Shown here: piece by piece, positions 1 to 64,000 of the stretch
Position numbering within the stretch: position 1 is the first letter of the stretch
Layout: every line of letters starts with the position of its first letter
NCBI GenBank assembly: GCA_964538855.1
Contig: CAZIEY010000001.1
Location: forward strand, 163,059-227,058
DNA from: an uncultured Candidatus Saccharibacteria bacterium
GTDB taxonomy: Bacteria > Patescibacteriota > Minisyncoccia > Phycocordibacterales > JAACPR01
Length of the DNA stretch: 64,000 bases
Reading direction: 5' to 3'
The notes under the pieces: generated by a model
Told to the model about the DNA's origin: nothing
What the model saw: only the letters and a program-made list of their open reading frames with translations
The model's database searches: none
Program-made: the position numbers and the translations under genes

Positions 1-145
1 CCAGCCATCTATCGCATCAAGCACAAGCCAAATTCCACGCCAAATCAAAACCATACCAACGACGACCGAGATGTGTTGTGCGAAATAACTTGTTGAAAAA
101 TATTTTTTGGACATGCGGATTTTATTTAAATAATTAAATTTGAAC

Positions 146-691
146 TTAACCATTATGACACATTCGGCGCATTTTGAAACTGAGGATAACTAAAAGGATT
201 ATAAACGCCGTCAACGACATCATCGGAATAGTCACATAGCCCAATTCCATCACGTAACGCTTGGTACACGAAATGCCCGCACCCAGGGCGTCGCATGCAA
301 ATAAATCGGCACCACCATAGTCAATATAATTGTGATAGAGCGCAATAACCGCACCCACGAGCGACAGCATCCACGCCACCGTATAAGCCCATATTTTTTG
401 AGTTCGCCACGCAATCACTAGGAAAATAATTTGTGGATACAAAAAGTATCTCTGGACCACACACAATATACACGGAGCAAATCCTGCGAAACGAGAATAA
501 AAGAGGCTGAGTACAATCCCGCCGAGCACAATTCCGATCGAGAGCAGGTCGGCACACTTCATCAACAGACGTGCCGGCGCGTGATCCGAATTTTTCCGAT
601 TCACAACGAAATAGACGAGGCCGACCACGAGCACAACATGCGACACCACCACCCCAATCGCAAGCACCATGTTTACAATAGAGAGTAACAT
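146..691 (-). CDS. DsbB-like disulfide bond formation protein (multi-pass membrane)
   Basis: 181 aa, 4-5 hydrophobic segments. Conserved CxLCxxQR motif (CILCVVQR) and a second Cys pair, typical of the DsbB/BdbC family. Confidence 0.6.
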   Translation of the reverse strand: MLLSIVNMVLAIGVVVSHVVLVVGLVYFVVNRKNSDHAPARLLMKCADLLSIGIVLGGIVLSLFYSRFAGFAPCILCVVQRYFLYPQIIFLVIAWRTQKIWAYTVAWMLSLVGAVIALYHNYIDYGGADLFACDALGAGISCTKRYVMELGYVTIPMMSLTAFIILLVILSFKMRRMCHNG

Positions 692-692
692 A

Positions 693-1076
693 TTATTCTG
701 GCAAAACGCAGGATGTTTTTTCGGCTAATGTGTCGAGCCTAACTTCCCCTTCTATGGTTTCACCGTCAGCAAAAATCCAGAATGGATAACCTTTCACACC
801 GGCGTCTTTACAAATTGGTAATTGCGACTGACCATCTGGAGTAGAGCATTCAACATAAGGAAGATTTTTGGCAGCTTTACCAAACATCCCTTTTTGTTTT
901 TGACAATGAGGACACCAGAATGCACCATAGAATTTTGCACCTTTATCGGTGAGACACTGTGCAAATTCATCGTATTTGCCAGGTTTTTTGTTTTCGACAA
1001 CAATAAAGGCGACTGCGGCCGCAATGACGAGTAGAGCGCCAAGCCACATGAGTTTTGTTTTGTTTTTTTCTGACAT
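693..1076 (-). CDS. Membrane-anchored thioredoxin-fold thiol-disulfide oxidoreductase (DsbA/BdbD-like)
   Basis: 127 aa with an N-terminal TM anchor and a WCPHCQ active-site motif. Sits immediately downstream of the DsbB-like gene. Confidence 0.65.
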   Translation of the reverse strand: MSEKNKTKLMWLGALLVIAAAVAFIVVENKKPGKYDEFAQCLTDKGAKFYGAFWCPHCQKQKGMFGKAAKNLPYVECSTPDGQSQLPICKDAGVKGYPFWIFADGETIEGEVRLDTLAEKTSCVLPE

Positions 1077-1080
1077 GCGA

Positions 1081-2706
1081 CTATTTTAGCAGGCTTTGCA
1101 CAATCGGCAAAATAGCAGTAAATTTCGCACCCTTGTCGCGCCCCTCTGATTCTGCCCAAATTTGTCCGTTGTAATTTTCGACAACTTTTTTTGCAATGAA
1201 CAAACCATACCCAGTCGATGATGTGTTGTATTTCACAGACTCTTCACCACGTCCACCGGATTGGAAGAGGCGAGCTTTATCGTTTTCAGTGAGACCAATA
1301 CCAGTGTCTTTCACAACAAATTCAATATTGGAACCGTTTTGCGCAAGTGAAATATTTATACCTCCTTTAAACGTATACAAAATAGCGTTTTGTATGAGGT
1401 TTCGCACAAGATCTTTGATGCGAGCTTCGTCAGCTTTTACATGTACAGGCGCGGTGGTGCAATAATAATTAATCGCAAGATTTTTATTTTTTGCTGAAGC
1501 ATCTAAGTCAGCGATAACTTTCCGCACAGTAGTATCCATATCAAACAGTGCATCGGTAAATTTAATCTTTCCGTTTTTCAAGTTCGCAGCATTCAAAATA
1601 TTTTCAACGAGCTCAATTCCCTCTTTATCTGATCGCAAACCTTCTATCACGAGACGATTTAAGTTCGGAGAAAGTGCCTCTGCATCGTCGCTTATCGTAT
1701 CGAAAATGTTTCGACTCTTTGTAAAGAAGCCTTTGATCTGATGCGTAATGAAGTGCATCAATGTCTGCTGTTCTTCATTTGCCCGTTCGAGCAGCTCACG
1801 CTGGGTGTCGACTTTTTTAACTGAACGAATTAAAGTTGTTCCGGCTACCGCTACGAATACAAACGTAATACCATTCAATACTTTATTTATGTTATTACGA
1901 ATGAAGAAAAATTGAGATCCAATTAAGATAATTAGAATCCAAACCAAAGCCTGTGCACCCAACAATTTTATGTTTAATACTTTGAAACGTACGATCAAAA
2001 ATACAAGTACGATCAGAAAAGCCAGCATCCCAAACAATTTATATTGTTCATATTGCCACTCCCAACCCAACAATAAAGTTATATTACCGGATATAAATAT
2101 AGCTTGGAAAATCGCGACTCCAATCATAAATAAGGCGTGCTGCATATACTTATCATCACTTCGTCTCTTTAAATAAAGATAAAGGCTAGCAATAAGTGTA
2201 ATCACGAATGATCCCACTTCTAGTATATACAGATACGACCACAAAATACCTTCGGATAATCCTCTATCACAATTTGATAAATCGTAATAAGAAATATTTA
2301 ATGATGTATGGGAACTCAAGATAATTGGCAATAACAAAGCAAATGCAGCTAGATTGGTTATAAAATTAAATTCTCGGGCACGAGTAAAGCTATATAACAA
2401 ACTTAATGCCAGATAAAAGATAACGTACTCAACGTAAATTAAAATATTCCAGAAAAACATAATCAACTCACTTTTTTCATCGGCCCATAGAATCAAATCG
2501 AAATACACCCATACAGAAAAAGATACGCACAATAAAAACAACTTAATATTGTTGCTATTTTTATAGTCGTTAATTAATACAAAAAAACCAACTAATAGAG
2601 CAGCGATTGGGGGTAGCAAATGCGAATAGTAAATCAAAGGGTCAAAAACATTTTGAGAAAATATTAAAAATTTAGCATTATCCCAACCGCACTGTAATAT
2701 ATCCAT
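1081..2706 (-). CDS. Sensor histidine kinase with a large multi-TM N-terminal domain
   Basis: 541 aa. N-terminal half is hydrophobic multi-pass. C-terminal H-box (HFITHQIKG) and HATPase_c motifs (DTGIGL, GTGYGLFIAKK). No cognate response regulator adjacent. Confidence 0.8.
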   Translation of the reverse strand: MDILQCGWDNAKFLIFSQNVFDPLIYYSHLLPPIAALLVGFFVLINDYKNSNNIKLFLLCVSFSVWVYFDLILWADEKSELIMFFWNILIYVEYVIFYLALSLLYSFTRAREFNFITNLAAFALLLPIILSSHTSLNISYYDLSNCDRGLSEGILWSYLYILEVGSFVITLIASLYLYLKRRSDDKYMQHALFMIGVAIFQAIFISGNITLLLGWEWQYEQYKLFGMLAFLIVLVFLIVRFKVLNIKLLGAQALVWILIILIGSQFFFIRNNINKVLNGITFVFVAVAGTTLIRSVKKVDTQRELLERANEEQQTLMHFITHQIKGFFTKSRNIFDTISDDAEALSPNLNRLVIEGLRSDKEGIELVENILNAANLKNGKIKFTDALFDMDTTVRKVIADLDASAKNKNLAINYYCTTAPVHVKADEARIKDLVRNLIQNAILYTFKGGINISLAQNGSNIEFVVKDTGIGLTENDKARLFQSGGRGEESVKYNTSSTGYGLFIAKKVVENYNGQIWAESEGRDKGAKFTAILPIVQSLLK

Positions 2707-2746
2707 ACCTTATATAATAGCATCCTCTTTGCAAGTGCAAAGGATA

Positions 2747-3262
2747 TTATTCATGGTCTTCAATATATTTTTTTATGTAGACCTTTTCAAAATAAGGTGG
2801 AATCAATGGGAAATATTTAGCAAAAAAACCTGAAGGTAATTTCTCTATTGATCTAATAACTTTTCGGCAATTGATGGAGCCGCAATTACAATCCATCTCC
2901 CAGTCCGTATGTTCAGATATTGAGTAATCGAATGTAAGTTCCTCACCGGCACTAATGTCTCTAAGAGCAATATAGGTTACACCATCATTACCGACTGCCA
3001 AGTTAGGGTCGCATCTATGATTAATGCACACGTAGGGATAGATCGGATCTATATACAAATCTTTATCCAAACCGACAATATTAGGAAGTGTTAATGACTC
3101 CTCCTTATTCTTTGGATGAAAATTGATTGTGGGACCTTTCATAACGAAAACTGCATCCCCTTTTTTAAAACTGCGGGAAGTAAATAAACCGTTTCCAGCA
3201 ACAGGACTTTGTTTAACGAACAAATGAGGCTCGATATCGTATTTTTCCTTCATACAATACAA
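2747..3262 (-). CDS. SET domain protein (putative lysine methyltransferase)
   Basis: 171 aa. Motifs GxG (AGNGLF), NHRCDPN, ELTFDY, and a post-SET Cys cluster CNCGSINC. Confidence 0.7.
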   Translation of the reverse strand: MYCMKEKYDIEPHLFVKQSPVAGNGLFTSRSFKKGDAVFVMKGPTINFHPKNKEESLTLPNIVGLDKDLYIDPIYPYVCINHRCDPNLAVGNDGVTYIALRDISAGEELTFDYSISEHTDWEMDCNCGSINCRKVIRSIEKLPSGFFAKYFPLIPPYFEKVYIKKYIEDHE

Positions 3263-3319
3263 TATACAACGTATTTAAAATATTATCAAATACTCTATTT
3301 AAAAAAGGCAACGCGTGTT

Positions 3320-3910
3320 TCAGCGTTGCCTCCGTGTGGCCAAGATTGCCACGCTCGCATGGAGAACCATGCAGTTTATGGGGTAAATCACTTCACCCCA
3401 ACCATTCCACTGCGTACAACACAACATAATGTCGAGAAAGTACGCAACAGTCCACACAATCCAAGGATTTGGATCCTCGTTCTGTGGGTCATCCCAGACG
3501 TCCCGAATCATCGGAAAGAATGAGATTAGTGTACTGATCTGCACTGCGATATTGCCTACAAGGGCATCATTTTCTGCCCAAACAATCATCGCCACGACAT
3601 CCGCACTAAAAACGATCACGTCGAGTTTGGTCATTTTCTTGAAACGACCACGCATCAGACATGATACGAAAAGTGAGATGCAGCAGATACTGCACACGAC
3701 CGGCAAAACAGTCTTCGCGTTCCACTCACCCGTAAGGTCACGATACGACCAGACGTTGAGAATGGAGCCGAAAGCCCAAATTGCCCAGGAAGTGGTATTA
3801 GGAACCACATCCTTTTTACTGGCCAGGTAATACATGTAGTAACCTCCTACATGCGCTACCCCAACAAACCACGGGAATGGATTGTCCATGAGACCCCCTA
3901 AGATATGCAC
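3320..3910 (-). CDS. Hypothetical multi-pass membrane protein
   Basis: 196-aa ORF with 5-6 hydrophobic segments. No recognisable catalytic motif. Confidence 0.45.
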   Translation of the reverse strand: MHILGGLMDNPFPWFVGVAHVGGYYMYYLASKKDVVPNTTSWAIWAFGSILNVWSYRDLTGEWNAKTVLPVVCSICCISLFVSCLMRGRFKKMTKLDVIVFSADVVAMIVWAENDALVGNIAVQISTLISFFPMIRDVWDDPQNEDPNPWIVWTVAYFLDIMLCCTQWNGWGEVIYPINCMVLHASVAILATRRQR

Positions 3911-3984
3911 GCTCTAAACGTGCGAGTTACAGATGAAAAAGGACTAAAACACTTATTTTATAATAGCATATTATAAATCAAAGG

Positions 3985-4293
3985 TCAAGAGCATACCACC
4001 TCGTCACCAGAACTACTTTCACACGAGACAATTTCACAACCCAACTCGCCTTCAGGACATGCAAAAATTTCACACTCTCCGGAATCAAAACATTGTTCGA
4101 CTTTGTAGGCTTTGCGATAAATTTCCAAATAATTCCCCTCTTCACCAACAAAACAACCTTCTTGATTTTCTTCGCAAGGAATGTGCATGTAGAGCAAATA
4201 ATCTTTCTGAATCACCAACACATAAAAAGTGTAGGAGATCGAAGCAGCGATAAGCACACACGCAGAAATCAGTAAAACTTTATTATAGTTCAT
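3985..4293 (-). CDS. Small Cys-rich membrane-anchored/secreted protein
   Basis: 102 aa. N-terminal TM/signal anchor followed by 10 Cys in CE/CP contexts. Confidence 0.4.
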   Translation of the reverse strand: MNYNKVLLISACVLIAASISYTFYVLVIQKDYLLYMHIPCEENQEGCFVGEEGNYLEIYRKAYKVEQCFDSGECEIFACPEGELGCEIVSCESSSGDEVVCS

Positions 4294-4325
4294 GAATAGA
4301 GTATAACATTTTTATAAATGAGGTT

Positions 4326-4724
4326 TTACCTCGCCTCCACATCCGTCTGATGCAACCCAAAAGTGTTCCCTTCGGTATCGAGGAAATATCCTTGCCATGC
4401 CATGCCGACAAGCGCGAATTTTGGCATCGCGACAGTGCCGCCGGCAACGAGAATTTTCTTTGAGGTCGCTTCGTAGTCGTCGACTTGGACCGTGCAGACA
4501 AAAGAATTGACGCCGCATTCCTTTGGCAACGTTTTCGTCGGTCGCTTCAAAAGCCCGCCGTTGATGCCCGGCTCTTTACTTTCCTTCGGCGCGGTCATTA
4601 TTCCCCAATATTCCCATCCGAGCCCAGGATATTTTTCAATGCTCCACCCAAACACTTCTCGATAAAATTTCGCGGCACGCTCGGTATCTTCGGCTTGAAT
4701 TTCAAAATGGACGACTCGGTTCAT
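4326..4724 (-). CDS. VOC family protein (glyoxalase/bleomycin-resistance fold)
   Basis: 132 aa. VHFEIQAED...FYREVFGW start and paired beta-alpha-beta-beta-beta modules typical of the glyoxalase superfamily. Confidence 0.75.
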   Translation of the reverse strand: MNRVVHFEIQAEDTERAAKFYREVFGWSIEKYPGLGWEYWGIMTAPKESKEPGINGGLLKRPTKTLPKECGVNSFVCTVQVDDYEATSKKILVAGGTVAMPKFALVGMAWQGYFLDTEGNTFGLHQTDVEAR

Positions 4725-4772
4725 AGGTTTGCGATTAGGTGGATAATATTTGTATTATAACCCATCTCCCAC

Positions 4773-5525
4773 TTACACCACCACCTTCGCGGCATCCCAC
4801 AAAAGCTCAAAAGCCACTTTTTCCATCTCAATAATATTTTTGTTACTAGTTGCAATAATGTGTACGGGTGGAATCGTCTGATGAATACCTACCACCGACG
4901 ATGTGATGGCTTTGCTCACAGACATTAGGGATGGTGATGTGAAAAAACGAACAGTTTTTCCCAAGGCAGGATGTTGCAGTACGAGATTTCGATTTTCTTC
5001 TGTGTCTTGAACGAGCAACGCGACCCTCACCCCCTTCTCGGTTCGACGCTTGATAAAAGATTGAAAATAATCCACATCATCTGAAATAAAAGAATTCGAA
5101 TTGCCGATCGCGTAATAATAATCTCCGACACGTAAATTATTAAGCAACGACTCGTAAAAGTTTTTAATCGGAGTTGTACCCTTCACCACAGAAAACTCGG
5201 TCGCTTCATGGGCTTGAGTGTGCAAAGCCTGCAATTCCGGGATAATGCCGCGAATTTTTGACTTGGTGAACTCGGCCATATTTTCCAATTGATCAGGTGG
5301 AATTGCGACATATTTCTTTTTCAAGCCAACATAGGTCTCTGTCGCGAAACCCTTATCAACTATTTGATGTAAAATCGGGTATACAGCCGTTCTCTCCATG
5401 CCAAGCACACTTGCAATATGAGCAATGGTGCTTGGACCATTAGCGATGAAGGCAGTATAAAGCTTTGCCTCTTGTTCTGAGAGACCTAATAATCCCAATG
5501 TTTCGTGTATATTCCGGTATTTCAT
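4773..5525 (-). CDS. TrmB-family transcriptional regulator
   Basis: N-terminal HTH (LGLSEQEAKLYTAFIANGPSTIAHIASVLGMERTAVYPILHQIVDKG) plus a C-terminal TrmB-like domain. The internal Met is preferred as start; the ORF extends to 5564. Confidence 0.7.
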   Translation of the reverse strand: MKYRNIHETLGLLGLSEQEAKLYTAFIANGPSTIAHIASVLGMERTAVYPILHQIVDKGFATETYVGLKKKYVAIPPDQLENMAEFTKSKIRGIIPELQALHTQAHEATEFSVVKGTTPIKNFYESLLNNLRVGDYYYAIGNSNSFISDDVDYFQSFIKRRTEKGVRVALLVQDTEENRNLVLQHPALGKTVRFFTSPSLMSVSKAITSSVVGIHQTIPPVHIIATSNKNIIEMEKVAFELLWDAAKVVV

Positions 5526-5656
5526 ATATTTGTATAAATATTTCTCACAACTATATAACCACATATAACCTTATAAATCAAGAACATAATGACGTAGATT
5601 CAATTCGATGTAATACATATTTTGACATCACATACGCCAGTGATAGGCTCAACTAT

Positions 5657-6766
5657 ATGAAAATAAACAAGATAATCATAGCGATTTGTGTCGTGATTGC
5701 CACGCTCGGTATTTTTTCCTATAACCACAATCGGGAAGGAACCCTACAAATAGGAGTAGTCGCGTCGCTTACGGGCCCCGGAGCATATTTCGGAGAACAG
5801 TTTGTTTCGGGTTTGTCGATGGCACGTGATGATATCAACGCTCGCGGTGGAGTACGCGGACAAAAAATTGAGCTTATTATAGAAGACAGCCAGACAAAAG
5901 ACACCACTGCCCTTTCGGCTGCCAAAAAGCTAGTCGAGGTCGATCACGTCTCGGTCATCCTAGGAGATTCATGGAATAGCACGACACTCGCAATGCATCC
6001 ATATCTCATGGAACAAAAAGTGATACTTGTTTCTCCGCATATTTCTCTGAACTCGCTTGCGGTAGAAGATTATGCATTCCGCCTGATTCCAAGTACACAC
6101 GAATTTGTCACCCCAATCGCCGACTATGCAGTTGCGCACGATGTACACAAAATTGCAATTGCGCGTGTGCAAAGTCAATTTGGGCAGGAACATGTGGAAT
6201 CTTTTAAGAAAATGTTTGAGGGTGATACCCGTACCATTGTTGCTGACGAAGTTTTCAGTCCATCAGCCACCGACATACGATCTGAGCTCACAAAAATAAA
6301 ATCACAAAATCCTGATGCGGTGTTCAATTTGCACTTATCTGGATTACCTGTCGGATTTCTAATAAAACAGGCGGTCGAAGTTGGTCTAAAGACGCAATGG
6401 TTTGCGGCGTGGAGCTTCGAGAACACAGCACTTCTCAAAGAATACGGCCCTATTCTTGAAGGTGTGATTTACCCTGCTTTTTATGATGAGACGGCTTCGG
6501 CGCGCTCGGAAAATTTTGTTGACCGTGTGAAGAAAATGCAAAAGCCACATGATATGTTTATCGCGCTTGGATATGACACACTCGCAGTGATATCAGATGC
6601 ACTCAACCAGAAAGATGTGCCTAACGCAGACAGTATAAAAAATGCGCTCGAAAATATGCAAGACTTTGAGGGTGTGTCTGGAACTTTTAGCTTCGATAAT
6701 AACGGGGACGCGGTGCGCACTATTTTCTTGAAGACGGTGAGAGACGGTGAGTTCGTGAAATTATAA
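5657..6766 (+). CDS. LivK/Peripla_BP_6-type solute-binding protein, membrane-anchored, orphan
   Basis: N-terminal TM anchor (MKINKIIIAICVVIATLGIF). IGVVASLTGPGAYFGEQ and ELIIEDSQ...SAAKKLV motifs of branched-chain amino-acid binding proteins. No permease or ATPase gene nearby. Confidence 0.8.
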   Translation: MKINKIIIAICVVIATLGIFSYNHNREGTLQIGVVASLTGPGAYFGEQFVSGLSMARDDINARGGVRGQKIELIIEDSQTKDTTALSAAKKLVEVDHVSVILGDSWNSTTLAMHPYLMEQKVILVSPHISLNSLAVEDYAFRLIPSTHEFVTPIADYAVAHDVHKIAIARVQSQFGQEHVESFKKMFEGDTRTIVADEVFSPSATDIRSELTKIKSQNPDAVFNLHLSGLPVGFLIKQAVEVGLKTQWFAAWSFENTALLKEYGPILEGVIYPAFYDETASARSENFVDRVKKMQKPHDMFIALGYDTLAVISDALNQKDVPNADSIKNALENMQDFEGVSGTFSFDNNGDAVRTIFLKTVRDGEFVKL

Positions 6767-6793
6767 AACTCGCTCAACTTCTTCTGTTTGAAA

Positions 6794-7369
6794 TTACTCG
6801 CGATCACGAAACCCTATCGGCTCTTTCTGCTTCTCCTCCTCTATCAAAAATTGCCGAATAGCCTGAAAGACGATTTTGAAATGACTATCGTATTTTTTCT
6901 CGAGCAATTCAATCTTTTCCCGCAATTCTTTGTGCGAGTCGATCATCTCGCGCAGCTTTGTAAAAATTCGAATAATTTGAATGTTGACGCGAATCGCCTT
7001 CTCACTATTGAGCACACTCGAAAGCATTGCGATGCCTTGTTCGGTGAAGACATAGGAACCATATTTTATGTTATGCCCAGACTTATTTTTCAAGGTCGCA
7101 AATTGCGACCTTGGGTCTATTCCGTCGTTTGAGGTCGCAAATTGCGACCTCAAAAACATTTCCGTTTCTTCAACTGACAATTGAAACATGAAATCATCTG
7201 GAAACCGATCATGATTTCTTTTTACTGCTTCGTTGAGACGCTTCGTCACCACCCCATACAGTAACGCCAAATCCCTATCGAACATGACTTTGCGACCGCG
7301 AATATAATAAATTTTGTTTTTAATGTCTTGATGAGTCAAACTTTCGGCGATTCCAATTTCTTTTTTCAT
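6794..7369 (-). CDS. ORF6N-domain protein (KilA-N-like DNA-binding, antirepressor-type)
   Basis: IYYIRGRKVMFDRDLALLYGV.TKRLNEAVKRNHDRFPDDFMFQL matches the ORF6N domain. C-terminal coiled coil. Contains an in-frame duplicated RSQFAT segment. Confidence 0.65.
   Translation of the reverse strand: MKKEIGIAESLTHQDIKNKIYYIRGRKVMFDRDLALLYGVVTKRLNEAVKRNHDRFPDDFMFQLSVEETEMFLRSQFATSNDGIDPRSQFATLKNKSGHNIKYGSYVFTEQGIAMLSSVLNSEKAIRVNIQIIRIFTKLREMIDSHKELREKIELLEKKYDSHFKIVFQAIRQFLIEEEKQKEPIGFRDRE
7093..7150. repeat. Two direct copies of a 19-bp near-palindrome (aggtcgcaaattgcgacct) spaced 39 bp, inside the ORF6N CDS
   Basis: Seen directly. GGTCGC-N5-GCGACC inverted repeat at 7093-7111 and 7132-7150. Encodes the duplicated peptide RSQFAT. 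Confidence 0.8.
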
Positions 7370-7435
7370 GAGCCCTATTATACGGATTGAGTATGAAGTT
7401 TTGTTAAAAAATGTCTAAAGTTTTGACTACACAAA

Positions 7436-7470
7436 AGAAAAACCTCGGCACCACGCCGAGGTTTTTCTAT
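7436..7470 (-). terminator. Rho-independent terminator downstream of the SWIB gene
   Basis: Perfect 9-bp stem aacctcggc/gccgaggtt with a 5-nt loop, flanked by A and T runs on both sides (usable in either direction). Confidence 0.6.
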
Positions 7471-7485
7471 TTCACCTATGTGATA

Positions 7486-7755
7486 TTACGCGCTCAAATG
7501 CTTTGAAACGAGCTTAGTCATTTCGAACATGTTCACCACTTTTTTGCCACCGAATACTACTTCGAGAGCGGCGTCGGCGTTAATATTTCGCTTGTTCTTT
7601 GGATCTTGAAGGTCATTTTTCTTGATGTATGCCCAGAGAGCCTTGACCACTTCTGATCGAGGCATAGGACCTTTGCCTACCACAGCGGCCAATTCGTCGC
7701 TTACTTTCATCGGTTTCATAAATGCAGATGTTGCTTTTCCTGTTTCTTTTGCCAT
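7486..7755 (-). CDS. SWIB/MDM2 domain protein
   Basis: 89 aa. LAAVVGKGPMPRSEVVKALWAYIKKNDLQDP...INADAAL is a typical stand-alone SWIB domain. Confidence 0.7.
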   Translation of the reverse strand: MAKETGKATSAFMKPMKVSDELAAVVGKGPMPRSEVVKALWAYIKKNDLQDPKNKRNINADAALEVVFGGKKVVNMFEMTKLVSKHLSA

Positions 7756-7801
7756 GTGTTTAATTATTTCGTTTATATTATTAATCGAGACTTGAGGGAG
7801 A

Positions 7802-8470
7802 TTATAGCATATTATCTAAAGGAAGTAATTGGCATATCGTGAGTTTCATTTCCTCTGGCGTATAAACCATCTTCTTCAAATTATATAATTGATCTTGCTT
7901 GAAGTAAGATTCATCGTGTGCACCCCACATGACTACCACTGTCGATATACCAGCAATACATGCTTCCCTAACATCTCCTAAAGTATCCGTGACAAAGAGC
8001 ATACTATCTTTCCCTACATCATATTTTTCTTCAATCATTCTAAACTTCTCAACCTTGCTCTTTGCCACATCAGCAGATACTATCCAATCAAACAAATCAA
8101 ATATTTTATTTCGTTGTAGTGCAGGAAGAAAATTTCTCGCAAATGCCGACGTGTTAATAACAAGAGTATACCCATAGGAGTGGAGCATCTGTACGACATC
8201 ACGCACACCTTCATATATTTTGCAATGAGACTTAGTTTCTATCCATGCATCCTCGCGCGCCTGCTTCTCAGATGTAGTTTCTATTTTAGATGGATACAAA
8301 GTCTGAAGTTTTTCAATTTCTTCGAGGAAATTACCACATAGCATTTCTCTATACTTAGAGGCTGGTGCAGTCGGAAATCGCTGACTAAAATATTTTTCAG
8401 CGAGCTCAATAGAGTCGAGAATAACTCCGTCTAAATCGAATATTATTATTTTTTTATGTGAGTCCCTCAC
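7802..8470 (-). CDS. HAD-superfamily hydrolase (beta-phosphoglucomutase-like phosphatase)
   Basis: IIFDLDGVILDS motif I and the downstream HAD motifs. Confidence 0.8.
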   Translation of the reverse strand: MRDSHKKIIIFDLDGVILDSIELAEKYFSQRFPTAPASKYREMLCGNFLEEIEKLQTLYPSKIETTSEKQAREDAWIETKSHCKIYEGVRDVVQMLHSYGYTLVINTSAFARNFLPALQRNKIFDLFDWIVSADVAKSKVEKFRMIEEKYDVGKDSMLFVTDTLGDVREACIAGISTVVVMWGAHDESYFKQDQLYNLKKMVYTPEEMKLTICQLLPLDNML

Positions 8471-8528
8471 TGTGTGATAAATACAAACTCTTCGTTACTA
8501 AGACCACCTCTTCAATTCATCTGTATTT

Positions 8529-8620
8529 GCGGAGACGGAGGGATTCGAACCCTCGAGGCCCTTTTAATGGAGCCTACCTCTTTAGCAAAGAGGCACATTC
8601 GACCACTCTGACACGTCTCC
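8529..8620 (-). tRNA. tRNA-Ser (anticodon GCT)
   Basis: Cloverleaf inferred by eye. Acceptor GGAGACG/CGTCTCC. Anticodon stem CCTCT/AGAGG with loop TTGCTAA. Long variable arm. T-arm GAGGG-TTCGAAT-CCCTC. CCA not encoded. Confidence 0.8.
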
Positions 8621-8683
8621 AAAGACTGGTTTAGATTATCATATTATCGGGCAAAATGAAATGCAATTTGCTAAAATACCCTC

Positions 8684-10864
8684 ATGCATCCACATTCCCC
8701 TCTCACCGAACATTTTCGCCTCAACGAATCGCAAAAGTTAGCGCTCGAAAAATTGCACATCAAAACGATCGAGGACTTGCTCTACTATTTCCCAACGCGT
8801 TACATCAACAGCGCAACCGTGCATTCGATTGGAACCTTGACCGAGAAAACCGAGGCGACTATTTACGGTACCATCAAGAAAATCAAAACTGGCAAAACGT
8901 GGCGTGGAAAAATGCCAATGGCCGAAGCAATTATTACTGATGGAACCAAAACTGTGCGAGCTATTTGGTTTCACCAACCATACATCGCGAAAATGTTTTT
9001 GGAAGGTGCAACAGTGCGACTCGACGGACGGGTTGGCAGCGCGGACAAAACCGGACGATTTACTCTGACGAATCCAAAAATCGAACATGCCGAGGGTGAG
9101 ATGCCGATCGCACCCGACGATTCCCTGTTCGCAGAAGCCGCCGCAAACCCCGCAAAATTCTACCCCGTCTACCCCGAATCGCGTGGAATAACTTCTAATT
9201 GGATGTATCATGCGATGCAAAAGATTTTTAAAAGCGGTTTGCTCGACATTGCCGCCGATCCAATTCCCACCGAAATTCTCGAGCGCTACAAATTACCAGG
9301 AATTAAAACCGCACTCATCTGGATTCATACCCCGCAAAAAGACAGCGACGCGACCGCGGCACGCAAACGCTTTGCGTTTGAAGAAATTTTTTACATTCAA
9401 ATCAGCAAACGTCTTGAGAAAGAAAAAACAGCACAATTAAAGTCATATGCAATTGCCTCAGACGCCGATGACATGCGTGATTCCAAAATCACAAAATTTA
9501 CTGCGAATTTCCCCTTCGAGATGACAGACTCACAACAACGCGCCATAACAGACGTGCTCGATGATATGCGCAAAGGCACACCAATGTCGCGACTACTCGA
9601 GGGTGATGTTGGGTCCGGAAAAACTGCGGTGGCAGCAACAGCAGTTTTCGCCGCAGTCGAAGCAAACCTACAGGCCGCCTATATGGCACCGACTGAAATT
9701 CTGGCCAAGCAACACTTTGAGAGCTTCATTACCTATTTTGAAAATTCGGCAAAAAAATTCGGATTGCAACGCAACATTGAAATCGGACTTCTCACAAGCA
9801 GTGGCTGTCGAAAATTTCCCTCAAAAATCAACCCTCGAGAATCGACGCCAATTTCACGAGCACAACTCTTGAAATGGGTTGCAGCCGGCCAGATTCCAAT
9901 TGTAATCGGCACACACTCGCTCATTCAAAAAGCGGTTGAATTCAAAAATCTCGCACTCGTCATTATCGATGAGCAACACAGGTTCGGTACGGCGCAGCGA
10001 CAAAAATTGGCGAAAAAAGAAGGTTTCGCACCGCACCTTTTGTCGATGACTGCGACGCCGATTCCGCGCACACTCGCGTTGACCATGTATGGAGACCTCG
10101 ACCTATCACTGCTTGATCAAATGCCCACTGGTCGCAAACCAATTATTACCGAGATCATCACACCGAAACGGCGCGCATACGTGTATGAAAAAATCCGAGC
10201 TGAAATAGCTGCTGGGCGCCAAGCCTATGTTATTTGCCCTCGCATCAACGAACCAGACCCAGAAAAAGAATTCGCGATTTTAGCGAAATCTGTTGCAGCC
10301 GAAGCAACCCGTTTGCGACGTGAAGTTTTCCCAGGCCTCGTCATTGCCGAGATGCACAGCAAGATGACACCGAACGAAAAAGACGACACTATGGCACGAT
10401 TCGCCGCAGGTGAAATTCATATTTTAGTTTCAACGTCGGTCGTCGAAGTCGGTGTGAACGTACCAAACGCGACCAATATCATTATCGAAGGTGCCGAACG
10501 TTTCGGTCTCGCACAATTACATCAATTACGCGGGCGCGTCGTGCGCAGTAATCATCAAGCCTACTGTTACGTCTTTACTGACTCGCGCAGCGAACAAACG
10601 CTGGCTCGTCTCAAGGCGCTCGTCACAGCACGAAACGGATTTGAATTGGCCGAACATGATTTGAAATTGCGCGGTGCCGGCGAACTTTCCGGCGGCGTCC
10701 AATGGGGTGTGAGTGACCTTGGTATGGAAGCTATCAAAAATATCAAGATGGTTGAAGCAGCACGTAACGAGGCAACTAAAATTGTCGCAGCCGATACAAC
10801 GCTTGCGCACTTCCCGCTTCTCAAAAAGAAAATCGCCCGCATCGGCGAAATTCATTTCGAGTAA
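8684..10864 (+). CDS. recG: ATP-dependent DNA helicase RecG
   Basis: 726 aa. N-terminal wedge/OB domain. Helicase motifs GDVGSGKT, DEQHRFG, and TATPIPRTL. Confidence 0.9.
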   Translation: MHPHSPLTEHFRLNESQKLALEKLHIKTIEDLLYYFPTRYINSATVHSIGTLTEKTEATIYGTIKKIKTGKTWRGKMPMAEAIITDGTKTVRAIWFHQPYIAKMFLEGATVRLDGRVGSADKTGRFTLTNPKIEHAEGEMPIAPDDSLFAEAAANPAKFYPVYPESRGITSNWMYHAMQKIFKSGLLDIAADPIPTEILERYKLPGIKTALIWIHTPQKDSDATAARKRFAFEEIFYIQISKRLEKEKTAQLKSYAIASDADDMRDSKITKFTANFPFEMTDSQQRAITDVLDDMRKGTPMSRLLEGDVGSGKTAVAATAVFAAVEANLQAAYMAPTEILAKQHFESFITYFENSAKKFGLQRNIEIGLLTSSGCRKFPSKINPRESTPISRAQLLKWVAAGQIPIVIGTHSLIQKAVEFKNLALVIIDEQHRFGTAQRQKLAKKEGFAPHLLSMTATPIPRTLALTMYGDLDLSLLDQMPTGRKPIITEIITPKRRAYVYEKIRAEIAAGRQAYVICPRINEPDPEKEFAILAKSVAAEATRLRREVFPGLVIAEMHSKMTPNEKDDTMARFAAGEIHILVSTSVVEVGVNVPNATNIIIEGAERFGLAQLHQLRGRVVRSNHQAYCYVFTDSRSEQTLARLKALVTARNGFELAEHDLKLRGAGELSGGVQWGVSDLGMEAIKNIKMVEAARNEATKIVAADTTLAHFPLLKKKIARIGEIHFE

Positions 10865-10874
10865 ATACAAAACT

Positions 10875-12713
10875 TTACCAACTTCCACCGCCTCCCCCTC
10901 CGCCACCTCCGCCAGAAGAACCCCCGCCGCCACTACCGCCAGGTGTAGAAGTTAAAGATATCTCGGCGTTTGCGCTAAAAGATGAAAGCGAACTATAAAA
11001 AATGGATGCGTTAAACATCGAACCCGTAGATCCCGAATACCATTGCGGAGCAACATTATAGATACCATCAAATTCCTTCGCCCAAATTTCAGCGACACCA
11101 AGCACCATAGCGTACGGTAAAAGCTTTTCAAAAAATTCTGGTTTTTTATCTGGTGCATTATGAAATTCGAGACGGCTTTTTTCAGCAATTTGTAAATAAT
11201 CTTTTAATCCCAAAATATATTCTTTAAGAGCGACACCCTTTGGAGTTTTCGCGGGACTAAAATAAGTAACGACCGAAATAATCGCACCGCACAAAATCAG
11301 ACTCAAAATAAATACGTCTGTGTGTGCGGGGAAAAATATACTCCCAATAAGTACTCCGAAGACAAGTGACCCAATTACTATCGCGAAAGCAATACCCACC
11401 ACAGAACCATTGAAGCTTAATCCCCCCTTCATTCTGCCAAGATTTCTATAATATCCTTTCTGAACAAGCGAATTCATCGCCTCCTTCGAAACAGTTTGCG
11501 CGTGCATATAAAATACATCTCGCAACTCTGACAAGAGCACAGATTTTTCTCCAACAGTCCCCACATCTACAGAAGTGTTGTGTGACTTACTCTTAAAAAT
11601 ATTTTTTAGAAATTGGGGCGCGAGCGGAAATGGCGAAGTTTGCATATTAAAGAGCGCATCCAAAAGAGTGCGATCAAACTTGTTGAGAGAATCATCCGCA
11701 TCTTTTAATTTCACTAATTTATAATCAAATTGTTTGATAAGCCAGAGTAATTTCGATTCGACTTGCACAATTTTCAAATAACCTCTCGTTGCCAAGTAAA
11801 TAATTTCGGCTGAAATATCCTTAGAAGTAATTTTCTGCTGAGCAAGCGCTGCTACTTCCATCGGTGTTAAATTATCCGGCACATCATATTGAGGCACTAT
11901 CACACCAGTACCACGCGGATCTCGACCGTACTTTTTCCAATACAAAAAAGACAAGACGAGCACAACAATTGGCAAAAGTATCGAGACAATATATCCCAAA
12001 TACATTGTGATAAAAAGTGACCTTTCATCTGAAGGTGTGTAAGGATGTATAACACCCTTATTAATTCCCGCAGCAATGGTTAAACCTTCCCCACTATGTA
12101 ACTCGCGCGGTGCAACAAAATAAAATTTTTCTCCCTTTTTTTCATACGTACATGTATTTGTAGACCCTATCACACCAAAATAACATGCGGCCTGGGTAGA
12201 AATTGCGTTTGACGGAAATGTAACGACAGCGCTCGAATACAGAATCGGCATATTCCAACCATTCCCCGTCACATCCCAATATATTTCATCAAAATTTTCG
12301 AACTGACCAACCGCTTTTGTTGCGCGATAATAAATATTATAAGTTTTCTGACCAGAAAATACTCGATCTGGATCTCCAATTTTTATTCGAAAATAATCAC
12401 CTTCTCTGAAAGTTGTAAAAATATACGGCTTTCCCACCTCATCAGTCACACGCACGTCGTCGATTTCCATCTTTCTCCCTTGGGATGAGTACAGATAAAT
12501 ATCTCTAAAAATTCCGTGATGTGATTCTGTTCCGGTGTTATAGACAATTGATTCCAAAACATTAACAGAGTTATCGACATGTACAGTGATATCTGCAGTG
12601 TAAGAAACGATATGCTCGTACGACAACGTATCAGTTTGAGCATGTGCTGAACGAGAAAAAACAAACCCAAAGGCAATTACAAATAAAAAGACTCGCCAAA
12701 TTCTCTTACGCAT
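10875..12713 (-). CDS. DUF2207-like membrane protein with C-terminal poly-Gly tail
   Basis: Signal peptide (MRKRIWRVFLFVIAFGFVFSRSAHA), an extracytoplasmic domain, 3-4 TM segments, and a C-terminal GGSGGGGSSGGGGGGGGGGSW tail. Internal Met chosen as start; the ORF runs to 12779. Confidence 0.55.
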   Translation of the reverse strand: MRKRIWRVFLFVIAFGFVFSRSAHAQTDTLSYEHIVSYTADITVHVDNSVNVLESIVYNTGTESHHGIFRDIYLYSSQGRKMEIDDVRVTDEVGKPYIFTTFREGDYFRIKIGDPDRVFSGQKTYNIYYRATKAVGQFENFDEIYWDVTGNGWNMPILYSSAVVTFPSNAISTQAACYFGVIGSTNTCTYEKKGEKFYFVAPRELHSGEGLTIAAGINKGVIHPYTPSDERSLFITMYLGYIVSILLPIVVLVLSFLYWKKYGRDPRGTGVIVPQYDVPDNLTPMEVAALAQQKITSKDISAEIIYLATRGYLKIVQVESKLLWLIKQFDYKLVKLKDADDSLNKFDRTLLDALFNMQTSPFPLAPQFLKNIFKSKSHNTSVDVGTVGEKSVLLSELRDVFYMHAQTVSKEAMNSLVQKGYYRNLGRMKGGLSFNGSVVGIAFAIVIGSLVFGVLIGSIFFPAHTDVFILSLILCGAIISVVTYFSPAKTPKGVALKEYILGLKDYLQIAEKSRLEFHNAPDKKPEFFEKLLPYAMVLGVAEIWAKEFDGIYNVAPQWYSGSTGSMFNASIFYSSLSSFSANAEISLTSTPGGSGGGGSSGGGGGGGGGGSW

Positions 12714-12795
12714 ATAATTACAATTCATTTTACCAGACTTATTCAGGAAAGATACTTCTTTACAGGCCCAACGAAACATAATAGAATCAGCGTAT

Positions 12796-12871
12796 TGCGC
12801 GTGTAGCTCAGTTGGTAGAGCGGTCGACTTATACTCGATTGGTCCCAGGTTCGAGTCCTGGCATGCGCACC
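12796..12871 (+). tRNA. tRNA with anticodon UAU (tRNA-Ile2-type, decoding AUA), CCA encoded
   Basis: 76 nt. Acceptor GCGCGTG/CATGCGC. D-arm GCTC-AGTTGGTA-GAGC. Anticodon stem GTCGA/TCGAT with loop CTTATAC. T-arm CCAGG-TTCGAGT-CCTGG. Followed by ACCA. Confidence 0.75.
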
Positions 12872-12897
12872 AATAAAAGATTTGCTACAATACACAC

Positions 12898-13800
12898 ATG
12901 AAAGAAGGTATCAACGAATCAAATTTATTACCACCAGACGCCCACGTCGAATTTCAAGGTCAGGGTGAAGATTCAGACGACTTCCCAAGACGGGTCGAGC
13001 AACCCTTCTTAGAACTTAACATGTGCGAACCTCAGGAAAAAGAGATTCACCCCATTTCAGCACTTCGCAAAAAACTCGATGATGTAAAAATAAGGACCGC
13101 ACAAAAAATCTTTGAGCTCAGAGCAGCGGAAGTACGTAAAGATCCCGCATCGGAAGCACAATTACGTGATGAAATACATAAACTCAGTACTGAGCATGAT
13201 GCGATACAGGATGATTTAGCTAAATTAGTGGCGCAAGCTCAGAAAGAATTAGATCGGCACGCAGGAGAACCTGGCACGGACGAAAAAACAAAAACAGGTC
13301 CAGAGAATGTATTCGCGACTTTGCCGACAGAACGCATAGTCGCTATTCGCGACATAGTAGAAGAAATCCCGCAATTGCGTACGCTCTACTCCTCATACAG
13401 AAATCATGCGAAAACACTACAGAAATCCCCTCTCCGTAGTAACTTATTTGCCCAAGTAGAAGCAACCCTTAGAAGAGGTACCCAAGAAGATATTGAGCGA
13501 GCCGAACTCATGCTGTACGAGGGAGATGACATCGAAATTAATCCTCAGAGCGTCTCAGGACTCAAACCAATAATCAACTCTATACCAAATTTAAAAACGT
13601 TACAGGATAAAATCCATCATGAACTAATTACAAGTAAACAGAAAACTGGGTTGGCGCGATTATTTAGTGGAAAGGTAGCCATTACTAATATTGAACTCGT
13701 CACATCTCTCATCGCACATTTACGTGCGCAACAAGATCGCAGATCGAAAGCACTTCTGAAAATACTATCCTACTATTCTCAAAAACAAAAACCTCGATAA
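12898..13800 (+). CDS. Hypothetical acidic coiled-coil protein
   Basis: 300-aa ORF directly downstream of the tRNA. No TM segment and no recognisable motifs. Confidence 0.5.
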   Translation: MKEGINESNLLPPDAHVEFQGQGEDSDDFPRRVEQPFLELNMCEPQEKEIHPISALRKKLDDVKIRTAQKIFELRAAEVRKDPASEAQLRDEIHKLSTEHDAIQDDLAKLVAQAQKELDRHAGEPGTDEKTKTGPENVFATLPTERIVAIRDIVEEIPQLRTLYSSYRNHAKTLQKSPLRSNLFAQVEATLRRGTQEDIERAELMLYEGDDIEINPQSVSGLKPIINSIPNLKTLQDKIHHELITSKQKTGLARLFSGKVAITNIELVTSLIAHLRAQQDRRSKALLKILSYYSQKQKPR

Positions 13801-13806
13801 GTACCC

Positions 13807-14211
13807 TTGATACAGAGTAGCGCAATTTGCTATGATTATACTATGACACCAGAAACACCAGGAGGTCCTAACGGATCAGAAATAGACAAGGATCTCGATA
13901 TGGAATTACGAGAAGCACAAGAAACATTAGCAGAAAAAAACAAGGAACTAATAGGTTTATTGGATGGCGGCAGATTACTTGAGATTCTCAGACGTATGTG
14001 GTATCGCGACGATTCAAATGCAGTTACAAGACAACACATGGGTATGGAAAAGCCAATGGCAGATGTTATTCTCGCCATCTGCGATACTGTCAGAAAAAAT
14101 GGTGATGTAGCTCTATTCAATGAACTTAGCGGAATAATCACAGAAGAAAGTCGTGCCGAAAGAGAATCGAAAGAAAAATTTGCACCGACAACAGAAATCG
14201 ACCCAGCATAA
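13807..14211 (+). CDS. Hypothetical acidic protein
   Basis: 134-aa ORF co-directional with the previous gene; start uncertain. Confidence 0.4.
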   Translation: MIQSSAICYDYTMTPETPGGPNGSEIDKDLDMELREAQETLAEKNKELIGLLDGGRLLEILRRMWYRDDSNAVTRQHMGMEKPMADVILAICDTVRKNGDVALFNELSGIITEESRAERESKEKFAPTTEIDPA

Positions 14212-14339
14212 CCACAATAAAACTCGACTTGGATGGCTCTGCTGAGTTTGGAAAATTGCGAACGACTTTTGGCGTAGGAGTATATAAACCATACTGATTA
14301 TAATCTCACACCGACTACCCCTTACGGCAACGCGCCATA

Positions 14340-16292
14340 TTACAACGCCTCCTTCTTCACCGGATGTGCAACTTTAATACCATGTGCAGCGAGCAACGCT
14401 TCGTAGTCTTCGCGTTCAATCGTTTCGACGTCGAGAAGGCGTTGCGCCAAAATTTCGAGGACTTTGCGATTTTCAGTGAGGATTTTTTCTGCGCGGGCAC
14501 GGGCTTCGGTCATGATGCGAGACACTTCGGCGTCGATTTTCGTTGAGACAGATTCAGAATATTCTTGACCTTCGATGCCACCGCGTCCGAATAATGTGCG
14601 GCCACTTCCCTCGAGGGCGATTGGTCCGAATGCGTCTGACATTCCATAACGTGTGACCATATCACGAGCAAGCGCTGTTGAAACTTGTAAATCATTGGAA
14701 GGTCCAGTCGTTACATCTCCGAATATCATTTGTTCAGTCACATAACCACCGAGTGACATTGCGAGGTCGTCGAGAAATGCTTTGCGAGATTGCAATTTGC
14801 GTTCTTCGTTTGGCAATTTCATTGTGTAACCACCCGCATGACCGCGCGCGATGATAGAAATTTTGTGCACAGGATCCGCGTCAGGCAAAATTGATGCAAC
14901 GAGTGCATGCCCCGCTTCGTGATATGCAGTAATTTCGCGTTCTTTTTTCGAGAGCAAGTGATTTCGGCGCTCAGGACCGAGCATGACTTTTTCAATCGAA
15001 CGAATCAAATCGAATTGTGCAACAGTTTTTCGATTTTCACGCGCTGCCAAAATTGCAGCTTCGTTCACAAGAGAATATAAATCCGCACCAGAAAATCCTG
15101 GAGTTCGTTGTGCGATAACTTCGAAATTCACGTCTTCAGCGAGCGGTTTGTTTTTCGCCTGCACTTTCAAAATCGCCTCGCGGTCTTTGCGGTCTGGCAA
15201 ATCAATAGTGACACGCCGATCGAATCGGCCTGGTCGCAAAATTGCAGGATCCAAAACGTCTGGACGGTTTGTCGCTGCCATCACAATCACCTTCTCATTC
15301 GGATTAAATCCATCCATCTCCACCAAAATTTGGTTAAGTGTCTGCTCGCGCTCGTCATTCCCTCCACCCGTACCGACACCGCGCGCTCGTCCCACAGCAT
15401 CAATTTCGTCGATAAAAATAATTGCGGGCGCCGCAGCTTTTGCAATTTTAAACAAGTCACGCACACGAGATGCACCAACACCCACAAACATTTCTACGAA
15501 TTCAGAACCAGAAACCGAGAAAAAGTTCACACCCGCCTCGCCCGCTGTTGCACGCGCAAGAAGTGTTTTTCCAGTACCTGGTGAACCCATAAGCAAAATT
15601 CCCTTTGGAATTTGCGCACCGATGTCGATAAACTTTTTCGGATTTTTGAGGAAGTCTACAATTTCCATCAATTCCTGTTTTGCTTCTTCATTACCAGCGA
15701 CGTCTTTGAATGTAACTTTTTTCTTGTCGCTTGGATTAAAGAGGCGCGCATTAGCTTGGCCGAATGTGAAAGCTTGCATGCCGGCACCTTTTACTTGGCG
15801 AGATAAATACCAAATAATGATTCCAATCAAAAGAATTGGGAAAATAAACGGAGCGCTGACCGCGAGCCAGTAGCCAAACCCAGACGGATTTTGAATGTCG
15901 ATTTTAATTGGAGCAAGTTCCGTCGCAGTAATTCCGTAATTCGACAATGTTTCAGACAATGCTGCATCACTTTCTTTTTGAGTTGTCTTTGTGGCTTCGG
16001 TCGGGGTACCCTTTTCATACACCACATTAATTTGATCGCCCGACACCGCGATTTCAGAAACTTTACCCGCGCGAATATCAGCGGCTAATTGCGAGAGCGC
16101 AATCTCTTCGACATTTTTCTTTTGCTCTGCCACAAATGTGTAGAGGAAAATAATCATAATGATAATCAAAAATGTTGTGCTAAGATTTGCAAAAAATCCC
16201 GCCGGCTTTTTTGAGTTGTGCGACTTTTTCATTTTGTGCTGCGGAGCCTGATGTGGCGCCCCACCTGGTGGCGTCTGATTGTGTTTGGTCAT
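14340..16292 (-). CDS. ftsH: ATP-dependent zinc metalloprotease FtsH
   Basis: 650 aa. Two N-terminal TM segments, Walker A ([13 protein letters not shown]), the SRH region, and the HEAGHAL zinc site. Confidence 0.95.
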
Positions 16293-16403
16293 GATGCATA
16301 TTATACATAAAAATCGGGCAGAATCGAATACGTAAATGTCTTTACTTTTTCGTGCACTGAATATAGTCTAATACTCGGATCAACATCCAGAAAGGAGTAC
16401 GTC

Positions 16404-16757
16404 ATGGCATTTCTGCAATGTATGAAGAGAGCCTTTTGCATTGTTGCCACAGTGTGCGCGTTACACATACCAATTGTATACACACCTATATACACTGGGT
16501 CGCGGCGCAGAAAGTCAAAATATTCCGCAGTCGTCGCAAACCGATCGAAACACGGCATCTGCCAAATTAATGACTTAATGGAAGCTATCATCGAAGCTCA
16601 TCAGCTATCTAAAATTTTTGATGCAATAAGCGCCACACCATATACACAAAGGTGCTTCACGATACCCAAAATGGAGGAGCCTCGAGCAAATCGCCCGTAC
16701 CTTCCATGGAAGCACAAGAAGAGACACTGGAATCCAAAGACCGTAGATCAAGTATGA
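16404..16757 (+). CDS. Hypothetical small protein (uncertain)
   Basis: 117-aa ORF with AAAGGAG 7 nt upstream of the ATG and a hairpin plus T-run after it. Composition is atypical and overlapping ORFs exist on the other strand. Confidence 0.3.
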   Translation: MAFLQCMKRAFCIVATVCALHIPIVYTPIYTGSRRRKSKYSAVVANRSKHGICQINDLMEAIIEAHQLSKIFDAISATPYTQRCFTIPKMEEPRANRPYLPWKHKKRHWNPKTVDQV

Positions 16758-16920
16758 GCACCCTAAACACACAAAATGCGGGGTGCTTTTTAATTTTGAC
16801 ATTGTCTAACTATTGACTTTTTATAAAATATCGGCAGAATACGCATCGGATAAGAAGGCTCATTATTTGTATGATGAGGCCTTTCTCACCATTCACCCTA
16901 AACCCCGAAGGAATAATCAG

Positions 16921-17252
16921 TGAAGAAACCTGACCCGATACCGACCCGCATCCGACTGACGGTGGAAGGAAACGACATCTTGATCCATGACCCAGGCGAC
17001 AAAGATATCGACCAATTGAAACCTCAGGCCGGTGTTCATGATGTGTGTACAGGGATAATGAAATGGATCGAGAACACATCCTCCGTGCAACACGCGCTGC
17101 TTTGCACCCGATGTGGTCTGCGATTCGCATTTCCCAGATCTATCCTTACCTTCAGCGGATTGAAGAAGTGGGTTGATGCAGAAGCCCTTGCCGGAGTTGA
17201 GTCAACTGTACGCCTCGACAGGAAGTCTCTTCGTGGCGAGGAACAAGGGTGA
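16921..17252 (+). CDS. Hypothetical GC-rich small protein (GTG start)
   Basis: 110 aa, about 52% GC against the 38% background. Preceded by the C-rich leader aaaccccgaaggaa and followed by a canonical terminator. Confidence 0.35.
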
Positions 17253-17295
17253 CGAAGTAAGTCGAACACAATGCCAGTGTGAAACACCCCGAGGA

Positions 17296-17336
17296 GAGGA
17301 TCCCGGGGTGTTGTTTATTTCACCTACTAGCAAACA
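17296..17336 (+). terminator. Rho-independent terminator
   Basis: 9-bp stem aacaccccg/cggggtgtt followed by gtttatttc. Confidence 0.6.
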
Positions 17337-17354
17337 TCTGGTACGATATACCCA

Positions 17355-17804
17355 ATGACAAACTTGATCGAAAATCGCAAAGCAGGATTCAACTATGAAC
17401 TCGGAGACAAATACGAGGCTGGTATTGAATTGACTGGGCACGAAACGAAATCAATCAAAGCAGGCCGTGGAAATATGACCGGCTCTTTTATTGTGATTCG
17501 TGGTGGCGAGGCGTTTATTTCAGGACTCGAAATTACATCGTTTCAAGCAAACAACTCCCCAATCGATTTCGAACCGCGACGCATGCGCCGGCTGTTGCTC
17601 AAAAAAAGCGATATTTCAAAGCTCCAAATGGCGGAGCAACGCGACCGTTTGACACTCATCCCACTTTCGTTGTATAATAAGGGTAAGTTCGTGAAGCTAT
17701 CCTTTGCGGTAGCTCGCGGAAAAAAGAAGTCCGATAAGCGCGAATCCATTCGCCGCCGCGAAGACAACCGCGACATCGAACGCACCTTGAAATCACGTCG
17801 ATAA
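17355..17804 (+). CDS. smpB: SsrA-binding protein SmpB
   Basis: 149 aa. IENRKA..Y...YEAGIEL.G.E.KS motif family. Lys/Arg-rich C-terminal tail. Adjacent to the tmRNA. Confidence 0.9.
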   Translation: MTNLIENRKAGFNYELGDKYEAGIELTGHETKSIKAGRGNMTGSFIVIRGGEAFISGLEITSFQANNSPIDFEPRRMRRLLLKKSDISKLQMAEQRDRLTLIPLSLYNKGKFVKLSFAVARGKKKSDKRESIRRREDNRDIERTLKSRR

Positions 17805-17825
17805 TATATTCGGTCATTCACTGAA

Positions 17826-17950
17826 AAATATCGAATAAGTCAAAAGACCTGACGCATACTTTTTGAGTCTGGGTCCTCGCTCCAGGCATTGTCGCTGCGG
17901 AGGCCTCAAAAAGCACGCGTCATGTCTTTTATTAAACTTATTCGATATTT
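17826..17950. other. 125-bp nested imperfect palindrome (cruciform-capable hairpin) between smpB and ssrA
   Basis: Outer arms aaatatcgaataagt...acttattcgatattt (15 bp) plus caaaagac/gtctttt. Inner pairs tgacgc/gcgtca, ctttttgag/ctcaaaaag, and ctgg/ccag. Confidence 0.5.
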
Positions 17951-17954
17951 CTCA

Positions 17955-18326
17955 GGGGATGATCGGCTTCGATATACAATCGCCAATATATGTGCAGAAT
18001 AGAGCTCGAGTAACTCTTAAAAAGGCTCGAAACTACAAATGCAAAATCTGTCGTAAGCCCTTACTTTAAGGCAAACAAACTAGCATTCGCGTTCGCGTAA
18101 GCCAACACGACATCCGCGTATCTTACACCTGATACGATAAGGCGGGTGTTACCCCATCAGGTTAGGTGAAGTACACGCTCTTTGTACTTTTCCGAAACTC
18201 AAGGAGATCGGTCGCGCAACATTTCGTTCGCTCTAAGGTGCACGATCCAGAACAAAAAGCGTACTAGATTCTGTAGACTCATATATTGTCCTTGCATACA
18301 CGCGGGTTCGATTCCCGCCATCTCCA
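17955..18326 (+). ncRNA. ssrA: tmRNA (ssrA), one-piece; predicted tag ANKLAFAFA
   Basis: 5' end GGGGATGATCGGCTTCGA resembles the tmRNA 5' consensus. 3' T-arm GCGGG-TTCGATT-CCCGC and acceptor CATCTCC pair with 5' GGGGATG, including a G3-U70 pair. Resume codon GCA at 18071 and TAA at 18098 give the frame GCA AAC AAA CTA GCA TTC GCG TTC GCG. Confidence 0.8.
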
Positions 18327-18379
18327 CATTAAAAAGAAAATCACCCAACATTGGGTGATTTTCTTTTTAATGTGGAGAT
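18320..18379. repeat. Perfect inverted repeat with 29-bp arms and a 2-nt centre, overlapping the last nucleotides of ssrA
   Basis: atctccacattaaaaagaaaatcacccaa-ca-ttgggtgattttctttttaatgtggagat, verified base by base. Confidence 0.85.
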
Positions 18380-18535
18380 AAGAGGAGTAATGCGGAGCAT
18401 TACGACGGGAATCGAAAGCCGGAGCGGGTTACCTGTTTGGAGCGTTAGCGACAAATAGGTCGCGAGGCGGGGTCGCGAACACTTAGATTTTTATGAGCGA
18501 ATGCGAAATAAAAAGCTTAGTGATTTGTGACCGAT
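18372..18535 (+). ncRNA. Candidate structured RNA element, copy 1 (unnamed)
   Basis: Shares conserved blocks with 20139-20313: GTGGAGATAAGA, ACGACGGGAATCGAAAG, GGGGTCGCGAACACTTAGATTTTTATGAGCGAA, GCGAAATAAAAAGCTTAGTGATT.GTGACCGAT. Helix 18387-18403 shows compensatory changes relative to copy 2. Confidence 0.4.
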
Positions 18536-18663
18536 TCAAGACATTTTTCTCCAAAGTGATTCTAAGCTATTGGGATATTACGTAATCATTGACAAACCAC
18601 ACAACATTATGTAATGTACCAAATAGACGATTCATTTCCAACCCCAACCCCGAAGGAACTCTC

Positions 18664-19092
18664 ATGAACGCAACTGCAGATCTCATTCGCGACGACCGCT
18701 GCACCACAGCACTCAAACCGTTAGTCGAAGAGGGTGTCAACCGTCTGAAGACCTTCATCGTCTGCGCAAGCCTGGGCGATTTGAACAATTGGCACCTTCC
18801 CAAAGTCGGTCATGCCACCCTCAACCTAACGGTTCGGGATGGAAATATCGTCGAAGGGACGATTTCCATTCAGGATGGTGAAAACTTCACTGTCAAAGCC
18901 ATAGTCTCGGGACTGACGGGTAACTGCGTGGCGGTGATTGTGAATAAAAGCGAAGGTCCTGTGAAGCTGTATTTGAACATCCCACTCAAGGCTGACAGCA
19001 ACCCAGCTTTGTCAGCACTTTGTGAGATGAGAAAATGCGAGGAGCAGCAGCGAATTGAGAATGTCGCGACCAGGCTCAAAAACCTTCGATAG
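18664..19092 (+). CDS. Hypothetical protein (GC-rich)
   Basis: 142 aa from the ATG after the leader ccaaccccaaccccgaaggaactctc; the ORF opens at 18589. Followed by a terminator. Confidence 0.45.
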   Translation: MNATADLIRDDRCTTALKPLVEEGVNRLKTFIVCASLGDLNNWHLPKVGHATLNLTVRDGNIVEGTISIQDGENFTVKAIVSGLTGNCVAVIVNKSEGPVKLYLNIPLKADSNPALSALCEMRKCEEQQRIENVATRLKNLR

Positions 19093-19149
19093 TGGTAAAC
19101 CCACCCGGTGAAGCAACCGAAGAGTCCGAACCTCTTAAAACTGCCAAAC

Positions 19150-19190
19150 GGCACCTAGCGCTTTTAGCTCCTGGTGCCTTTACTTTTATT
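19150..19190 (+). terminator. Rho-independent terminator
   Basis: ggcacc...ggtgcc stem followed by tttacttttatt. Confidence 0.5.
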
Positions 19191-19198
19191 AACTGTCG

Positions 19199-19330
19199 AT
19201 AGAAGCGCCGGGAATCGAACCAGGAAGGGGTCGGGAAACCTGTGGTTTCCCGTGGAGGAAGGCAGTGAGCGATAGCGAGCGTTGGAAAACCGTGGGTTTC
19301 CAAGTTGATTCAATAGCGAAGCGACCCGCC
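19199..19330. other. GC-rich non-coding segment with two perfect hairpins and a minus-strand tRNA 3'-end-like fragment
   Basis: Hairpins cgggaaacc-tgt-ggtttcccg and ggaaaacc-gtg-ggtttcc. The reverse complement of 19199-19226 reads CCTGG-TTCGATT-CCCGG-CGCTTCT-A (T-arm plus 3' acceptor strand) with no matching 5' acceptor strand. Confidence 0.3.
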
Positions 19331-19377
19331 ATCCCTGCAATTTTAAAAAATCTATCAACATGTAGTATAATTCATTT

Positions 19378-19590
19378 ATGAAAAAGGCTTTTAAAATAAT
19401 ACTCTCGGTGTTGATTATATTTTTACTTTTGTCTGCATTACTAGCTTATCTAGTCTTTAGTGGACATATAGAATGTAATTTCCTAATTACAAACGGGCCT
19501 AGAGTAGAAGATTCGTTTATGTGTCCAATCATCGGTTTTTTGGGGTACATTTGGTATTTCATTTCGCTACCTTTTTCTCCATTCTTTTAG
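19378..19590 (+). CDS. Hypothetical small membrane protein (AT-rich)
   Basis: 70-aa ORF with two hydrophobic segments. Confidence 0.3.
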   Translation: MKKAFKIILSVLIIFLLLSALLAYLVFSGHIECNFLITNGPRVEDSFMCPIIGFLGYIWYFISLPFSPFF

Positions 19591-19809
19591 AATAAGCCTC
19601 TACATCACAAACAAGTCCTGGCCCCATACATTTACCACCTTAAAATAATGGTACAATTATTAGATGAGTAATTATAGAATACATCATTATTTACTAGTAA
19701 TAGTAATCACAATATTAACGATCATCGGTGCCTGGTATTATTTTACTAAAAAAATGTAAGCTGCGCTCGAGACAGCCAAGGTATCAAATCATATATTCTT
19801 AAATCAGAA

Positions 19810-20109
19810 TTGACTGCTTACGAAAATGTAATAAAAAATATCGACGGTAGTCAACATTTTGAAGACTGGAACATATTCCAAAAAATCAAAGATAGCGCGT
19901 CAATTTACGCACAGGACGTAAATAATTGTTACAGTGAACATACTTATCAGATAAAAAAAGGAAATATACTGGTTGAAGTAACCCAAGAGGAATTTCAAGA
20001 TTATTTAATGAGTAGCGCATTTAATAGCAATTTTTGTGAAAGTGCAGTTCAACTTACTAAGTCTGGCCCTAGCCCAGTCTTTATTAAAAATAATTTCTGT
20101 ACAAGATAA
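19810..20109 (+). CDS. Hypothetical protein
   Basis: 99-aa ORF, AT-rich, no motif. Confidence 0.3.
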   Translation: MTAYENVIKNIDGSQHFEDWNIFQKIKDSASIYAQDVNNCYSEHTYQIKKGNILVEVTQEEFQDYLMSSAFNSNFCESAVQLTKSGPSPVFIKNNFCTR

Positions 20110-20138
20110 TACCTTTCTAGTTGGTTCCAAATATTTCT

Positions 20139-20313
20139 GTGGAGATAAGAAGAGGTGCGCGGAGCGTACCGACGGGAATCGAAAGGCGCGGGCGGGGACC
20201 ACTCTGGTCGAGAGTATCGAGACCTGGGGCGCCGAGCCGGGGTCGCGAACACTTAGATTTTTATGAGCGAACGATAGAGAGCGAAATAAAAAGCTTAGTG
20301 ATTCGTGACCGAT
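20139..20313 (+). ncRNA. Candidate structured RNA element, copy 2 (unnamed)
   Basis: Direct, diverged copy (about 70% identity) of 18372-18535. Helix 20154-20170 (ggtgcgc-gga-gcgtacc) covaries with copy 1. Confidence 0.4.
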
Positions 20314-20362
20314 GATTAAAAATCTCTCCTATTTGATTTATACACACGCAAAAACACGCCTC

Positions 20363-20782
20363 TTATTTCACCGGAAATAAATGTTTAACAACTACAAGCA
20401 ACATTGTTGTTATCTGCAAAATAGTTGCAGTAATTAAAGTTCTAAAGTTCCAACTGTCCAAAGAAAAACCCAAATTCTTAAAGCCTTGATAAAAGGTAAT
20501 TGCAAACACTAACCCGGTTTCAACTGCTAAAAATAAAAACAATCTATCTAAAGTATTTCGCTTTAGAGCAATATTTTGTCTTAAATCTTCATTCTCAATT
20601 TCTTTCTTCTCCCGCTCATAGTCTCGTAGTTTATCTGGCACAGACTTACCTGAGCGAGAAAACGAGGATAAATATTTCTTGAAAAATTTGTTATCCGATA
20701 AATCTGAGTTTGATGATGTGATAAAACTCTTAAATAGCGCAATCTGCTCTTCCTGATTATTCTGAGACTTTGTATTTCCCAT
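20363..20782 (-). CDS. Hypothetical membrane protein (cytoplasmic N-domain, C-terminal TM pair)
   Basis: 139-aa ORF, last gene of the 22214-20363 minus-strand operon. Confidence 0.5.
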   Translation of the reverse strand: MGNTKSQNNQEEQIALFKSFITSSNSDLSDNKFFKKYLSSFSRSGKSVPDKLRDYEREKKEIENEDLRQNIALKRNTLDRLFLFLAVETGLVFAITFYQGFKNLGFSLDSWNFRTLITATILQITTMLLVVVKHLFPVK

Positions 20783-20786
20783 AGAT

Positions 20787-21368
20787 TTAACTTTCCAAGA
20801 GTTTTAACCTTTCTAGTCTTATAGACATCGCCAATGGAGAGACATCGAAAATCTCTGCGGTCTCTTCGATGTCCTTCACCTTACCCCACACCTCTCTCAC
20901 TAAATTTTCAGGCATAATTAGCTCGGCAGCAAAATTATTAGCCTCCTTCTCAATCTGACTGCTCTCTTGATCACTTAAACGAAACAACATTTTTGTACTA
21001 TCTAACGAATCCCCTCTGTCAATAATAGCGGATTCTATTTTTAATTTGTCTTGATGTAAAAAATAATGCCCTAATTCGTGAGCTAACGTAAAATGCTGTC
21101 GTGTTTTAGAATCATTTTTATTGATGATAATTGTAAATCTTTGTGCATCCTTCTCAAAAAAGATTACTCCTGATACATTGGACATATCATCAGTAAAATC
21201 GACATATGCAAATTTTAAATCTTGAATTTCACTTTCGATATTTTCATACGGAAAAGGAGACAGGTTTTTTGGATTGTATTTCTGTCTCACTTCTATAGCT
21301 TTAGATATAGCGCGTTCAATTTTTTGATCCATAGTGACAGTATTATATACGATAGGTTGCACACTCAC
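20787..21368 (-). CDS. ImmA/IrrE-family metallo-endopeptidase
   Basis: HELGHYFLH zinc motif and the downstream EANNFAAELIMP motif typical of the ImmA/IrrE (DUF955) family. Confidence 0.8.
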   Translation of the reverse strand: MSVQPIVYNTVTMDQKIERAISKAIEVRQKYNPKNLSPFPYENIESEIQDLKFAYVDFTDDMSNVSGVIFFEKDAQRFTIIINKNDSKTRQHFTLAHELGHYFLHQDKLKIESAIIDRGDSLDSTKMLFRLSDQESSQIEKEANNFAAELIMPENLVREVWGKVKDIEETAEIFDVSPLAMSIRLERLKLLES

Positions 21369-21416
21369 AATAATGCCCGCACAGAGTAACGAAAAATCGT
21401 AATATCTACTCTGAAC

Positions 21417-22214
21417 TTACTCAAGACTGGCTACCCCATCTGTACAAACAAACTTTCCCTCGTCTTTACTAAGCAAAAATGTACTATATATCAAATCTCC
21501 ACATGTTTGATAGTATCTCTTATCGTTAGATACTGTCTTGAATTCATAGTTATCTTTGTTTTTATGTTTTAAATACGAATTACAAACCTTCTGGTCTGCT
21601 TTTTGTAAAAATTTGGAATCACAGTCATTATCTTCAGCATAAATAAGTGCAATTTCGCTAATGCTTATACTTTTTACTTTCTTTTCTGGAATTTTATAAT
21701 CCACAAACATTAAATCCACCAAATCAGAGAGCATCTCTCTACATTTATCACTAGGCGCTTCTCCGCGACACTCTTGATCGTATTTTTTATCTAATTTTAT
21801 ATATTTAGGATTTTTAGAATAATTCAAACCACCTGTATATGTTGAAGGATAAGAAGATGTGTAACTTGGTACATACGTAGGTGTGTAGCTAGGTGTATAT
21901 GTTGGAGTGTAACTTGGAACAGAATACGAATTACTTTCATACAAAGACTTCCCTGTGTAGTAACTTGGATCTGTAATATAAGTTGGAGTATCCCAAGTCG
22001 AGCCTCGAGTACCATACGAACTATTGTATAAACCCTGGCTCGGCTTGTATCCATAATTATCGTACTTCAAACCGTTTGGATTGCTTCTAACATGAGGAGC
22101 AACGTAAGTTCCATTTGATCGATAATACCCTTTAACACTTACATAAGCATCGACATTAAATAACGGTGTAAATGACAATAACAATAAAAATAGACCGATT
22201 AGTAGTTTTTTCAT
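21417..22214 (-). CDS. Secreted Tyr/Ser/Thr/Pro-rich repeat protein with Cys-containing C-terminal domain
   Basis: Signal peptide MKKLLIGLFLLLLSFTPLFNVDA. Tandem PSYTPTYTPSYTPTYVPSYTSSYPSTY repeats (15-bp DNA period at about 21850-21960). Internal Met chosen; the ORF extends to 22313. Confidence 0.6.
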   Translation of the reverse strand: MKKLLIGLFLLLLSFTPLFNVDAYVSVKGYYRSNGTYVAPHVRSNPNGLKYDNYGYKPSQGLYNSSYGTRGSTWDTPTYITDPSYYTGKSLYESNSYSVPSYTPTYTPSYTPTYVPSYTSSYPSTYTGGLNYSKNPKYIKLDKKYDQECRGEAPSDKCREMLSDLVDLMFVDYKIPEKKVKSISISEIALIYAEDNDCDSKFLQKADQKVCNSYLKHKNKDNYEFKTVSNDKRYYQTCGDLIYSTFLLSKDEGKFVCTDGVASLE

Positions 22215-22419
22215 ATAACCCCATCCTACCCCCTTCCAAAAATAAAACAAGCACTCCCTACTCACACCCCACCCCATCACCATCCCTATCCACATCAAAC
22301 ACATCCGCACCAATCACTCGTACCACTCCCGTATAATGAGGTCCGTTACCAGAGCCGCCAGCGCAGTCATATGTCACGTGGTGCCAAGCTATTGAAGGAT
22401 TACGCACCACTTGACATTA

Positions 22420-22448
22420 CTAATATATAAATGTATATTATCAAACGA
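22420..22448 (+). promoter_or_regulatory. Sigma70-like promoter (TTGACA-17-TATATT)
   Basis: -35 at 22420-22425, 17-nt spacer, -10 at 22443-22448, upstream of the 22488 ORF. Confidence 0.45.
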
Positions 22449-22487
22449 CCCCAACCCGTTCTTTACCCACCACATCAGGAGACAGCA

Positions 22488-22763
22488 ATGAAAAACCCCT
22501 CGGAATATTCTGGTCCGTTCATCATCGAAATCTGGAACGAAGCTAAGACGGAACACGTGCCGTCTTCCGCAAGGATTATTGATGGAAATCAGATCAGTGT
22601 CACATCCGGGCGTTTCCACAACTCCTTGGGTGGCATCCAATTCTATTCGGACGGGCAACCCTTCAGCTTTCATGCCTTATATATTCGCAGGATCACCAAT
22701 CCCAGCGGGCAAATTATCTGGAGGAACTGGCATAACAAGGATGAGCCGGTACCCGCCAAATAA
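22488..22763 (+). CDS. Hypothetical protein (GC-rich)
   Basis: 91 aa from the ATG after the RBS caggagacagca. Followed by a strong terminator. Confidence 0.45.
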   Translation: MKNPSEYSGPFIIEIWNEAKTEHVPSSARIIDGNQISVTSGRFHNSLGGIQFYSDGQPFSFHALYIRRITNPSGQIIWRNWHNKDEPVPAK

Positions 22764-22773
22764 CCTCCGCCCA

Positions 22774-22820
22774 CCCCGCTAGTGAACCCCCGTTAGTTCA
22801 CTAGCGGGGTTTCTTTTTAT
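22774..22820 (+). terminator. Rho-independent terminator
   Basis: Perfect 12-bp stem ccgctagtgaac/gttcactagcgg followed by gtttcttttt. Confidence 0.7.
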
Positions 22821-22916
22821 CCTGCCACCTACCTCACACACAATCTTGACTGCGACCCTCACATTGCTATAATACATTTCGTATCCACTCGAAACGTACT
22901 GCATAAGATTCCGTCC

Positions 22917-23426
22917 TTATGTGGTGCGTTTCATTTTATAAGCAAGCTTTTTCTTAAGATCATTCAAAGATTGCAATCTATCATGTGCAGCGAGGCATAA
23001 AATCTTGGCGCAAAAGTTTTTATTAGGACTTACTACCGCCTCAAACTTAGAAACCGAATATAAATACTGGACCAAAGAATAAAAATCACCGTCGTTACTT
23101 ACAATCACCGCGTTTTCATAATCATCGAACTCAAGCATTGCAGTCAAAACCAGATCTGCATCGACATTCCCCTTGCGATGACCTCGTGCATCAAACGTAG
23201 TGGGTTTAAATTTCAAAATAAAACCAGCGTGCTGTAACGTATCATACAAAGACTGATTATTAGGTACAAAACCAATGAATAAGTAAGCTCGTTCAACACC
23301 ATATTTTTCTCTTAAGTACACCCGAAACTTTGCGTAATCCAATTTCCAACCAAGGGACTGAATACCTAAATGTAAGTTCTGACTGTCGATAAAAGCATAA
23401 TTGCGGCGATTAGAAATCACACGCAC
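22917..23426 (-). CDS. NYN-domain (LabA-like) protein
   Basis: AFIDSQNLH, DADLVLTAM, and VIVSNDGDF motifs of the NYN/PIN-like nuclease fold. Confidence 0.75.
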   Translation of the reverse strand: MRVISNRRNYAFIDSQNLHLGIQSLGWKLDYAKFRVYLREKYGVERAYLFIGFVPNNQSLYDTLQHAGFILKFKPTTFDARGHRKGNVDADLVLTAMLEFDDYENAVIVSNDGDFYSLVQYLYSVSKFEAVVSPNKNFCAKILCLAAHDRLQSLNDLKKKLAYKMKRTT

Positions 23427-23793
23427 ATTATACTGACGGGGGTTAAAATATTTTTAAAGAAAGATTAAAGAAATTGTGAGGTTTTTTCTTGTCTTCACTT
23501 GGATAATTACATATAAATAACTTGTGGCATACAATAATCATGATACCCAAAAAAAAATAACAACGAACCAATTATCCATTCTGGAAATATGGAGGAAGAT
23601 TAAAAGAAAAAACACCAACCGAAGTTGATGTGTTTTCGTGTGCCTGGTTACAGTTTTAAAGTGACCGTGAGAGGGTAAATACCCACCAAACACATTTATA
23701 GTATAGCGCGATTTTCATAAAAATCAAGTCCGCGTTTTAACCAATTCCCCCTCCATATTTGCACCACCACCCACCACACGATACTATTACATC

Positions 23794-24282
23794 ATGAACA
23801 TCCAACCACTACGCCCTTGGGAAAAATTATTAGACATTATTCTCATACCAATCATGCGACTCGTTTCCGGTGCACCCGCAGAGGAACCTCAAAGAAGTCA
23901 TGTGTGGAATGTAAAAACTCTCACTCCGCGAGATGTTGAGAACTTAGACAAAAGCCTAATGGTCACAAACAGTGGAATGTCGCGCGGCGTGCAAAGAAGC
24001 AAAATCATACCGAGACATCACATTCCAATTTTTGGCGGATGGAAAAACTATATCGTCATCTCACCCAAAAATCCTGAGGCAGGATGGTTCATTGGCTGGA
24101 ACACACATAAAGTTACCGAACATTCTCGAATCGAATTGAGAACTCCTGTGCGAATGTTAGTTGCTCCCGAACAAGTGCAATTTTTTGCCTTTTCTATATC
24201 CGGAGAGCAAATTCGAATCGAACAAATCGGAGAAGGCGTTGTCGGTGATAAAAGTCAGTATTCGAAATTGCCGTTGTTGTAG
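23794..24282 (+). CDS. Hypothetical protein
   Basis: 162-aa ORF preceded by a C-rich leader (ccccctcc...caccaccacccaccac). Confidence 0.45.
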   Translation: MNIQPLRPWEKLLDIILIPIMRLVSGAPAEEPQRSHVWNVKTLTPRDVENLDKSLMVTNSGMSRGVQRSKIIPRHHIPIFGGWKNYIVISPKNPEAGWFIGWNTHKVTEHSRIELRTPVRMLVAPEQVQFFAFSISGEQIRIEQIGEGVVGDKSQYSKLPLL

Positions 24283-24352
24283 TTACGAACCCGCCCCTAC
24301 CCACATCAAAATTCCATAAAAACCAACCCAAAAATGATAAACTGAAGTAGTT

Positions 24353-24778
24353 ATGGAACCAAACGAAAACAGACCTAAAATCGGTGTAGGAGTAATGATC
24401 TTCAAGGATAATAAAATCCTTTTAGGAAAAAGAAAAGGTTCTCATGGTGCTGGTGAATATACTTGGCCAGGAGGACACATGGAATACATGGAAAGTTTCG
24501 AACAAACAATTCGAAGAGAAACTAAAGAAGAAACAGGACTTGAAATTGAAAACGTAAAATTCTTGCGCCTGCTCAATTTAAAAGCTTACGCCCCAAAACA
24601 TTATGTCGATATTCTGATGACAGCAGATTGGAAAAGTGGTGAGCCAAAAGTATTGGAACCAAACACATGCGAGGGATGGGATTGGTATAATATTAATAAT
24701 CTACCAGAGCCATTATTCAAAGCAGTATATTCTGGTGTTGAAGCACACAAAACAGGTAAGATATTTTTTGACAATTAA
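24353..24778 (+). CDS. NUDIX hydrolase
   Basis: Nudix box GGHMEYMESFEQTIRRETKEETGLEI. Confidence 0.8.
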   Translation: MEPNENRPKIGVGVMIFKDNKILLGKRKGSHGAGEYTWPGGHMEYMESFEQTIRRETKEETGLEIENVKFLRLLNLKAYAPKHYVDILMTADWKSGEPKVLEPNTCEGWDWYNINNLPEPLFKAVYSGVEAHKTGKIFFDN

Positions 24779-24922
24779 ATCTAGTCTGACGAGTAACCTT
24801 ATAATAATGACTACGCTTTTATGAACAAGTATGATATATATAATCTGGATCAGTTTCGAAGAACAGTTTCTTCGAGTCCACAAATGGCCGTAGTGAGCCA
24901 CTACCAAACGGAGTAAATCACG

Positions 24923-25273
24923 ATGAAAAGTCTGAGCATCAACCACTCGAAAGACCTGCTTCTGCGGTTGAGTTTAGATGGCGCCAGTGTCGGGGCGAAA
25001 AAAATGCACACGTTCATCTCCGCATTGTGGTTTGGACTAATGATAGATACAAATGCAAAAACGAGCATCCCCGATATTGATACGATCTTGCGCAAGGAGC
25101 TCTTTAACCTCAGAGGCCGCCATCGTGTAACGATCGGACTCTCTATTCACGTCCAAAATCCGGGACATGATGGATGGATTAGAGTAAATCTCTGTGGCTA
25201 TGTAAAAAACTCTGGAGGTCCTGTCTATCGCAACAATGTTCTATTCAAAATCGACACTGGAGAAATAAAATAA
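24923..25273 (+). CDS. Hypothetical protein
   Basis: 116-aa ORF, no motif. Confidence 0.35.
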   Translation: MKSLSINHSKDLLLRLSLDGASVGAKKMHTFISALWFGLMIDTNAKTSIPDIDTILRKELFNLRGRHRVTIGLSIHVQNPGHDGWIRVNLCGYVKNSGGPVYRNNVLFKIDTGEIK

Positions 25274-25341
25274 GAATCTAAGCCCACCAACCGCAACACG
25301 GAAGAAACCCATCCGTCGCGAGATAGGTGGGTTTTTTCTTT

Positions 25342-27132
25342 TTAACGAAACTCCACTTCCTCCCCCTTATGACTCAACACGAATTCCTCCCACGATTTTT
25401 TGAATTCGGCGTCGCGTGCGAGCAGCTCATTAAACGAACCTTGATTGCGAATCGCGCCCTTGTCCAAAATCACAATGCGATCAAAATATTTGAGCAAGTT
25501 CATTTTATGAATTGATGCAATAATTGTGGCATCGCGAAAATTCTCGAAAATGTGTTTGTAAATTTTCACTTCGTTAACAGGATCAACTGAGCTGGTCGAT
25601 TCGTCGAGCAACATGATTTTCTTGTCCTTCGAGAACAACAACGCACGCGTTAACGCGAGACGTTGTTTCTGCCCTCCTGATAAATTCACACCTTTTTCAT
25701 TCACCACCGATTCGATTTTACGTGGTAATTGCTCAATCACATCAGTAAACATCGCAGCATCAGATGCACGGCGAATTTCCTCGTCGGTGAAGTCGAGCAA
25801 AAGTGTGATGTTTTCGCGAATACTTGCAGAAAAAACTTCGGGTTCCTGTGGCACCAATGTTGATTCCAAATCGAGGTCCGCAAAATTTGTTGTGATTGGT
25901 GTCGCACCGTCGATTGAAACCTTGGCAGAAGCCATTTCATACATACCGTGCAATATCTTCAACAATGTCGATTTACCAGAACCACTTTCCCCGATGAAGG
26001 CGATTTTTTCGCCGCGCTGTAATGCGAAATTAAAATCAACAAATTCTTTACGCACGCCAGTCGTGTCATAGGCAAAATTCAAATTAGAGATTGAAAGCGT
26101 ATTCCAATTTTCAATATGTCGCTTGTATGCACGTATATTTTTATCAAATGCAGCTTCGATAGGTTCAACGTTTTGCAGACGTGCTTTGTCCATGATCAAA
26201 TCGGCATACATATGCGTAAACGTATAATACACACCTATCAAGTTAGATAAATACAAATAAAGTGTGCTCAATGTACCAATCAATACAGTCCCTGTCGTGT
26301 GATATTGATTCCATACATAATATGCGAGAGGTACCGAGACAATACACGCAAATAATATTCCGCCAAGTGCCCATTTGGCCTCGATCCACTGATATTTGAT
26401 TTTAAAATTACCGAATGAAGCCCAGCTCGATTTCATGATGCTCTGTAAAATAGAAGATTCGATACCCAATACTTTCACTGTGGTGACATTTGAAAGACCA
26501 TCAAACACCTTCGCTGAAGCCTTATTTTCTAGTTCATTAATAATTTTATACTGCGGAATAATCTTCTTATCAAAACAAAAAATAATGAAAAGTGATAACG
26601 CCAACAATACTATCGCAATAGCGCCCACCGTCACATCAAAATACATGAGTGCGATTGTCGTACCGATTGCACGCACCCACACATACAAAAATGTAGATAC
26701 GTTACCTGCTGCTTGCGACAATGCTTCTGTTGATTTATTTACTTTGTCGATAGTATCTCCCGAATCGTGATCAGTGTGCCATGAAAGTGGTAAAGATAAT
26801 ACACCTTGGTATAAAAACTTTTTATAATTTCTATCGATACGAAATTGATTGTACATTTCAAGCAACGCACCAGGTGCACCAACGGCGCGCGCAATCAATT
26901 CAACAAAAACAGAACTTGCAATCAACAGGAAAATGAATGGCATGTTTTGCAAACCATTCACTTGGATTTCATTAATGAGCATTCCAAACGTCACAGGTGT
27001 AACTAACCACATTGCCTGGTTAATCAAAATAAGCACCGCAGACGCAATGAATTGAGGTTTAAACGCGCCAATAAAGCGCCAGATTTTACGTAGCAAAAAT
27101 ATCGTTGGCTCCTTTTTGAGAATAGAAAACAT
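25342..27132 (-). CDS. ABC exporter, fused permease/ATP-binding protein
   Basis: 596 aa. Six TM segments in the N-terminal half. Walker A GESGSGKST, signature LSGGQKQRLALTRAL, Walker B IMLLDEST. Confidence 0.9.
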   Translation of the reverse strand: MFSILKKEPTIFLLRKIWRFIGAFKPQFIASAVLILINQAMWLVTPVTFGMLINEIQVNGLQNMPFIFLLIASSVFVELIARAVGAPGALLEMYNQFRIDRNYKKFLYQGVLSLPLSWHTDHDSGDTIDKVNKSTEALSQAAGNVSTFLYVWVRAIGTTIALMYFDVTVGAIAIVLLALSLFIIFCFDKKIIPQYKIINELENKASAKVFDGLSNVTTVKVLGIESSILQSIMKSSWASFGNFKIKYQWIEAKWALGGILFACIVSVPLAYYVWNQYHTTGTVLIGTLSTLYLYLSNLIGVYYTFTHMYADLIMDKARLQNVEPIEAAFDKNIRAYKRHIENWNTLSISNLNFAYDTTGVRKEFVDFNFALQRGEKIAFIGESGSGKSTLLKILHGMYEMASAKVSIDGATPITTNFADLDLESTLVPQEPEVFSASIRENITLLLDFTDEEIRRASDAAMFTDVIEQLPRKIESVVNEKGVNLSGGQKQRLALTRALLFSKDKKIMLLDESTSSVDPVNEVKIYKHIFENFRDATIIASIHKMNLLKYFDRIVILDKGAIRNQGSFNELLARDAEFKKSWEEFVLSHKGEEVEFR

Positions 27133-27163
27133 TATGTAATCCTATCATAAGACCTCACAAAAA

Positions 27164-27778
27164 TCAGGCGCGGGGACGACGCAACCACGCATACCAGACA
27201 GCAACCACTGCTCCGAGCGTATTAAAAACTAAATCAAGCGACGTGTTCACATACCCACCTACCCCATTTCCTGGGAATAATAATGTCGCAATAAATTCGA
27301 CAATCTCGTTAATAACACCAAGTCCCATACCCGCAAGCACTGCAATGATGTACACACCGACCTTATTTCTATCTGGCTGATAGCGACGTAAAAAGTGCAG
27401 CATAGTACGCGCCGCGAGACCAAAACCAAATGCATGCACAACCTGATCATACTTCAACAAAATCATCTCACCACCACCGTTATAAAGCGGGATTAATTGC
27501 ACACCATACAAAACTGTTCCACCGACTTTGACACTTCCCCCTGCAAGATGGAGCAATGCCCACACCGATAATCCCCACACGACACCGCGCGACAATTGCG
27601 ACTTTGGCAAAGTTCCGATCACAAGTACAATCAGTAAAATCACCACCGCGATATACCAAATAAATTCACCGTTGTCCTGCAACAAAAAATACGCAGTGAA
27701 AGGAACGAGATACGCGAGCGTAAACACGACAAGCCATTTGTAATCCCTGAGTGATTGGACAAAACTTTTCATGAGCAC
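27164..27778 (-). CDS. Conserved multi-pass membrane protein (paralog of 37934-38377)
   Basis: 204 aa. Shared motif pattern VINEIVEF...SLDLVFNTLGAVVA versus LAWEVWELF...ILDIIMDTLGGIAA. Confidence 0.5.
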   Translation of the reverse strand: MLMKSFVQSLRDYKWLVVFTLAYLVPFTAYFLLQDNGEFIWYIAVVILLIVLVIGTLPKSQLSRGVVWGLSVWALLHLAGGSVKVGGTVLYGVQLIPLYNGGGEMILLKYDQVVHAFGFGLAARTMLHFLRRYQPDRNKVGVYIIAVLAGMGLGVINEIVEFIATLLFPGNGVGGYVNTSLDLVFNTLGAVVAVWYAWLRRPRA

Positions 27779-27781
27779 ATC

Positions 27782-28045
27782 TTAGCACAAATACCCCTCT
27801 TGTTTCAAAATCTTTTTCTTTTCCTCTGCCCCGCGATTGTACTGACCGAGCTTCCCATCCGACCGAATCACACGATGACATGGCACGTCGGGGCGATAAT
27901 TTTTCGATAAAATCGTTCCGACGGCACGAACCGCACGCGGTGAACCAACACAACGTGCCACTTCTGCGTACGTGAATACCGAGCCACGCGGGATTTGTGC
28001 GACCACTGCAAGGACCTTTTCAGTAAATTGGTTTTTGTTATTCAT
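27782..28045 (-). CDS. MGMT-family protein (methylated-DNA-protein-cysteine methyltransferase DNA-binding domain only)
   Basis: 87 aa with the PCHRVI active-site motif and a helix-turn-wing. Confidence 0.75.
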   Translation of the reverse strand: MNNKNQFTEKVLAVVAQIPRGSVFTYAEVARCVGSPRAVRAVGTILSKNYRPDVPCHRVIRSDGKLGQYNRGAEEKKKILKQEGYLC

Positions 28046-28129
28046 ATTGACTTTTATTCACAATACAATAATATTGTGCAGGCTCTTGTTCATTTCGTCA
28101 AATCACACCCCTAACTCAAGGAGAAGTGC

Positions 28130-28403
28130 CGTGCCAAAACCAAAGCAGAAATTAGCACAACTGCAACTGAAAGTAGTGCGTCCGATTAACGCCACAAACA
28201 TTCAAACGAACACGCATGTGTCGCTACGCCCTGGAACATACATCGTTGAGTATATTGAACGCGCATGGGAGCCAGGAAGCATACGAACATGGATTGTTGA
28301 TACCAAAACTCAAATTGGAGTTCTTCTGGAACAGCTCAAACACGAACGCAATGCGACGCTATATGAAAATGGAGTAAGCATCAAGAAAAAGAAGAAGTCA
28401 TAA
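28130..28403 (+). CDS. Hypothetical protein (GTG start after AAGGAG)
   Basis: The ORF opens at 27972 but overlaps the MGMT gene. GTG at 28130 has an RBS 7 nt upstream. About 91 aa, Lys-rich tail. Confidence 0.4.
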
Positions 28404-28423
28404 TTTCAACCACTACTATCCAC

Positions 28424-28450
28424 ACGCACCCAATGTTGTTGGGTGCGTGT
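28424..28450. terminator. Hairpin terminator between convergent genes
   Basis: Perfect 11-bp stem cacgcacccaa/ttgggtgcgtg with loop tgttg. Confidence 0.5.
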
Positions 28451-28451
28451 C

Positions 28452-30284
28452 TCACTTATTCTTCATTAATCGTTCTAACTCAGCAATATCTGCTTCGATT
28501 TGAGCGAGGCCTTCTTCAAAAAATTTCGGGTGACGCACGTCGATGCCGACTGACGCAAAAATATCCTCGGGACTCGCACTGCCACCTGCTGACAAAAATT
28601 GTTCAATTTTTGCTCTATACGTAGCATCTTTTTTATACTTTGCAAATAATGCATCGCTCACTAATTCCCCGAACGCATACGAGTACACATAGAAATGTTT
28701 CCGAATATGTGACCAACCCACGAAAAAATACCCATCCTCTGGTTTGATTTTGAATACAGGACCGAGATATGCCGACATATGTTTGTTCATTAACTGTGCT
28801 AAATCTTCTTTTGATGCAAAACCTTTTGATCGCACCAACATGTGTGCATCATGTTCAAAATTGAAACACGCAATTTGACGAAACACAGAACTTATCTTTC
28901 CAGAAATTTTATCATGAAGTGCAATGATTTTTTCTGCTTCAGATAAACGACCGAACGCCTCTTCAAATACAAGATTCTCAAAAAACGTACTCGCCACTTC
29001 AGCAACAGCAATTGTATAATCATTGTACAGCGGTCTCTGAGCCTTTGAAAGTTCGCTATGAAAGGCATGTCCCATTTCGTGTCCGAATGTCATCACTGAA
29101 TTGAAATTGTTCGCGTGATTAAGCAACACAAAATTCGGGATATTGTATGCACCCCAACAATATGCTCCACCTCTTTTACCCTTTTTCGCAAACACATCAA
29201 TTTGACCATTTAATAGATACGAATTCAAAATCTTCACGTATTTTTTATCAAATGGCGCAAATGCTTTTTGCAAAATATCGACAGCATCTGCAAATAGAAA
29301 CGGTGTTTTTGTGTCTCCAATTTCAGCACCACGATCTGCATATTCCAAATATTTCTCCTTCATCATACGCGCCTTAAGTTTAAAAAAACGATGTGAAATT
29401 GGAAAATGTTTCGTCACCACTGACACAAGTGTATCGACGGTCGCTTCCTCATTTTGATACGACATCACAGTGTTTGAATACGGTTTTTTGAAACCACGCA
29501 ATTCATCAATGACATTTTTTCGATAGAACAACGCATTGATTTCTGCCTCCGCAAAATCCGATATCTCAATCATCTTTTGCATCAACATATTCCACATCAT
29601 ACGACGCTCTGTGATGGGTAAGCTATAATATCGTCCAAAAGCTTCGGTGACAGGCATCAACACCCCTTTCCACATTATTTCCTGCTTATTTAAAACTTTT
29701 TGAAGCCCGTCGATCCACATTTCTCGAGCTGGCTGATTGAGGCGAGTCAAGATCTTTTCTTCCGCCTCCGACAAATCGTGTTGAGCAGTGTTCCAAATTA
29801 CATGTAGAAAGTAACTGTACGGCGCAAGCACTTTCTCTTTTCTAAACTTCTGTTGAATTGCCACGGAAATACGGCCGATATCCAACGTAAAAAATATAAA
29901 CCTATTCAAAATTTTGTCATAGCGATTTTCTATATCGGTCATACGAGCACGAATAGTAGTGTCACCATGATTTGTATCTCGCCGGAAATAAAAATAAATA
30001 CGAGGACGAATACAACCAGGGTGTGAAATTAAAATCTCGTAATCTTTACAGGCGCTCGCAAGCGTTTTTGCAGTTGTAAGCCATTTCTTATTTATGCTGT
30101 ATTTTCTCTCGAATACTGCAACAGCTAACTCGAAATCTGCAACATCGCGCATAATCTGAGGATCATTATCACCTTTATATATAAGCCCTAAATTCCATTC
30201 AGTTTGCATGCGTGGCTGTTTCGGGATGCGAGGTTGTGATGCGTTGTTTTTCATGGGTTTTATCATAGCAAGTGGCTTTATCAA
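28452..30284 (-). CDS. pepF: Oligoendopeptidase F (M3B family)
   Basis: 610 aa with the HEMGHAFHS zinc motif and a downstream E. Confidence 0.85.
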   Translation of the reverse strand: MIKPLAMIKPMKNNASQPRIPKQPRMQTEWNLGLIYKGDNDPQIMRDVADFELAVAVFERKYSINKKWLTTAKTLASACKDYEILISHPGCIRPRIYFYFRRDTNHGDTTIRARMTDIENRYDKILNRFIFFTLDIGRISVAIQQKFRKEKVLAPYSYFLHVIWNTAQHDLSEAEEKILTRLNQPAREMWIDGLQKVLNKQEIMWKGVLMPVTEAFGRYYSLPITERRMMWNMLMQKMIEISDFAEAEINALFYRKNVIDELRGFKKPYSNTVMSYQNEEATVDTLVSVVTKHFPISHRFFKLKARMMKEKYLEYADRGAEIGDTKTPFLFADAVDILQKAFAPFDKKYVKILNSYLLNGQIDVFAKKGKRGGAYCWGAYNIPNFVLLNHANNFNSVMTFGHEMGHAFHSELSKAQRPLYNDYTIAVAEVASTFFENLVFEEAFGRLSEAEKIIALHDKISGKISSVFRQIACFNFEHDAHMLVRSKGFASKEDLAQLMNKHMSAYLGPVFKIKPEDGYFFVGWSHIRKHFYVYSYAFGELVSDALFAKYKKDATYRAKIEQFLSAGGSASPEDIFASVGIDVRHPKFFEEGLAQIEADIAELERLMKNK

Positions 30285-30421
30285 AATCCATCCTTAGAAC
30301 TTCTTTACAAAGATCTCAACCCGATAGAACATCATAATTCCTCGTGCAGGCAAATATACACTGATGTGTTCAGGCATACAGCAGCACCCCCGCAGACTCC
30401 CACAGAGTCTGCGGTTCTTTT

Positions 30422-31408
30422 TTATTCTCCTAACACATTCCACACCCGCGGATCACCCTGTCCCAAAGCCCATGCAGACATTCCCCGTAAACCGCGATCT
30501 TCCACTATTTTCTGCTTCAGCTCAATACTGTCGATATTGTCGCACCAAATTTTCATCTCGGCTTTCCCTTGTATAAAGCTAAAAAACTCCGCGCCGAGAG
30601 CTTTATCAAATCCAGTTTCGCGATCCGCACCCTTCTTATAATTTTTCTTGGCAAGATAATAGGTAGTCGCTCCCATGCGCACACCGTTCTGCCACTGCCA
30701 ACAATACATCGGAATTCCGAGTGACATTTTTTCAGCAGGCACCAGTTTCACCAAATAATCGAGGGCCGCGTTCACATACGGCAAAGACGCAACGGGACCA
30801 ACTGATCGCGGATCATCGTATGTCATAAGCGACAAAAAATCGACATGAGATGCGAGGTTTTTATAGTCATACGCACTCGACCAATCCTGATATGCTGAAT
30901 TTGGGTTGTAGTCGTTGTTACGCACAATCACTGCCACACTAAATTGCAAATTATTTTTCTTCATCTCAGCGCCAGCCTTTGCCACGAACGCGGTGTACAA
31001 ATTTCGATCACGATGGTTGATATTTTCAAAATCAAATTGCCAACCAATGTATTTATACTTTTTTGCTTCATCAAGCATAAAATCAATGATCGAGTCTTGA
31101 ACCTCCGGAGAGGTGAGAATCTTTGTCATGAGAGCCCGATCGAAATTGTCTTGCACCAGAAGAGGCATAGTTGGCACGCGTTTTTTCTCGATTTCGCGAT
31201 GAATTTTTTTTGAAACGTTCATCGTAATCTTGAAATCGGGTCCGACTTCATATATTTGCGGAGCAAAGATCCCGATATCTTTTGCATGTTTCTTAAATTC
31301 TTTGAGTCCGTCTTTATTACTGTAGAAATAAAATAAATTTTCAGCACCCACGGTCAAAGGCATAGTCACAAAAGTAATCGCGAGAAGGATTGCAGTAATG
31401 CGTTTCAT
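30422..31408 (-). CDS. Secreted glycoside hydrolase family 18-like protein
   Basis: Signal peptide. A (beta/alpha)8-like layout with IGWQFDFENI, a variant of the GH18 DxxDxDxE catalytic motif. Confidence 0.5.
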   Translation of the reverse strand: MKRITAILLAITFVTMPLTVGAENLFYFYSNKDGLKEFKKHAKDIGIFAPQIYEVGPDFKITMNVSKKIHREIEKKRVPTMPLLVQDNFDRALMTKILTSPEVQDSIIDFMLDEAKKYKYIGWQFDFENINHRDRNLYTAFVAKAGAEMKKNNLQFSVAVIVRNNDYNPNSAYQDWSSAYDYKNLASHVDFLSLMTYDDPRSVGPVASLPYVNAALDYLVKLVPAEKMSLGIPMYCWQWQNGVRMGATTYYLAKKNYKKGADRETGFDKALGAEFFSFIQGKAEMKIWCDNIDSIELKQKIVEDRGLRGMSAWALGQGDPRVWNVLGE

Positions 31409-31424
31409 ATATTACCATTCTAAC

Positions 31425-32369
31425 ATGCATGAAATATTGTTGTACTATAAATACACGAAAATCGCCGATCCCAAGCAATTAACACAGGATCAGCTCGCGC
31501 TTTGCAAATCCCTTGGACTCAAGGGGCGAATTTTGATTTCTCACGAAGGCATCAACGGAACGCTTGGTGGCTTACCAGAAAATACACAAAAATACATCGA
31601 CGCGATGAAGGCCGATGCAAGGTTTCAAGATATACACTGGAAAAGAAGCACTGGCCCAGCCGACGCATTCCCCCGCCTCTCGGTTCGTGCTCGCAAAGAA
31701 ATTGTTACAGGACGTCTAAGTACTCACGAGGTTGACCCAAACCAAATCACAGGAAAACGTCTCACACCCGACGAGTTACATCGCTGGTTCCAGGAGAAAA
31801 AAGATTTTGTCATTATCGACATGCGCAACAGCTACGAATATCGCTTCGGACATTTTCGCAATTCAATTGATCCAGGAATGGAGAACTTTTACGACCTTCC
31901 CAAAAAAGTCGCAGATCTCAAAAAGAAATACAAAGACAAAACGGTTCTGACTGTATGCACAGGTGGTGTACGTTGCGAAAAAGCGTCCGGCGTCCTAGTC
32001 AAAAATGGTTTTGGCGATGTCTACCAATTGGATGGTGGAATGGTCAGTTACATGGAAAAATATCCAGCTGAAAATTATGACGGGTCCCTTTTCGTGTTCG
32101 ATAAACGCCAAAACGTCTATTTCGAAAGCCCAGAAAAACACGTCGTGATCAGTCACTGCGATTACTGTAATGCTAAAAGTGAAATCATGCGCAACTGTCG
32201 CGACTCATTCTGCAACGGCAGAATGGTTTCATGCGAAAAATGTATGCCCACAGATCGCTGTCGTGAATGTCCAAAATGTGAAAAGCTCCCCGCCTTTTTC
32301 AAATCACTTCGTCGAGTCTATAAAAGAGTTCTTCAGTGGTGGAAAACAGTCGTGATAAAGAATACCTAA
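31425..32369 (+). CDS. trhO: tRNA uridine(34) hydroxylase TrhO (rhodanese domain, UPF0176/YceA family) with Cys-rich C-terminus
   Basis: LLYYKY...GRILISHEGINGTLGG N-domain. Rhodanese active site CTGGVRCEKAS. C-terminal CxxC clusters. Internal Met chosen because the ORF start at 31398 overlaps the divergent gene. Confidence 0.75.
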   Translation: MHEILLYYKYTKIADPKQLTQDQLALCKSLGLKGRILISHEGINGTLGGLPENTQKYIDAMKADARFQDIHWKRSTGPADAFPRLSVRARKEIVTGRLSTHEVDPNQITGKRLTPDELHRWFQEKKDFVIIDMRNSYEYRFGHFRNSIDPGMENFYDLPKKVADLKKKYKDKTVLTVCTGGVRCEKASGVLVKNGFGDVYQLDGGMVSYMEKYPAENYDGSLFVFDKRQNVYFESPEKHVVISHCDYCNAKSEIMRNCRDSFCNGRMVSCEKCMPTDRCRECPKCEKLPAFFKSLRRVYKRVLQWWKTVVIKNT

Positions 32370-32806
32370 ATTTTGCCCGCTAGAAATTCTTTGGATGCGT
32401 CGACTAAAAAATTACTCGAAAGCACCACTCGACCGATTAAAACAGGATTGTGCATATTTGTGCGATTGTTCAAACCGATTTTTATATGCATTTCGCGTGA
32501 ACCAATCACAAGCGGTGTCCTGATAATGTAACGTGGTGATGTTACCCCATTCGCATCGCGAACCCGCTTTTTTGTGTAATCAGGCGTCTCATGAACAGTG
32601 TCTTTATATTCTGGGTGCGAAGTATCTAAAAGTGAAAATTGGAGGAACTTTTTTCCGTCGCGCTCGACTTCACCAATGATATCAGCATGAATGCATCCGT
32701 TATATGCACCGGAATCAATTTTTGCAACCACGTTACGTATATTAAACTGAGGGAATGAAACATATTCCCGACGTCCAACCATCATTTTGAGATCTGCTTT
32801 TTCCAT
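32366..32806 (-). CDS. Retropepsin-like putative protease (DUF785, RimK-associated)
   Basis: 146 aa with the VAKIDSGAY motif (Asp-Ser-Gly of the acid-protease fold). Immediately downstream of a RimK-like ligase. Confidence 0.6.
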   Translation of the reverse strand: MEKADLKMMVGRREYVSFPQFNIRNVVAKIDSGAYNGCIHADIIGEVERDGKKFLQFSLLDTSHPEYKDTVHETPDYTKKRVRDANGVTSPRYIIRTPLVIGSREMHIKIGLNNRTNMHNPVLIGRVVLSSNFLVDASKEFLAGKI

Positions 32807-32810
32807 CTTT

Positions 32811-33677
32811 TTATCCTAGCATATTCTGTTGTCGAACCACAGATTCAAAATACTCTGCCATCACATCAGATATATCGACGCCGGTCACCTCTTTAACTTG
32901 CTTTATACCGGGAATTTCATTTGTCTCGATAAAATATAGATCCCCAGTATTCTTGTCTTGCATTAGATCAACTCCCACAATTTCACAACCGATAAACGAA
33001 GATGCCACTTTTTCTGCCATAAGAAATATTTGTTGCAATAACGCAGCGTCAGTAACTTTTTCCATGCTACCACCCTGGGAGACATTGGCTTTAAAACTGT
33101 CACCTGATGGCACTCGTTTATACGCACAGACTGCCTTGCCTCCAACCACATGAATACGAAAATCGCCATCGTTTGGGATAAATTGCTGATACAGCAATTC
33201 GGAACTACTCATTGTCTGCCGTGCATTATCGTATTCTTCCTTGCTTTTTATCAAATATACTTTTTTGCCACGACTTCCAAATGCCGCTTTCATCACAAAA
33301 GGAGTACCGAGTAATTCAATCAATCGTTCATATGAAGCATCTCTCTGAACAATAGTTTTCGGAGTGCGAATATTATTGTTCGCCACTACATATGTTTGAG
33401 TAATTTTGTTCAAGGCTCGTGTATCTTCCAAGAAGAGACGGTTCACAAAAGGAATTTTGTGAGCTTTCAAATAATCCAAGAGACACATTCGACCAGTAAT
33501 TCCGGCGCTATTCCAATAATACACAAGATCAATCCCTGACACATCAAATTTTTCTGGATGCGTAATATCGAAATACAAATAATTATTTGTCGTGACTGTA
33601 TGCCCCCTGTTCTCGAGCGCGATACGCAACAACCTCGTGGTCAAGGTTTCCTTATTTTGAAAGATATGAATATTCAT
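32811..33677 (-). CDS. RimK-family ATP-grasp ligase
   Basis: ATP-grasp motifs (VMKAAFGSRGKKVYL, IVGVDLMQDKNTGDLYFIETNEIPG). Internal Met MNIHIF chosen; the ORF runs to 33749. Confidence 0.75.
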   Translation of the reverse strand: MNIHIFQNKETLTTRLLRIALENRGHTVTTNNYLYFDITHPEKFDVSGIDLVYYWNSAGITGRMCLLDYLKAHKIPFVNRLFLEDTRALNKITQTYVVANNNIRTPKTIVQRDASYERLIELLGTPFVMKAAFGSRGKKVYLIKSKEEYDNARQTMSSSELLYQQFIPNDGDFRIHVVGGKAVCAYKRVPSGDSFKANVSQGGSMEKVTDAALLQQIFLMAEKVASSFIGCEIVGVDLMQDKNTGDLYFIETNEIPGIKQVKEVTGVDISDVMAEYFESVVRQQNMLG

Positions 33678-33780
33678 AAATATCATTACAAGATAACATC
33701 TTTTGAACACATTGCAATGCAAAACCGACTTTAACCCCAACATTTTCATTCGGCTGGACTAATGCTACAATGCAATTTAT

Positions 33781-34644
33781 ATGAATCAAAAAATTTGCCT
33801 ATTCACATCAAATGTTCAATATTATTCGACGCAACGTTTTGTTGAGGAAGCCAAAAAAATTCCAGTCGAACTCTCGATTGCAACATACGAAGATCTTCAT
33901 ATCGATCTCAACAACGAGACTTCATGGATGCGTGCTGGTGCAGAATCTCTGGATAATTACACCCATTTCATTTTTCGAAATAGCAAAGGCATGAGAGACA
34001 TTCGAAAAACAGTTGCAGGTTTTCTCAAAGACAAAACAATTTTGAATAAAGAAATTCTTTCTGCGACAGATATTTCTACAAAATTGTATAAGACAATGCT
34101 CCTAGGACAGGCGAACCTCCCTATCGTCGGATCAATCACCGCAACCTCAGACGAAAATTTCAAAGAGTTGGCTCGGCACACGCTTCGTACATACGGAAAA
34201 ATAATTATCAAACCAACTGATGGCACACACGGAAAAGGAATTTCTCTCATCACAAGCGAGGCGGAACTCGACGCATGGAAAAAAGAATCCCACGATTACA
34301 TAATTCAGGAATACATCGAATCTGATTCGGATGTACGCATTTTAGTGCTCGGTGATACGGTGCTCGGTGGAATGAAACGAATTAAAAAAGCCGGAGAATT
34401 TCGAGCCAACGTTTCTCAGGGTGCACACACAGAAATTTTTGATGTTTCGGCTGACTTACAAAAAATTGCGATCGCTGCGACAAAATGTTTAAAATTAGAT
34501 TTTGCTGGTGTCGACATTATTTTCGATCGCAACAACACACCATTTATATTGGAAGTTAACTCTGCTCCACAATTTGAAGGGTTTGAAAAAGCGACAGGTG
34601 TAAATGTTGCGGGGATGATATTGAAGTTTTTGTTAAGTAAATAA
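33781..34644 (+). CDS. RimK-family ATP-grasp ligase (second copy, divergent)
   Basis: IIKPTDGTHGKGISLI and FAGVDIIFDRNNTPFILEVNSAPQF motifs. Confidence 0.75.
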   Translation: MNQKICLFTSNVQYYSTQRFVEEAKKIPVELSIATYEDLHIDLNNETSWMRAGAESLDNYTHFIFRNSKGMRDIRKTVAGFLKDKTILNKEILSATDISTKLYKTMLLGQANLPIVGSITATSDENFKELARHTLRTYGKIIIKPTDGTHGKGISLITSEAELDAWKKESHDYIIQEYIESDSDVRILVLGDTVLGGMKRIKKAGEFRANVSQGAHTEIFDVSADLQKIAIAATKCLKLDFAGVDIIFDRNNTPFILEVNSAPQFEGFEKATGVNVAGMILKFLLSK

Positions 34645-34700
34645 AAAAGGCCTGAAGCGCGATGCGTGTGTTTGTGTCCACGCATCGCAACCTCAGAGCC

Positions 34701-34883
34701 TCACGGGAGATTGGGGTCATGACCCCAGCCATGTCCGACCGCTTCGGAAAGCGGCTTTTTGTAGCCGGGATTGCCTACAGCCTCCTGGATCACTGGCGCG
34801 AGCAACGCGACCAGCAAAATGACGATCACGACTACAATGAGGAAGAACAGAAATGCCTCCCCCTTCTTTTTTTGGAACTTCAT
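34701..34883 (-). CDS. Small single-TM protein with Pro/Gly-rich tail
   Basis: 60 aa. Lys-rich N-terminus, one TM segment, PGYKKP...GHGWGHDP tail. Confidence 0.4.
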   Translation of the reverse strand: MKFQKKKGEAFLFFLIVVVIVILLVALLAPVIQEAVGNPGYKKPLSEAVGHGWGHDPNLP

Positions 34884-35055
34884 GCAGTTCTCCTTATGGA
34901 CTATGGATTGAAGGATCGAATCAATCGATCTTTATTATAATAGCACAAATATATTATTTGGTCAATAACCGAAATGTCTGCCCTTACCGAATAAATAAAA
35001 CAAGAGGTTGAGGCGCGAACTTAATCACACCACAACCTCTGTACCCCCCAGACCT

Positions 35056-35223
35056 TTAACGGCTGGGTGTATTGGGATGAGGTACCCCGCCGTCCGGACT
35101 CTGGTCCGTTGGCTGCTGATTGACCACCGCAAAGATGAAGATCAATAGCATGAGCAGAATCAGCATTTCGAAGAAAATGATGACCGGTGCTCCACCACTC
35201 TTTTTCCCGCTTACCTTTTTCAC
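35056..35223 (-). CDS. Small single-TM protein, paralog of 34701-34883 (below the ORF-track size cut-off)
   Basis: Hand translation gives VKKVSGKKSGGAPVIIFFEMLILLMLLIFIFAVVNQQPTDQSPDGGVPHPNTPSR. GTG start with AGGAG 7 nt upstream. Same architecture as the 34701-34883 protein. Confidence 0.35.
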   Translation of the reverse strand: MKKVSGKKSGGAPVIIFFEMLILLMLLIFIFAVVNQQPTDQSPDGGVPHPNTPSR

Positions 35224-35301
35224 GTCAGAACTCCTGATTTCGGTTTTTTCAGATGAGGTTCATTCCGCTGCCAAAACACACTCTATCACAACCTCAAAAC
35301 A

Positions 35302-35330
35302 TTGCAAAACAGCCATAAACATGGTAATAT
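35302..35330 (+). promoter_or_regulatory. Sigma70-like promoter upstream of infC (TTGCAA-17-TAATAT)
   Basis: -35 at 35302-35307, 17-nt spacer, -10 at 35325-35330. Confidence 0.45.
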
Positions 35331-35374
35331 CTTTGACACGATTGCTTATGCGGCAACGTTTTTAATTACCCACT

Positions 35375-35911
35375 TTGTTCGAGAATAAATTCATAAAACG
35401 CAGAGAAAGTCGCGCCCGCTACAACGGGCAAATTCGGGCTAAAGAATTGCGAGTTGTCGGTCCTGCCGGCGAAAACCTCGGAATTCTGTCGCTTGCAGAC
35501 GCATTGTCTGCGGCACATCAAGCCGGACTTGACCTCATTGAAATTTCAGCCACTTCCATTCCAGCGGTTGCAAAAATCGCAGATTATGGTAAATTTCTCT
35601 ACGAACAAAAGAAAAAGCAAAAGGTAGCAAAAGCCAAGGCTACTACAGTAGAAGTCAAGAACATTCAGGTAAAAGTAGGTACAGACGACAATGACCTTGG
35701 TATCAAAGCCAAAAAGGCGTCGGAATGGCTCGCCGAAGGTCACAGATTGAAAGTCGATCTCTTCCTCCCTGGCCGAACGAAATACATGGATAAAACCTTC
35801 CTTGAAAGTCGAATCGATCGCCTTCTGAAACTTCTCACTGTTGAATACAAAATCGCAGAGCCAGCGAAAAAGAGCCTCAAAGGTCTGACGATGATTGTTG
35901 AAAAGAAATAG
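35375..35911 (+). CDS. infC: Translation initiation factor IF-3
   Basis: INGQIRAKELRVVGPAGENLGIL N-domain and C-domain motifs. Non-ATG start (TTG), as is usual for infC. Confidence 0.85.
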   Translation: MFENKFIKRRESRARYNGQIRAKELRVVGPAGENLGILSLADALSAAHQAGLDLIEISATSIPAVAKIADYGKFLYEQKKKQKVAKAKATTVEVKNIQVKVGTDDNDLGIKAKKASEWLAEGHRLKVDLFLPGRTKYMDKTFLESRIDRLLKLLTVEYKIAEPAKKSLKGLTMIVEKK

Positions 35912-35938
35912 CCTACGAAAAAGCGAAATAACAAAAAC

Positions 35939-36133
35939 ATGAAAAAGACACACAAATCATTTGCAAAGAGACTTAAAGTTACCAAAAAAGGTAAAGTTAT
36001 TGCGCGTAATCCTGGCCAAAACCACTTCAATGCAAAAGAAAGCCGCCGAAGCCAACTTGCCGACAAACGTTCAGTTGATTTGCGAGACCGTCTCAGCAAA
36101 AAAGAAATTAATCACTTTATTACTAACCTTTAA
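35939..36133 (+). CDS. rpmI: 50S ribosomal protein L35
   Basis: 64 aa, MKKTHKSFAKRLKVTKKGK. Confidence 0.9.
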   Translation: MKKTHKSFAKRLKVTKKGKVIARNPGQNHFNAKESRRSQLADKRSVDLRDRLSKKEINHFITNL

Positions 36134-36155
36134 TTATTAAGTAACCGCCACACAT

Positions 36156-36503
36156 ATGTCACGAGTAAAACGAGGAGTTATGGCCAACAAGAAGCGCAAA
36201 AATGTGCTTGCGATGACCAAAGGTTATCGATTCGGCCGAAGCAAAAAAGAAGCTCAAGCAAAAGAAGCCATTCGACACGCTGGTCGTTACGCATTCCGAG
36301 ACCGACGAGCAAAGAAACGAACTGCACGCCAAGTTTGGACAATTAAAATCAACGCGGCGCTCGATGCAGCAGGTATCAGCTACAGCAAATTCATCGGTGC
36401 AATGAAAAAGAAAAACATTGAACTCGATCGAAAAGTGCTCGCACAACTCGCCGAAACTCACGCAACTGCGTTTGCAAAAGTGGTAGAAGCGGTTAACAAG
36501 TAA
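36156..36503 (+). CDS. rplT: 50S ribosomal protein L20
   Basis: 115 aa, RVKRGV.A.KRRK..L..TKGYRG. Confidence 0.9.
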   Translation: MSRVKRGVMANKKRKNVLAMTKGYRFGRSKKEAQAKEAIRHAGRYAFRDRRAKKRTARQVWTIKINAALDAAGISYSKFIGAMKKKNIELDRKVLAQLAETHATAFAKVVEAVNK

Positions 36504-36517
36504 GACTCAAATAAAAT

Positions 36518-36572
36518 AAAAAGCCTCTAGTTTCTCTCTTCCGAACCGAAACTAGAGGCTTTTTATTTTATT
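36518..36572. terminator. Bidirectional rho-independent terminator
   Basis: Perfect stem agcctctagttt/aaactagaggct flanked by A-rich and T-rich runs, between convergent rplT and the 36568-37980 gene. Confidence 0.7.
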
Positions 36573-37980
36573 TGAGCTCGACAGTCTCCCCCTCCTCTGG
36601 ATGCACCGCATCAACGCCTAATTCGTCTCGCAATCGCTGTGCTAAAAAGAGCGCGGTTTTCGGCTCACCCATCACAACAAAAACTTTTTTGAGCGTCTTT
36701 GCGGTATGCTCGACAAATTGCACTAAATGATCAGAATCCATGTGCGAAGAATATCCGTTAATCACAATCACTTCTGCATTCACAGGAATTCGATCGCCAT
36801 CAATAGACACAGACGCGTTTTTCTCTAGAATTGCGCGACCAAGCGATCCAGCTACTTGATACCCAATAAACAAAATGGCATTGCGCGCTTCGGGCAAATA
36901 AATTTTCTCGTGATCCATAATGCGACCACCCGCAGACATTCCCGCGCCCGCGATGATAATTTTTGGACCTAGGACACGCTCGATTTGATGAGAATCTTTT
37001 ACATCCGGCGTGCGAATCAATTTCGGAAAGTTAAAAATATCATCACCGGCTTTAATCCGAGCCTGCACTTTTTCATTAAAACAATCTGTGTTTTGAGCAT
37101 ATACATTCGTCAATTTAATCCCGAGTGGTGAATCAAAATATGTCGGCACCACAGGCACTCGCCCCGCTTCAATCATTTCATTCATCTCATGCAATAGCAC
37201 CTGTGATTTCTCGAGTGAAAATGAGGGAATCAGCATCGTTCCCTTTCGTGCGATAATGCGGTTCAAAGCTTCCTCCAATTTTATTTTTCGCGTCTCTTTA
37301 CCTTCGTGATTTCGATCCCCGTACACACTTTCCATGATCATGTAATCTGCATCATCAAAAAATTCAGCGTCACGAATCAGAGGTGTCGGAGAATTTCCGA
37401 GGTCACCCGTAAACACCACTTTTTTATTCTCCGGCTTATAGGTGATTTTAAACATCGAAGAACCTAAAATATGGCCCGCGTCTTTCAAAAAAACTTCGAA
37501 ATCATCATTCAAAAGAAATGGCGTATGATATGGAATGTCGTGCCACAATGTCATCGCAAGAGCCACATCATTTCGCTCGAATGTCTGTGACATGCCACAA
37601 CGTTTCGCCTCGTGCTCGTTAATAGTAAGCGCGTCGGCAAACATATATTCAGTCAATTGACGTGTCTGTGGAGTCGAGTAAATCTTTCCACGAAAACCAT
37701 CTCGTACCAATTTGGGGATTCGTCCAATGTGATCGGCGTGCGCATGTGTCACAAGCAATATATCCATCTCCGCCGGATTATATGGAAACGGCAGACGATT
37801 CGGATCATTTTCACATGTTGCATGGCGCCCCTGCTCTAATCCACAATCTATCAGTATCCGCGTTTTCCCATCCGACAAGAAGAAATTCGCCCCTGTGACC
37901 GACCCTACTCCACCATGAAATGTGACGGATAATTTACTCATTGATGTTTCTTTTAACATAATAAAATGCTGCGATTCCAC
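36568..37980 (-). CDS. MBL-fold metallo-hydrolase, beta-CASP family ribonuclease (RNase J/CPSF-like)
   Basis: 470 aa with HAHADHIGRIP (HxHxDH), a beta-CASP region, and a C-terminal RNA-metabolising MBL domain. Confidence 0.7.
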   Translation of the reverse strand: MESQHFIMLKETSMSKLSVTFHGGVGSVTGANFFLSDGKTRILIDCGLEQGRHATCENDPNRLPFPYNPAEMDILLVTHAHADHIGRIPKLVRDGFRGKIYSTPQTRQLTEYMFADALTINEHEAKRCGMSQTFERNDVALAMTLWHDIPYHTPFLLNDDFEVFLKDAGHILGSSMFKITYKPENKKVVFTGDLGNSPTPLIRDAEFFDDADYMIMESVYGDRNHEGKETRKIKLEEALNRIIARKGTMLIPSFSLEKSQVLLHEMNEMIEAGRVPVVPTYFDSPLGIKLTNVYAQNTDCFNEKVQARIKAGDDIFNFPKLIRTPDVKDSHQIERVLGPKIIIAGAGMSAGGRIMDHEKIYLPEARNAILFIGYQVAGSLGRAILEKNASVSIDGDRIPVNAEVIVINGYSSHMDSDHLVQFVEHTAKTLKKVFVVMGEPKTALFLAQRLRDELGVDAVHPEEGETVELK

Positions 37981-38377
37981 CCAAAGTGTCCATGATTATA
38001 TCCAAAATAGTATCTGGTAATTCATTAAACCTATCAGTGAAGCCTGCAAATAATTCCCACACTTCCCACGCAAGACCAACAACGAGCACTGAAAAAATCA
38101 TTACGAGCACGATAAGTGAGAAGTTACGTATCTTGCTCGTCACAGGAATGTAACCAGAAGTAAAAAATACAAACGCAGCACCTAATCCAATCACTGCTCC
38201 ACCCAGGAAGTGCATCAAGATATCAAACCAATCCGTGGTCCAATACAATGAGAAGGTCAGTGCGACATAATGCAACCCGGCCACTACAACTGCACTAAAG
38301 AATAATTCCACAAGTAATGGTCGCCGCGTAAGATTTTGTAACATGCCATTATTATACCAAGAATACAAAAAACACAT
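37934..38377 (-). CDS. Conserved multi-pass membrane protein (paralog of 27164-27778)
   Basis: 147 aa with shared ExxE and DxxxDTLGG motifs. Confidence 0.5.
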   Translation of the reverse strand: MCFLYSWYNNGMLQNLTRRPLLVELFFSAVVVAGLHYVALTFSLYWTTDWFDILMHFLGGAVIGLGAAFVFFTSGYIPVTSKIRNFSLIVLVMIFSVLVVGLAWEVWELFAGFTDRFNELPDTILDIIMDTLGGIAAFYYVKRNINE

Positions 38378-38598
38378 ACCGAGATGGCATGCGTTCTTTG
38401 TGGGAGAATGAATGGACCTAGATTTATTCTAGGTGGGCAGCCGCAATTCTGTACCGAGGCACAAAACGATGTAGGCCGAGCCCTTAAAAATTTTTAACTA
38501 GAATCATTCATCCGCCCACATGAATTATACTCCCCTCTTTTTCTTTGTCCAGAAAACAATCTATTCTTTCTTTATATTTGATTTAGAAAAACTTTAGA

Positions 38599-39198
38599 CT
38601 ATTCGAAAATCCCGTCTAGGTTAACATCGTAGAGAATTTGCTCTTGCACTAATCGATAATTGATGATGTCTTTCTTATCAAACCAGAGATCGATTTCCGA
38701 CTCAGCTTCTTTTGGTGAAGTCGACGCATGAACAAGATTTCGCACAGCACGCTTGTCTTTATCAGCAAGCTCGTAGGAATCAATCACGAAATCTCCACGT
38801 AAAGTCCCAACATCAGATGAAAGTGGTTCTGTTGCTCCAACAACCTTACGAACAATCGTCACGGCGTGCGCACCTTGCCATACCATAATAATAACTGGAC
38901 CAGCGCTCAGATATGCCACGTTCTTTGCAAGGACCGATTCGCCAACCGTTTTTGGATCCTTACCAGAAACATCAACCCCGCTAGCCACTAACCCCCGGAT
39001 TGATTTTGCGCCAACTTTTTCAATCCACCCTTCTTCTAATAGATAATGTTTCTTAATTTGTTCTGCATCCGCCACGATAAATTTCATCGCCACTAATTTA
39101 AGACCGGTTCGTTCAATACGTTTAATAGTTTCTCCAATAAGACCACGCTGTACACCATCCGGCTTTATTAAAACAAATGTACGTTCTTTATTCATCAT
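38599..39198 (-). CDS. ndk: Nucleoside diphosphate kinase (long form with insertion)
   Basis: ERTFVLIKPDGVQRGLIGE start and the NLVHAS catalytic-His region. Confidence 0.8.
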   Translation of the reverse strand: MMNKERTFVLIKPDGVQRGLIGETIKRIERTGLKLVAMKFIVADAEQIKKHYLLEEGWIEKVGAKSIRGLVASGVDVSGKDPKTVGESVLAKNVAYLSAGPVIIMVWQGAHAVTIVRKVVGATEPLSSDVGTLRGDFVIDSYELADKDKRAVRNLVHASTSPKEAESEIDLWFDKKDIINYRLVQEQILYDVNLDGIFE

Positions 39199-39199
39199 A

Positions 39200-39541
39200 T
39201 TATTGTAAAGTTTTTAAAAATTTAAACATAGACTGTTCGTCCTCGAGATCAAAACGAGTAGCTTTTATAACATTCTCGAACTCGCCCCTCAAAATATAGT
39301 ACGCGGCACAATTCTCGAGAGTCTCGGGAGAAGTTTTATAATCTAATTCTTTCAAAAATCTCTGTATTTGATCCTCTAAATCCAAGACATTACCCGATTT
39401 TGCAAAAATCTCATTTCTCAAATCAATCATCGCTGGAATATTCTCAAAACCTTCCCCGTAAAATTCTAATTCATCGACACCCTCCCCATCTTCTGCGGAG
39501 TGAACAGGATTTCTATCGTAAAAATTAAAGCCTTCAAACAT
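39200..39541 (-). CDS. Hypothetical acidic protein
   Basis: 113-aa ORF translationally coupled to ndk. Confidence 0.45.
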   Translation of the reverse strand: MFEGFNFYDRNPVHSAEDGEGVDELEFYGEGFENIPAMIDLRNEIFAKSGNVLDLEDQIQRFLKELDYKTSPETLENCAAYYILRGEFENVIKATRFDLEDEQSMFKFLKTLQ

Positions 39542-39565
39542 GCGCAGATTATATCACGCCGAAAA

Positions 39566-40333
39566 TTATTTTGTCATGATAACAGGACCCTTTTCTGTGA
39601 TGGCGATAGTGTGTTCGACCTGGACGGCGATGGAACCGTCCGTGGTCATATACGTATAACCATCTTTTGCCAATTTAATCCCCGAATAACCGAGCCCAAA
39701 CATCGGCTCAATCGCAAGAACCATGCCCGGCACAATCTCTTCACCCTCACCAGGATTGCCGTAATTTGGCACATAAGGGTCCTCGTGCACCGCAAAACCC
39801 ACACCATGCCCAGCGAGGTGCTGAATAACGCAAAATCCGTGCTGTTTCGCAACGTTTGAAATCGCGTAACCAATGTCCCCAATGCGATTCCCTGGACGAG
39901 CCTGATCAATACCCGCCTGAAGCGCCTCCTTCGCCGCCTTGAGTAATTCGCGCACTTTCTTGTCCACCTTGCCTACAAGAAACGTCACCGCATGATCTGT
40001 GTACAACCCCTTATAAATTAAACCAGCATCAAGCGTCACTACATCGCCCGTTTTAATGGTCTTAGGATTTTCGTTTGGAATACCGTGCACAATCTCGTCA
40101 TTAAGTGCAATGCACGAAGCCGCTGGATAAGGCCGCTTGGCCCCATCAGGCGTGTAATTCAAAAACGATGGGATCCCGCCCGCCTCTATCATCATTTTAT
40201 GTATCATCTCGTCCAAAAAAGCAGTAGTGACGCCGGGTTTAATCTCAGCACCAACCACCTTCAAAATATGCGCGAGTATTTTCCCACCCTCTCGAATAGT
40301 CTTGATTTGTTCTTTGGTTTTGAGTTTAATCAT
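39566..40333 (-). CDS. map: Methionine aminopeptidase type I
   Basis: 255 aa with M24A metal ligands in D/D/H/E/E contexts (TGDVVTLD, HGIGHG-like, LAIEPM). Confidence 0.9.
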   Translation of the reverse strand: MIKLKTKEQIKTIREGGKILAHILKVVGAEIKPGVTTAFLDEMIHKMMIEAGGIPSFLNYTPDGAKRPYPAASCIALNDEIVHGIPNENPKTIKTGDVVTLDAGLIYKGLYTDHAVTFLVGKVDKKVRELLKAAKEALQAGIDQARPGNRIGDIGYAISNVAKQHGFCVIQHLAGHGVGFAVHEDPYVPNYGNPGEGEEIVPGMVLAIEPMFGLGYSGIKLAKDGYTYMTTDGSIAVQVEHTIAITEKGPVIMTK

Positions 40334-40335
40334 GC

Positions 40336-40932
40336 TTATTTATCAAGCCCCAACACACTCATTATATTTTTATGAACCATTTCAATAGATTGTTCTCCAT
40401 TCACTTCGTGGAAATTATGATGCGGATGTGTACGATATAAATCGATGACAGGAACTACAGATGATTCGAACCAATCCATTCGTGTATTAATACTGTTCAT
40501 ACTCTTGTCATCCATACGTCCACGCGCCTGCATTCTATCTACTGCCCACTGTCGTGACACATTGATATACACAATCTCGATATTTTCTCTCTGGAAGAAT
40601 TCAAAAACTGATTCGAGAGTCCTAGCCTCACCCAATCGTCGTGGTGTACCGTCAATAATCAAATGTTCGTCTTCCTGCAACTGTTCTAGTAAAACACTCA
40701 CCCAGCCCCAAATTGAAAGAAATTCGGGCTGTAATTTACCTTGCACAGCGTTTTCATAAGCCAGTTTACTTGAATAAAACTTTTCCTTTATAAAAGAGCG
40801 AAATTTTTCTCCAGCATCCAAAGAAAATACTGGGCGGGAATCATTCTTCTTCAGATAATCAATGAGTAATTCAACCTGTGTACCCTTTCCGCAACCAGAC
40901 CGTCCTATAAATATTATTGTTTTTAAGTTCAT
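40336..40932 (-). CDS. adk: Adenylate kinase (short, LID-less)
   Basis: P-loop GRSGCGKGTQ and DGTPRR motifs. Position between secY and map. Confidence 0.85.
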   Translation of the reverse strand: MNLKTIIFIGRSGCGKGTQVELLIDYLKKNDSRPVFSLDAGEKFRSFIKEKFYSSKLAYENAVQGKLQPEFLSIWGWVSVLLEQLQEDEHLIIDGTPRRLGEARTLESVFEFFQRENIEIVYINVSRQWAVDRMQARGRMDDKSMNSINTRMDWFESSVVPVIDLYRTHPHHNFHEVNGEQSIEMVHKNIMSVLGLDK

Positions 40933-40955
40933 ACGACAGTAATTGTATACTGTGT

Positions 40956-42230
40956 TTAGTATTCTCGCAAAGAAATCTGTGAATCCAATTTCTTGACCAA
41001 GTCAGTTGCTACTGAAACTGCGATGAGAAGTGATGTACCTCCGAGTGTGAGTGATGTAATACCAGAGAGTGACTGCACCACAATAGGCAAGATTGCGATC
41101 AAACCAAGGAAGATTGCCCCGACGAGAGTAATTCGAGCCAAAATGTGTCCGATGTGTTTTGTGGTTGATTCTCCAGGTCGAACTCCAGGGATAAAAGCAC
41201 CGGTTTTTTGTAGATTCTTTGACATTGCATCTGGATCAAATGTAACTGCAGTATAGAAATATGTAAGAAGCACTACGAGCACGAAGTAAGTAATTCCATA
41301 GTAAAGCTGATTCGCAAGAAATCCTGAAACATGGGAGGCAATAGCTGCAACGGTTGCATTTGCAGAGTTAATAAATACGTTTGCGACTAGTCGTGGCAAA
41401 AGCAACACTGAAAGTGCGAAAATGATTGGAATAACACCAGCCATGTTCAATCGGAGAGGCAAATAAGTTGACGTACCGCCCATAACTGAATTACCCCGAA
41501 CTTGTTTAGGGTGAGTAACAGGAATCGGACGCTCTGCCTCGGTAATAAAGACGACGCTCGTTATAATCACAATCGCGACAAGCACGAAAGCGACATATGA
41601 CACGATCTGAGTCGCATCGTACGCAAAGATCGCCTGTTGAATATGGCCTGGAATACCGGCTACGATACCAGCAAAAATGATGACTGAAGTACCGTTACCA
41701 ATACCGAATTCTGAAATCAATTCACCAATCCAGAGCAAGAGGAATGCACCAGCAGTGATAACAAGAATGTTCAACCCCATTTGGAATCGAGTCAGATCAG
41801 GCAAAATATTTTGTTGTTGAAGAATCAATAGAAAGCTCAGACCTTGTAATACTGCGATTGGCAAAGTGAGTAAACGTGAATATTGTGCGAACTTTTTCTT
41901 GCCTGCCTCCCCCTCTTCTGAATACATTGATTTCAATTTCGGTGACACCATTGTAAACACCTGCATAATAATCGAAGCAGTAATATAAGGACCTACACCA
42001 AGCATTACAATCGAAAGACTGGATAAACCACCTCCTGAAAATACATTCAAGAGACCGAAAAATTGATTACTAGCGAAAAACTGTTGGAGCGCTACTGTGT
42101 CAATTCCTGGAATTGGAATCGCAGCAAATAGTCTAAACACAACGAGTGCACCCAAAACAAAAAATATTTTACTGGATAAATTTCTATCTTGGAAGATTAA
42201 TTTGAGCTTTTGAAAGAAATTTGAAATCAT
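40956..42230 (-). CDS. secY: Preprotein translocase subunit SecY
   Basis: 424 aa, 10 TM segments, follows rplO in spc-operon order. Confidence 0.9.
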   Translation of the reverse strand: MISNFFQKLKLIFQDRNLSSKIFFVLGALVVFRLFAAIPIPGIDTVALQQFFASNQFFGLLNVFSGGGLSSLSIVMLGVGPYITASIIMQVFTMVSPKLKSMYSEEGEAGKKKFAQYSRLLTLPIAVLQGLSFLLILQQQNILPDLTRFQMGLNILVITAGAFLLLWIGELISEFGIGNGTSVIIFAGIVAGIPGHIQQAIFAYDATQIVSYVAFVLVAIVIITSVVFITEAERPIPVTHPKQVRGNSVMGGTSTYLPLRLNMAGVIPIIFALSVLLLPRLVANVFINSANATVAAIASHVSGFLANQLYYGITYFVLVVLLTYFYTAVTFDPDAMSKNLQKTGAFIPGVRPGESTTKHIGHILARITLVGAIFLGLIAILPIVVQSLSGITSLTLGGTSLLIAVSVATDLVKKLDSQISLREY

Positions 42231-42239
42231 GTTTTTGAC

Positions 42240-42680
42240 TTATTCTACCTTTCCACCTGCCTTTTCGATTTGTGCGAGAGCTGTCTTTGAGACCCAGCAA
42301 TTTCGTATTGTTAATTTCTTATCGAGCGCCTTGCCTGACAAAATTTTCACTGGTAATAGTTTACCATTAAATGTGGTAACGAGTTTCTTGTCGAGTAAAA
42401 CTTTTGGGGTGACCATTTCACCGCTCTTAAAATTTGCATTCAATGTGTCGATTGAAATCGGAGTCGCAGAAACCTGAATAGATTTATTGCTATTAACACC
42501 TCGTCCTCGCATTTTCGGGATCTTTTTGATCATGTCACGAATTTCTGGTCGCTTTTTGTGACCGGCTCGAGAGTTTTGACCTTTTTGACCTCGTCCACCC
42601 GTTCGGCCTCGTCGTCCACCACGTCCAACAAGCTTGCTCTTTCGATTTGGTGTTTTTCTTTTTAGTTCATGAATTTGCAT
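42240..42680 (-). CDS. rplO: 50S ribosomal protein L15
   Basis: 146 aa, Gly/Arg-rich N-terminus (RGGRRGRTGGRGQKGQ). Confidence 0.9.
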   Translation of the reverse strand: MQIHELKRKTPNRKSKLVGRGGRRGRTGGRGQKGQNSRAGHKKRPEIRDMIKKIPKMRGRGVNSNKSIQVSATPISIDTLNANFKSGEMVTPKVLLDKKLVTTFNGKLLPVKILSGKALDKKLTIRNCWVSKTALAQIEKAGGKVE

Positions 42681-42696
42681 AGGATTTTGAGTTAGA

Positions 42697-43281
42697 TTAT
42701 CGTTGTAACAAGTTCAAAGCCTGGACTGCAGCTCGGGCAATGTTCAATTTGTTCTTACTACCAGAGAAAATTTTTGCGTTGATATCATTAAGACCAGCTA
42801 GTTCAATCACGTCTTTGACGGCGCTACCTGCAATAACACCTCGGCCAGGAGCTGGCATGAGCATAATTCGTGCGCTTGAATATTTTGTTTCAACACCATG
42901 TCGAATTGAGTTTGCTTTTGTTCGCTTTACATCGATCATGTTTTTCTTAGCGTTTCGAACAGCTTTATCAATAGCAACTGAAGTATCACCTGCTTTGGCA
43001 ATACCTACACCAACTTTACCCTTTCGATTACCAATAATGACAGCTACAGAGAAAGTAAATCGTCGTCCGCCTGAAGAAACTCGAGTTACGCGTCGTACAG
43101 AAATAGTTTTCTGGTCAAATTCTGACTTAACTCGTTCTGGTCGCTTTGAAGTTCGGCGCTTATTTTTGCGGAATTCACGCTTGTCACCTTCTTGAGGGGC
43201 AAAGCTTTTTGGAGCTGCAGCCGTTGTAACTGGCGCTGCGCTTGGTACTGTGTTTTCTGTTTTGATGTCTGGTGTATCCAT
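42697..43281 (-). CDS. rpsE: 30S ribosomal protein S5 (N-terminal extension)
   Basis: 194 aa, RVTRVSSGGRRFTFSV.VIIGN core. No L30 gene between rpsE and rplO. Confidence 0.9.
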   Translation of the reverse strand: MDTPDIKTENTVPSAAPVTTAAAPKSFAPQEGDKREFRKNKRRTSKRPERVKSEFDQKTISVRRVTRVSSGGRRFTFSVAVIIGNRKGKVGVGIAKAGDTSVAIDKAVRNAKKNMIDVKRTKANSIRHGVETKYSSARIMLMPAPGRGVIAGSAVKDVIELAGLNDINAKIFSGSKNKLNIARAAVQALNLLQR

Positions 43282-43285
43282 AGTA

Positions 43286-43636
43286 TTAAAATTCTAAACC
43301 GTTAGTTCGAGCTGAATCAGCTACGACTTTAATATTACCTCGGAAAAGGTAACCTCCTCGATCAAAGATTACTTTGACGATTTTTTTAGCTTTTGCCAAT
43401 TCCGCGATTGCTTTGCCGGCTGAAACAGATTTTTCTTTAAGAGTCTTACCGTCTAGATTTTTAGTCCACACGTAAGCAATTGTTTCTGCTTTTACATCGT
43501 CAATCAACTGCACAGTAATGTGTTTGTTTGATCTGAAAACAGACAATCGAGGTTTTTCTGCGCTACCGATAACACGCGCTCGAATTCGATTTCGTCGTGC
43601 TGTTCTTTTTGCTAGTTTTGAAGTTAATTTAGCCAT
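43286..43636 (-). CDS. rplR: 50S ribosomal protein L18
   Basis: 116 aa. Confidence 0.9.
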   Translation of the reverse strand: MAKLTSKLAKRTARRNRIRARVIGSAEKPRLSVFRSNKHITVQLIDDVKAETIAYVWTKNLDGKTLKEKSVSAGKAIAELAKAKKIVKVIFDRGGYLFRGNIKVVADSARTNGLEF

Positions 43637-43646
43637 GGGTTTTTAA

Positions 43647-44180
43647 TTATACGTTTTTCTTACCTTCTTTTCGGCGAATCGTTTCGGTGCTGTATCGAAT
43701 TCCCTTGCCCTTGTAAGGTTCAGGTTTCTTTTGCGCTCGCAATTTCGCTGCAAAATGTCCGACGACTTGTTTGTCGATGCCTGAAATTGTGATAGTTCCC
43801 TTTTCGCTAGTTACTTTGAGACCCTCTGGAATCTCGAGCTCGACTGGGTGTGAAAAACCAATTTTGAGAACCATTTTTTTACCTGCGACGTCGGCTTTGT
43901 AACCAACACCTTCGATCATGAGAACTTTTTCAAAAGCCTTGTTCACACCAGCAATCATATTGTCGATAATTGATGTGTAAGTCCCCCAGAGCACCAATGT
44001 TTGTGCGTCTTGATTTTTTGGTTTAACCACAACTGTTTCGCCCTCCTTTACGATTTCAACTGATGAATCATAATTCATCTTTAATTCTCCAAGTGGTCCT
44101 TTTACGGTAACAGTTTCTGCTGAAATAGTGATTTCAGTTTTTGGAATAATTTGTACTGGTTTTTTTCCGATTCGTGACAT
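43647..44180 (-). CDS. rplF: 50S ribosomal protein L6
   Basis: 177 aa, MSRIGKKPV start. Confidence 0.9.
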   Translation of the reverse strand: MSRIGKKPVQIIPKTEITISAETVTVKGPLGELKMNYDSSVEIVKEGETVVVKPKNQDAQTLVLWGTYTSIIDNMIAGVNKAFEKVLMIEGVGYKADVAGKKMVLKIGFSHPVELEIPEGLKVTSEKGTITISGIDKQVVGHFAAKLRAQKKPEPYKGKGIRYSTETIRRKEGKKNV

Positions 44181-44189
44181 ATATTTTTA

Positions 44190-44579
44190 TTACCAAATTT
44201 CAAACATTACTTCTCCACCGACTTTCTTTTCGCGGGCAGTTCGACCAGCCATAATTCCAAGAGGAGTTGAAACAACTGCGATTCCTAAACCATTCAAAAC
44301 TGGGTTGATGTATTGTGAACCTCGGTAAATTCTCTTTGAAAGTTTTGAAACGCGTTTTACGTCTGTAATCGCTGAATCACCGTCTGCATTATAAGCCAAA
44401 GTAACAGTAATAGTTCGCTTTTTCTTATCTGCATCAAATTCAGTGATAAATTTCTCTTTCTTCAAAAGTTTTAAAATCTCCACATTCAAGTTTGAGAGAG
44501 CCACTTCGACAGTCGGTTTACCAGACATAGAAGCGTTCTTCATCTTGATTATTAAGTTTGAAATTTTGTCGCCTACCAT
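44190..44579 (-). CDS. rpsH: 30S ribosomal protein S8
   Basis: 129 aa. Confidence 0.9.
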
Positions 44580-44758
44580 GATGATTTTTTAATACCAGGA
44601 ATCTGGCCTTCGTTAGCTAATTCTCGGAAACAAATACGGCACATATCGAAATCTCGCATATAACCACGCTTTCGACCACATTTAAAACATCGTCGAACGA
44701 CTCGACATGCGTATTTTGGTGTTTTTTGTGATCTTGCGATGACTGATGTTTTTGCCAT
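44573..44758 (-). CDS. rpsN: 30S ribosomal protein S14 type Z (zinc-binding)
   Basis: 61 aa, CRVVRRC...CRIC. Confidence 0.9.
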
Positions 44759-44805
44759 AAAAGTTTGCCTATATTATCAATTTGACCTTGATAAGTCAAT
44801 CGATT

Positions 44806-45345
44806 TTAACCTTTTTTAAAAGGTATACCAATAAATTCAAGATATGCCAATGTTTCAGCCGGTGAATTAGACTTTACTCCAATTGTAATACCGAGACCAA
44901 ATGAGTCTTTTACATCTTGGTCAGCAGTTTCTGGAAAGATACCATTTTCCTTGATTCCAATAGTGAAATTCCCCATCTCATCAACACTTGTCTTTGAAAT
45001 TCCTAAAAAGTCTCGGGTTCGAGGAAGTGCAATGTGAATCAATTTATCGATGAAACTACGAGCCTTTTCACCGCGCAATGTAACTCGATAACCAGACAAT
45101 TGACCAGCGCGGACCTTGAAAGTCGCGATTGATTTCTTTGCTAATTGATGTGAAGGTTTCTGACCAGCAATCAAAGCGATGTTTTTCTCGATCAATTTGA
45201 TCTTGTTTTTGTCTTGGATTGAACCAACTCCAGATCCGATGACTACTTTTGTAAGTCGTGGAGCTTGCATTGGGTTTGTATAACCAAACTGTTCTTTCAA
45301 AGCCTTGAAAACCAATTTTTCTTTTTCTGTGAGAGTAGTAAACAT
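44806..45345 (-). CDS. rplE: 50S ribosomal protein L5
   Basis: 179 aa. Confidence 0.9.
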   Translation of the reverse strand: MFTTLTEKEKLVFKALKEQFGYTNPMQAPRLTKVVIGSGVGSIQDKNKIKLIEKNIALIAGQKPSHQLAKKSIATFKVRAGQLSGYRVTLRGEKARSFIDKLIHIALPRTRDFLGISKTSVDEMGNFTIGIKENGIFPETADQDVKDSFGLGITIGVKSNSPAETLAYLEFIGIPFKKG

Positions 45346-45349
45346 ATGA

Positions 45350-45592
45350 TTATTTCTTAGAAACCTTAGCAGCTTTTGTGACTAACGCAACATTTGAAAC
45401 GTCGATTGGAACCGCTCGTTCAATTCGCTCCCCCGCCTTGCCATTGCTTCGGGCTTTGACATGCTTTTTTGCCATATTAACACCTTCAACCAAAACTTTG
45501 TTTTTCTTTGGGAAAGCTCGGAGAACTTTTGCTTTTGTTCCCTTATCCTTTCCTGTGAGCACTATTACGTTGTCGTTTTTCTTGATTTTCAT
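45350..45592 (-). CDS. rplX: 50S ribosomal protein L24
   Basis: 80 aa, KIKKND.V.V..GKDKG. Confidence 0.9.
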   Translation of the reverse strand: MKIKKNDNVIVLTGKDKGTKAKVLRAFPKKNKVLVEGVNMAKKHVKARSNGKAGERIERAVPIDVSNVALVTKAAKVSKK

Positions 45593-45596
45593 GGTA

Positions 45597-45971
45597 TTAA
45601 ATTATTTCAGGAGCAAGTGACACGATTGATTGATAACCGAGTTCTCCGATTTCTCGTGGAATTGGTCCAAACACACGGTTTGCAGTCGGTTCAACAGTTT
45701 TACCAATAGTTACGCATACTACTGAGTTTTCATCGAATCGAATATAAGAACCATCCTTTCGACGGAAAGGTTTCTTTTGTCGAACAACAATTCCGATCAA
45801 AACGTCTTTCTTTTTAACTGCTTTTCGAGGTTGTGCTTTTTGAACTGAAAACACAATGAGATCACCAATTTCAGCGTATCGCTTCTTTGTAGAACCGAGG
45901 ATTTTGAAAACTCGCCCAATTTGAGCTCCGGTGTTATCTGTAATGGTAATGATTGATCGGTCTTGTATCAT
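45597..45971 (-). CDS. rplN: 50S ribosomal protein L14
   Basis: 124 aa, MIQ..S.L...DN.GA. Confidence 0.9.
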   Translation of the reverse strand: MIQDRSIITITDNTGAQIGRVFKILGSTKKRYAEIGDLIVFSVQKAQPRKAVKKKDVLIGIVVRQKKPFRRKDGSYIRFDENSVVCVTIGKTVEPTANRVFGPIPREIGELGYQSIVSLAPEII

Positions 45972-45977
45972 AAATTT

Positions 45978-46256
45978 TTATTTAACGATTGAAGTTAAAG
46001 TGAATCGCTTGTCCTTTGAAATAGGTTTGCATTCATAAATAGTAACTCGGTCACCGATTTTTGCAGTATTACCAGCATCGTGCGCCTTGTGCTTCTTTCG
46101 AGTTTGAATGAATTTTTCGTATTTAGGGTGTTTTGTAAAACGAGAAACCATTACAACGATTGTATCTTTCATTTTGTCAGATACAACAACTCCTGCGAGG
46201 GTTCGGCCCTTGCGCACTGGTTGTACTTTTTTTGTTGTTGTTTTGACAGTTGTCAT
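45978..46256 (-). CDS. rpsQ: 30S ribosomal protein S17
   Basis: 92 aa. Confidence 0.9.
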   Translation of the reverse strand: MTTVKTTTKKVQPVRKGRTLAGVVVSDKMKDTIVVMVSRFTKHPKYEKFIQTRKKHKAHDAGNTAKIGDRVTIYECKPISKDKRFTLTSIVK

Positions 46257-46267
46257 GTTTTTTAAAA

Positions 46268-46447
46268 TTATCTGCTGTTTTTCTCGGTCAAGATTCGAGC
46301 AACGTTTTTTCGTTGTTCTCTCATAGCTTTGACATTTTTTGTCGTAGCACCAGAAAGATTGAAACGGGTCTTTCGAATATCCTCTCGCGCTTCAGCGAGG
46401 ATTTTGTTTAATTCTTTGTCTGTTTTTGTTTTAAGTTCTTTTGACAT
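46268..46447 (-). CDS. rpmC: 50S ribosomal protein L29 (below the ORF-track cut-off)
   Basis: Hand translation gives MSKELKTKTDKELNKILAEAREDIRKTRFNLSGATTKNVKAMREQRKNVARILTEKNSR. Expected slot between rplP and rpsQ. Confidence 0.8.
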   Translation of the reverse strand: MSKELKTKTDKELNKILAEAREDIRKTRFNLSGATTKNVKAMREQRKNVARILTEKNSR

Positions 46448-46483
46448 AACTTTGATTCGTTACTCTATCAGATTTTTCCAGAA

Positions 46484-46909
46484 TTACAATCGCGCGACGA
46501 TTTTTGTCTTCACTCCTAATTTTGTTCCAGCCTTTCGCAACGCCTCTTTTGCGACATCATCCGCAACACCATCGACTTCAAAAAGGATCCGACCTGGATA
46601 AATTTCTGCGACATAACCCTGCAAATCCCCCTTACCCTTTCCCAATTTTACTTCGGCTGGCTTTTGGGTATAAGGTCGATCTGGGAAAATTCGAATCCAT
46701 GAACGACCTGTTTTACCGAGCTGTCGTGACATTGCCTTTCGAGCAGCTTCGATTTGATTCGATTTAACTCGATAATATGTAAGCGCCTTCAATCCAAATG
46801 AACCAAAATCAACATTGACTCCTCGAGTTGCGTGTCGAAGTTCTTTGAGTGGATTCTGTCGTCCTGTTTGCCACTTTCGGTGTTTTACTTTTTTTGGAAA
46901 TAATGTCAT
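46484..46909 (-). CDS. rplP: 50S ribosomal protein L16
   Basis: 141 aa. Confidence 0.9.
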   Translation of the reverse strand: MTLFPKKVKHRKWQTGRQNPLKELRHATRGVNVDFGSFGLKALTYYRVKSNQIEAARKAMSRQLGKTGRSWIRIFPDRPYTQKPAEVKLGKGKGDLQGYVAEIYPGRILFEVDGVADDVAKEALRKAGTKLGVKTKIVARL

Positions 46910-46914
46910 ACGTT

Positions 46915-47583
46915 TTATTTTTTATCTGTATCAAAAATTTCACCTCGGTAAATCCACACTTTGATACCGAGCACTCCCTGTGCGATATTTGCTCGTGTTC
47001 GAGCGTAATCAATATCAGCTCGGAAAGTTTGGAGTGGAACACGACCTCGTTTTACTTGTTCTGTTCGGGCCATATCAGCACCGTTCAAACGACCACCGAC
47101 TCGAATTCGAACTCCCTGAACATTTCGGTTCGCAGCTACTTTTTCAACCAATTGTTTCAAGACACGTCGGAAAGGCATTCGCTTTTCCAAACCATCCTTG
47201 ACCAAAAGTGACACAATTCGAGCGTCGCTCTCTGCAGAGTGAATTTCTTCGACATCGATTTTTAATTCGATTTTATCATTCGCGATCTTGTTCTTGATCA
47301 TGAATTTCGTCAAATCTGCACGCAATTTTGTCATTCCTTCGCCACTTCGGCCAACAATAAGTCCAGGACGTGAGCTCTTGATGATGATTCGGAAAGCCTT
47401 GTCACTGCGTTCTATTTCGATGTTACCAACAAACATACCTTCGGTTTTTGCCATCAAGTAGTCGCGCACCAAAACATCTGCCTTGAGGTAGTCTCGGTAT
47501 TTTTTGTTATCACCAAACCAGCGAGATTTCCAACCTCGAATGATTCCTAGTCTGTGTGAATATGGGTGAACTCGGTGTGACAT
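46915..47583 (-). CDS. rpsC: 30S ribosomal protein S3
   Basis: 222 aa, KH domain. Confidence 0.9.
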   Translation of the reverse strand: MSHRVHPYSHRLGIIRGWKSRWFGDNKKYRDYLKADVLVRDYLMAKTEGMFVGNIEIERSDKAFRIIIKSSRPGLIVGRSGEGMTKLRADLTKFMIKNKIANDKIELKIDVEEIHSAESDARIVSLLVKDGLEKRMPFRRVLKQLVEKVAANRNVQGVRIRVGGRLNGADMARTEQVKRGRVPLQTFRADIDYARTRANIAQGVLGIKVWIYRGEIFDTDKK

Positions 47584-47584
47584 G

Positions 47585-47980
47585 TTATTTTTTCTTTGCG
47601 GTTACTTCTTTGACGACTTTCTTTGCAACTTTTGCTTTTGCGACTGTTTCCCCCTTTTCAGCAAGTACAAGATGAATGTGACTTGTGTGTTTATGGATTG
47701 GGAAAGCTCGTCCGCGTGCACGTGGCATACTGCGTTTGATAATGGCACCCTGATTGACACTGATTGATTTTATGAAAAGATTTTCTGGCTTGAGGTTGAA
47801 ATTGTGAGTTGCGTTTGCGATTGCAGATTCAAGGAGCTTTTTAATTGGGTTAGAAGCTTTTTTAGGGACGAATGTCAAATGATTCAATGCAATGATTACA
47901 TTTTTACCGCGTACTGTATCCGTAACGAGTCGGACCTTTCGTGGAGCTTGTCTATAGTTGTTGAGTTTAGCGGTAATCAT
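47585..47980 (-). CDS. rplV: 50S ribosomal protein L22
   Basis: 131 aa. Confidence 0.9.
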   Translation of the reverse strand: MITAKLNNYRQAPRKVRLVTDTVRGKNVIIALNHLTFVPKKASNPIKKLLESAIANATHNFNLKPENLFIKSISVNQGAIIKRSMPRARGRAFPIHKHTSHIHLVLAEKGETVAKAKVAKKVVKEVTAKKK

Positions 47981-47985
47981 ATATT

Positions 47986-48327
47986 TTATTTAGCAGGGGC
48001 TGTAGCAGCTTTTGCAGATTTAGAAGCAGCAATTTCAGCTTCTTTCTTTGCAACGTCCATATCTTTTTGCATTTTACCTCCGTGGTGTGTGAATTTAGTT
48101 GTTGGAGAAAATTCGCCAAGTCGATGACCCACCATGTCTTCTGTAACTAACACTTCGATGTGATTTTTTCCGTTATGAACACCAAATTTAAAACCGACCA
48201 TTTCAGGAGCGATAGTGCAATCTCGTGACCAAGTCTTAATCACGCCAGCTTGTGCTGGTTTTTTGCCTTCGATTTTCTTCATTAATTTCGGATCCAAGTA
48301 TGGTCCTTTTTTGAGTGATCGTGTCAT
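47986..48327 (-). CDS. rpsS: 30S ribosomal protein S19 (Ala/Lys-rich C-terminal extension)
   Basis: 113 aa, core [17 protein letters not shown]-like. Confidence 0.9.
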
Positions 48328-48365
48328 GTGATTAACGGAAAAAGCTCACCATGAGCTTGGGTGCT

Positions 48366-48393
48366 ATATTAGCAAATCGTCGTTAATTGTCAA
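48366..48393 (-). promoter_or_regulatory. Sigma70-like promoter for rpsS and downstream genes (TTGACA-16-TAATAT on the minus strand)
   Basis: Reverse complement reads TTGACAattaacgacgatttgcTAATAT. -35 at 48388-48393, -10 at 48366-48371. A hairpin plus T-run follows in the leader (48340-48358). Confidence 0.45.
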
Positions 48394-48433
48394 ATGGGTT
48401 TTGATGAATCAATATTAATTCGTGCAAAAAGTG

Positions 48434-48462
48434 TTGACATATGTGCATACGAAATGTATTGT
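48434..48462 (+). promoter_or_regulatory. Sigma70-like promoter for the antisense small-ORF cassette (TTGACA-17-TATTGT)
   Basis: -35 at 48434-48439, 17-nt spacer, -10 at 48457-48462. Confidence 0.45.
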
Positions 48463-48505
48463 GAATATGTACCGATCTTTCCACAAACCAACCGGAGACA
48501 GATTC

Positions 48506-48643
48506 ATGAAGGAATTATTTGTCACCCACCCCTTCTTAGCATGGGGAGGAGTACTGGGAGCACTGCTGTTAGTCGGACTCGTCATAACCGTCGTCGTTCT
48601 CTGCTCGAGAAGCTATCTCAGTGGAGCTGGCTATAAACCCTGA
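48506..48643 (+). CDS. Small single-TM protein (45 aa)
   Basis: MKELFVTHPFLAWGGVLGALLLVGLVITVVVLCSRSYLSGAGYKP. GGAGA RBS 7 nt upstream. Part of the 73-aa ORF 48422-48643. Confidence 0.4.
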   Translation: MKELFVTHPFLAWGGVLGALLLVGLVITVVVLCSRSYLSGAGYKP

Positions 48644-48679
48644 TCGATATCTCGACTAACTAACCCTGGAGGACTTCGC

Positions 48680-48808
48680 ATGATCGCATGGATTTCAAAC
48701 CACTGGTTCGGATTCAGCCTCTTTGTCGGGTTCGTCATCGTGATCAACACTATCGCGATACGCCGCGACAAAGCACAAGAACAGGCTGACCGTGAAGTTG
48801 CTGAGTAA
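48680..48808 (+). CDS. Small single-TM protein (42 aa, below the ORF-track cut-off)
   Basis: Hand translation MIAWISNHWFGFSLFVGFVIVINTIAIRRDKAQEQADREVAE. GGAGG RBS 7 nt upstream. Confidence 0.4.
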   Translation: MIAWISNHWFGFSLFVGFVIVINTIAIRRDKAQEQADREVAE

Positions 48809-48821
48809 AACGCGCAGCAAC

Positions 48822-48860
48822 AAAAAAGACGGGCCCTCACGGACCCGCCTTTTTCCTTTT
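48822..48860. terminator. Bidirectional rho-independent terminator between rplB and the antisense cassette
   Basis: 7-bp GC stem cgggccc/ggacccg with loop tcac, flanked by an A-run (5') and T-runs (3'). Perfect (with one G-U) when read on the minus strand after rplB. Confidence 0.55.
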
Positions 48861-48864
48861 TATA

Positions 48865-49719
48865 TTAAGCTGTCTTATTTTTCCCAACCTTTCGTCTTGA
48901 AACAATGAAATTGTTAGAGTATTTCTTTGGTTTTCGAGTTTTTTGGCCTTTACCTGTTGGCTTACCCCAGAGAGACTTGGCTCGTCGGAGTCCTCGACCC
49001 TGACGACCTTCACCACCTCCGTGTGGGTGATCAACTGGGTTCATAGCTGTACCACGAACTGTTGGGCGAATACCTCGGTGTCGGTTTCGACCCGCTTTAC
49101 CAATGTTTACAAGTCGGTATTCAGCGTTTGAAACTTCACCAAGTGAAGCCCAAGCAGTGCTGATGATTTTGCGAATCTCAGTTGAAGGCATTTTGATGTG
49201 AGTCATACCCATGTCCTGGGCGATAACTTCTGCAAAAATACCTGCTGCTCGCGCAATTTTCGCACCTTCGTTAGGACGAATCTCGATATTATAAACAAAC
49301 GCTCCTACTGGCATTTTGCCAAGTGGTAAACGGTTACCAGGCTTAATTTCAGCAGTTTCGCTCGCAATAATCGTATCCCCAACTTTCAAAGATTTTGAAA
49401 GCAATACATATCGGCGCACACCGTCGGCGTAACACACGAGTCCGATGAAACCAGATCGGTTTGGATCGTATTCCACACTTTCGATTTTCGCAGGAATGTC
49501 TTTTTTGTCGTATTTGAAGTCCACTTCTCGGAAACTTCGCTTCACACCGCCACCCTTGTGACGAACTGTGATACGACCGAGGTTGTTTCGACCGACAGAT
49601 CGGCGGAAACCTCCTACCAATGATTTGTGCGGCTCGCTCGCAGTCAAAATGCCTCGATAGTTAATCGATGACATGTCTCGTCGACCGGCGCTTGTTGGTT
49701 TATGATGTTTGATGCTCAT
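48865..49719 (-). CDS. rplB: 50S ribosomal protein L2
   Basis: 284 aa, G.GRN..G.ITVRH.GGG. Confidence 0.95.
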   Translation of the reverse strand: MSIKHHKPTSAGRRDMSSINYRGILTASEPHKSLVGGFRRSVGRNNLGRITVRHKGGGVKRSFREVDFKYDKKDIPAKIESVEYDPNRSGFIGLVCYADGVRRYVLLSKSLKVGDTIIASETAEIKPGNRLPLGKMPVGAFVYNIEIRPNEGAKIARAAGIFAEVIAQDMGMTHIKMPSTEIRKIISTAWASLGEVSNAEYRLVNIGKAGRNRHRGIRPTVRGTAMNPVDHPHGGGEGRQGRGLRRAKSLWGKPTGKGQKTRKPKKYSNNFIVSRRKVGKNKTA

Positions 49720-49729
49720 ATATTTTTAA

Positions 49730-50137
49730 TTAAACGAATTCGATTTTATCTCCCTTTTTCAAAAAGACCATAGCCTTTTTGCCGCCACCAACCAAAATCT
49801 TGCGAACTCGGTTGTGAGAAGATTTTCGAGCGAGATTGATAATGTTTACTTTGACTGGAGACACTTTGTAAATGTGCTTGATTGCTGATTTTACAAGTGT
49901 TTTTGTCGCATAAGATGCTACATCAAAGCAATACGAGTTGTTTTCGTCGGCCTTGATCGCAGCTTTTTCCGTAATTCGTGGCTTCACAATAACTGAAGAC
50001 ATATCGATGTTTGGATTTTGTTCTGCGTCGCCAGATTTAGCAACAGCTTTAACAGCTTTTACCACTTTGGCTTTCTTTTCGACTTTGACGTCTGCCTTTG
50101 CATCGTCTTTCTTTGTTTTTCTGCTGAATAGAGCCAT
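49730..50137 (-). CDS. rplW: 50S ribosomal protein L23 (Lys/Ala-rich N-terminal extension)
   Basis: 135 aa. Core SVIVKPRITEKA... The extension is translationally coupled to rplD. Confidence 0.85.
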   Translation of the reverse strand: MALFSRKTKKDDAKADVKVEKKAKVVKAVKAVAKSGDAEQNPNIDMSSVIVKPRITEKAAIKADENNSYCFDVASYATKTLVKSAIKHIYKVSPVKVNIINLARKSSHNRVRKILVGGGKKAMVFLKKGDKIEFV

Positions 50138-50141
50138 GGGA

Positions 50142-50816
50142 TTATTTGTTAGTAACTGTTAATCGTGAAGCAAGCGCTTTCATCGCCTCTTCTGCGTTTT
50201 CAATCACAAGGTATTTGTGGTTAAGCACGTTTGCAGGATTGATGTTTCGCACTTCTTCGACAAGCATGTTGTTGAAGTTAGCAAAGCTCTTCTCAACATT
50301 TGCATTTCGACCTGAAAGACCGATGATTGCAGTGTTTTTTCGCTTTGTCGCGAGCTTGTTTGCATTTTCAACCTTTGAAAGTGCAAGAATGATTTTCTTG
50401 GCATCTACTGTCTTTGGTTTTTCAAAAGACATAGCTTCAACCAAAATTAATTCGTTGTCTCGGATTTTTTGTGACAAAACTGTCGCAAGTGCCTTTGATC
50501 GCATCTTTCGATTGACCTTTCGACCATAATCTTTCTCATTTCGAGGACCAAATGTGATACCTCCACCTACCCAAATTGGAGAACGTCGTGAACCATGACG
50601 AGCCTGTCCAGTTCCCTTTTGCTGCCATGGTTTCTTACCACCTCCACGCACTTCACCGCGGTTTTTGGTATGAGCAATCGGTGTTCGAGCATTCGACATA
50701 ATCGAAGTCACAACTTGATGCACAAGGTCAGGATTCCATTTCAAGCCGAAGATTTCATCAGCAAGTTCAATTTTCTTTATTTCAACACCTTTGGTGTTAT
50801 ATACAGGTAATTTCAT
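50142..50816 (-). CDS. rplD: 50S ribosomal protein L4
   Basis: 224 aa. Confidence 0.9.
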   Translation of the reverse strand: MKLPVYNTKGVEIKKIELADEIFGLKWNPDLVHQVVTSIMSNARTPIAHTKNRGEVRGGGKKPWQQKGTGQARHGSRRSPIWVGGGITFGPRNEKDYGRKVNRKMRSKALATVLSQKIRDNELILVEAMSFEKPKTVDAKKIILALSKVENANKLATKRKNTAIIGLSGRNANVEKSFANFNNMLVEEVRNINPANVLNHKYLVIENAEEAMKALASRLTVTNK

Positions 50817-50827
50817 ATATTTGTGTA

Positions 50828-51445
50828 TTAGTTATTGCCTTGTATTTCTACTAATGTGCCCCTTCGACCTGGGACTGCACCTTGAACATACAATTCGCCT
50901 TTTGCGGCGTCGACAGCGACAACTGCGACATCTTTTAATGTCACACGATCGCTACCCATTCGGCCGGCCATACGCTTGCCCTTTGGTACGCGAGTACGTA
51001 GACCTCCACCGATAGAACCAGGTTCTCGTTCAGAGTGTTTCTGACCGTGTGTTCGTGGACCTCCGGCAAAGCCGTGTCGCTTGACCACACCTTGGAAACC
51101 CTTACCTTTTGAAATTGAAGAGATTCTGACTTTGTCACCCGCAACGAATGCAGATAATTCAATCTTGTCTCCGATTTTTACACCTTCTGGTAAGGTTTCG
51201 TAACGAAACTCCTTTAGATATCGGAAATTGCCGAGACCTTTCATGTGACCAAGAAGAGCTTTGGTGATGTTTTTTTCTTTTCTCTCACCAAAACCAACCT
51301 GAATCGCATTGTATCCGTCCGCCTCTTTTGTTCGAATAAGAACGATTGTAGCTGGTCCAGTCTTGATAATTGTTGCTGGATGGACTACACCGTTTTCATC
51401 GAAAACTTGTGTCATTTTTTCTTTTAGTCCAAGTAATGCTTTCAT
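50828..51445 (-). CDS. rplC: 50S ribosomal protein L3
   Basis: 205 aa. Confidence 0.9.
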   Translation of the reverse strand: MKALLGLKEKMTQVFDENGVVHPATIIKTGPATIVLIRTKEADGYNAIQVGFGERKEKNITKALLGHMKGLGNFRYLKEFRYETLPEGVKIGDKIELSAFVAGDKVRISSISKGKGFQGVVKRHGFAGGPRTHGQKHSEREPGSIGGGLRTRVPKGKRMAGRMGSDRVTLKDVAVVAVDAAKGELYVQGAVPGRRGTLVEIQGNN

Positions 51446-51536
51446 AATTAATTAACGGTTTTTGGGTAATCCCATAGCCCAACTCTCCGTGAGGAAAGCT
51501 GGGCTTGGGCGTATAGAGGGACTATTGTCCGTATAC

Positions 51537-51866
51537 TTAAATCATTTTTACGTCGATGTTCACTCCTGATGGCAAACTTAAGTTTGTCAGAGCTTCGATT
51601 ACCTTAGCATCAGGATTTAAAATGTCAATGAGTCGCTTGTGTACTCTCATCTCGAATTGTTCTCGTGCATTTTTGTACACGAAGGCGGCTCGGTTAACAG
51701 TATATTTCTTGATTTCTGTTGGCAATGGAATCGGACCGCTGATTTTTGCGTCAAAACGCAATGCGGTATCGATAATTTGCTTTACAGATGCGTCTAGTAT
51801 CTTGCTTTCGTATGCACGAACCCTTATTCTCAGCTTCGTCATACTGTTATCTTTTTTTTCTGTCAT
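51537..51866 (-). CDS. rpsJ: 30S ribosomal protein S10
   Basis: 109 aa, KIRIRVRAYES..LD. Confidence 0.9.
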   Translation of the reverse strand: MTEKKDNSMTKLRIRVRAYESKILDASVKQIIDTALRFDAKISGPIPLPTEIKKYTVNRAAFVYKNAREQFEMRVHKRLIDILNPDAKVIEALTNLSLPSGVNIDVKMI

Positions 51867-51951
51867 GTGGGTTGATTATCTCTCGTGCAACCAGTGGTTG
51901 AAGTGACCCGGAGGCTGACTTCAATAACCTGTCTGCAGAAAGTGTAGTAAT

Positions 51952-53142
51952 TTAGGCAATAACCTTTGTGATAACACCAGCTCCAACTGTTTTACCACCC
52001 TCTCGGATAGCAAAGTGTTGCTGATCTTCAAGTGCAACTGGACATACCAATTTCACTGTGAATGTTGCTGTATCTCCTGGCATAACCATTTCTACTCCCG
52101 CCTTCAAAGTAACATCTCCTGTTACGTCTGTAGTTCGCATGTAGAATTGTGGCTTGTAACCAGTGAAGAATGGTGTGTGACGACCTCCTTCTTCTTTCTT
52201 CAACACGTACACTTCAGCTTCAAATTCTGTGTGAGGTGTAACTGAACCTGGGAGACACAAAACCTGACCTCGGTGAACATCTTCTTTCTTCAAACCTCGG
52301 AGGAGGAGACCTGCGTTGTCGCCGGCGATTCCTTCTTGCAATTGTTTGTTGAACATTTCAATACCAGTCACAGTTGTCTTCATTGTAGGTTTGATACCAA
52401 CAAGTTCGATGTCTTGACCGATTTTGATTGAACCTCGTTCAATACGACCAGTAACTACAGTTCCTCGACCTTCGATTGAGAAAACGTCTTCAACTGGCAT
52501 GAGGAAAGGCTTAGCCAAATCTCGAACTGGTTCTGGAACATATGTGTCCAAAGCGTTGATAAGGTCGAGAATTTTCTTTGCCCATTCATCAGATGCAGAT
52601 GTTGCTTCGAGAGCTTTCAAAGCTGAACCTCGAATAACAGGAGCGTTTGAACCGTCGTAACCGTGTTTATCGAGCAATTCTCGAATTTCAGCTTCAACGA
52701 GTTCGATCATTTCTGCGTCGTCAACCATGTCGCATTTGTTAATAAAGACCACGATCTTTGGAACACCAATTTGTTTTGCAAGCAAAACGTGTTCACGAGT
52801 TTGTGGCATCATACCGTCTGTTGCAGCAACCACAAGAATAGCACCGTCCATTTGAGCGGCACCAGTAATCATGTTTTTGATGTAGTCGGCGTGACCTGGA
52901 GCGTCAATGTGCGCGTAGTGGCGAACATTTGATTCGTATTCCTGGTGAGACAATGAAATAGTAATACCTCGAGCTTTTGACTCTGGTGATTTATCAATTT
53001 CATCAACTGACTTCTTGCTGGCCATTTTTCCGTCCAATGCAAGGACGTTCAAAATAGCGGCAGTAAGAGTAGTCTTACCGTGGTCAACGTGACCGATGGT
53101 ACCGACGTTGACGTGCGGTTTGCTTCGATTAAATTCTGCCAT
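51952..53142 (-). CDS. tuf: Elongation factor Tu
   Basis: 396 aa with [18 protein letters not shown], and NKCD motifs. Confidence 0.95.
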
Positions 53143-53339
53143 TGTTTTTAAATTAATTTAATAAAGATTCTAAATAACTCTGTCTTGATTCTCTTCAGGG
53201 CGACCTTAGCAGAAGGCACGAGAACGCGAGCCTCTGCCCAGATCACCCTACCCATTTCCGATTTTTTGCAATACAAAAAAGCGCAAAATGCGTAGGAATT
53301 ATATTATCAGAGTTTTTCCGTGTTTGCAAATAAATATGA

Positions 53340-54080
53340 CTAAGAGAGAAGGCTCCAAATCATCTTAAACCAAGTGCGAAAGCTGTCGGCGACATTTTTA
53401 TTAATGATCACGGTTAGCGTCGCGTTCTCGTCGATAATTTGACCATTCACATTAGAAAAGATCACTACCCTATCCCCAAAAATGTCTATCGTTGAGTTAC
53501 TAGAAAATCCTTTAGGTAAAAATTTATGTGTACCTTGGCTTGTCTCTAAGACACTTGCAGGAATAGTCTCTTTGCTTCCATCAAACAGAATGTGAAATGA
53601 GAGTTTTTTAGCCTTAGCCTCTTTTACGAATTTTGCGAAAACTGTCTCGATTTTATTATCCGACCAAGCACCCTTCCCTCCAATAGTATACAAATCCTCT
53701 CCAACATTCAAAATATCCTGCATATAATTTTTCCACCCCTCTATACCTTTGTAAATGTAAACTGCCTCGGAGACAGGTTCCTCTATAAACATTGCCTGCA
53801 AATTGGGCATGATTTTATTCAAAGCTACTTCTTTTTCCTGAATCTTTTCTTTCAATTTATTCGGATTAACAGCGTTATACTTGTTCTCTTTTCCACCCTT
53901 AATTTCGAAGACAAGCCCTTTTTCTGTTAGACGGTTTAAGGAATCGTAAATATTTCGTCTGTGAATATCTGTGTGAATAGAAAGTTCCCCCACAGTTGAT
54001 TCACCCCATTTTAAGAGCGATTCATAGAGAATCGCCTCGTTTTTCGCTAAATCCAGTTGGGTCAAAATATGGCTGTACAT
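53340..54080 (-). CDS. TrmB-family transcriptional regulator
   Basis: N-terminal HTH (EAILYESLLKWGESTVGELSIHTDIHRRNIYDSLNRLTEKGLV) plus a TrmB C-domain. Confidence 0.7.
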   Translation of the reverse strand: MYSHILTQLDLAKNEAILYESLLKWGESTVGELSIHTDIHRRNIYDSLNRLTEKGLVFEIKGGKENKYNAVNPNKLKEKIQEKEVALNKIMPNLQAMFIEEPVSEAVYIYKGIEGWKNYMQDILNVGEDLYTIGGKGAWSDNKIETVFAKFVKEAKAKKLSFHILFDGSKETIPASVLETSQGTHKFLPKGFSSNSTIDIFGDRVVIFSNVNGQIIDENATLTVIINKNVADSFRTWFKMIWSLLS

Positions 54081-54155
54081 AAGGAAATTGTTGTTAAAAG
54101 TTAATTAAATTTGATGTGGTGGTATTTGCCACTCGTTTAACATAGCACAGAATAT

Positions 54156-55235
54156 ATGGGTAGTCAAATTAATCAAACCCATATGCAAAAACAACAAAAA
54201 TTCTTAGTGGCGGTATTGATCGTAGCGACTGTAGCAATATTGACCCTTAATTCTAAAGTGGATAATACAGAAAGTATTAAAATCGGAGTAATAAGCGACT
54301 TTACTGGTCCAGCAGCGTATTGGGGCGAATCTTCCAAAGTTGGTGTAAACGTCGCGGTTAAAGAGTTAAAGGCAGAAGGATACAACGTTGATGTGACTTT
54401 TGAAGATTACAAGCTTGATGCACCGCGAGCAGCGACAGCAGCACAGAAATTGTCGAACATTGATAAGGTCTCTGCGATATACTCAGAATTCAATCCCGGT
54501 GCGATTGCAGCAAACTCTGTTTTAAAAGATACAGATGTATTTCACATGTATCTCGCAGCGATTACTTCCCCACTTAAAGACAACCCAAATGCATACAAAA
54601 CATATTTGGACTATGAGGCGGGATGTAAATTAATTGCACAGGAATTCAAAAATAGCGGAGTTGCTAAAATCGGCGTACTAAAAGCGAATCAAGAATTTGG
54701 AGAATTGTGTTTAGATGGGGTACGAGAAATATACGGTGACAAAATTGTTTTGGACTCATACAACCTCGGTGATACCAACTTCAAAACTCAGTTGTTAAAA
54801 ATCAACGCAGAAAAAGTAGAGGCGGTCATTAATGTCGGTTTCGAAGGAGACACGTTCAACACCTTAAAAGTTATGAACGAATTGGGATACTCATTAAGAT
54901 TAGGGACCGTAGAAGACACTATGAGCGACAAAGTAAAAACTACTTTCCCTAACCAAATTAAAAATGCTCTTACTTTTGGTTTCCAAGAAGTAAACAAAGA
55001 ATTCGTTAAGAAAGTCACTGCGGAAAACGGTGGTAAGTCTCTCGCAAGCAATTATGCAGCAGCCGAAGCTTACACCCACATCAAGCAAATCGTTAAGGCT
55101 CTAGATGCGTGTGATGAAGGCGATATGGAATGTACTAAGAAGCACATTGACATGTCTGCGCCAGATACGACTTTTGGATTTAAAAAGTTCAATGGACGTA
55201 TCGCGGACATTGGGATGCAGATATATAAGTACTAA
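54156..55235 (+). CDS. LivK/Peripla_BP_6-type solute-binding protein, membrane-anchored, orphan
   Basis: TM anchor. KIGVISDFTGPAAYWGESSKVG and VTFEDYKLDAPRAATAAQKL motifs. Confidence 0.8.
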   Translation: MGSQINQTHMQKQQKFLVAVLIVATVAILTLNSKVDNTESIKIGVISDFTGPAAYWGESSKVGVNVAVKELKAEGYNVDVTFEDYKLDAPRAATAAQKLSNIDKVSAIYSEFNPGAIAANSVLKDTDVFHMYLAAITSPLKDNPNAYKTYLDYEAGCKLIAQEFKNSGVAKIGVLKANQEFGELCLDGVREIYGDKIVLDSYNLGDTNFKTQLLKINAEKVEAVINVGFEGDTFNTLKVMNELGYSLRLGTVEDTMSDKVKTTFPNQIKNALTFGFQEVNKEFVKKVTAENGGKSLASNYAAAEAYTHIKQIVKALDACDEGDMECTKKHIDMSAPDTTFGFKKFNGRIADIGMQIYKY

Positions 55236-55277
55236 GGTTTAAAGCAAAAAACCACCCTCTCGAGTGGTTTTTTGCTT

Positions 55278-56345
55278 TTACTGCAACTGCTCAACGACCC
55301 ATTCCCCGCCAACAAGATCATTATTCTCGTCAAATGAATAGGTACCCGTGTACCCCCTATAATTCATTTCTCGAACATACTTGTTCAAATCGTCACCAGA
55401 CTTTCCTTCACGCATAGCCTGAACTAACATCATTGTTCCATCATATGCACGATCTGCGTACGATCCAGGATATCGACCATACTCTTTCTTGAAATCTTCT
55501 CTGAATTTTTGGGAAGCTCCGGGAATAACTACATACACATTATCTTTTGCGGCCACATTAATTTTGCCATCTTCGTCATGCTTTTTGGCAATCTCTGTGG
55601 CAGCTAAAAATGGTAGACCTGGGTGCAATTCTTGCACCTTATTAATAATGACAGCTGTTGAAGTGTCGAAACCTGTAAATAGAACTGAGTCCGCGCCAGC
55701 ACTGATAGTCTTGCTAACAATTGTCTGAATATCTTGACCAGAAGCGCCGTATGGAATCCTCTCGGTGATGACAAGATTTGCTCCGGCATTTGAGATGGCC
55801 TTTTCAAAAGGCTGTATGTGACTGTCTCCCCAAGCCCCCTGCTCGAGCACTATAGCGACCTTTTTGGCGCCGGTCTTTTTCAACCATTCTGTTGCTGACC
55901 CTTCTTTCAAAGCGTTCTTTGGGGCACCGAACAAAAAATAATCACTCTCTCCTTCAACATGTTCTGAGGTATTCGCTGGGTTAAATGATACGATACGTTT
56001 CTCTTGGATAGAGTCCGCAGCAGCTGCCGAGAGAAAACTCCATGTCGGTCCGATAATAGCCGCAACATGATCAATGTCTACTAATTTACTAACCGCACTA
56101 ACAGTTTTAATTGGTTCTGTTCCATCATCTTCATAGACGACTTCTAGGGTGATGCCATCTTTTTTTAATACAGACTTTGCGAATTCGATACCGTCTTTTA
56201 TATTCTGACCATCAACTGCGGCCATACCGGTAAGCGAAAGTACGGCGCCGATTTTAACATCGTGCACTTCTCCTGAATAATTGTTTGAAATAATAAAACC
56301 GATGATAACGACTACGATTGCGACAATTGATAAGGTTTTTTTCAT
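55278..56345 (-). CDS. LivK/Peripla_BP_6-type solute-binding protein, membrane-anchored, orphan
   Basis: TM anchor. KIGAVLSLTGMAAVDGQN and VVYEDDGTEPIKTVSAVSKLV motifs. Confidence 0.8.
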   Translation of the reverse strand: MKKTLSIVAIVVVIIGFIISNNYSGEVHDVKIGAVLSLTGMAAVDGQNIKDGIEFAKSVLKKDGITLEVVYEDDGTEPIKTVSAVSKLVDIDHVAAIIGPTWSFLSAAAADSIQEKRIVSFNPANTSEHVEGESDYFLFGAPKNALKEGSATEWLKKTGAKKVAIVLEQGAWGDSHIQPFEKAISNAGANLVITERIPYGASGQDIQTIVSKTISAGADSVLFTGFDTSTAVIINKVQELHPGLPFLAATEIAKKHDEDGKINVAAKDNVYVVIPGASQKFREDFKKEYGRYPGSYADRAYDGTMMLVQAMREGKSGDDLNKYVREMNYRGYTGTYSFDENNDLVGGEWVVEQLQ

Positions 56346-56459
56346 AATTTATTTTTTACTATGCATATAACCATACGACACTTTTTTGTCTTTATCAACA
56401 TATTTTTATGATGAAAATATGATACACTACACTATGTAAATAAACGTTAAATTAACCAT

Positions 56460-57221
56460 ATGTCAGACACTATTGATAAAAACAAAGATATCAAGCAGGA
56501 GCTTTCTTCACTTGGAATGGACGAAAACGAAGCCACTGTATACCTCTCCCTCCTCAAATTAGGAGAAGTGGGTGCATCAAAAATAGTCAGAGACACAGGA
56601 CTTCATGGGCAAACTGTATATGACGCATTACACAAACTCGAGACAAAAAATTTGGTCAGGTTTAATTTAATCAAAGGTCGAAGGAAATTTATTTCGCAAA
56701 ACCCATCCATTCTCTTGAATTTGGTTAATAAGCAGCAACAGATCGTCGAAAGTGTTTTGAATAAGATAGAAAAAAGATTCTCGATCATCGACACAGACAA
56801 TATTGAGATAATAAAAGGTAAAGATTCTTTTGTTATTAACGAATTCAAAATGTTGCAGGAAGTTCCAAAAGGTAGTGAATTACTCATTCTCGGAGGCAGC
56901 GGAGATTCTTTCATCGCCAATTTTGGAAATAAGTTTAACGAATATGATTATCAGAGAACGAAAAAAGGTATCTCGGTAAAATATCTCGGAAGCGAGACGC
57001 AAAAGAAATATTTGACCGATTCTGTAGACAGCCGACACAACTTTGAATACCGGGTTATTCCGCAAGTGTTTTCTGGTGTCACAAATATCACTATTTTTAA
57101 GAATCACGCAATAGTTATATATCTCTTTGATGAAAACACGACTTCTATAGTCATTAGAAATAAAAAGATAGTCGAGAGTTATGAAGGATTTTTTGAAAGC
57201 TTGTGGGGTTTGGGAAAGTAG
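56460..57221 (+). CDS. TrmB-family transcriptional regulator
   Basis: HTH (EATVYLSLLKLGEVGASKIVRDTGLHGQTVYDALHKLETKNLV) plus a TrmB C-domain. Confidence 0.7.
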   Translation: MSDTIDKNKDIKQELSSLGMDENEATVYLSLLKLGEVGASKIVRDTGLHGQTVYDALHKLETKNLVRFNLIKGRRKFISQNPSILLNLVNKQQQIVESVLNKIEKRFSIIDTDNIEIIKGKDSFVINEFKMLQEVPKGSELLILGGSGDSFIANFGNKFNEYDYQRTKKGISVKYLGSETQKKYLTDSVDSRHNFEYRVIPQVFSGVTNITIFKNHAIVIYLFDENTTSIVIRNKKIVESYEGFFESLWGLGK

Positions 57222-57284
57222 TTAGTCAAAAGAAATAACTCACAACATGCGCGAAATGTTGCAGGAAATCTTGTCTGCTAATAA

Positions 57285-57427
57285 ATAAGCAAAATAAAAC
57301 ACCTCTAAAGAGGCTTTCGGAGGACACTTGGTTTCTCCCAATTAGTGTCCGAGAACGAACTGAAATTTCCTGAGAAGGAAATTTACAGTGTACTCTTTAG
57401 AGGTGTTTTATTTTGCTTATTTCAATT
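57285..57427. repeat. Perfect 30-bp inverted repeat with an 82-bp spacer that contains two internal hairpins (composite bidirectional terminator or MITE-like element)
   Basis: aaataagcaaaataaaacacctctaaagag ... ctctttagaggtgttttattttgcttattt. Internal hairpins ggacact/agtgtcc and gaaatttcc-tgagaa-ggaaatttc. Sits between convergent TrmB and rplL. Confidence 0.7.
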
Positions 57428-57815
57428 CAACCTTCGCACCAGCTTCTTCCAATTTCTTCTTGATCGCTTCAGCGTCTTCCTTCTTTACGCCAGCTTTCAA
57501 GTCTTTTGGAGCGCCATCAACGAGGTCTTTCGCTTCTTTAAGACCGAGTCCGAGAGCTTCCTTCACCACCTTAATAACGGCGATTTTTTGTGCGCCAGCG
57601 TCTTTGAGGTGGACGATGAAGTCAGTTTTTTCTTCACCAGCCGCAGCCGCAGCAACTGGAGCAGCCGCAGCCGCAACAGCGCTCACACCAAATTTCTTTT
57701 CTAATACTTTTACGAGTTCGTTTAATTCAAGAACGCTCATTGCTTCAATTTTTGAAACGAGGTCCTGGAATTTTGCAGGAACTTCAACTGCATCAACTTT
57801 TACTTCGTCTGCCAT
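57417..57815 (-). CDS. rplL: 50S ribosomal protein L7/L12
   Basis: 132 aa with an Ala-rich hinge and a C-terminal EAGAKVELK. Confidence 0.9.
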
Positions 57816-57860
57816 AAATTTGTTTAGATTTAATGAATTAATAATTTGAGTAAACCGTGA

Positions 57861-58349
57861 TTATGCTGTCTTTTTGTCCGCAATTGCCTGAAGACCAACA
57901 ACGAGGCCTTGAATTGGCGAATTGATAACGTTGACAAACATGCCACGCAATACATCGAGTGAAGGAATGAGAGCAATACCCTCGATTCCAGCTTTGTTCA
58001 TGAATGATTTTTCGAAAACTCCACCAACGATACTGATATTATCTTTGAATTTCTTTTGGAAGGCAAAGATTTCTCGAGCTGGTGCAGTTGCATCATCACC
58101 ATATACCAAAGCAAGTTCACCTGACATTTCTGGCAATGTTCCTGCGATTTTTGATTCGCCGAACGCCTTTTGAAGCAAGCTTTTCTTGGTGACAAAGTAA
58201 GTGACTTTGCTTTCGCGAAGTTTCTTACGAAGTTCCACTGTATCGGCCGCTTTCAAACCCTTGAAATTGACGAAGACTACAGACGCTTTGTCGGTAACTT
58301 CGTTCAATTTAACAAGAATGTCTTTCTTTTGTGCTTTTGTAAGTGCCAT
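57861..58349 (-). CDS. rplJ: 50S ribosomal protein L10
   Basis: 162 aa, MALTKAQKKDILVKL start. Confidence 0.9.
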   Translation of the reverse strand: MALTKAQKKDILVKLNEVTDKASVVFVNFKGLKAADTVELRKKLRESKVTYFVTKKSLLQKAFGESKIAGTLPEMSGELALVYGDDATAPAREIFAFQKKFKDNISIVGGVFEKSFMNKAGIEGIALIPSLDVLRGMFVNVINSPIQGLVVGLQAIADKKTA

Positions 58350-58690
58350 TTTGTTTCCGATTGTAACCCTTTAATAAAAAATCGACCATGTAAGGCAATG
58401 GTCGAGGAGTATTCACAACAATGCGCCGAAGCGTACTGTGATGTGAGACCTCGAGAGGGCTTATGCTGCAATGCTTTTTCAAGCTTTACCGCGCCTCTTG
58501 TCTTGAGCCTTACGAGAATTACTTTAGCAGAAATAAGGGTCAAAGTCAAAACTAAAAAGTCACACTTTGGAAAGTCTGGTTGGGCATTAACACGAAAAAA
58601 ATTATTACAGAGCGTGCATGATGTGACCCAAGGACCCTCCTCAAATTGTGACTTTTTAGTTTTGACTTAAACCAATTTTCTATATCCCTG
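58350..58690 (-). promoter_or_regulatory. rplJ 5' leader region (candidate L10-leader autoregulatory structure)
   Basis: 340-bp non-coding region upstream of rplJ containing a 21-bp long-range inverted repeat, agtcaaaactaaaaagtcaca ... tgtgactttttagttttgact. Confidence 0.35.
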
Positions 58691-58691
58691 A

Positions 58692-59870
58692 CTAGATCTC
58701 GTTCAGAGTACCTTTTTTAATACACGAAAGGAATTCCGACTGAACTATTCCAATTTGTTGTTCTTTATTTTCTGGATCAGGTGCAGATTCACAGACAATT
58801 TTGTACTTATTATTCGGCTCTACATCTTTAGATCCATCTTTGAGACCAGAGATATCACCCTTCATTTCACCTTGTTCGTTGTATATCTTACATACAGGTG
58901 TTGCAACAGGATCGATATTTTCCCAATTCAAACGACATGTCTCATCTGACTCGACAATGGGTTTGTTAAACGTCGCAGTAATACCTTTTACAAAGGAAGC
59001 TGATGGGCAGAACGCAGTTTGATCAGGAAATCCGGAAGCGCGGGCGGTTACCGAAATTTCACCCCTCAGTAATTTAACCAGATTCGTCGATGTCATTGTA
59101 ACGGCCGCGTTATTTGAATCATTAAAGACTGTACCATTAGAAAATACTGGGTGATTCCAAGTAAAATCATATCCATTGGAACTTGAACCATCTGGATCAA
59201 ATGCTGTCCAAACAATCATGTCGGTTCCGTTGCTGACTGCGACATTATCCTCGCGTGCAACACAAACCAATTTAAAATTAGGGTCAATATTTGTTGTTGT
59301 TCCTCCGTCAGGCCTATTGCTTCCTCCGCCGCCATTCTTATCTAAAGAACACTGCGCAGCTGCACCGCCTTGAGAACCAGGACATTCCCACGTAAATTCG
59401 GATGAAGTCTCTCCTCTATTAACAGATTCTCCTGGAGTAGAGCACGTATTTTTTGCTACCGAACAAACACCGTTCACTGCTGGTGCGGGAGTAGATTTTG
59501 TATATGTGTGTGTATTACCACAACTCAAGTATCGAGACCATGAATTTTTATTTTCTGCCCAAAATGCTCCAGCATCAGAGTTGTACATCCAGTCCATACG
59601 TTCTGTAAATTCAGCAGGTGTATCACAATATCCAGTACTTGGACCAGAAAATGAAATTGTTATATTCGATCCGGTGTTTGTCCAATTATTGAACACAACC
59701 GTACCAGTTGAATACGGATCAGCACCAGCAGGTCTAAAAACTTCGTAATTCCAAGTTTTTCCTCCCCATGAGCCAGAACAAGTATACGCATCTGCAGTAT
59801 GAGGATTAGTAAGTACTACGCACAATAGGGCCATAACAACCAGCGATGTAAATTTAAAAAGTTTGTTCAT
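58692..59870 (-). CDS. Secreted Cys-rich protein, family A (paralog of 61042-62424)
   Basis: Signal peptide MNKLFKFTSLVVMALLCVVLTNPHTADA. Shared motifs SCGNTHTYT, EFTWEC, ETCRLNWE, and a conserved C-terminal 60 aa (CKIYNE...GTLNEI). Confidence 0.6.
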   Translation of the reverse strand: MNKLFKFTSLVVMALLCVVLTNPHTADAYTCSGSWGGKTWNYEVFRPAGADPYSTGTVVFNNWTNTGSNITISFSGPSTGYCDTPAEFTERMDWMYNSDAGAFWAENKNSWSRYLSCGNTHTYTKSTPAPAVNGVCSVAKNTCSTPGESVNRGETSSEFTWECPGSQGGAAAQCSLDKNGGGGSNRPDGGTTTNIDPNFKLVCVAREDNVAVSNGTDMIVWTAFDPDGSSSNGYDFTWNHPVFSNGTVFNDSNNAAVTMTSTNLVKLLRGEISVTARASGFPDQTAFCPSASFVKGITATFNKPIVESDETCRLNWENIDPVATPVCKIYNEQGEMKGDISGLKDGSKDVEPNNKYKIVCESAPDPENKEQQIGIVQSEFLSCIKKGTLNEI

Positions 59871-59871
59871 A

Positions 59872-60981
59872 TTAGTTTTCAGTTAATGATTGCGAGTACC
59901 CAATAATTGCTCGATCTAAAACTTCTTTCATCGTTTTCTTTTCATTCACACCCAATGTAATGTCTTTTGATACTACATCCAAACCAGCGTTGAGAACCGC
60001 AATTGACTCTTGAACTTTGTCAGAGAAAAATAATGCTTTCGCCTCTGTCGCATATGCCGAAGTCAAATTCGGATTTATAGTAAGAGCGGTATCTGTTAAT
60101 TGTATCGCTTCGGCCAACACCTGATCTCTCTTTTGAATATACGTCGCCACACCTGCAACACCAGGTGAAATCTCTGTCATTTTTACATCAGCAAGTGCAA
60201 CATACACATTCGCCAATTTTGGATCTGCCTCGCTCGCATGAGTCAAAGCAACAATAGCTTCAGCAAATTTTTCTTGTGAAGCGTTGTGCAGACCAACCAT
60301 CAAATTTGCTTCTGCAACAAACCGGTGATTCGCTGATGTTTTTATCACTTCATTTGCCCTTGCAATCGCCGCATCAGTTTTACCTAATCGATACAACAAT
60401 TTCGCGAGATTGTACGATGCGAAATCGAGTTTTGAATCGATAGTGAGTGCCTTGGTATAATTAGCTTCTGCCTTTACAGTATCACCCATCAAATCGTAGG
60501 CATGCCCCAATCCGCTATATGCCACAGCGTTATTTGGATCAAGTGCAATTGATTTTTCATAAGCTGGAATTGCTTTTTCATAGTCCTGCATAATTTCATA
60601 TGCATAAGCCATCACGCGGTATGCGTTCGAATTATTTGCACTGATATCGAGAGCCTGATTCGCTGCTGCAATTGCCAAATTACCGTACTCCATTTCCTTG
60701 AATTCTAAGCTCCCCTTTTGAGCATACGCAGAAGCGAGTGCGATGAGCACATCCATCCGATACATATCAGATATGTTTTTCGTAAGCAAATCTTCTAGCT
60801 CTGAAATAGACAAGTCTACGTTTCCGTCATTGAATGATTCTTCGGCAGTATTTATTCTTTCAACCAAAACAGCTTCATCAATAAATTCGTGCTTAAATAC
60901 AAAAAACGAAAGAAGTATTGCGACAATGGCAGTCAAACCGAGCACAATCCAAATATATTTCTTACTGTGTAAAGTTTCCAT
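59872..60981 (-). CDS. TPR-repeat protein with N-terminal TM anchor (paralog of 62426-63541)
   Basis: 369 aa. TM segment then about 7 TPR units (AYSGLGHAYDLMGD..A...Y..AL.). Conserved SKDITLG motif near the C-terminus. Confidence 0.75.
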   Translation of the reverse strand: METLHSKKYIWIVLGLTAIVAILLSFFVFKHEFIDEAVLVERINTAEESFNDGNVDLSISELEDLLTKNISDMYRMDVLIALASAYAQKGSLEFKEMEYGNLAIAAANQALDISANNSNAYRVMAYAYEIMQDYEKAIPAYEKSIALDPNNAVAYSGLGHAYDLMGDTVKAEANYTKALTIDSKLDFASYNLAKLLYRLGKTDAAIARANEVIKTSANHRFVAEANLMVGLHNASQEKFAEAIVALTHASEADPKLANVYVALADVKMTEISPGVAGVATYIQKRDQVLAEAIQLTDTALTINPNLTSAYATEAKALFFSDKVQESIAVLNAGLDVVSKDITLGVNEKKTMKEVLDRAIIGYSQSLTEN

Positions 60982-61041
60982 TTTTGATAATTAATTTAAT
61001 AAATAAAGGTTGCTTAAATTATAGCACCTAAATAAAATTCA

Positions 61042-62424
61042 TTAAATTTCTATCAACGTCCCACTTTTCATACACGCAAGGTGCTCTGATTCCACAAAAC
61101 CTGTCGGTTGGGTCATTAATTCACAACCAATATAATATTTATTTCCAGGTGTGACTTCACGACTACCTGCTGGCAAACCTGAAATATTTTTAACCGAAAC
61201 ACCTTCTTCGTTATATATACTGCATTGAGAAGCAGACGGGGCTTTAGACCAAGTCAGGGTACATGTCTCATTCTCATCTACAATTGGTGGGTCCATTTCT
61301 ACGATAATTTCATCGACAAATTTTGCAGTAGGACAAATTATTGTGGGTGCTGGAACCACGAATGGATTCAGAATAGTAACCATGAGATTTATAAATGAGA
61401 CTGAATTAGGAGAAGTAATCTGAACAGTCTGACCATGTTGAGATTCCACGTCAAAAGGATCATTTGCCCCGTACATATCAAACCATGAAAATCCAAAATT
61501 AGCGGAGGAACTGCCTAATCCTTCTACTGACCAAGTAATTGGACTATTAACTTTTGCAACCAAAGGAGAAACGCGACAGACAGGATCAAAACCACCATCG
61601 TCGTAATCATCTTTATCCATGGAACACATGTCCAAATTTCCTGGAACCTCTCTGCCGTACGTATTACTGCCACGACAATTCCATAAAAATTCAGTAGTTG
61701 AATCAGGAACATATTCTAGATTACCCACACGACATTGATCCGGTTCGGTTCCACACTCACCAGGAATAAGCGGCTCTGGTGCAACTGAAGCAAAACAGCT
61801 TCTATCATAAAGCCTATTGGTGCCAGCGGCTTCGCAAATCCACATAGCACCCGCATTAGTTGGAAACGCTGGATTCGATCCTCTCAACGTACCGATGGCA
61901 CAAAAATCAATGTTTTCACTTCCTAAATATTGAGTAGTACCGTAACTATATGCAGCGGAATTCCGTCCACACATCGCATAGACAGGTGTTGGATTTTCAG
62001 GTATCTCGGGAATCACAGGGACTTGGACAATATCTCTTGTATACGTGTGAGTATTACCGCAACTCATAGCTAATGGATCCTGCCAACTACTCAGGCCCGA
62101 CGAGAGAAAATTGGGAATACGAGAATAAGCAAATGCCATATGAGTCACCATGGTGCTTGGTGATGCACAACTATTATCCAAGGCCAGGTTCGTACCAAAA
62201 AAGTTCATCACAACTTCGTACGTCGTGTTACCATATCCATAGGTTCCAAAATCATAACTACCATTTCTAAGATTGCCTGTTCCTCCCCCTACGATATCGT
62301 ACTGGAACGACCCATATACTGTCGAACCCATACAACGGATAGCAAATGTTGTTTTTGGGGCAAGAAAAATCATCGCAACAATGCACACAACATAAAGTAT
62401 ATTTTTATTAAGCAAAAATTTCAT
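61042..62424 (-). CDS. Secreted Cys-rich protein, family A (paralog of 58692-59870)
   Basis: Signal peptide. Motifs MSCGNTHTYT, EFLWNC, ETCTLTWS, C-terminal CSIYNE...GTLIEI. Confidence 0.6.
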   Translation of the reverse strand: MKFLLNKNILYVVCIVAMIFLAPKTTFAIRCMGSTVYGSFQYDIVGGGTGNLRNGSYDFGTYGYGNTTYEVVMNFFGTNLALDNSCASPSTMVTHMAFAYSRIPNFLSSGLSSWQDPLAMSCGNTHTYTRDIVQVPVIPEIPENPTPVYAMCGRNSAAYSYGTTQYLGSENIDFCAIGTLRGSNPAFPTNAGAMWICEAAGTNRLYDRSCFASVAPEPLIPGECGTEPDQCRVGNLEYVPDSTTEFLWNCRGSNTYGREVPGNLDMCSMDKDDYDDGGFDPVCRVSPLVAKVNSPITWSVEGLGSSSANFGFSWFDMYGANDPFDVESQHGQTVQITSPNSVSFINLMVTILNPFVVPAPTIICPTAKFVDEIIVEMDPPIVDENETCTLTWSKAPSASQCSIYNEEGVSVKNISGLPAGSREVTPGNKYYIGCELMTQPTGFVESEHLACMKSGTLIEI

Positions 62425-62425
62425 A

Positions 62426-63541
62426 TTATTTTTTAATTAAATTTTGATAATTTTTTGCGTAATCTTTCATACTAATCATCATGTTTTGTTTTTCTAGCGC
62501 GCCAAGAGTTATATCCTTACTGACAGCAGAGCTACCCTGCTGAATCGCGGCGAGAGCACCCACAAAATCACCTGACATTTGTAAAATTTTTGCTTTTGTA
62601 ATGTAAGCGACTGACAAATTCGGATTTAAACTGAGAGCTTTTTCTATCAAAGGAACCGCCTCTTGGATAAACAATTCGGTATTTTTAATAATTTGGTTTA
62701 TATCAGCATCTGGTCCATTCGATTCAATCATGGCAAATCGCACCTGCACAAGACCGACGTAATTATTCGCAAGGCGCTCATCTGCCTTAATGGCATTCTC
62801 AAAAGAAGTTTCGGCTTCACTTAATTTGTTTTCTCTAAGAGAAATTACACCCAATACATTGTAAGCTTCTGAGATGAACCTGTTGTTTTTAGAAAATTTG
62901 ACCGTTTGTTCCGCATACATTCGTGCATCGTCCATATCATTGTTTCTGACATAGACTCGGGCAAGATTTAAAAGAGCGTGATCTAAATCATTCTGTATAA
63001 GAAGAGCATGTTTATAGTTTTGTGCCGCTAACATCAAATCACCTTGTAAATCATATGCGTGGCCGAGATTGCTATACGCCATAGCATTATTCAGATCAAA
63101 TTCGATCGCCATTTCATAATAAGCAGTTGCGGCTGCATAGTCTTCTGAAATTTCGTGTGCATACCCCATCACTCGAGCGGCTTCAGAATTATTTGGATTC
63201 AATCGCAAAGCTTCTTCTAATAAAAGAATAGCTTTTGCCGCAGACTCTTTCTCGTCAAAATTCAAACTGCCCTGTTGAGAATAAAGAGTGGCGAGAGCAA
63301 TCAAAATACGCACTCGATCATCATTAGATAAATTCTGAGTGAGTATTTTTTCCAACGATTCAATAGAGGGATTTAAATCCCCGATTGCAAAATTTTCAGA
63401 AACTATTTGCATTTCCCGCTCTATTACAGCCTTACGAACAGGGGCAACGAAATAATACACAGAAACAGCTACCGCGCCAATAACTAACGCTCCTGTAATT
63501 ATAATGAGACGGGGCCGCAGTAAATTCATAAATGATACCAA
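62426..63541 (-). CDS. TPR-repeat protein with N-terminal TM anchor (paralog of 59872-60981)
   Basis: 371 aa, TM plus TPRs (AYSNLGHAYDLQGD), SKDITLG motif. Confidence 0.75.
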   Translation of the reverse strand: MVSFMNLLRPRLIIITGALVIGAVAVSVYYFVAPVRKAVIEREMQIVSENFAIGDLNPSIESLEKILTQNLSNDDRVRILIALATLYSQQGSLNFDEKESAAKAILLLEEALRLNPNNSEAARVMGYAHEISEDYAAATAYYEMAIEFDLNNAMAYSNLGHAYDLQGDLMLAAQNYKHALLIQNDLDHALLNLARVYVRNNDMDDARMYAEQTVKFSKNNRFISEAYNVLGVISLRENKLSEAETSFENAIKADERLANNYVGLVQVRFAMIESNGPDADINQIIKNTELFIQEAVPLIEKALSLNPNLSVAYITKAKILQMSGDFVGALAAIQQGSSAVSKDITLGALEKQNMMISMKDYAKNYQNLIKK

Positions 63542-63571
63542 GATTATATCACTTAAAAATTTACAGATGGA

Positions 63572-64000
63572 CTACTTCTTCACTTTTCCTGCTTTGATTT
63601 CTTCCGCAACGTTGTTTGGCACAACTTCGTAGTGATCAAATTCCATTGTAGATTGCGCGCGACCTTCTGTCATAGAACGCAATGTAGTTGTGTAACCGAA
63701 CATTTCTGAGAGAGGTACCTTTGAGTGGATGCAAGTAATGCCGTTTCCAATATCATCCATACCATCAATTTGAGCACGTTTTGATGACAAGTTACCTGTT
63801 ACGTCACCAGTGAATTTTTCTGGAGTTGTAACTTCAACTTTCATAATCGGTTCAAGAAGTACTGGCTTCGCTTTGAGAGCAGCTTCCCTGAACGCCATAG
63901 ATGCAGCCAATTTGAAGGCAATTTCTGAAGAGTCCACATCGTGATATGAACCGTCATACAATTCAACTGAAATATCTGTCATCTTGTAACCGGCAGACAC
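63572..64000 (-). CDS. fusA: Elongation factor G, C-terminal fragment (gene continues beyond the window end)
   Basis: Domains IV/V signature ([11 protein letters not shown]...G.V.GDL..RRG, TEGRA.S.MEF..Y). No start codon inside the window. Confidence 0.9.

Follow-up and report, generated by a model that had tools for sequence, protein, structure and literature searches.

The window, a stretch of 64,000 nucleotides from an uncultured Candidatus Saccharibacteria bacterium, contains three divergent gene pairs (modules W1, W2 and W3), each consisting of a gene for a TrmBL2-like regulator (R) and a gene for a LivJ/LivK-type binding protein (B). These modules are probably plug-in receptor cassettes, each with a local repressor, which feed one shared importer of the HAAT family. 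In Patescibacteria such cassettes are found in and around one Liv-type importer, and the B proteins are therefore most likely to be extra receptors rather than stand-alone sensors.

All six module genes (R1–R3 and B1–B3) are present as intact open reading frames (Table 1). The sequence-only reading of this DNA had placed a divergent pair of TrmB and Peripla_BP_6 genes at 4773–6766, and both families were confirmed by Pfam; the further copies that it proposed at 53340–55235 and 55278–57221 were recovered as R2-B2 and B3-R3. The reading frame of R1 is readable back to 5564, and its start codon was set from the orthologues P0002 and P0003. The listed TTG start of B1 (reading frame from 5465) was rejected as an artefact, as it runs into R1. 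With both starts corrected the spacer between R1 and B1 is 131 bp, in agreement with the common control region of about 130 bp that had been claimed. The true start of B2 is probably the ATG at 54183, where the N-terminus of the orthologue in locus L040 lines up with MQKQQKF. The convergent B2 and B3 genes have in common a hairpin with a 15 bp stem and a dG of −20.3 kcal/mol (z = −5.35), and none of 200 shuffled sequences was equally stable. The three copies are mutually 19–25% identical and are ancient paralogues. The absence of permease and ATPase genes, noted earlier for the module itself, holds for the whole window: no Liv-type permease or ATPase was found within the 64 kb, and an MsbA-like exporter at 25342–27132 is the sole ABC protein. 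A membrane histidine kinase is encoded at 1081–2706, about 2 kb from module 1.

Table 1. Features of the three modules, with positions in the window
Feature	Positions	Strand	Size	Remarks
R1, TrmBL2-like regulator	4773-5525	-	250 aa	MKYRN start; Pfam TrmB; start fixed by orthologues
Divergent control region of module 1	5526-5656		131 bp	Spacer R1-B1
Conserved block, W1 spacer	5608-5628		21 bp	ATGTCAAAATATGTATTACAT (minus-strand reading); dyad ATGT-N13-ACAT
B1, LivJ/LivK-type binding protein (Peripla_BP_6, HAAT family)	5657-6766	+	369 aa	MKINK start
R2, TrmBL2-like regulator	53340-54080	-	246 aa	
Conserved block, W2 spacer	54115-54135		21 bp	CGAGTGGCAAATACCACCACA (minus-strand reading); dyad GTGG-N9-CCAC
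B2, Peripla_BP_6 binding protein	54156-55235	+		Start more likely ATG 54183 (350 aa)
Hairpin terminator, bidirectional	55241-55278			Common to convergent B2 and B3
B3, Peripla_BP_6 binding protein	55278-56345	-	355 aa	
AT-rich dyad, W3 spacer	56399-56421			CATATTTT-N7-AAAATATG; in block conserved among W3-type orthologues
R3, TrmBL2-like regulator	56460-57221	+	253 aa	

The context of such modules was investigated in a sample of 80 loci from Patescibacteria, each with a LivH-like permease at its centre, in which R-B pairs were counted within 10 kb. Pairs were present in 30 of the 80 loci, giving 71 pairs in total, and in 65 of these B was transcribed in the same direction as the permease. The pairs often interrupt the series of LivH, LivM, LivG and LivF genes (permease, permease, ATPase, ATPase), and receptor genes reach nine per 20 kb in some loci. 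Orthologues of the window modules were found in such positions: that of W2 in L040 lies immediately upstream of both permease genes, that of W3 in L024 separates the permeases from the ATPase, and that of B1 in L085 lies between two permease genes. The permease is approximately 65–88% identical across the phylum, as against approximately 20–25% for receptors and regulators. The binding protein had been called an orphan, which is correct for its position in the window but not otherwise.

Permease genes that presumably belong to the same organism were found on another contig, L090. An 11-kb copy of the window region (L001) is present in Logan run SRR13208906, and the permease P0061 of L090 was found in the same run. 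L001 was the one contig recovered by exact look-up, with B3 as the query; B1 and R1 (P0001) gave none. The tetranucleotide composition of L090 correlates with that of the window at r = 0.94, compared with 0.84–0.92 for the window against itself and a maximum of 0.83 for 47 other Patescibacteria loci. Judged from sample identity and composition, L090 is most likely part of the same genome as the window. It encodes LivH/UrtB-like and LivM/UrtC-like permeases amid five R and six B genes. These R and B genes are only 21–31% identical to those of W1–W3, so that L090 duplicates nothing of the window. If L090 belongs to the organism, its genome encodes at least nine receptors and at least eight regulators. 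The DNA within 10 kb of these permeases revealed no LivG/LivF-type ATPase. An operon with liv-type permease genes at another site, which the sequence-only reading had named as evidence against its interpretation, is thus represented by the permeases of L090 and by the Liv operons of relatives, but not by ATPases near L090.

Within the permease-centred loci a divergent B partner was found for 71 of 85 R genes, and the pairing recurs, more often than expected by chance, in 91 pairs from other loci. The description of module 1 as the first of three copies is right for the window but understates a far larger family of cassettes. For each window module, other Patescibacteria have one or more orthologous R-B pairs, and the modules are placed at different genomic sites in different genomes. 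The R and B identities of the W2 orthologue in L040 are 46% and 51%, and those of the W3 orthologues are 68% and 67–71% (depending on the method) in L004, 52–53% and 60% in L008, and 58% and 53% in L024. The R and B of orthologous pairs thus have diverged to a similar degree (R/B identities of 68/67, 52/60, 45/47 and 50/54% in one comparison). The pairing is not absolutely fixed, since L085 shows a regulator swap: there the B1 orthologue (51% identity) has a partner R whose identity with R1 is only 28%.

Among the 91 pairs, R and its partner B had their nearest neighbours in one and the same pair 33 times, compared with a mean of 1.05 and a maximum of 7 in 2000 permutations, and the Pearson r was 0.66. 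When the first 17 pairs were analysed, a Spearman Mantel test gave no significant result (r = 0.08, reached by 1744 of 10000 permutations). This is because the distances between paralogues are mostly saturated, and the nearest-neighbour test on the 91 pairs was used instead. By these comparisons of sequence, R and B diverge together.

The regulators were assigned by profile and structure comparisons. Pfam TrmB (PF01978) matched R1, R2 and R3 at 46–52 bits (52 for R1, with a cut-off of 25.6), and the match was confined to the N-terminal 70 or so residues. The TrmB effector domain PF11495 gave no match in R1–R3 at E ≤ 0.01. When R1 was the sole query, a word-based search found no more than three homologues, and a profile of five sequences was then used. 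The profile of the R family aligned with TrmBL2 (5bpd) over its full length, covering residues 12–260 of 5bpd. An AF2 model of R1 had a pLDDT of 82; TrmBL2 chains made up the top eight Foldseek matches of this model (E 6e-13 to 1e-11), and its C-domain resembled the PLD-fold proteins NucT and Zucchini. R has the architecture of TrmBL2, in which a winged helix is followed by a long coiled coil and one PLD-like domain at the C-terminus. A tyrosine that is invariant in the R family (Y49 of R1), and that is followed by Asp in R2 and R3, aligns with Tyr50 of TrmB, which is listed as a DNA-recognition residue (PMC4158304). R has no membrane segment and is predicted to be a soluble cytoplasmic protein. 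TrmBL2, the nearest relative of R with a solved structure, is a general chromatin protein that is not known to have an effector; together with the lack of a match to PF11495, this makes ligand sensing by R speculative.

Pfam Peripla_BP_6 (PF13458) matched B1 at 216 bits, B2 at 122 and B3 at 135 (cut-off 31.7). B1 matched the PDB entries for LivJ, 4gnr and 3td9 with E values of 1e-24 to 1e-27 over approximately 330 residues, and this match to solved binding proteins for branched-chain amino acids indicates that the full two-lobe LivJ-like fold is kept. In all 17 B proteins examined the N-terminus is basic and is followed by a hydrophobic stretch of approximately 15–20 residues, with a mean Kyte–Doolittle score of 2.9–3.8 for the hydrophobic 15-mer. 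None of these 17 proteins, which include B1–B3, contains a lipobox. B1–B3 are thus predicted to be extracytoplasmic, with an N-terminal export or anchor sequence. B1 was aligned with LivJ (1z15) using HMMER and compared at LivJ residues that contact the backbone of the ligand: Tyr18, Ser79 and Thr102 of LivJ corresponded to Phe45, Asn107 and Ser130, and Tyr202 and Glu226 to Leu and Trp. Tyr202 and Glu226 grip the amino-acid backbone in LivJ; as both are replaced, the ligand of B1 need not be an amino acid. NCBIfam equivalog models all gave scores for B far under their cut-offs.

The spacers contain conserved blocks that may be operators. The 21-bp block of W1 is identical at 17 of 21 positions in the orthologous spacer of L002, where an equal distance, without gaps, separates it from the start of B; the spacer is 131 bp long in both and has diverged outside the block. 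The block contains TTGACA (5622–5627, plus strand), a −35-like hexamer for B1 located 29 nt upstream of the B1 ATG, and is a candidate operator for R1 overlapping the B1 promoter. The corresponding block of W2 is identical at 20 of 21 positions in L040, with the remaining spacer unalignable. It overlaps a −35-like hexamer for B2, TTGCCA (54126–54131, plus strand), and is a candidate operator for R2. In the spacer of W3, divergent promoter-like sites overlap at the AT-rich dyad, which could represent a promoter alone. The conserved spacer blocks hold promoter hexamers, and more generally could likewise be promoter only. The dyad blocks are kept within orthologue groups and are different between paralogues. 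A shared operator in the three window spacers, as had been envisaged, was not found: the best common 8- to 14-mers on both strands were no better than those of shuffled sequences, and one common operator for W1–W3 was rejected on this ground. A resemblance of TATCAC...GTGAT in the W1 spacer to the archaeal TGM motif was dropped, as it is not conserved in L002. In a sigma-70 consensus scan promoter-like sites were no commoner than in shuffles, and the B2/B3 hairpin was missed.

In the mechanism that we propose, B would be a LivJ/LivK-type solute receptor tethered outside the membrane by its N-terminal anchor. The cytoplasmic R, transcribed divergently, would bind a paralogue-specific dyad over the −35 region of the B gene that it is paired with, and binding would set the amount of partner receptor that is made. 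The model also predicts that the B1 mRNA is leaderless, with its 5' end at 5657. We infer that this control is repression, and an effector may be bound by the PLD-like domain of R. Receptors with no transporter of their own would hand their ligands to one shared LivH/LivM/LivG/LivF-type ABC translocator, on which B1–B3 may dock physically. The permease genes of the organism would most likely lie on another contig, within a more extensive array of such cassettes, and a very small genome could widen its uptake range by adding receptor and regulator cassettes, not whole transporters. A stronger version, possible but more doubtful, is an expandable receptor library, in which dozens of diverged LivJ-type receptors, each with a private TrmBL2-derived regulator whose PLD-like domain detects the ligand of the receptor, or one derived from it, in the cell, would all feed a single extremely conserved translocator.

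It is unlikely that the B proteins are instead transporter-independent ligand sensors that signal through a partner, in the manner of LuxP/LuxQ or AmiC/AmiR. Peripla_BP_6 domains do serve as sensors in other systems, the 64-kb window lacks a permease or ATPase for these receptors, and the membrane histidine kinase lies close to module 1. However, this kinase is not conserved beside the R1-B1 orthologue in L002, no kinase, chemoreceptor or antiterminator partner recurs in L002, L004, L006, L008 and L090, and Liv transporter operons contain orthologous modules. The pair alone could not signal across the membrane, since B is outside the cytoplasm and R lacks a membrane segment. Of the two roles suggested by the sequence-only reading, ligand sensing without transport is therefore unsupported, there being no conserved signalling partner, a soluble R and synteny of the modules with transporter genes. 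For docking onto a shared transporter at a distance, support comes from the W2, W3 and B1 orthologues in or beside LivH-LivM-LivG-LivF operons and from the permeases on L090.

R matches TrmBL2 best in both structure and profile, and the PF11495 effector domain was not matched. This would suit an R that, like archaeal TrmBL2, has a general role in the nucleoid or chromatin instead of being a dedicated regulator, and whose adjacency to B reflects a duplicated two-gene unit. We consider this improbable: in one genome, at least eight highly divergent R copies that are each linked with a single B would be unexpected for a protein of this kind, R and B co-diverge, and the spacer dyads are conserved within orthologue groups yet differ among paralogues. 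It is very unlikely that the cassettes encode host-contact surface proteins or other non-nutritional proteins that diversify under host pressure, with the Liv synteny incidental. Patescibacteria are often episymbionts, the paralogues are extremely diverged (19–25% identity) and the location of the modules varies from genome to genome, all of which would fit; but the two-lobe LivJ-like fold is retained, solved amino-acid binding proteins being matched at E values as low as 1e-27, and B is consistently co-oriented and interleaved with permease and ATPase genes.

Receptor cassettes serving one importer, the reading that we prefer, have partial counterparts in known systems. E. coli LivJ and LivK have LivHMGF in common, and rhizobial Bra has extra unlinked BraC-type binding proteins. 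B1–B3 are homologues of LivJ and LivK, the principle of several receptors for one translocator is the same, and the cassettes of relatives flank or interrupt LivH-LivM-LivG-LivF-type genes. Unlike in those systems, there are many more receptors, each with its own divergent regulator; the receptor paralogues are only approximately 20–25% identical; and the receptors are predicted to be held by an N-terminal hydrophobic segment and not to be free in a periplasm. The backbone-clamp residues of LivJ are only partly kept in B1. AmiC of the Pseudomonas aeruginosa AmiC/AmiR system is a cytoplasmic Peripla_BP_6 sensor that binds its regulator directly. B belongs to the same binding-protein fold family and is likewise paired with a gene regulator, but B1–B3 bear predicted export or anchor sequences and R belongs to an unrelated type of DNA-binding protein.

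TrmBL2 (PDB 5bpd, 5box, 5bpi, 5bqt) is an archaeal chromatin protein and global repressor. R shares its size class (approximately 250–264 aa) and three-part architecture, but is only 16–18% identical to it. TrmBL2 is single-copy and abundant, and binds DNA without sequence specificity (PMC4158304), whereas R is multi-copy and locus-linked, with paralogue-specific conserved dyads nearby. The TrmB gene lies next to the gene for the binding protein of an ABC importer, and TrmB acts at a palindrome in the promoter of that importer gene (PMC4158304). The R gene similarly adjoins a binding-protein gene, its product is proposed to act at a promoter dyad, and the DNA-contacting Tyr is conserved. The systems differ in that the host here is bacterial and the receptor is of the Peripla_BP_6 and not the MalE class. 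Compared with TrmB and TrmBL1 (338–341 aa), R is shorter (approximately 250 aa) and has only the PLD-like subdomain, without the sugar-binding subdomain; unlike TrmB, it appears to control a single receptor gene and not a whole operon, and has many paralogous copies per genome. No prior description of the R-B association was found in the literature searched (TrmB with CPR or with binding proteins), although one may already have been published.

Patescibacteria (CPR) have tiny genomes from which most biosynthesis is missing, and take metabolites from hosts or the environment; they are also thought to be poor in regulators. If our interpretation is correct, a sizeable share of a sub-megabase genome would be spent on a modular uptake system, and the regulators would provide rare testable pairs of transcription factor and operator in CPR. 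The receptor library, if it exists, would represent a previously undescribed logic of one receptor and one regulator, and would give bacterial TrmBL2-like proteins their first assigned function. The combination of a highly conserved translocator with hypervariable receptors would be a natural experiment in receptor–translocator docking, and purified receptors could be screened for ligands to reveal the diet of these uncultivated cells.

All three of the divergent regulator and binding-protein pairs proposed in the sequence-only reading were present as open reading frames in the window, and Pfam assigned them to the expected families. The regulators R1, R2 and R3 matched TrmB (PF01978) at 46-52 bits (cut-off 25.6 bits), the match being limited to the N-terminal ~70 residues, and the binding proteins B1, B2 and B3 matched Peripla_BP_6 (PF13458) at 216, 122 and 135 bits respectively (cut-off 31.7 bits). 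NCBIfam gave sub-threshold matches only: TrmB, TrmBL1 and TrmBL2 models for the R proteins, LivJ/LivK subfamily and urea-binding models for the B proteins. A TTG open reading frame from 5465 that overlaps R1 was rejected as the start of B1, since comparison with orthologues indicated an artefact. The R1/B1 spacer is 131 bp, close to the 130-bp control region first reported, and that of the orthologous locus L002 is 131 bp too. Copies 2 and 3 are mirror images, in the order R2(-) B2(+) B3(-) R3(+), placed between tuf and rplL-rplJ; where B2 and B3 converge there is a perfect hairpin with a 15-bp stem (dG -20.3 kcal/mol, z = -5.35). All B proteins begin with a few basic residues followed by a strongly hydrophobic stretch of 15-20 residues, and no lipobox was found at any of these N-termini. 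The B proteins are predicted to be exported and are probably membrane-tethered; an ABC receptor in a cell without an outer membrane needs both export and a tether. As had been claimed, no transporter adjoins the pairs: the 64-kb window contained no Liv-type permease or ATPase gene, and its sole ABC protein is an MsbA-like exporter.

Coordinates of the modules, their neighbours and features of related loci (window positions unless a locus is named)
Feature	Position	Strand	Remarks
Membrane histidine kinase (HATPase_c)	1081-2706		541 aa; 2 kb from module 1
SET-domain protein	2747-3262		flanks module 1; PF00856, 50 bits
R1	4773-5525	-	250 aa; start set by orthologue comparison
B1	5657-6766	+	369 aa; start set by orthologue comparison
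ORF6N/KilA-N-type, phage-antirepressor-like protein	6794-7369	opposite to B1	directly downstream of B1; PF10543, 106 bits
SWIB/MDM2-domain protein	7486-7755		flanks module 1; PF02201, 108 bits
MsbA-like exporter	25342-27132
Four large secreted or TPR-type proteins	58692-63541	-
fusA 3' end	63572-64000	-
LivH-like permease and LivF-like ATPase	L004 3323-4927
486-aa protein between modules	L004 10767-12227		no Pfam match
B1 orthologue with divergent R	L085 12928-14977
NYN-domain (RNase-like) protein	L090 10976-11512		between the two permease genes

The ribosomal-gene neighbourhood at 51952-64000 is unusual. Read along the minus strand, it runs fusA, the four large proteins, rplJ, rplL, two R-B modules, tuf and the S10 operon, and the two modules together with rplJ-rplL occupy the place where fusA and tuf normally adjoin. 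The SET and SWIB/MDM2 domains flanking module 1 are eukaryote-type chromatin domains, here in a bacterial genome. The R1-B1 orthologue in L002 does not have the histidine kinase beside it, and the kinase is therefore probably unrelated to module 1.

A profile built from 25 members of the R family matched TrmB (3qph) in the winged helix and TrmBL2 (5bpd, 5box, 5bqt) over the whole length. The AlphaFold2 model of R1 (mean pLDDT 82) consists of a winged helix, a single long helix (78-108) and an alpha/beta domain. When this model was compared with the PDB using Foldseek, eight TrmBL2 chains ranked best (E 6e-13 to 1e-11), followed by matches of the C-terminal domain to the PLD-fold proteins NucT and Zucchini. 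The effector domain with which TrmB and TrmBL1 bind sugar (PF11495) was not detected by Pfam in R1-R3. These results identify R as a bacterial protein built like TrmBL2 and not as a TrmB that senses sugars. Tyr49 of R1, invariant in the R family, aligned with TrmB Tyr50, given in a TrmB review as the residue for DNA recognition (PMC4158304). The R family is large: at E <= 1e-30 the profile matched 1,632 clusters (50% identity). Among its best matches are many long proteins (P0152, P0167 and P0217 are examples) in which a single TrmB winged helix at the N-terminus precedes 2-7 tandem PLD-like domains of ~135 aa; each repeat ends ...F(E/D)xLWNQD, and the lengths of such proteins cluster at about 385, 520, 655, 790, 925 and 1060 aa.

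Pairwise identities are 21-25% over the full length among R1, R2 and R3 and 19-25% among B1, B2 and B3, and the three copies are old paralogues inherited as pairs. Every window pair (W1 to W3) has orthologous pairs in other genomes, with about equal divergence of R and B: 68 and 67% identity respectively for W3 and L004, 52 and 60% for W3 and L008, 45 and 47% for W3 and L006, and 50 and 54% for W1 and L002. The proposed co-duplication was examined in 91 divergent R-B pairs, with closest relatives taken from other loci. The nearest R and the nearest partner B fell in the same pair in 33 of the 91, compared with a mean of 1.05 and a maximum of 7 in 2000 partner-shuffled permutations, and R and B similarity scores were correlated (Pearson 0.66). 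Co-duplication and co-inheritance of R and B are thereby supported. The pairing is real and not due to chance, and is part of a phylum-wide pattern. In L085 the partner of the B1 orthologue (51% identity) is an R that shares just 28% identity with R1; as other orthologous pairs diverge in step, this exception may represent a regulator swap.

R homologues are found in arrays of R-B pairs. L004 (20 kb) carries eight B and six R genes, one LivH-like permease and one LivF-like ATPase, and L008 carries nine B genes, two of them truncated by the ends of the locus, and six or more R genes. L004 also has a phage-integrase-family gene at its start. Genes unrelated to the cassettes lie within the arrays as well: the NYN-domain protein gene in L090 and that of the 486-aa protein in L004. 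Species-representative genomes were scanned with the L004 permease, yielding 80 loci, almost all from Patescibacteria judging by record title (Parcubacteria, Paceibacterota, Kaiser-, Taylor-, Nealson-, Falkowbacteria and others), which were annotated with profiles for R, B, permeases (P) and ATPases (A). Their basic unit follows the canonical arrangement B P P A A. Most other loci have P P A A where L004 has a single P and a single A; the missing partners either lie outside the locus or the set is reduced in that lineage. At least one divergent R-B pair lay within 10 kb in 30 of the 80 loci, giving 71 pairs in total, 65 with B and permease in the same direction, and 71 of 85 R genes had a divergent B partner. 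The pairs frequently interrupt the transporter genes, as in L024 (... P P [R B] [R B] A [R B] ...) and L047 (... P [R B] P A [R B] [R B] A). Orthologues of the window pairs occupy such positions: that of W2 in L040 (R 46%, B 51%) is directly upstream of both permease genes, that of W3 in L024 (R 58%, B 53%) lies between permeases and ATPase, and the L085 orthologue of B1 sits between the two permease genes. The L004 permease keeps about 65-88% identity across hundreds of Patescibacteria proteins from many lineages, whereas the receptors and regulators in permease loci are mostly 15-30% identical, a strong contrast in evolutionary rate.

Transporter permeases probably belonging to the organism of the window were found in L090. 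Records of one of them, P0061, 77% identical to the permease of L004, come from NCBI and from Logan run SRR13208906, which also yields L001, an exact copy of window modules 2 and 3. The L090 contig, 54 kb long in Logan and 106 kb in NCBI, is 40.3% GC, compared with 41.5% for the window, and its tetranucleotide correlation with the window is r = 0.94; 20.9-kb window pieces gave r = 0.84-0.92 against the rest of the window, and 47 other Patescibacteria loci at most 0.83 (median 0.59). One L090 permease is LivH/UrtB-like and the other LivM/UrtC-like, and no LivG/LivF-type ATPase was found within the 21 kb of L090 examined. Around the permeases are five more R and six more B genes which, at only 21-31% identity to W1-W3, are further paralogues and do not represent the modules of a second strain. 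The simplest interpretation places L090 in the same genome as the window, and that genome would then hold at least nine B genes, at least eight R genes and one permease pair.

A shared operator in the three intergenic regions was not borne out. Motifs common to the three window spacers were no better than chance, which fits regulators only ~25% identical to one another. Clear conserved footprints were seen inside orthologue groups. The W1/L002 block ATGTCAAAnTnTGTAnnACAT is identical at 17 of 21 positions, contains the dyad ATGT-N13-ACAT and is equally far from the B start in both loci. Read on the strand of B1, it has TTGACA 29 nt ahead of the ATG, so that with normal spacing transcription is predicted to start at the start codon. 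The W2/L040 block CGAGTGGCAAATAC(C/T)ACCACA, with the dyad GTGG-N9-CCAC, is identical at 20 of 21 positions in spacers that are otherwise unalignable, and contains TTGCCA, a -35-like hexamer of B2; taken with the N-terminus of the orthologue, the distance of this block from the B start in L040 suggests that B2 really begins at ATG 54183. Spacers of the W3 group share an AT-rich dyad around promoter-like hexamers. For a repressor site, a dyad over the -35 box of the receptor gene is the classical arrangement. The candidate R dyads over the B -35 box parallel TrmB at the malE promoter (PMC4158304), and we infer that the blocks are putative operators, not promoters alone.

The explanation that we consider probable is that receptor and regulator cassettes serve one shared Liv-type translocator, and a plausible mechanism can be outlined. 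Each R would repress the neighbouring B gene, and possibly itself as well; a signal inside the cell, which may be the imported compound, would act on the PLD-like domain of R; and B1-B3 would bring different ligands to a single LivHM(GF) translocator. In the alignment with LivJ, B1 retains the aromatic residue of the lid and one of the hydroxyls in the LivJ ligand site, and has Leu and Trp at the positions of LivJ Tyr202 and Glu226. Given these two residues, non-amino-acid ligands are quite possible for B1, as elsewhere in the receptor family.

The sequence-only reading had left open whether the B proteins are ligand sensors or dock onto a distant shared transporter. The orthologues of W2, W3 and B1 within or beside permease and ATPase genes support the latter; a pure sensor role is improbable, as it has no conserved partner and is contradicted by this synteny. 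It is similarly unlikely that the B proteins are non-nutritional surface proteins, which would leave their interleaving with permease and ATPase genes unexplained. The architecture of R might suggest a chromatin protein like TrmBL2, but many divergent, locus-linked copies with paralogue-specific footprints fit that role poorly, and we give it little credence.

Several receptors on one translocator are textbook knowledge (LivJ/LivK), and Thermococcales are known to have a TrmB-family repressor encoded next to the gene of an ABC receptor. The shared-translocator arrangement resembles the former, but the R-B cassettes have a strict one-receptor, one-regulator form; they differ from the latter in receptor class and in having an R of TrmBL2 type. 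The R-B association was not found in a literature search on TrmB with Patescibacteria, CPR, Parcubacteria or Peripla_BP_6. Another difference is that the cassettes have expanded inside and alongside one very conserved translocator operon, in genomes well under a megabase.

Follow-up and report, generated by a model that had tools for sequence, protein, structure and literature searches.

A palindromic DNA element of about 27 bp at a fixed position inside ORF6N genes of many phyla and phages

The ORF6N-domain gene of an uncultured Candidatus Saccharibacteria bacterium contains two palindromes, which we conclude with high confidence are copies of a dyad-symmetric element of about 27 bp that is selected as DNA and occupies a fixed position in the ORF6N genes of many phyla and of phages. 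Compensatory changes, codon constraint, a change of reading frame and non-coding copies together indicate that the DNA, and not the peptide, is under selection. The peptide LRSQ[IF][AV]T[SL] is largely a by-product of the element being translated through a tolerant loop. The fuller statement, in which the DNA-selected element is also the cognate cis-site of the ORF6N protein and gives rise to autoregulation, is one that we consider quite possible but somewhat short of probable. The stretch of DNA analysed here, referred to as the window, is 64,000 nucleotides long.

The 191-aa ORF6N gene lies on the minus strand at positions 6794..7369 and was identified from its ORF, from matches to Pfam, PADLOC and PHROG, from an AF2 model and from syntenic orthologues. 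Its protein is a full-length member of Pfam ORF6N (PF10543), matching profile positions 1-86 of 86 with an E-value of 9.1e-31 and 106 bits against a cut-off of 27.8. Two PADLOC PDC-S05 HMMs also match the protein (PDLC04856, E = 1.2e-52; PDLC04869, E = 1.8e-52), by which the gene is predicted to be a PDC-S05 candidate defence gene, and its PHROG match carries an anti-repressor label on relatives. Pfam and PHROG both group the protein with DNA-binding proteins of the antirepressor type. One PDC-S05 representative protected E. coli against T7, T5 and T4, with T7 and T5 plating reduced approximately 1000-fold (bioRxiv 10.1101/2024.09.26.614923). As this phage-protective representative was described with a Virulence_RhuM domain (bioRxiv 10.1101/2024.09.26.614923), it may be other than an ORF6N-type member. 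No catalytic motif is known for ORF6N. The window gene is single and is located between a SWIB gene and a convergent periplasmic-binding-protein gene, an order that is kept in the orthologous loci L185 and L186. The closest named relatives of the protein are from Patescibacteria.

The N-terminal part of the AF2 model consists of a β-hairpin and helices 31-38 and 42-51, which are helix-turn-helix-like, and the C-terminal part contains the long helices 123-159 and 162-175. Residues 76-101, which cover both palindrome-encoded motifs, have a pLDDT below 50 and are flanked by helix 66-79 and strand 106-109. Residues 77-85 of the single-copy orthologue P0003 likewise have a pLDDT below 50. The sequence-only reading had suggested that the palindromes are tolerated in a loop, and these models agree with it: the palindrome-encoded peptide fits a predicted tolerant surface loop of the ORF6N protein. 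A sequence-profile search of the PDB with the ORF6N protein found no relative. Foldseek comparison of the AF2 model to the PDB gave weak, non-significant winged-helix-like matches (Ski/Dachshund, RacA and MerR, best E = 0.2), so we claim no fold membership for the protein.

An exact 19-mer, AGGTCGCAAATTGCGACCT, with 9-nt arms and one central base, is found at 7093-7111 and at 7132-7150. The two copies are 39 bp apart from start to start and both are in frame in the ORF6N gene, so that the pair first noticed in the sequence at 7093-7150 was confirmed as exact matches. Counting both strands, the window contains four matches to the 19-mer, where 0.02 were expected from shuffles. The arms extend beyond the 19-mer in both copies. 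Copy 1, the 5'-proximal one in the gene, was detected by an inverted-repeat scan at 7128..7154 with 13-nt arms (TTTGAGGTCGCAA.A.TTGCGACCTCAAA) and encodes (F)LRSQFATSN at residues 73-81. This copy occupies the family-wide position, with its centre at nucleotide 229 of the gene in the window, in L185 and in L186. Copy 2, from the same scan (7091..7113, 11-nt arms, CAAGGTCGCAA.A.TTGCGACCTTG), encodes (P)RSQFATL at residues 87-93 and is an extra in-frame copy. The 20-bp spacer between the 19-mers (7112..7131, minus strand) encodes SNDGIDP; it is unrepeated and shows no conservation in homologues. In the coding direction, AGG TCG CAA TTT GCG ACC in each copy is translated as RSQFAT, and the peptide over both copies, ...FLRSQFATSNDGIDPRSQFATLK..., is reproduced as it had been reported, with RSQFAT occurring twice. 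Read from its opposite strand, the palindrome gives RSQIAT, since the central base, A or T by strand, yields I or F.

As a single strand, the region folds into two hairpins with 3-nt loops in both RNA folding (−36.7 kcal/mol, z = −7.4) and DNA folding (−24.9 kcal/mol, z = −7.5), and the copy 1 hairpin has a 12-bp stem and a 3-nt loop. An Rfam scan of 6500-7700 with permissive thresholds returned sub-threshold noise only. No third copy of the 19-mer was found in the 64 kb when up to three mismatches were allowed, and a relaxed search for the core or the arms found no further palindrome in the other 63 kb of the window. The window ORF6N gene has in-gene copies only and none at its upstream or promoter region. 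The idea of a dispersed palindromic element, for which a search for further copies had been proposed, thus found no support within the window. A REP/MITE-like dispersed element was rejected for this lack of other copies in the 64 kb and because elsewhere 92% of the 19-mer loci, among the matches listed, encode ORF6N. The tiny insertion that had been suggested is not a recent one, since the two-copy state is common to the syntenic orthologue L186 and every member of the family has one copy. A recent 39-bp tandem duplication was discarded on the same shared two-copy state and because the spacer is not repeated after copy 2. Two further candidates were rejected. The window copies lack the T-run of an intrinsic terminator, and a terminator scan reported only a hairpin at 7436-7468, outside the gene. 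A CRISPR array does not fit repeats that differ by compensatory changes (as in locus L006) and that lie in frame in a gene, with no cas neighbours.

The position of the palindrome is a property of the whole family. At least one palindrome was found at the same place, between FMFQL and FTEQG, in 103 of 103 distinct ORF6N gene regions, a count that overstates independent events as the sequences are phylogenetically related. Each gene has one to four palindromes, with 17 of the 103 regions holding two to four. The consensus of the ~27-bp element is YTTRAGGTCRCAAWTTGYGACCTYAAR and is the same in coding and non-coding copies; the element therefore combines the dyad symmetry and the conserved sequence that are expected of an operator. 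A set of 80 ORF6N genome loci, retrieved by peptide patterns that excluded the RSQ motif, spans many phyla including Omnitrophota, Nitrospirota, Patescibacteria, Planctomycetota, Proteobacteria and Acidobacteriota. Nearly all 80 loci encode the motif with a near-perfect palindrome whose centre is the first base of codon 4. The in-gene element is also present in the ORF6N genes of viral contigs, with further compensatory variants.

Copy number varies by in-frame duplication of the element together with a spacer (36-54 bp), which yields the one to four copies per gene, two of them in the window. Homologues contain one to four RSQ[IFN][AV]T motifs with unrelated hydrophilic spacers between them, and the centre-to-centre spacing of in-gene copies is 36-54 bp, always in multiples of three. 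Copy 2 has 13-nt arms in L186 and L187 and is absent from orthologue L185. Proteins P0002 and P0003, which are 98% identical in the A4 alignment, have three copies and one copy, respectively. This in-frame amplification of the element explains length variation among ORF6N proteins.

Codon choice in the element follows base pairing. Across the ORF6N loci, Watson-Crick pairing at arm positions 2-13 is 79-99%, against 23-48% when synonymous codons are resampled from local usage, except for two pairs that are forced by the amino acids. Pairing is back to background at position 14, that is, beyond position 13. A mean of 8.0 of 9 pairs was observed, compared to 4.1 expected from synonymous resampling. 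The arm pairs join a constrained codon position to a wobble position, so that one specific codon is demanded at six residues. Relative to the background of the same genes, arginine in the motif is AGG in 42 of 55 cases (15% background), and the pairing codon is likewise preferred for ACC (50 of 62, background 27%), GTG (38 of 39, 24%), GCG (18 of 18, 28%) and CAA (67 of 71, 45%); TTT or ATT is found in 59 of 59. Codons 2 and 5 are combined as TCA with GTG (Val) 37 times and as TCG with GCG (Ala) 17 times, and the wobble combination of TCG with GTG was seen once.

The same dependence is seen in the evolution of the arms. Among 76 distinct elements (31-mers), 94.1% of the cells are paired, compared to 24-45% in slid controls. 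Nine of the 12 pairs change on both sides, and some of these compensatory double changes alter the amino acid. Compensatory cells numbered 147, against 37.5 in shuffles, with none of 500 shuffles as high. Positions 1-3 (CAA.W.TTG) are essentially invariant and covariation begins at position 4. Residue 2 is S, C, F or Y (codon T-N-N) and residue 5 is A, V or G, in codon combinations that pair (TCG/GCG, TCA/GTG, TGC/GGC and TTC/GGA); the residues thus co-vary as pairing predicts, S with A or V, and C, F or Y with G. The flanks co-vary as well, as TTG..TCA A (L..S), TTA..TTA A (L..L), TCA..TTG A (S..L) and TGG..TCC A (W..S). Copy 1 of the window (TTTGAGGTCGCAATTTGCGACCTCAAA) and its counterpart in the syntenic orthologue L185 (TTTGATGTCACAATTTGTGACATCAAA) are two compensatory pairs apart: AGG/ACC in the window is ATG/ACA in L185, which changes R to M, and TCG/GCG is TCA/GTG. 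Compensatory changes of this kind, which override codon usage and sometimes the amino acid, point to selection on DNA. Differing arm variants also occur within one gene or array, each of them internally complementary (L006, L013 and L070).

Covariation of a helix is also what an RNA hairpin would show, and the element could instead act in the ORF6N transcript, in its 5' leader, coding region or 3' end. A hairpin of this kind, with a 12-bp stem and a conserved apical CAAWUUG, would govern how stable the mRNA is or how well it is translated, perhaps through the ORF6N protein or a host RNase bound to it. The strong fold with 3-nt loops is in line with this, as is the combination of a conserved apex at positions 1-3 with a covarying stem, which resembles protein-bound RNA hairpins. 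However, G:U pairs are avoided where they would be synonymous: ACT replaces ACC in one of 53 cases (~37% expected), TCG is paired with GTG in one of 39 (~49% expected) and CAG is used in four of 55 (55% expected). In-gene mismatches on the sense strand are more often A:C than G:T (34 versus 16, and 20 versus 10 in a second count). In the extragenic copies G:T exceeds A:C on the sense strand (19 versus 10), as expected for RNA, but this difference is not significant. No Rfam family reaches threshold in 6500-7700. With the positions of the copies, described below, also taken into account, we regard an RNA hairpin as unlikely.

Strict Watson-Crick complementarity without tolerance of wobble is, in turn, compatible with a quasi-palindrome that perpetuates itself, where template switching from arm to arm would maintain symmetry and produce duplications without any function. 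Template-switch correction of quasi-palindromes is an established mutational mechanism (Ripley; Lovett). Symmetry is held even among the differing copies of one array, and in-frame duplications and extragenic tandem arrays both occur. Against this, the element is retained in all of the gene regions across phyla, and its sequence, rather than its symmetry alone, is conserved in copies that are free of coding constraint. Placement is also non-random, at the start and stop codons of one gene family, and ordinary genomes show no such build-up, with none in the other 63 kb of the window. We therefore consider it very unlikely that the element persists without function.

Some ORF6N genes carry the palindrome in another reading frame. 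In four lineages (L021, L066, L069 and L079) it is found at the homologous place in frame +1, with its centre at the second base of a codon. One of these, GAACTGGTCACAA.A.TTGTGACCGGTTC, is translated as ELVTNCDRF where the usual reading is LRSQIVTS. The peptides from the four genes examined are ELVTNCDRF, EVITICDNL and ELVAICNRF, and the gene encoding the last of these has a compensatory core variant, GTTGCAA.T.TTGCAAC. V[AT]NCD is presumably common in ORF6N proteins. This independence from the reading frame, in four genes, is the strongest single argument that the nucleic acid rather than the peptide is conserved.

The frame change weighs most directly on an ordinary protein repeat, in which a functional peptide, RSQFAT, would have been duplicated in a loop, with the palindromy as an incidental feature. 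R, S, Q and T are typical DNA-contacting residues, and the motif forms part of the Pfam ORF6N profile. Yet the synonymous positions are fixed to the pairing codon, residues 2 and 5 vary exactly as pairing dictates, one subfamily reads the element in another frame, non-coding copies of it exist, and the predicted structure has low confidence at the motif. We regard a protein repeat as extremely improbable. The sequence-only reading had asked whether orthologues would keep the duplicated peptide and lose the palindrome. We found this neither in orthologues nor in distant homologues, which keep the palindrome by compensatory changes while the peptide and its copy number vary, and the palindrome is therefore a feature of the DNA and not an ordinary protein repeat.

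Copies outside the coding sequence allow the element to be observed apart from the protein. The flanks of about 11-13 of the 80 loci hold palindromes of the same family. Two copies in L024 end 13 nt before the ATG of the ORF6N gene, and in L006 the stop codon of ORF6N is followed directly by six copies at a period of 51 bp, all mutually different and each internally complementary. In about 10-15% of other loci, copies are found 18-60 nt before the ORF6N start codon, where start codons and promoters are positions that we inferred; loci with start-proximal copies are L024, L156, L139, L288, L209, L311, L282, L271 and L221. A recurrent layout has at least one copy 18-60 nt before the start, one in the gene and often one after the stop (L288, L209, L286, L290, L292, L255, L207, L271, L261, L282, L311 and L221), and the viral loci L156 and L139 share this upstream, in-gene and post-stop layout. 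In L207 and L290 the upstream arrays reach more than 250 nt from the start codon.

We also scanned metagenomes for the exact 19-mer of the window and found at least 120 loci, a sample that is conditioned on holding the 19-mer. An ORF6N homologue is encoded in 110 of 120 of these loci by tblastn, among the matches listed. The listed loci contain 185 palindromes, of which 131 are in the gene, 24 lie up to 400 bp upstream and 15 up to 400 bp downstream; the remainder, again among the matches listed, are four copies farther away and 11 in loci without ORF6N. ORF6N coding motifs are absent from the flanks of all 43 extragenic copies, which shows that these are not pieces of the gene. Since their consensus is that of the in-gene copies, the amino-acid motif is a translation of the element and not its cause. 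Viral contigs contain, in addition, many stand-alone hairpin copies flanked by A-runs or T-runs, with no ORF6N gene nearby. A chance or terminator origin of these copies was rejected, as they were found in 91 stretches, a count that includes redundant related phages, compared to 12 and 1 for scrambled control palindromes.

The post-stop and 5'-leader copies all lie inside the likely transcript, so a role at the RNA level fits these positions equally, and the pre-start, in-gene and post-stop copies could share one transcript. The upstream arrays of L207 and L290, which stretch beyond 250 nt from the start codon, fit this less well. Taking the avoidance of G:U pairs into account, we consider an element acting at the DNA level more likely than one acting at the RNA level.

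The same layout could alternatively mark a site of recombination or mobility. The hairpins would then serve as termini or att-like sites of a small ORF6N cassette, or as hot spots at which modules of 'Bro-network' genes are exchanged and duplicated, and a recombinase or HUH-type enzyme encoded elsewhere would act on them. Copies bracket the ORF6N gene on both sides in L288, L286, L292, L255 and L290. Tandem ORF6N paralogues are present in 15 of the 80 loci and a 5'-truncated copy in L033, near-identical orthologues differ in copy number (three in P0002, one in P0003), and very similar ORF6N genes occur in many phyla and phages. However, genes for a recombinase, HUH enzyme or integrase do not recur in the neighbourhood: an all-against-all BLAST of 248 neighbouring ORFs found only ORF6N paralogues (15 loci), ComM-like proteins (4) and HsdM (3) to recur. 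The conserved synteny with orthologues indicates that the window gene is stably inherited, and an end inside the gene would disrupt it at every event. A comparison of N- and C-terminal halves, at a power too low to be informative, gave no signal of discordance around the palindrome: pairwise-distance correlations between the protein blocks on either side are all low, with no break there. We therefore consider a recombination or mobility site quite unlikely.

We return to the element as a DNA site and to its possible reader. A dyad-symmetric element that is tied to the gene of a helix-turn-helix-like protein and positioned at the gene's 5' end suggests self-recognition. The ORF6N protein would bind its own element as a cognate cis-site, presumably as a dimer formed through the long C-terminal helices, within the gene and, in many relatives, also at sites in the promoter or 5' leader and after the stop codon. 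Bound sites could result in negative autoregulation, through a roadblock inside the gene and, where there are several sites, through looping, and this would keep the amount of a candidate phage-defence or antirepressor-type protein under control. An embedded operator with autoregulation had been proposed from the window sequence, and it is plausible considering that the same element lies 18-60 nt upstream of ORF6N starts elsewhere. What links the protein to the site is their co-occurrence. Conversely to what is expected of an operator, the window gene and most of its relatives have copies in the gene and none at the promoter. The many stand-alone viral copies that lack a nearby ORF6N gene also speak against this reading.

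The symmetry of the arms may hold a further clue. Complementarity out to position 13 suggests that the element is used as an extruded hairpin or cruciform, or that template switching keeps its arms alike. Every variant within one array is symmetric in itself, which a dimer reading duplex DNA does not need, and this again points to a hairpin or cruciform or to arm-to-arm conversion. It is conceivable, though we think it unlikely, that the ORF6N protein and the palindromes form a hitherto unrecognised gene-plus-site module, with a hairpin- or cruciform-specific binder and self-encoded hairpins that act in the response to phages. The target of the ORF6N protein would then lie within the coding sequence of its own gene and often around it as well. 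In PDC-S05 members the self-encoded hairpins might restrain the protein, or work as a sensor or decoy, until it is titrated or activated by the same hairpin in phage DNA or replication intermediates, and the stand-alone phage copies might be targets or counter-decoys. If this is true, the 'protein motif' in Pfam is a translated nucleic-acid signal, and the palindromes represent REP-like elements of a new class, whose partner is not an HUH protein.

Literature searches, whose coverage is incomplete so that an earlier description is possible, found the palindrome described neither in the papers retrieved nor in Rfam or structures. In ORF6N, an antirepressor-type domain of the phage 'Bro network' and a candidate in anti-phage defence, a supposed motif of a widespread protein family proves to be imposed by a nucleic-acid element. 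It offers a clear natural case where selection at the DNA level overrides the choice of codons and amino acids, across phyla and reading frames. With an element embedded throughout a family, compensatory evolution, frame independence and in-frame amplification, its scope extends beyond a local curiosity. The 27-bp candidate target provides a testable handle on the function of ORF6N proteins. Searches limited to intergenic regions miss the element, which suggests that similar embedded signals may exist in other regulator families of mobile elements.

Several known systems share features with the ORF6N element. The parS centromere site reportedly occurs inside the spo0J/parB coding sequence (Lin and Grossman 1998; Livny et al. 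2007). Like the element described here, it is a dyad-symmetric site inside the gene of its own binding protein, conserved across many species and with extra copies elsewhere. parS differs in having 16 bp of fixed sequence and most of its copies outside parB, around the origin, whereas the ORF6N element, a candidate site known from sequence, has 27 bp, compensatory arm variation and in-frame amplification, and is seldom found away from the ORF6N gene and the sequence next to it. Auxiliary intragenic operators act with DNA looping in the lac and gal systems, lac O2 in lacZ and gal OI in galE. They resemble the ORF6N arrangement in that a palindromic operator in a coding region is paired with one of the same sequence near the promoter, a few hundred bp away, much like the upstream and in-gene copies of L288, L209, L024 and L156 at ~250-300 bp. 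The lac and gal operators, however, lie in target genes and not in the regulator's own gene, shape no family-wide protein motif and show no compensatory arm evolution, while most ORF6N genes, including that of the window, have the in-gene site only.

Palindromic repeats provide further comparisons. REP/BIME elements and their RAYT partners share with the ORF6N element hairpin palindromes of conserved sequence and complementary variation, which are single or arrayed and flank a partner gene. REPs are extragenic, with hundreds of copies per genome, and RAYT, the protein thought to act on them, is an HUH/Y1 transposase; the ORF6N element is instead inside or adjoining its gene and is not dispersed, with none elsewhere in the 64 kb. 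Rickettsia palindromic elements (RPEs) are reported to be inserted in frame in protein genes (Ogata et al. 2000), and as in ORF6N, the translated palindromic DNA becomes a stretch of the protein that is tolerated at its surface. RPEs are mobile insertions of 100-150 bp in many unrelated genes of one genus, in contrast to an ancient 27-bp element at one homologous site of one protein family in many phyla. Lastly, sopC of the F plasmid, similar centromere arrays and the baculovirus hr elements are tandem arrays of short palindromes with a fixed period beside the gene of a DNA-binding protein, comparable to the 51-bp period in L006. The bro genes, near which hr palindromes lie, are part of the 'Bro network' of domains that also includes ORF6N, but hr elements are bound by IE-1 and not by BRO proteins. 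Compared to sopC and hr, the ORF6N element has no linked partition ATPase and arrays are the exception.

The palindrome, usually read within ORF6N genes as the peptide RSQ[IF][AV]T, is translated in frame +1 in the ORF6N subfamily of the retrieved loci L021 (1715-1739), L066, L069 and L079. The resulting peptides are ELVTNCDRF, EVITICDNL and ELVAICNRF. This alternative reading implies that, long ago, the reading frame was shifted before the element and restored after it, with the DNA retained meanwhile. The palindrome is also found outside the coding sequence. At locus L006, where the gene order is parB, ORF6N and topA, six palindromes (2140-2425) lie in tandem directly 3' of the ORF6N stop codon, with a centre-to-centre period of exactly 51 bp. 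Their arms differ from copy to copy, yet they are complementary within each copy.

ORF6N paralogues occurred in tandem at 15 of the 80 genome loci identified by peptide patterns outside the motif (e.g., L018, L033, L035, L048 and L063). L033 contains an additional 5'-truncated ORF6N copy (1052-1486), which begins roughly 20 codons ahead of its palindrome. Occasional ORF6N neighbours among these 80 loci were ComM-like genes (four loci) and the type I restriction-modification gene HsdM (three loci).

Within the window, the same ORF6N gene that hosts the two palindromes contains a lone half-site, TTTGCGACCGCGAA, at 7289-7302, with GGTCGCAA in it on the minus strand. It encodes IRGRKV and lies 147-186 bp from the palindromes. 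The 8-mer of this half-site has seven matches in the window versus 1.9 expected, four of the seven being palindrome arms, and the half-site itself may be a chance occurrence. Between the SWIB and ORF6N genes, a strong 15-bp hairpin, AGAAAAACCTCGGC...GCCGAGGTTTTTCT (7436-7468), with T-runs on either side, is probably a bidirectional terminator that insulates the ORF6N transcription unit. Nearby, the periplasmic binding-protein gene (5465-6766) carries a perfect 10-bp tandem duplication at its 3' end (two copies of AGACGGTGAG, 6732-6751), and a minus-strand tRNA-Ser(GCT) gene (8529-8620) lies between the HAD-hydrolase gene and recG.

On viral contigs, the same palindrome core is present as single, long, perfect palindromes with arms of 10-15 nt (e.g., L094, 10715-10745; L105, 5411-5441; L085, 5996-6020). 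The real palindrome was found in 91 viral stretches versus 12 and 1 for two scrambled control palindromes, counts that include related phages. No ORF6N gene was located near the palindrome in 67 of the 80 matches listed, and the outer arms of several viral copies are of the ORF6N type, TTTAAGG/TTTGAGG. The viral palindromes often lie between an A-run and a T-run, resembling bidirectional terminators; candidate roles for these stand-alone copies are targets, decoys or convergent terminators.

Follow-up and report, generated by a model that had tools for sequence, protein, structure and literature searches.

The perfect palindrome that spans the 3′ end of ssrA in this Saccharibacteria contig is a composite: an ssrA terminator hairpin, predicted from sequence, is extended by base pairs between the tmRNA 3′ end and the anti-acceptor arm that opens a structured RNA element (copy 1) immediately downstream. 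The element belongs to an undescribed Patescibacteria family of structured RNA elements, ∼110 to 200 nt long, that lie directly downstream of tRNA and tmRNA genes and typically carry ends matched to the gene they follow. The best explanation, and one that we hold to be somewhat probable, is that the ssrA terminator is followed by a neighbor-matched structured RNA that is co-transcribed with ssrA and clamps its tRNA-like 3′ end.

A repeat search of the window (the whole 64,000-nt stretch of DNA analyzed here) showed that bases 18320 to 18348 and 18351 to 18379 form 29-nt arms with 100% complementarity and a 2-nt loop, CA. Folded as RNA, the hairpin region reaches −53.6 kcal/mol, compared with −20.4 ± 3.2 kcal/mol for 200 dinucleotide shuffles (z = −10.3), none of which folds as well (0/200); the perfect 29-bp-arm palindrome described in an earlier note made from the sequence alone is thus real and nonrandom. 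That note had also placed the end of ssrA at the start of the left arm and the 5′ end of a repeated element at the end of the right arm, and both placements stand: by ARAGORN/Rfam tmRNA coordinates the left arm begins with the last 8 nt of the gene, ATCTCCAC, and the right arm finishes in TGTGGAGAT, the first bases of the element. From the center outward, the palindrome is layered as an 8-bp stem, TCACCCAA (18341 to 18348) with TTGGGTGA (18351 to 18358); an A-tract, AAAAAGAAAA (18331 to 18340), with a U-tract, TTTTCTTTTT (18359 to 18368); TT with AA; and the tmRNA 3′ end ATCTCCACA (18320 to 18328) with the anti-acceptor arm of element copy 1, TGTGGAGAT (18371 to 18379). The terminator and the arm pairing are in register because the trailer and the leader are equally long.

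The gene upstream is a standard one-piece tmRNA (ssrA, 17955 to 18328, forward strand; ARAGORN, 17955 to 18327; Rfam RF00023, 96.6 bits, E = 3e-37, with the 3′ end at 18329) whose ARAGORN-predicted tag is AKSVVSPYFKANKLAFAFA followed by a stop. It does not encode CCA (the gene end reads CAUCUCC-A-CA) and lies just downstream of smpB (17355 to 17804, forward strand), a 149-aa open reading frame (ORF) whose relatives carry the Pfam annotation PF01668 (SmpB) and whose nearest species representative shares only 56% SmpB identity. By its SmpB, the organism belongs to the Patescibacteria (candidate phyla radiation). Past the end of ssrA, at 18331 to 18368 on the same strand, there is an intrinsic-terminator-like hairpin of the bidirectional A-tract/8-bp stem/U-tract type: a stable stem-loop, TCACCCAA-CA-TTGGGTGA, begins 13 nt after the tmRNA and is followed by the U-tract TTTTCTTTTT, with RNAfold energies of −10.9 kcal/mol for the stem alone and −21.7 kcal/mol with the tracts. 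A terminator-consensus scan did not return this hairpin, probably as a result of the scan's loop (3 to 8 nt) and tail rules. We therefore read the inner 18 bp of the palindrome as an ordinary predicted terminator of ssrA. At L019 (L numbers denote loci of relatives), where the element is absent, the tmRNA is followed by an A/T-extended terminator palindrome with 19-bp arms (one mismatch allowed) that reaches 2 nt into the gene; since element-less relatives show equally long palindromes of this kind, only the outer 9 to 11 bp need special explanation. These outer pairs exist because a structured RNA element of ∼165 nt begins at 18371 and its first bases complement the tmRNA acceptor 3′ strand.

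Copy 1 of the element occupies 18371 to 18553 on the forward strand (18371 to 18535 plus a tail) and scores 197 bits with R1, a covariance model built from the two window copies, and 113 bits (E = 2.6e-32) with the model R2. It comprises, in order, the anti-acceptor arm (18371 to 18379), a hairpin P1 (18387 to 18403), an anti-T-arm segment GACGGGAATCGAA (18404 to 18416), a junction helix of GCC (18418 to 18420) and GGC (18466 to 18468) that flanks a variable arm 2 (18424 to 18463), a long hairpin (18471 to 18532), and a degenerate 3′ copy of the tmRNA end, CGATTCAAGACATTTTTCTCCA (18532 to 18553). Copy 2 (20138 to 20330, forward strand; 20138 to 20313 plus a tail; R2, 95 bits) has the same two anti-tmRNA arms; its P1 differs from that of copy 1 by compensatory changes, its arm 2 is different, its 3′ half is 97 to 100% identical to that of copy 1, and its 3′ tail is degenerate. 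In both copies the segment GACGGGAATCGAA, located after P1, complements the T-loop and the 3′ strand of the T-stem of the tmRNA, and the 5′ end of the element is thus a bipartite antisense of tmRNA nt 54 to 64 and 67 to 75, perfect in copies 1 and 2. The arms are identical in the two copies while their own 3′ copies have decayed (CGATTCAAGACATTTTTCTCCA, CGATGATTAAAAATCTCTCC), which leaves the tmRNA 3′ end as the only good partner for the window arms. Cofolded with the tmRNA 3′ end, the arms adopt a three-way junction that is favorable by a net −17 kcal/mol in copy 1 and −19 kcal/mol in copy 2. The minimum free energy structure of the full tmRNA-hairpin-element co-transcript pairs 18319 to 18328 with 18371 to 18384 instead of with the tmRNA 5′ strand, a prediction that agrees with the earlier suggestion that the acceptor 3′ strand is sequestered in the precursor. 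Both copies fold better on the forward strand than on the reverse (−62.1 versus −39.2 kcal/mol for copy 1; −63.3 versus −44.4 kcal/mol for copy 2).

The 33-mer core has no other copy in the 64-kb window, and R2 with filters off matched nothing in the whole window except copies 1 and 2. A candidate diverged relative lies at 19195 to 19335 on the forward strand, where AGAAGCGCCGGGAATCGAACC, a contiguous reverse complement of a tRNA-type 3′ end with 13 nt complementary to the tmRNA T-arm, is followed by two hairpins; neither R1 nor R2 matches it. In Rfam 15, no family matches the element at gathering score in the window or at 14 further loci.

Comparison with other tmRNA loci shows that the arms change along with the tmRNA ends. 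R1/R2 homologues occur 40 to 56 nt after the tmRNA at L003, L007, L011, L014, L016, and L032, and the same arms are present at L002 and L013, both missed by R1. The pairs of matching sequences are GGAAGCGG versus CCGCTTCC at L002, GAGAAGGGGGGA versus TCCCCCCTTCTC at L013, and AGTTGAA versus TTCAACT at L032; more generally, the arm reads AATTGAA or AGTTGAA where the tmRNA T-loop reads TTCAATT or TTCAACT, and tmRNA D-loops show no such covariation. At position 3 the arm always has A, whereas the tmRNA 5′ strand has G (pair G3·U70); the arm complements the 3′ strand and is not a copy of the 5′ strand. At L007, L011, and L032, the element ends in a direct copy of the tmRNA 3′ end (17 to 22 nt, from the T-loop) followed by its own terminator. 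Protein genes downstream of the element are not conserved among relatives.

The palindrome itself also recurs. Absence from close relatives would have marked it as a local accident, as the earlier note reasoned, and accident is ruled out by the same architecture at L003 (27 bp), behind tRNA-Arg at L109 (25 bp), and behind tRNA-Gly at L098 (18 bp, without a U-tract), along with interrupted versions at L016, L014, L032, L083, and L093. With one mismatch allowed, a continuous near-perfect hairpin that reaches at least 6 nt into the gene was found at only 5/30 junctions, namely, the window (29 bp), the three just named, and L159 (13 bp). The window palindrome is therefore an extreme case of a general architecture, given that near-perfect continuous versions are few and many other junctions are interrupted.

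A metagenome scan with the core motif, filtered by R1 and R2 and combined with the earlier loci, brought the covariance-model total to 67 copies in 53 Patescibacteria contigs, a sample biased to one subclade by the scan's demand for an exact core motif. A tRNA or tmRNA gene lies no more than 120 nt upstream on the same strand in 41 copies; two more, at L011 and L016, were tallied as having no tRNA within 700 nt and have a tmRNA missed by ARAGORN just upstream, so that at least 43/67 copies are within 120 nt downstream of a tRNA or tmRNA on the same strand. The remainder are in tandem behind another copy (6 copies), have a tRNA 121 to 700 nt upstream (5 copies), sit at a contig edge (4 copies), or, with L011 and L016 removed, have no tRNA within 700 nt (9 copies, including window copy 2 and a displaced copy at L010). 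The 41 adjacent genes comprise tmRNA and 16 tRNA identities (Ser, Arg, Pro, Asn, Lys, Trp, Gly, Gln, Cys, Phe, Ile, Thr, Glu, Tyr, Leu, and Val), and the element is thus not specific to ssrA. Tandem arrays occur at L098, L016, L003, and L109; at L109 and L181, one contig carries several copies behind different tRNAs with lineage-specific core features in common; and element presence or absence varies among related tmRNA loci. Behind tRNA-Lys at L109, the tRNA 3′ end and its terminator are duplicated exactly over 57 nt. A viral scan of IMG/VR with the core pattern yielded 25 loci, none of which R2 matched (0/25), and earlier scan patterns (the 33-mer, the arm pattern, and a 12+9 anchor) gave nothing or, in viral contigs, only chance matches. 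Within the limited literature searched, we found no paper on an RNA element with ends copied from the neighboring tRNA.

The ends of family members are matched individually to their neighbors. An exact reverse complement of 10/12 nt or more of the neighbor's own T54-C65 segment is found in 26/32 copies, compared with 53/950 noncognate comparisons (5.6%). Stretches of 7 nt or more that complement the acceptor strand occur in 12/32 copies (7.7% for noncognate pairs), and stretches of 7 nt or more that repeat it directly on the 3′ side, within copies of the gene 3′ end that begin at T-loop C56, occur in 20/32 (6.8%). Two forms can be distinguished. In the long form, the anti-acceptor arm is followed by P1, a hairpin that often has a CUGC loop and sits at the acceptor/T-stem junction; the short form starts at the anti-T-arm segment and has no anti-acceptor arm. 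The 5′ side of both forms covers the T-loop and T-stem 3′ strand, that of the long form alone also covers the acceptor 3′ strand, and the 3′ side often repeats the same 3′ part of the gene directly. Each arm is strictly a Watson-Crick complement of the 3′ strand; opposite T-stems with G·U pairs (L144, L181), it reads CAGGG or AGAGG.

A three-way junction that shows covariation and keeps a conserved G·U pair forms the core of the element. In an alignment of 23 cores (A6), the consensus runs from UCGAA-A-GNC through an internal loop, GGA*GA, and the variable arm to GN′C-GG-GGUCGCGA and, at the far side of the long hairpin, UYGUGACC. The middle pair of the 3-bp junction helix GNC/GN′C is GC in 9 sequences, CG in 9, AU in 4, and UA in 1, with no breaks, and the conserved hairpin base formed by GGUCGCGA and UYGUGACC contains a G·U pair in 22/23 sequences. 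Overall, 97.7% of cells in the alignment are paired (≤40% in slid controls), and 71 cells are double changes, compared with 21.8 in shuffles, of which 0/500 were as high. In all copies folded (43/43), the tRNA strand gives the more stable structure, on average by 12 kcal/mol, which argues for an RNA made in the direction of the tRNA. The tandem G*A internal loop is suggestive of a protein partner of the L7Ae/YbxF type.

Other assignments for the element were tried and rejected. A minus-strand tRNA or tmRNA gene convergent with ssrA found no match with ARAGORN or Rfam, and the minus strand folds 12 kcal/mol worse in 43/43 copies. A leader or riboswitch of the 142-aa ORF at 18664 does not fit copy 2, which faces convergent genes, or the relatives, across all of which the downstream genes vary. 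The sequence GGGAAUCGAA was considered as a tmRNA D-loop homologue, but D-loops do not covary with the T-loop and the element does. A kissing interaction of the P1 loop (CUGC) with the junction motif GCAG/GGAG showed no covariation by eye.

We interpret the window junction as an ssrA terminator followed by a family member that is probably transcribed with ssrA by read-through. Co-transcription is implied by several relatives in which only a 6- to 12-nt spacer without a hairpin separates tRNA and element (L092, L100, L108, L112, L121, and L156); in many relatives there is neither a terminator nor room for a promoter between the two. Once transcribed, the arms would clamp a tRNA-type 3′ strand, either that of the upstream gene or the element's own 3′ copy, and the core would thereby be closed by a helix that resembles an acceptor and T-stem. 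In window transcripts made by read-through, the element arm would hold the tmRNA acceptor 3′ strand. The closed helix probably offers tRNA-like ends to RNase P or RNase Z, or a long duplex to RNase III.

Some features of the data sit less easily with this explanation. Read-through would have to pass a good terminator with an 8-bp stem and a U-tract. The continuous near-perfect hairpin is not universal, and short-form copies have no anti-acceptor arm at all. The strictly Watson-Crick arms, in which no G·U is kept, fit DNA-templated copying at least equally well. Finally, the multicopy spread, the tandem arrays, the differences in presence and absence, and the 57-nt duplication at L109 point to insertion and duplication dynamics that the explanation leaves unaccounted for.

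A broader proposal, which we offer only tentatively, is that the family represents a new class of RNA, each member of which is addressed individually to one tRNA or tmRNA. Such an RNA might be an antisense partner acting in cis or trans, which would hold or hand over the acceptor/T-arm strand at the neighbor's 3′ end and in the window would be an anti-tmRNA. Alternatively, it might propagate itself by homing to tRNA-type 3′ ends and rewriting its arms from the target, which would give one inverted and one direct copy. Either version, if true, would be a mechanism without precedent in bacteria.

Unlikely, in our view, is a miniature nonautonomous mobile element that integrates, like an island, into the part of tRNA and tmRNA genes between the T-loop and the 3′ end. 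The direct 3′-end copies would then be duplications of the attL/attR type and the palindrome the attL-side junction. Consistent with such an element are the direct copies of gene 3′ ends from T-loop C56 in 20/32 cases, the terminator-inclusive 57-nt duplication behind tRNA-Lys, the tandem arrays, the copies behind different tRNAs of one contig with shared lineage-specific core features (L109, L181), the variable occupancy of related tmRNA loci, and two Logan contigs from the same strain that both stop at 18327. Against this, no integrase, transposase, or reverse transcriptase recurs near copies in the 53 contigs, where all shared neighbors are housekeeping genes, and R2 matched none of the 25 IMG/VR loci that have the core motif. 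The RNA-type covariation of the core and its strand-specific G·U pair also speak against a mobile element, and we know of no integration mechanism that creates an inverted, target-matched copy split by a hairpin.

The earlier note had raised the possibility that the palindrome is an att-site scar and had proposed looking for its 11-mer at the far end of an insert, but the scar reading is not supported: the window yielded no attR and, among the ORFs scanned, no recombinase. The only other exact occurrence of ATCTCCACATT, at 44476, lies inside rpsH (S8) within the SecY/ribosomal-protein operon with no extended identity, and matches with one mismatch likewise do not extend. A Pfam scan of window ORFs identified no integrase or recombinase among an M78 peptidase, NYN and NUDIX-type proteins, and housekeeping genes only. 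At L010, a 5.1-kb island with a large serine recombinase (Resolvase and Zn_ribbon_recom) has been inserted behind the tmRNA 3′ end and in front of the old terminator and the element, which R1 places 5 kb downstream of the tmRNA; this order puts the element on the host side of the insertion and not within the island.

More doubtful still is the idea that the outer arms arose at the DNA level as a by-product, when quasi-palindrome correction or fold-back template switching at the terminator hairpin duplicated the tmRNA 3′ end in inverted orientation, and that they have no function as a helix. Several details of the arms favor copying at the DNA level: the complementarity tracks the gene and its trailer (ACAUU) and not the mature CCA end, the arms are strictly Watson-Crick even at position 3 opposite U70, perfect pairing crosses nonconserved trailer bases in the window, at L003, and behind tRNA-Arg at L109, and the element-less L019 also has a long, nearly perfect terminator palindrome that enters the tmRNA by 2 nt. 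A single fold-back, however, cannot produce the second arm beyond P1, and the bipartite arrangement is found behind tmRNA and 16 tRNA types, including at sites with no terminator. Divergence between copies 1 and 2 has affected P1, arm 2, and the 3′ tails but has left both arms identical, a pattern that looks like constraint.

We consider it very improbable that the element supplies the 5′ part of a second tmRNA-like or tRNA-like gene, circularly permuted and in two pieces, whose partner strand would be the upstream acceptor 3′ strand. The arrangement here does show the hallmark of permuted tmRNA genes, in which the 3′ acceptor strand is followed by a loop and then by the 5′ acceptor strand; the L032 element is predicted to fold as a four-arm cloverleaf-like RNA with a 9-bp acceptor-like closing stem; and the only Rfam signal over the elements (window and 14 loci) is a weak match to RF04321 across the tmRNA-element junction (21.8 bits in the window, 27.5 bits at L154). 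These scores are far under the 47-bit gathering threshold, ARAGORN finds no tmRNA and hence no tag frame in the element (only the standard tmRNA), and A3-U70 replaces the alanine identity pair G3·U70, and we reject the permuted-gene reading on these grounds. In addition, the second arm pairs with the T-loop and would destroy the T-arm, and ordinary tRNAs precede the same element. Least probable, and already refuted by the comparative data, is an ordinary bidirectional terminator extended by 11 bp through chance: terminators in these AT-rich genomes typically look like the inner 18 bp plus AAT/ATT, as at L019, but the 9-nt acceptor-strand match is found again in copy 2, which has no terminator, and in many relatives with compensating sequence changes.

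If the elements are functional RNAs, Patescibacteria possess an RNA family in which each member is sequence-tailored to one tRNA or tmRNA, and these minimal-genome organisms would have an added layer in tRNA and tmRNA maturation, quality control, or regulation. If they are mobile, they would represent a protein-less element aimed at the most conserved integration hotspot in bacteria that copies its target into its own ends. The family also accounts for breaks in assemblies and for the spurious “tRNA fragments” that follow tRNA genes in genomes of the candidate phyla radiation, and it supplies a new covariance model for annotation.

Among known systems, rho-independent bidirectional terminators resemble the center of the palindrome, which has an 8-bp G+C-containing stem with complementary A- and U-tracts directly after an RNA gene; unlike them, the helix here runs on for 11 bp into the mature tmRNA acceptor strand and the next RNA. 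The att sites of genomic islands in tRNA and tmRNA genes (PMC11915505) likewise duplicate the segment from the T-loop to the gene 3′ end, and L010 has a real serine-recombinase island at this very site. The unit here differs from such islands in its length of 110 to 200 nt, its conserved RNA fold, its inverted target-matched copy, and its lack of an integrase and, in the window, of an attR. Miniature inverted-repeat elements (MITEs) and other small repeats share small size, multiple copies, structure, inverted ends, and flanking direct repeats. In MITEs and insertion sequences, terminal inverted repeats are expected to be identical, whereas the ends here are copied from each neighboring tRNA (26/32 own-gene matches versus 5.6% noncognate), position and strand are fixed, and covariation is of the RNA type; no autonomous copy with a transposase was found in the 53 contigs. 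Mobile-element guide RNAs (IS110 bridge RNA, TnpB/IscB omega RNA) are a further point of comparison, and no cognate recombinase or nuclease gene lies beside any copy.

Patescibacteria are rich in tRNA-associated RNA elements. Group I introns in the T-loop of tmRNA and tRNA genes (PMC11915505, PMC13011429) resemble the element in that the 3′ direct copy has its boundary in the T-loop (C56) and an internal segment pairs with flanking exon-like sequence. They differ in that the gene upstream of the element is uninterrupted (the tmRNA is complete, at 96.6 bits) and the core is far smaller, and the group I intron model RF00028 has no match at E ≤ 1 in the window or at E ≤ 5 at 14 other loci. The permuted two-piece tmRNA (RF04321) also places an acceptor 3′ strand, a loop, and a complementary 5′ strand on one transcript; here, the upstream tmRNA is complete and standard, and the downstream RNA is without a tag frame, G3·U70, or a T-arm. 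The tRNA-mimicking noncoding RNAs, such as the bacterial Y RNA YrlA (PMC4201824) and mascRNA, may offer another parallel: the ends of well-preserved copies are predicted to form an acceptor-plus-T-stem-like helix (L032, L011, L007, L107, L109, and L181; decayed in both window copies) that may be readable by tRNA-processing enzymes. In contrast to these RNAs, no tRNA-clan or Y RNA model matches the element and no T-loop–D-loop elbow was identified; its T-loop bases pair with the 5′ arm, a three-way-junction core takes the place of the T-loop, and each element mimics, by sequence, the specific tRNA beside it.

The spacer between smpB and ssrA in the window contains a long imperfect hairpin (17811-17965), with outer arms at 17811-17840 and 17936-17965 (87%) and a nested pair at 17842-17867 and 17905-17930. 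Its right arm contains tmRNA nucleotides 1 to 11, 10 of which are paired with the leader in the RNAfold prediction for the window, and flanking sequence may thus also hold the tmRNA 5' end. Comparable pairing between leader and tmRNA 5' end is predicted in some relatives (L007, L032, L008, L012, and L020) and is not predicted in L003 or L001.

At the other end of the gene, the smpB-ssrA contigs of two independent Logan assemblies of one strain (L075 and L076) both stop at ...CCATCTCCAC, the last base of the tmRNA (window 18327). The palindrome should break a k = 31 graph 22 nt further on, and the early stop of both contigs hints that the population is heterogeneous in sequence right behind ssrA.

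Among relatives, two to three copies of the element can stand in tandem behind a single tRNA or tmRNA gene (contigs L098, 5906-6480, minus strand; L016, 7036-7334; L003, 289-745, minus strand; and L109, 651-1005), and in all four arrays every unit has a separate copy of the upstream gene's 3' end behind it. Both the window (12797-12872) and many relatives have, within a few kilobases of smpB, a tRNA-Ile gene whose anticodon is the rare UAU; element copies lie behind it in L010 (region 3240-3319) and L003 (the 289-745 region), and none lies behind the window's own gene.

Further along the window, the segment at 19195-19335 contains AGAAGCGCCGGGAATCGAACC, which without interruption is the reverse complement of a 3' end of tRNA type (TTCGATTCCCGGCGCTTCT); 13 of these bases are complementary to the T-arm of the tmRNA, and two hairpins lie downstream. 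This segment, unmatched by covariance models R1 and R2, may be related to the element but diverged from it, with a cognate tRNA that does not adjoin the segment. The stretch behind the elements (19300-23500) is low in G+C (0.33 to 0.38) and looks accessory; it encodes an M78/IrrE-type peptidase (20787-21368, minus strand), an NYN-domain protein (22917-23426, minus strand), a small membrane protein, and a secreted repeat protein, with no recombinase among its scanned ORFs.

An island of ∼5.1 kb in L010 (6860-12030) has its insertion point exactly at the tmRNA 3' end and encodes a large serine recombinase (535 amino acids; Resolvase and Zn_ribbon_recom domains). The last codons of the recombinase gene are antisense to the T-arm and acceptor strand of the tmRNA, whose 3' end is thus provided by the island itself.
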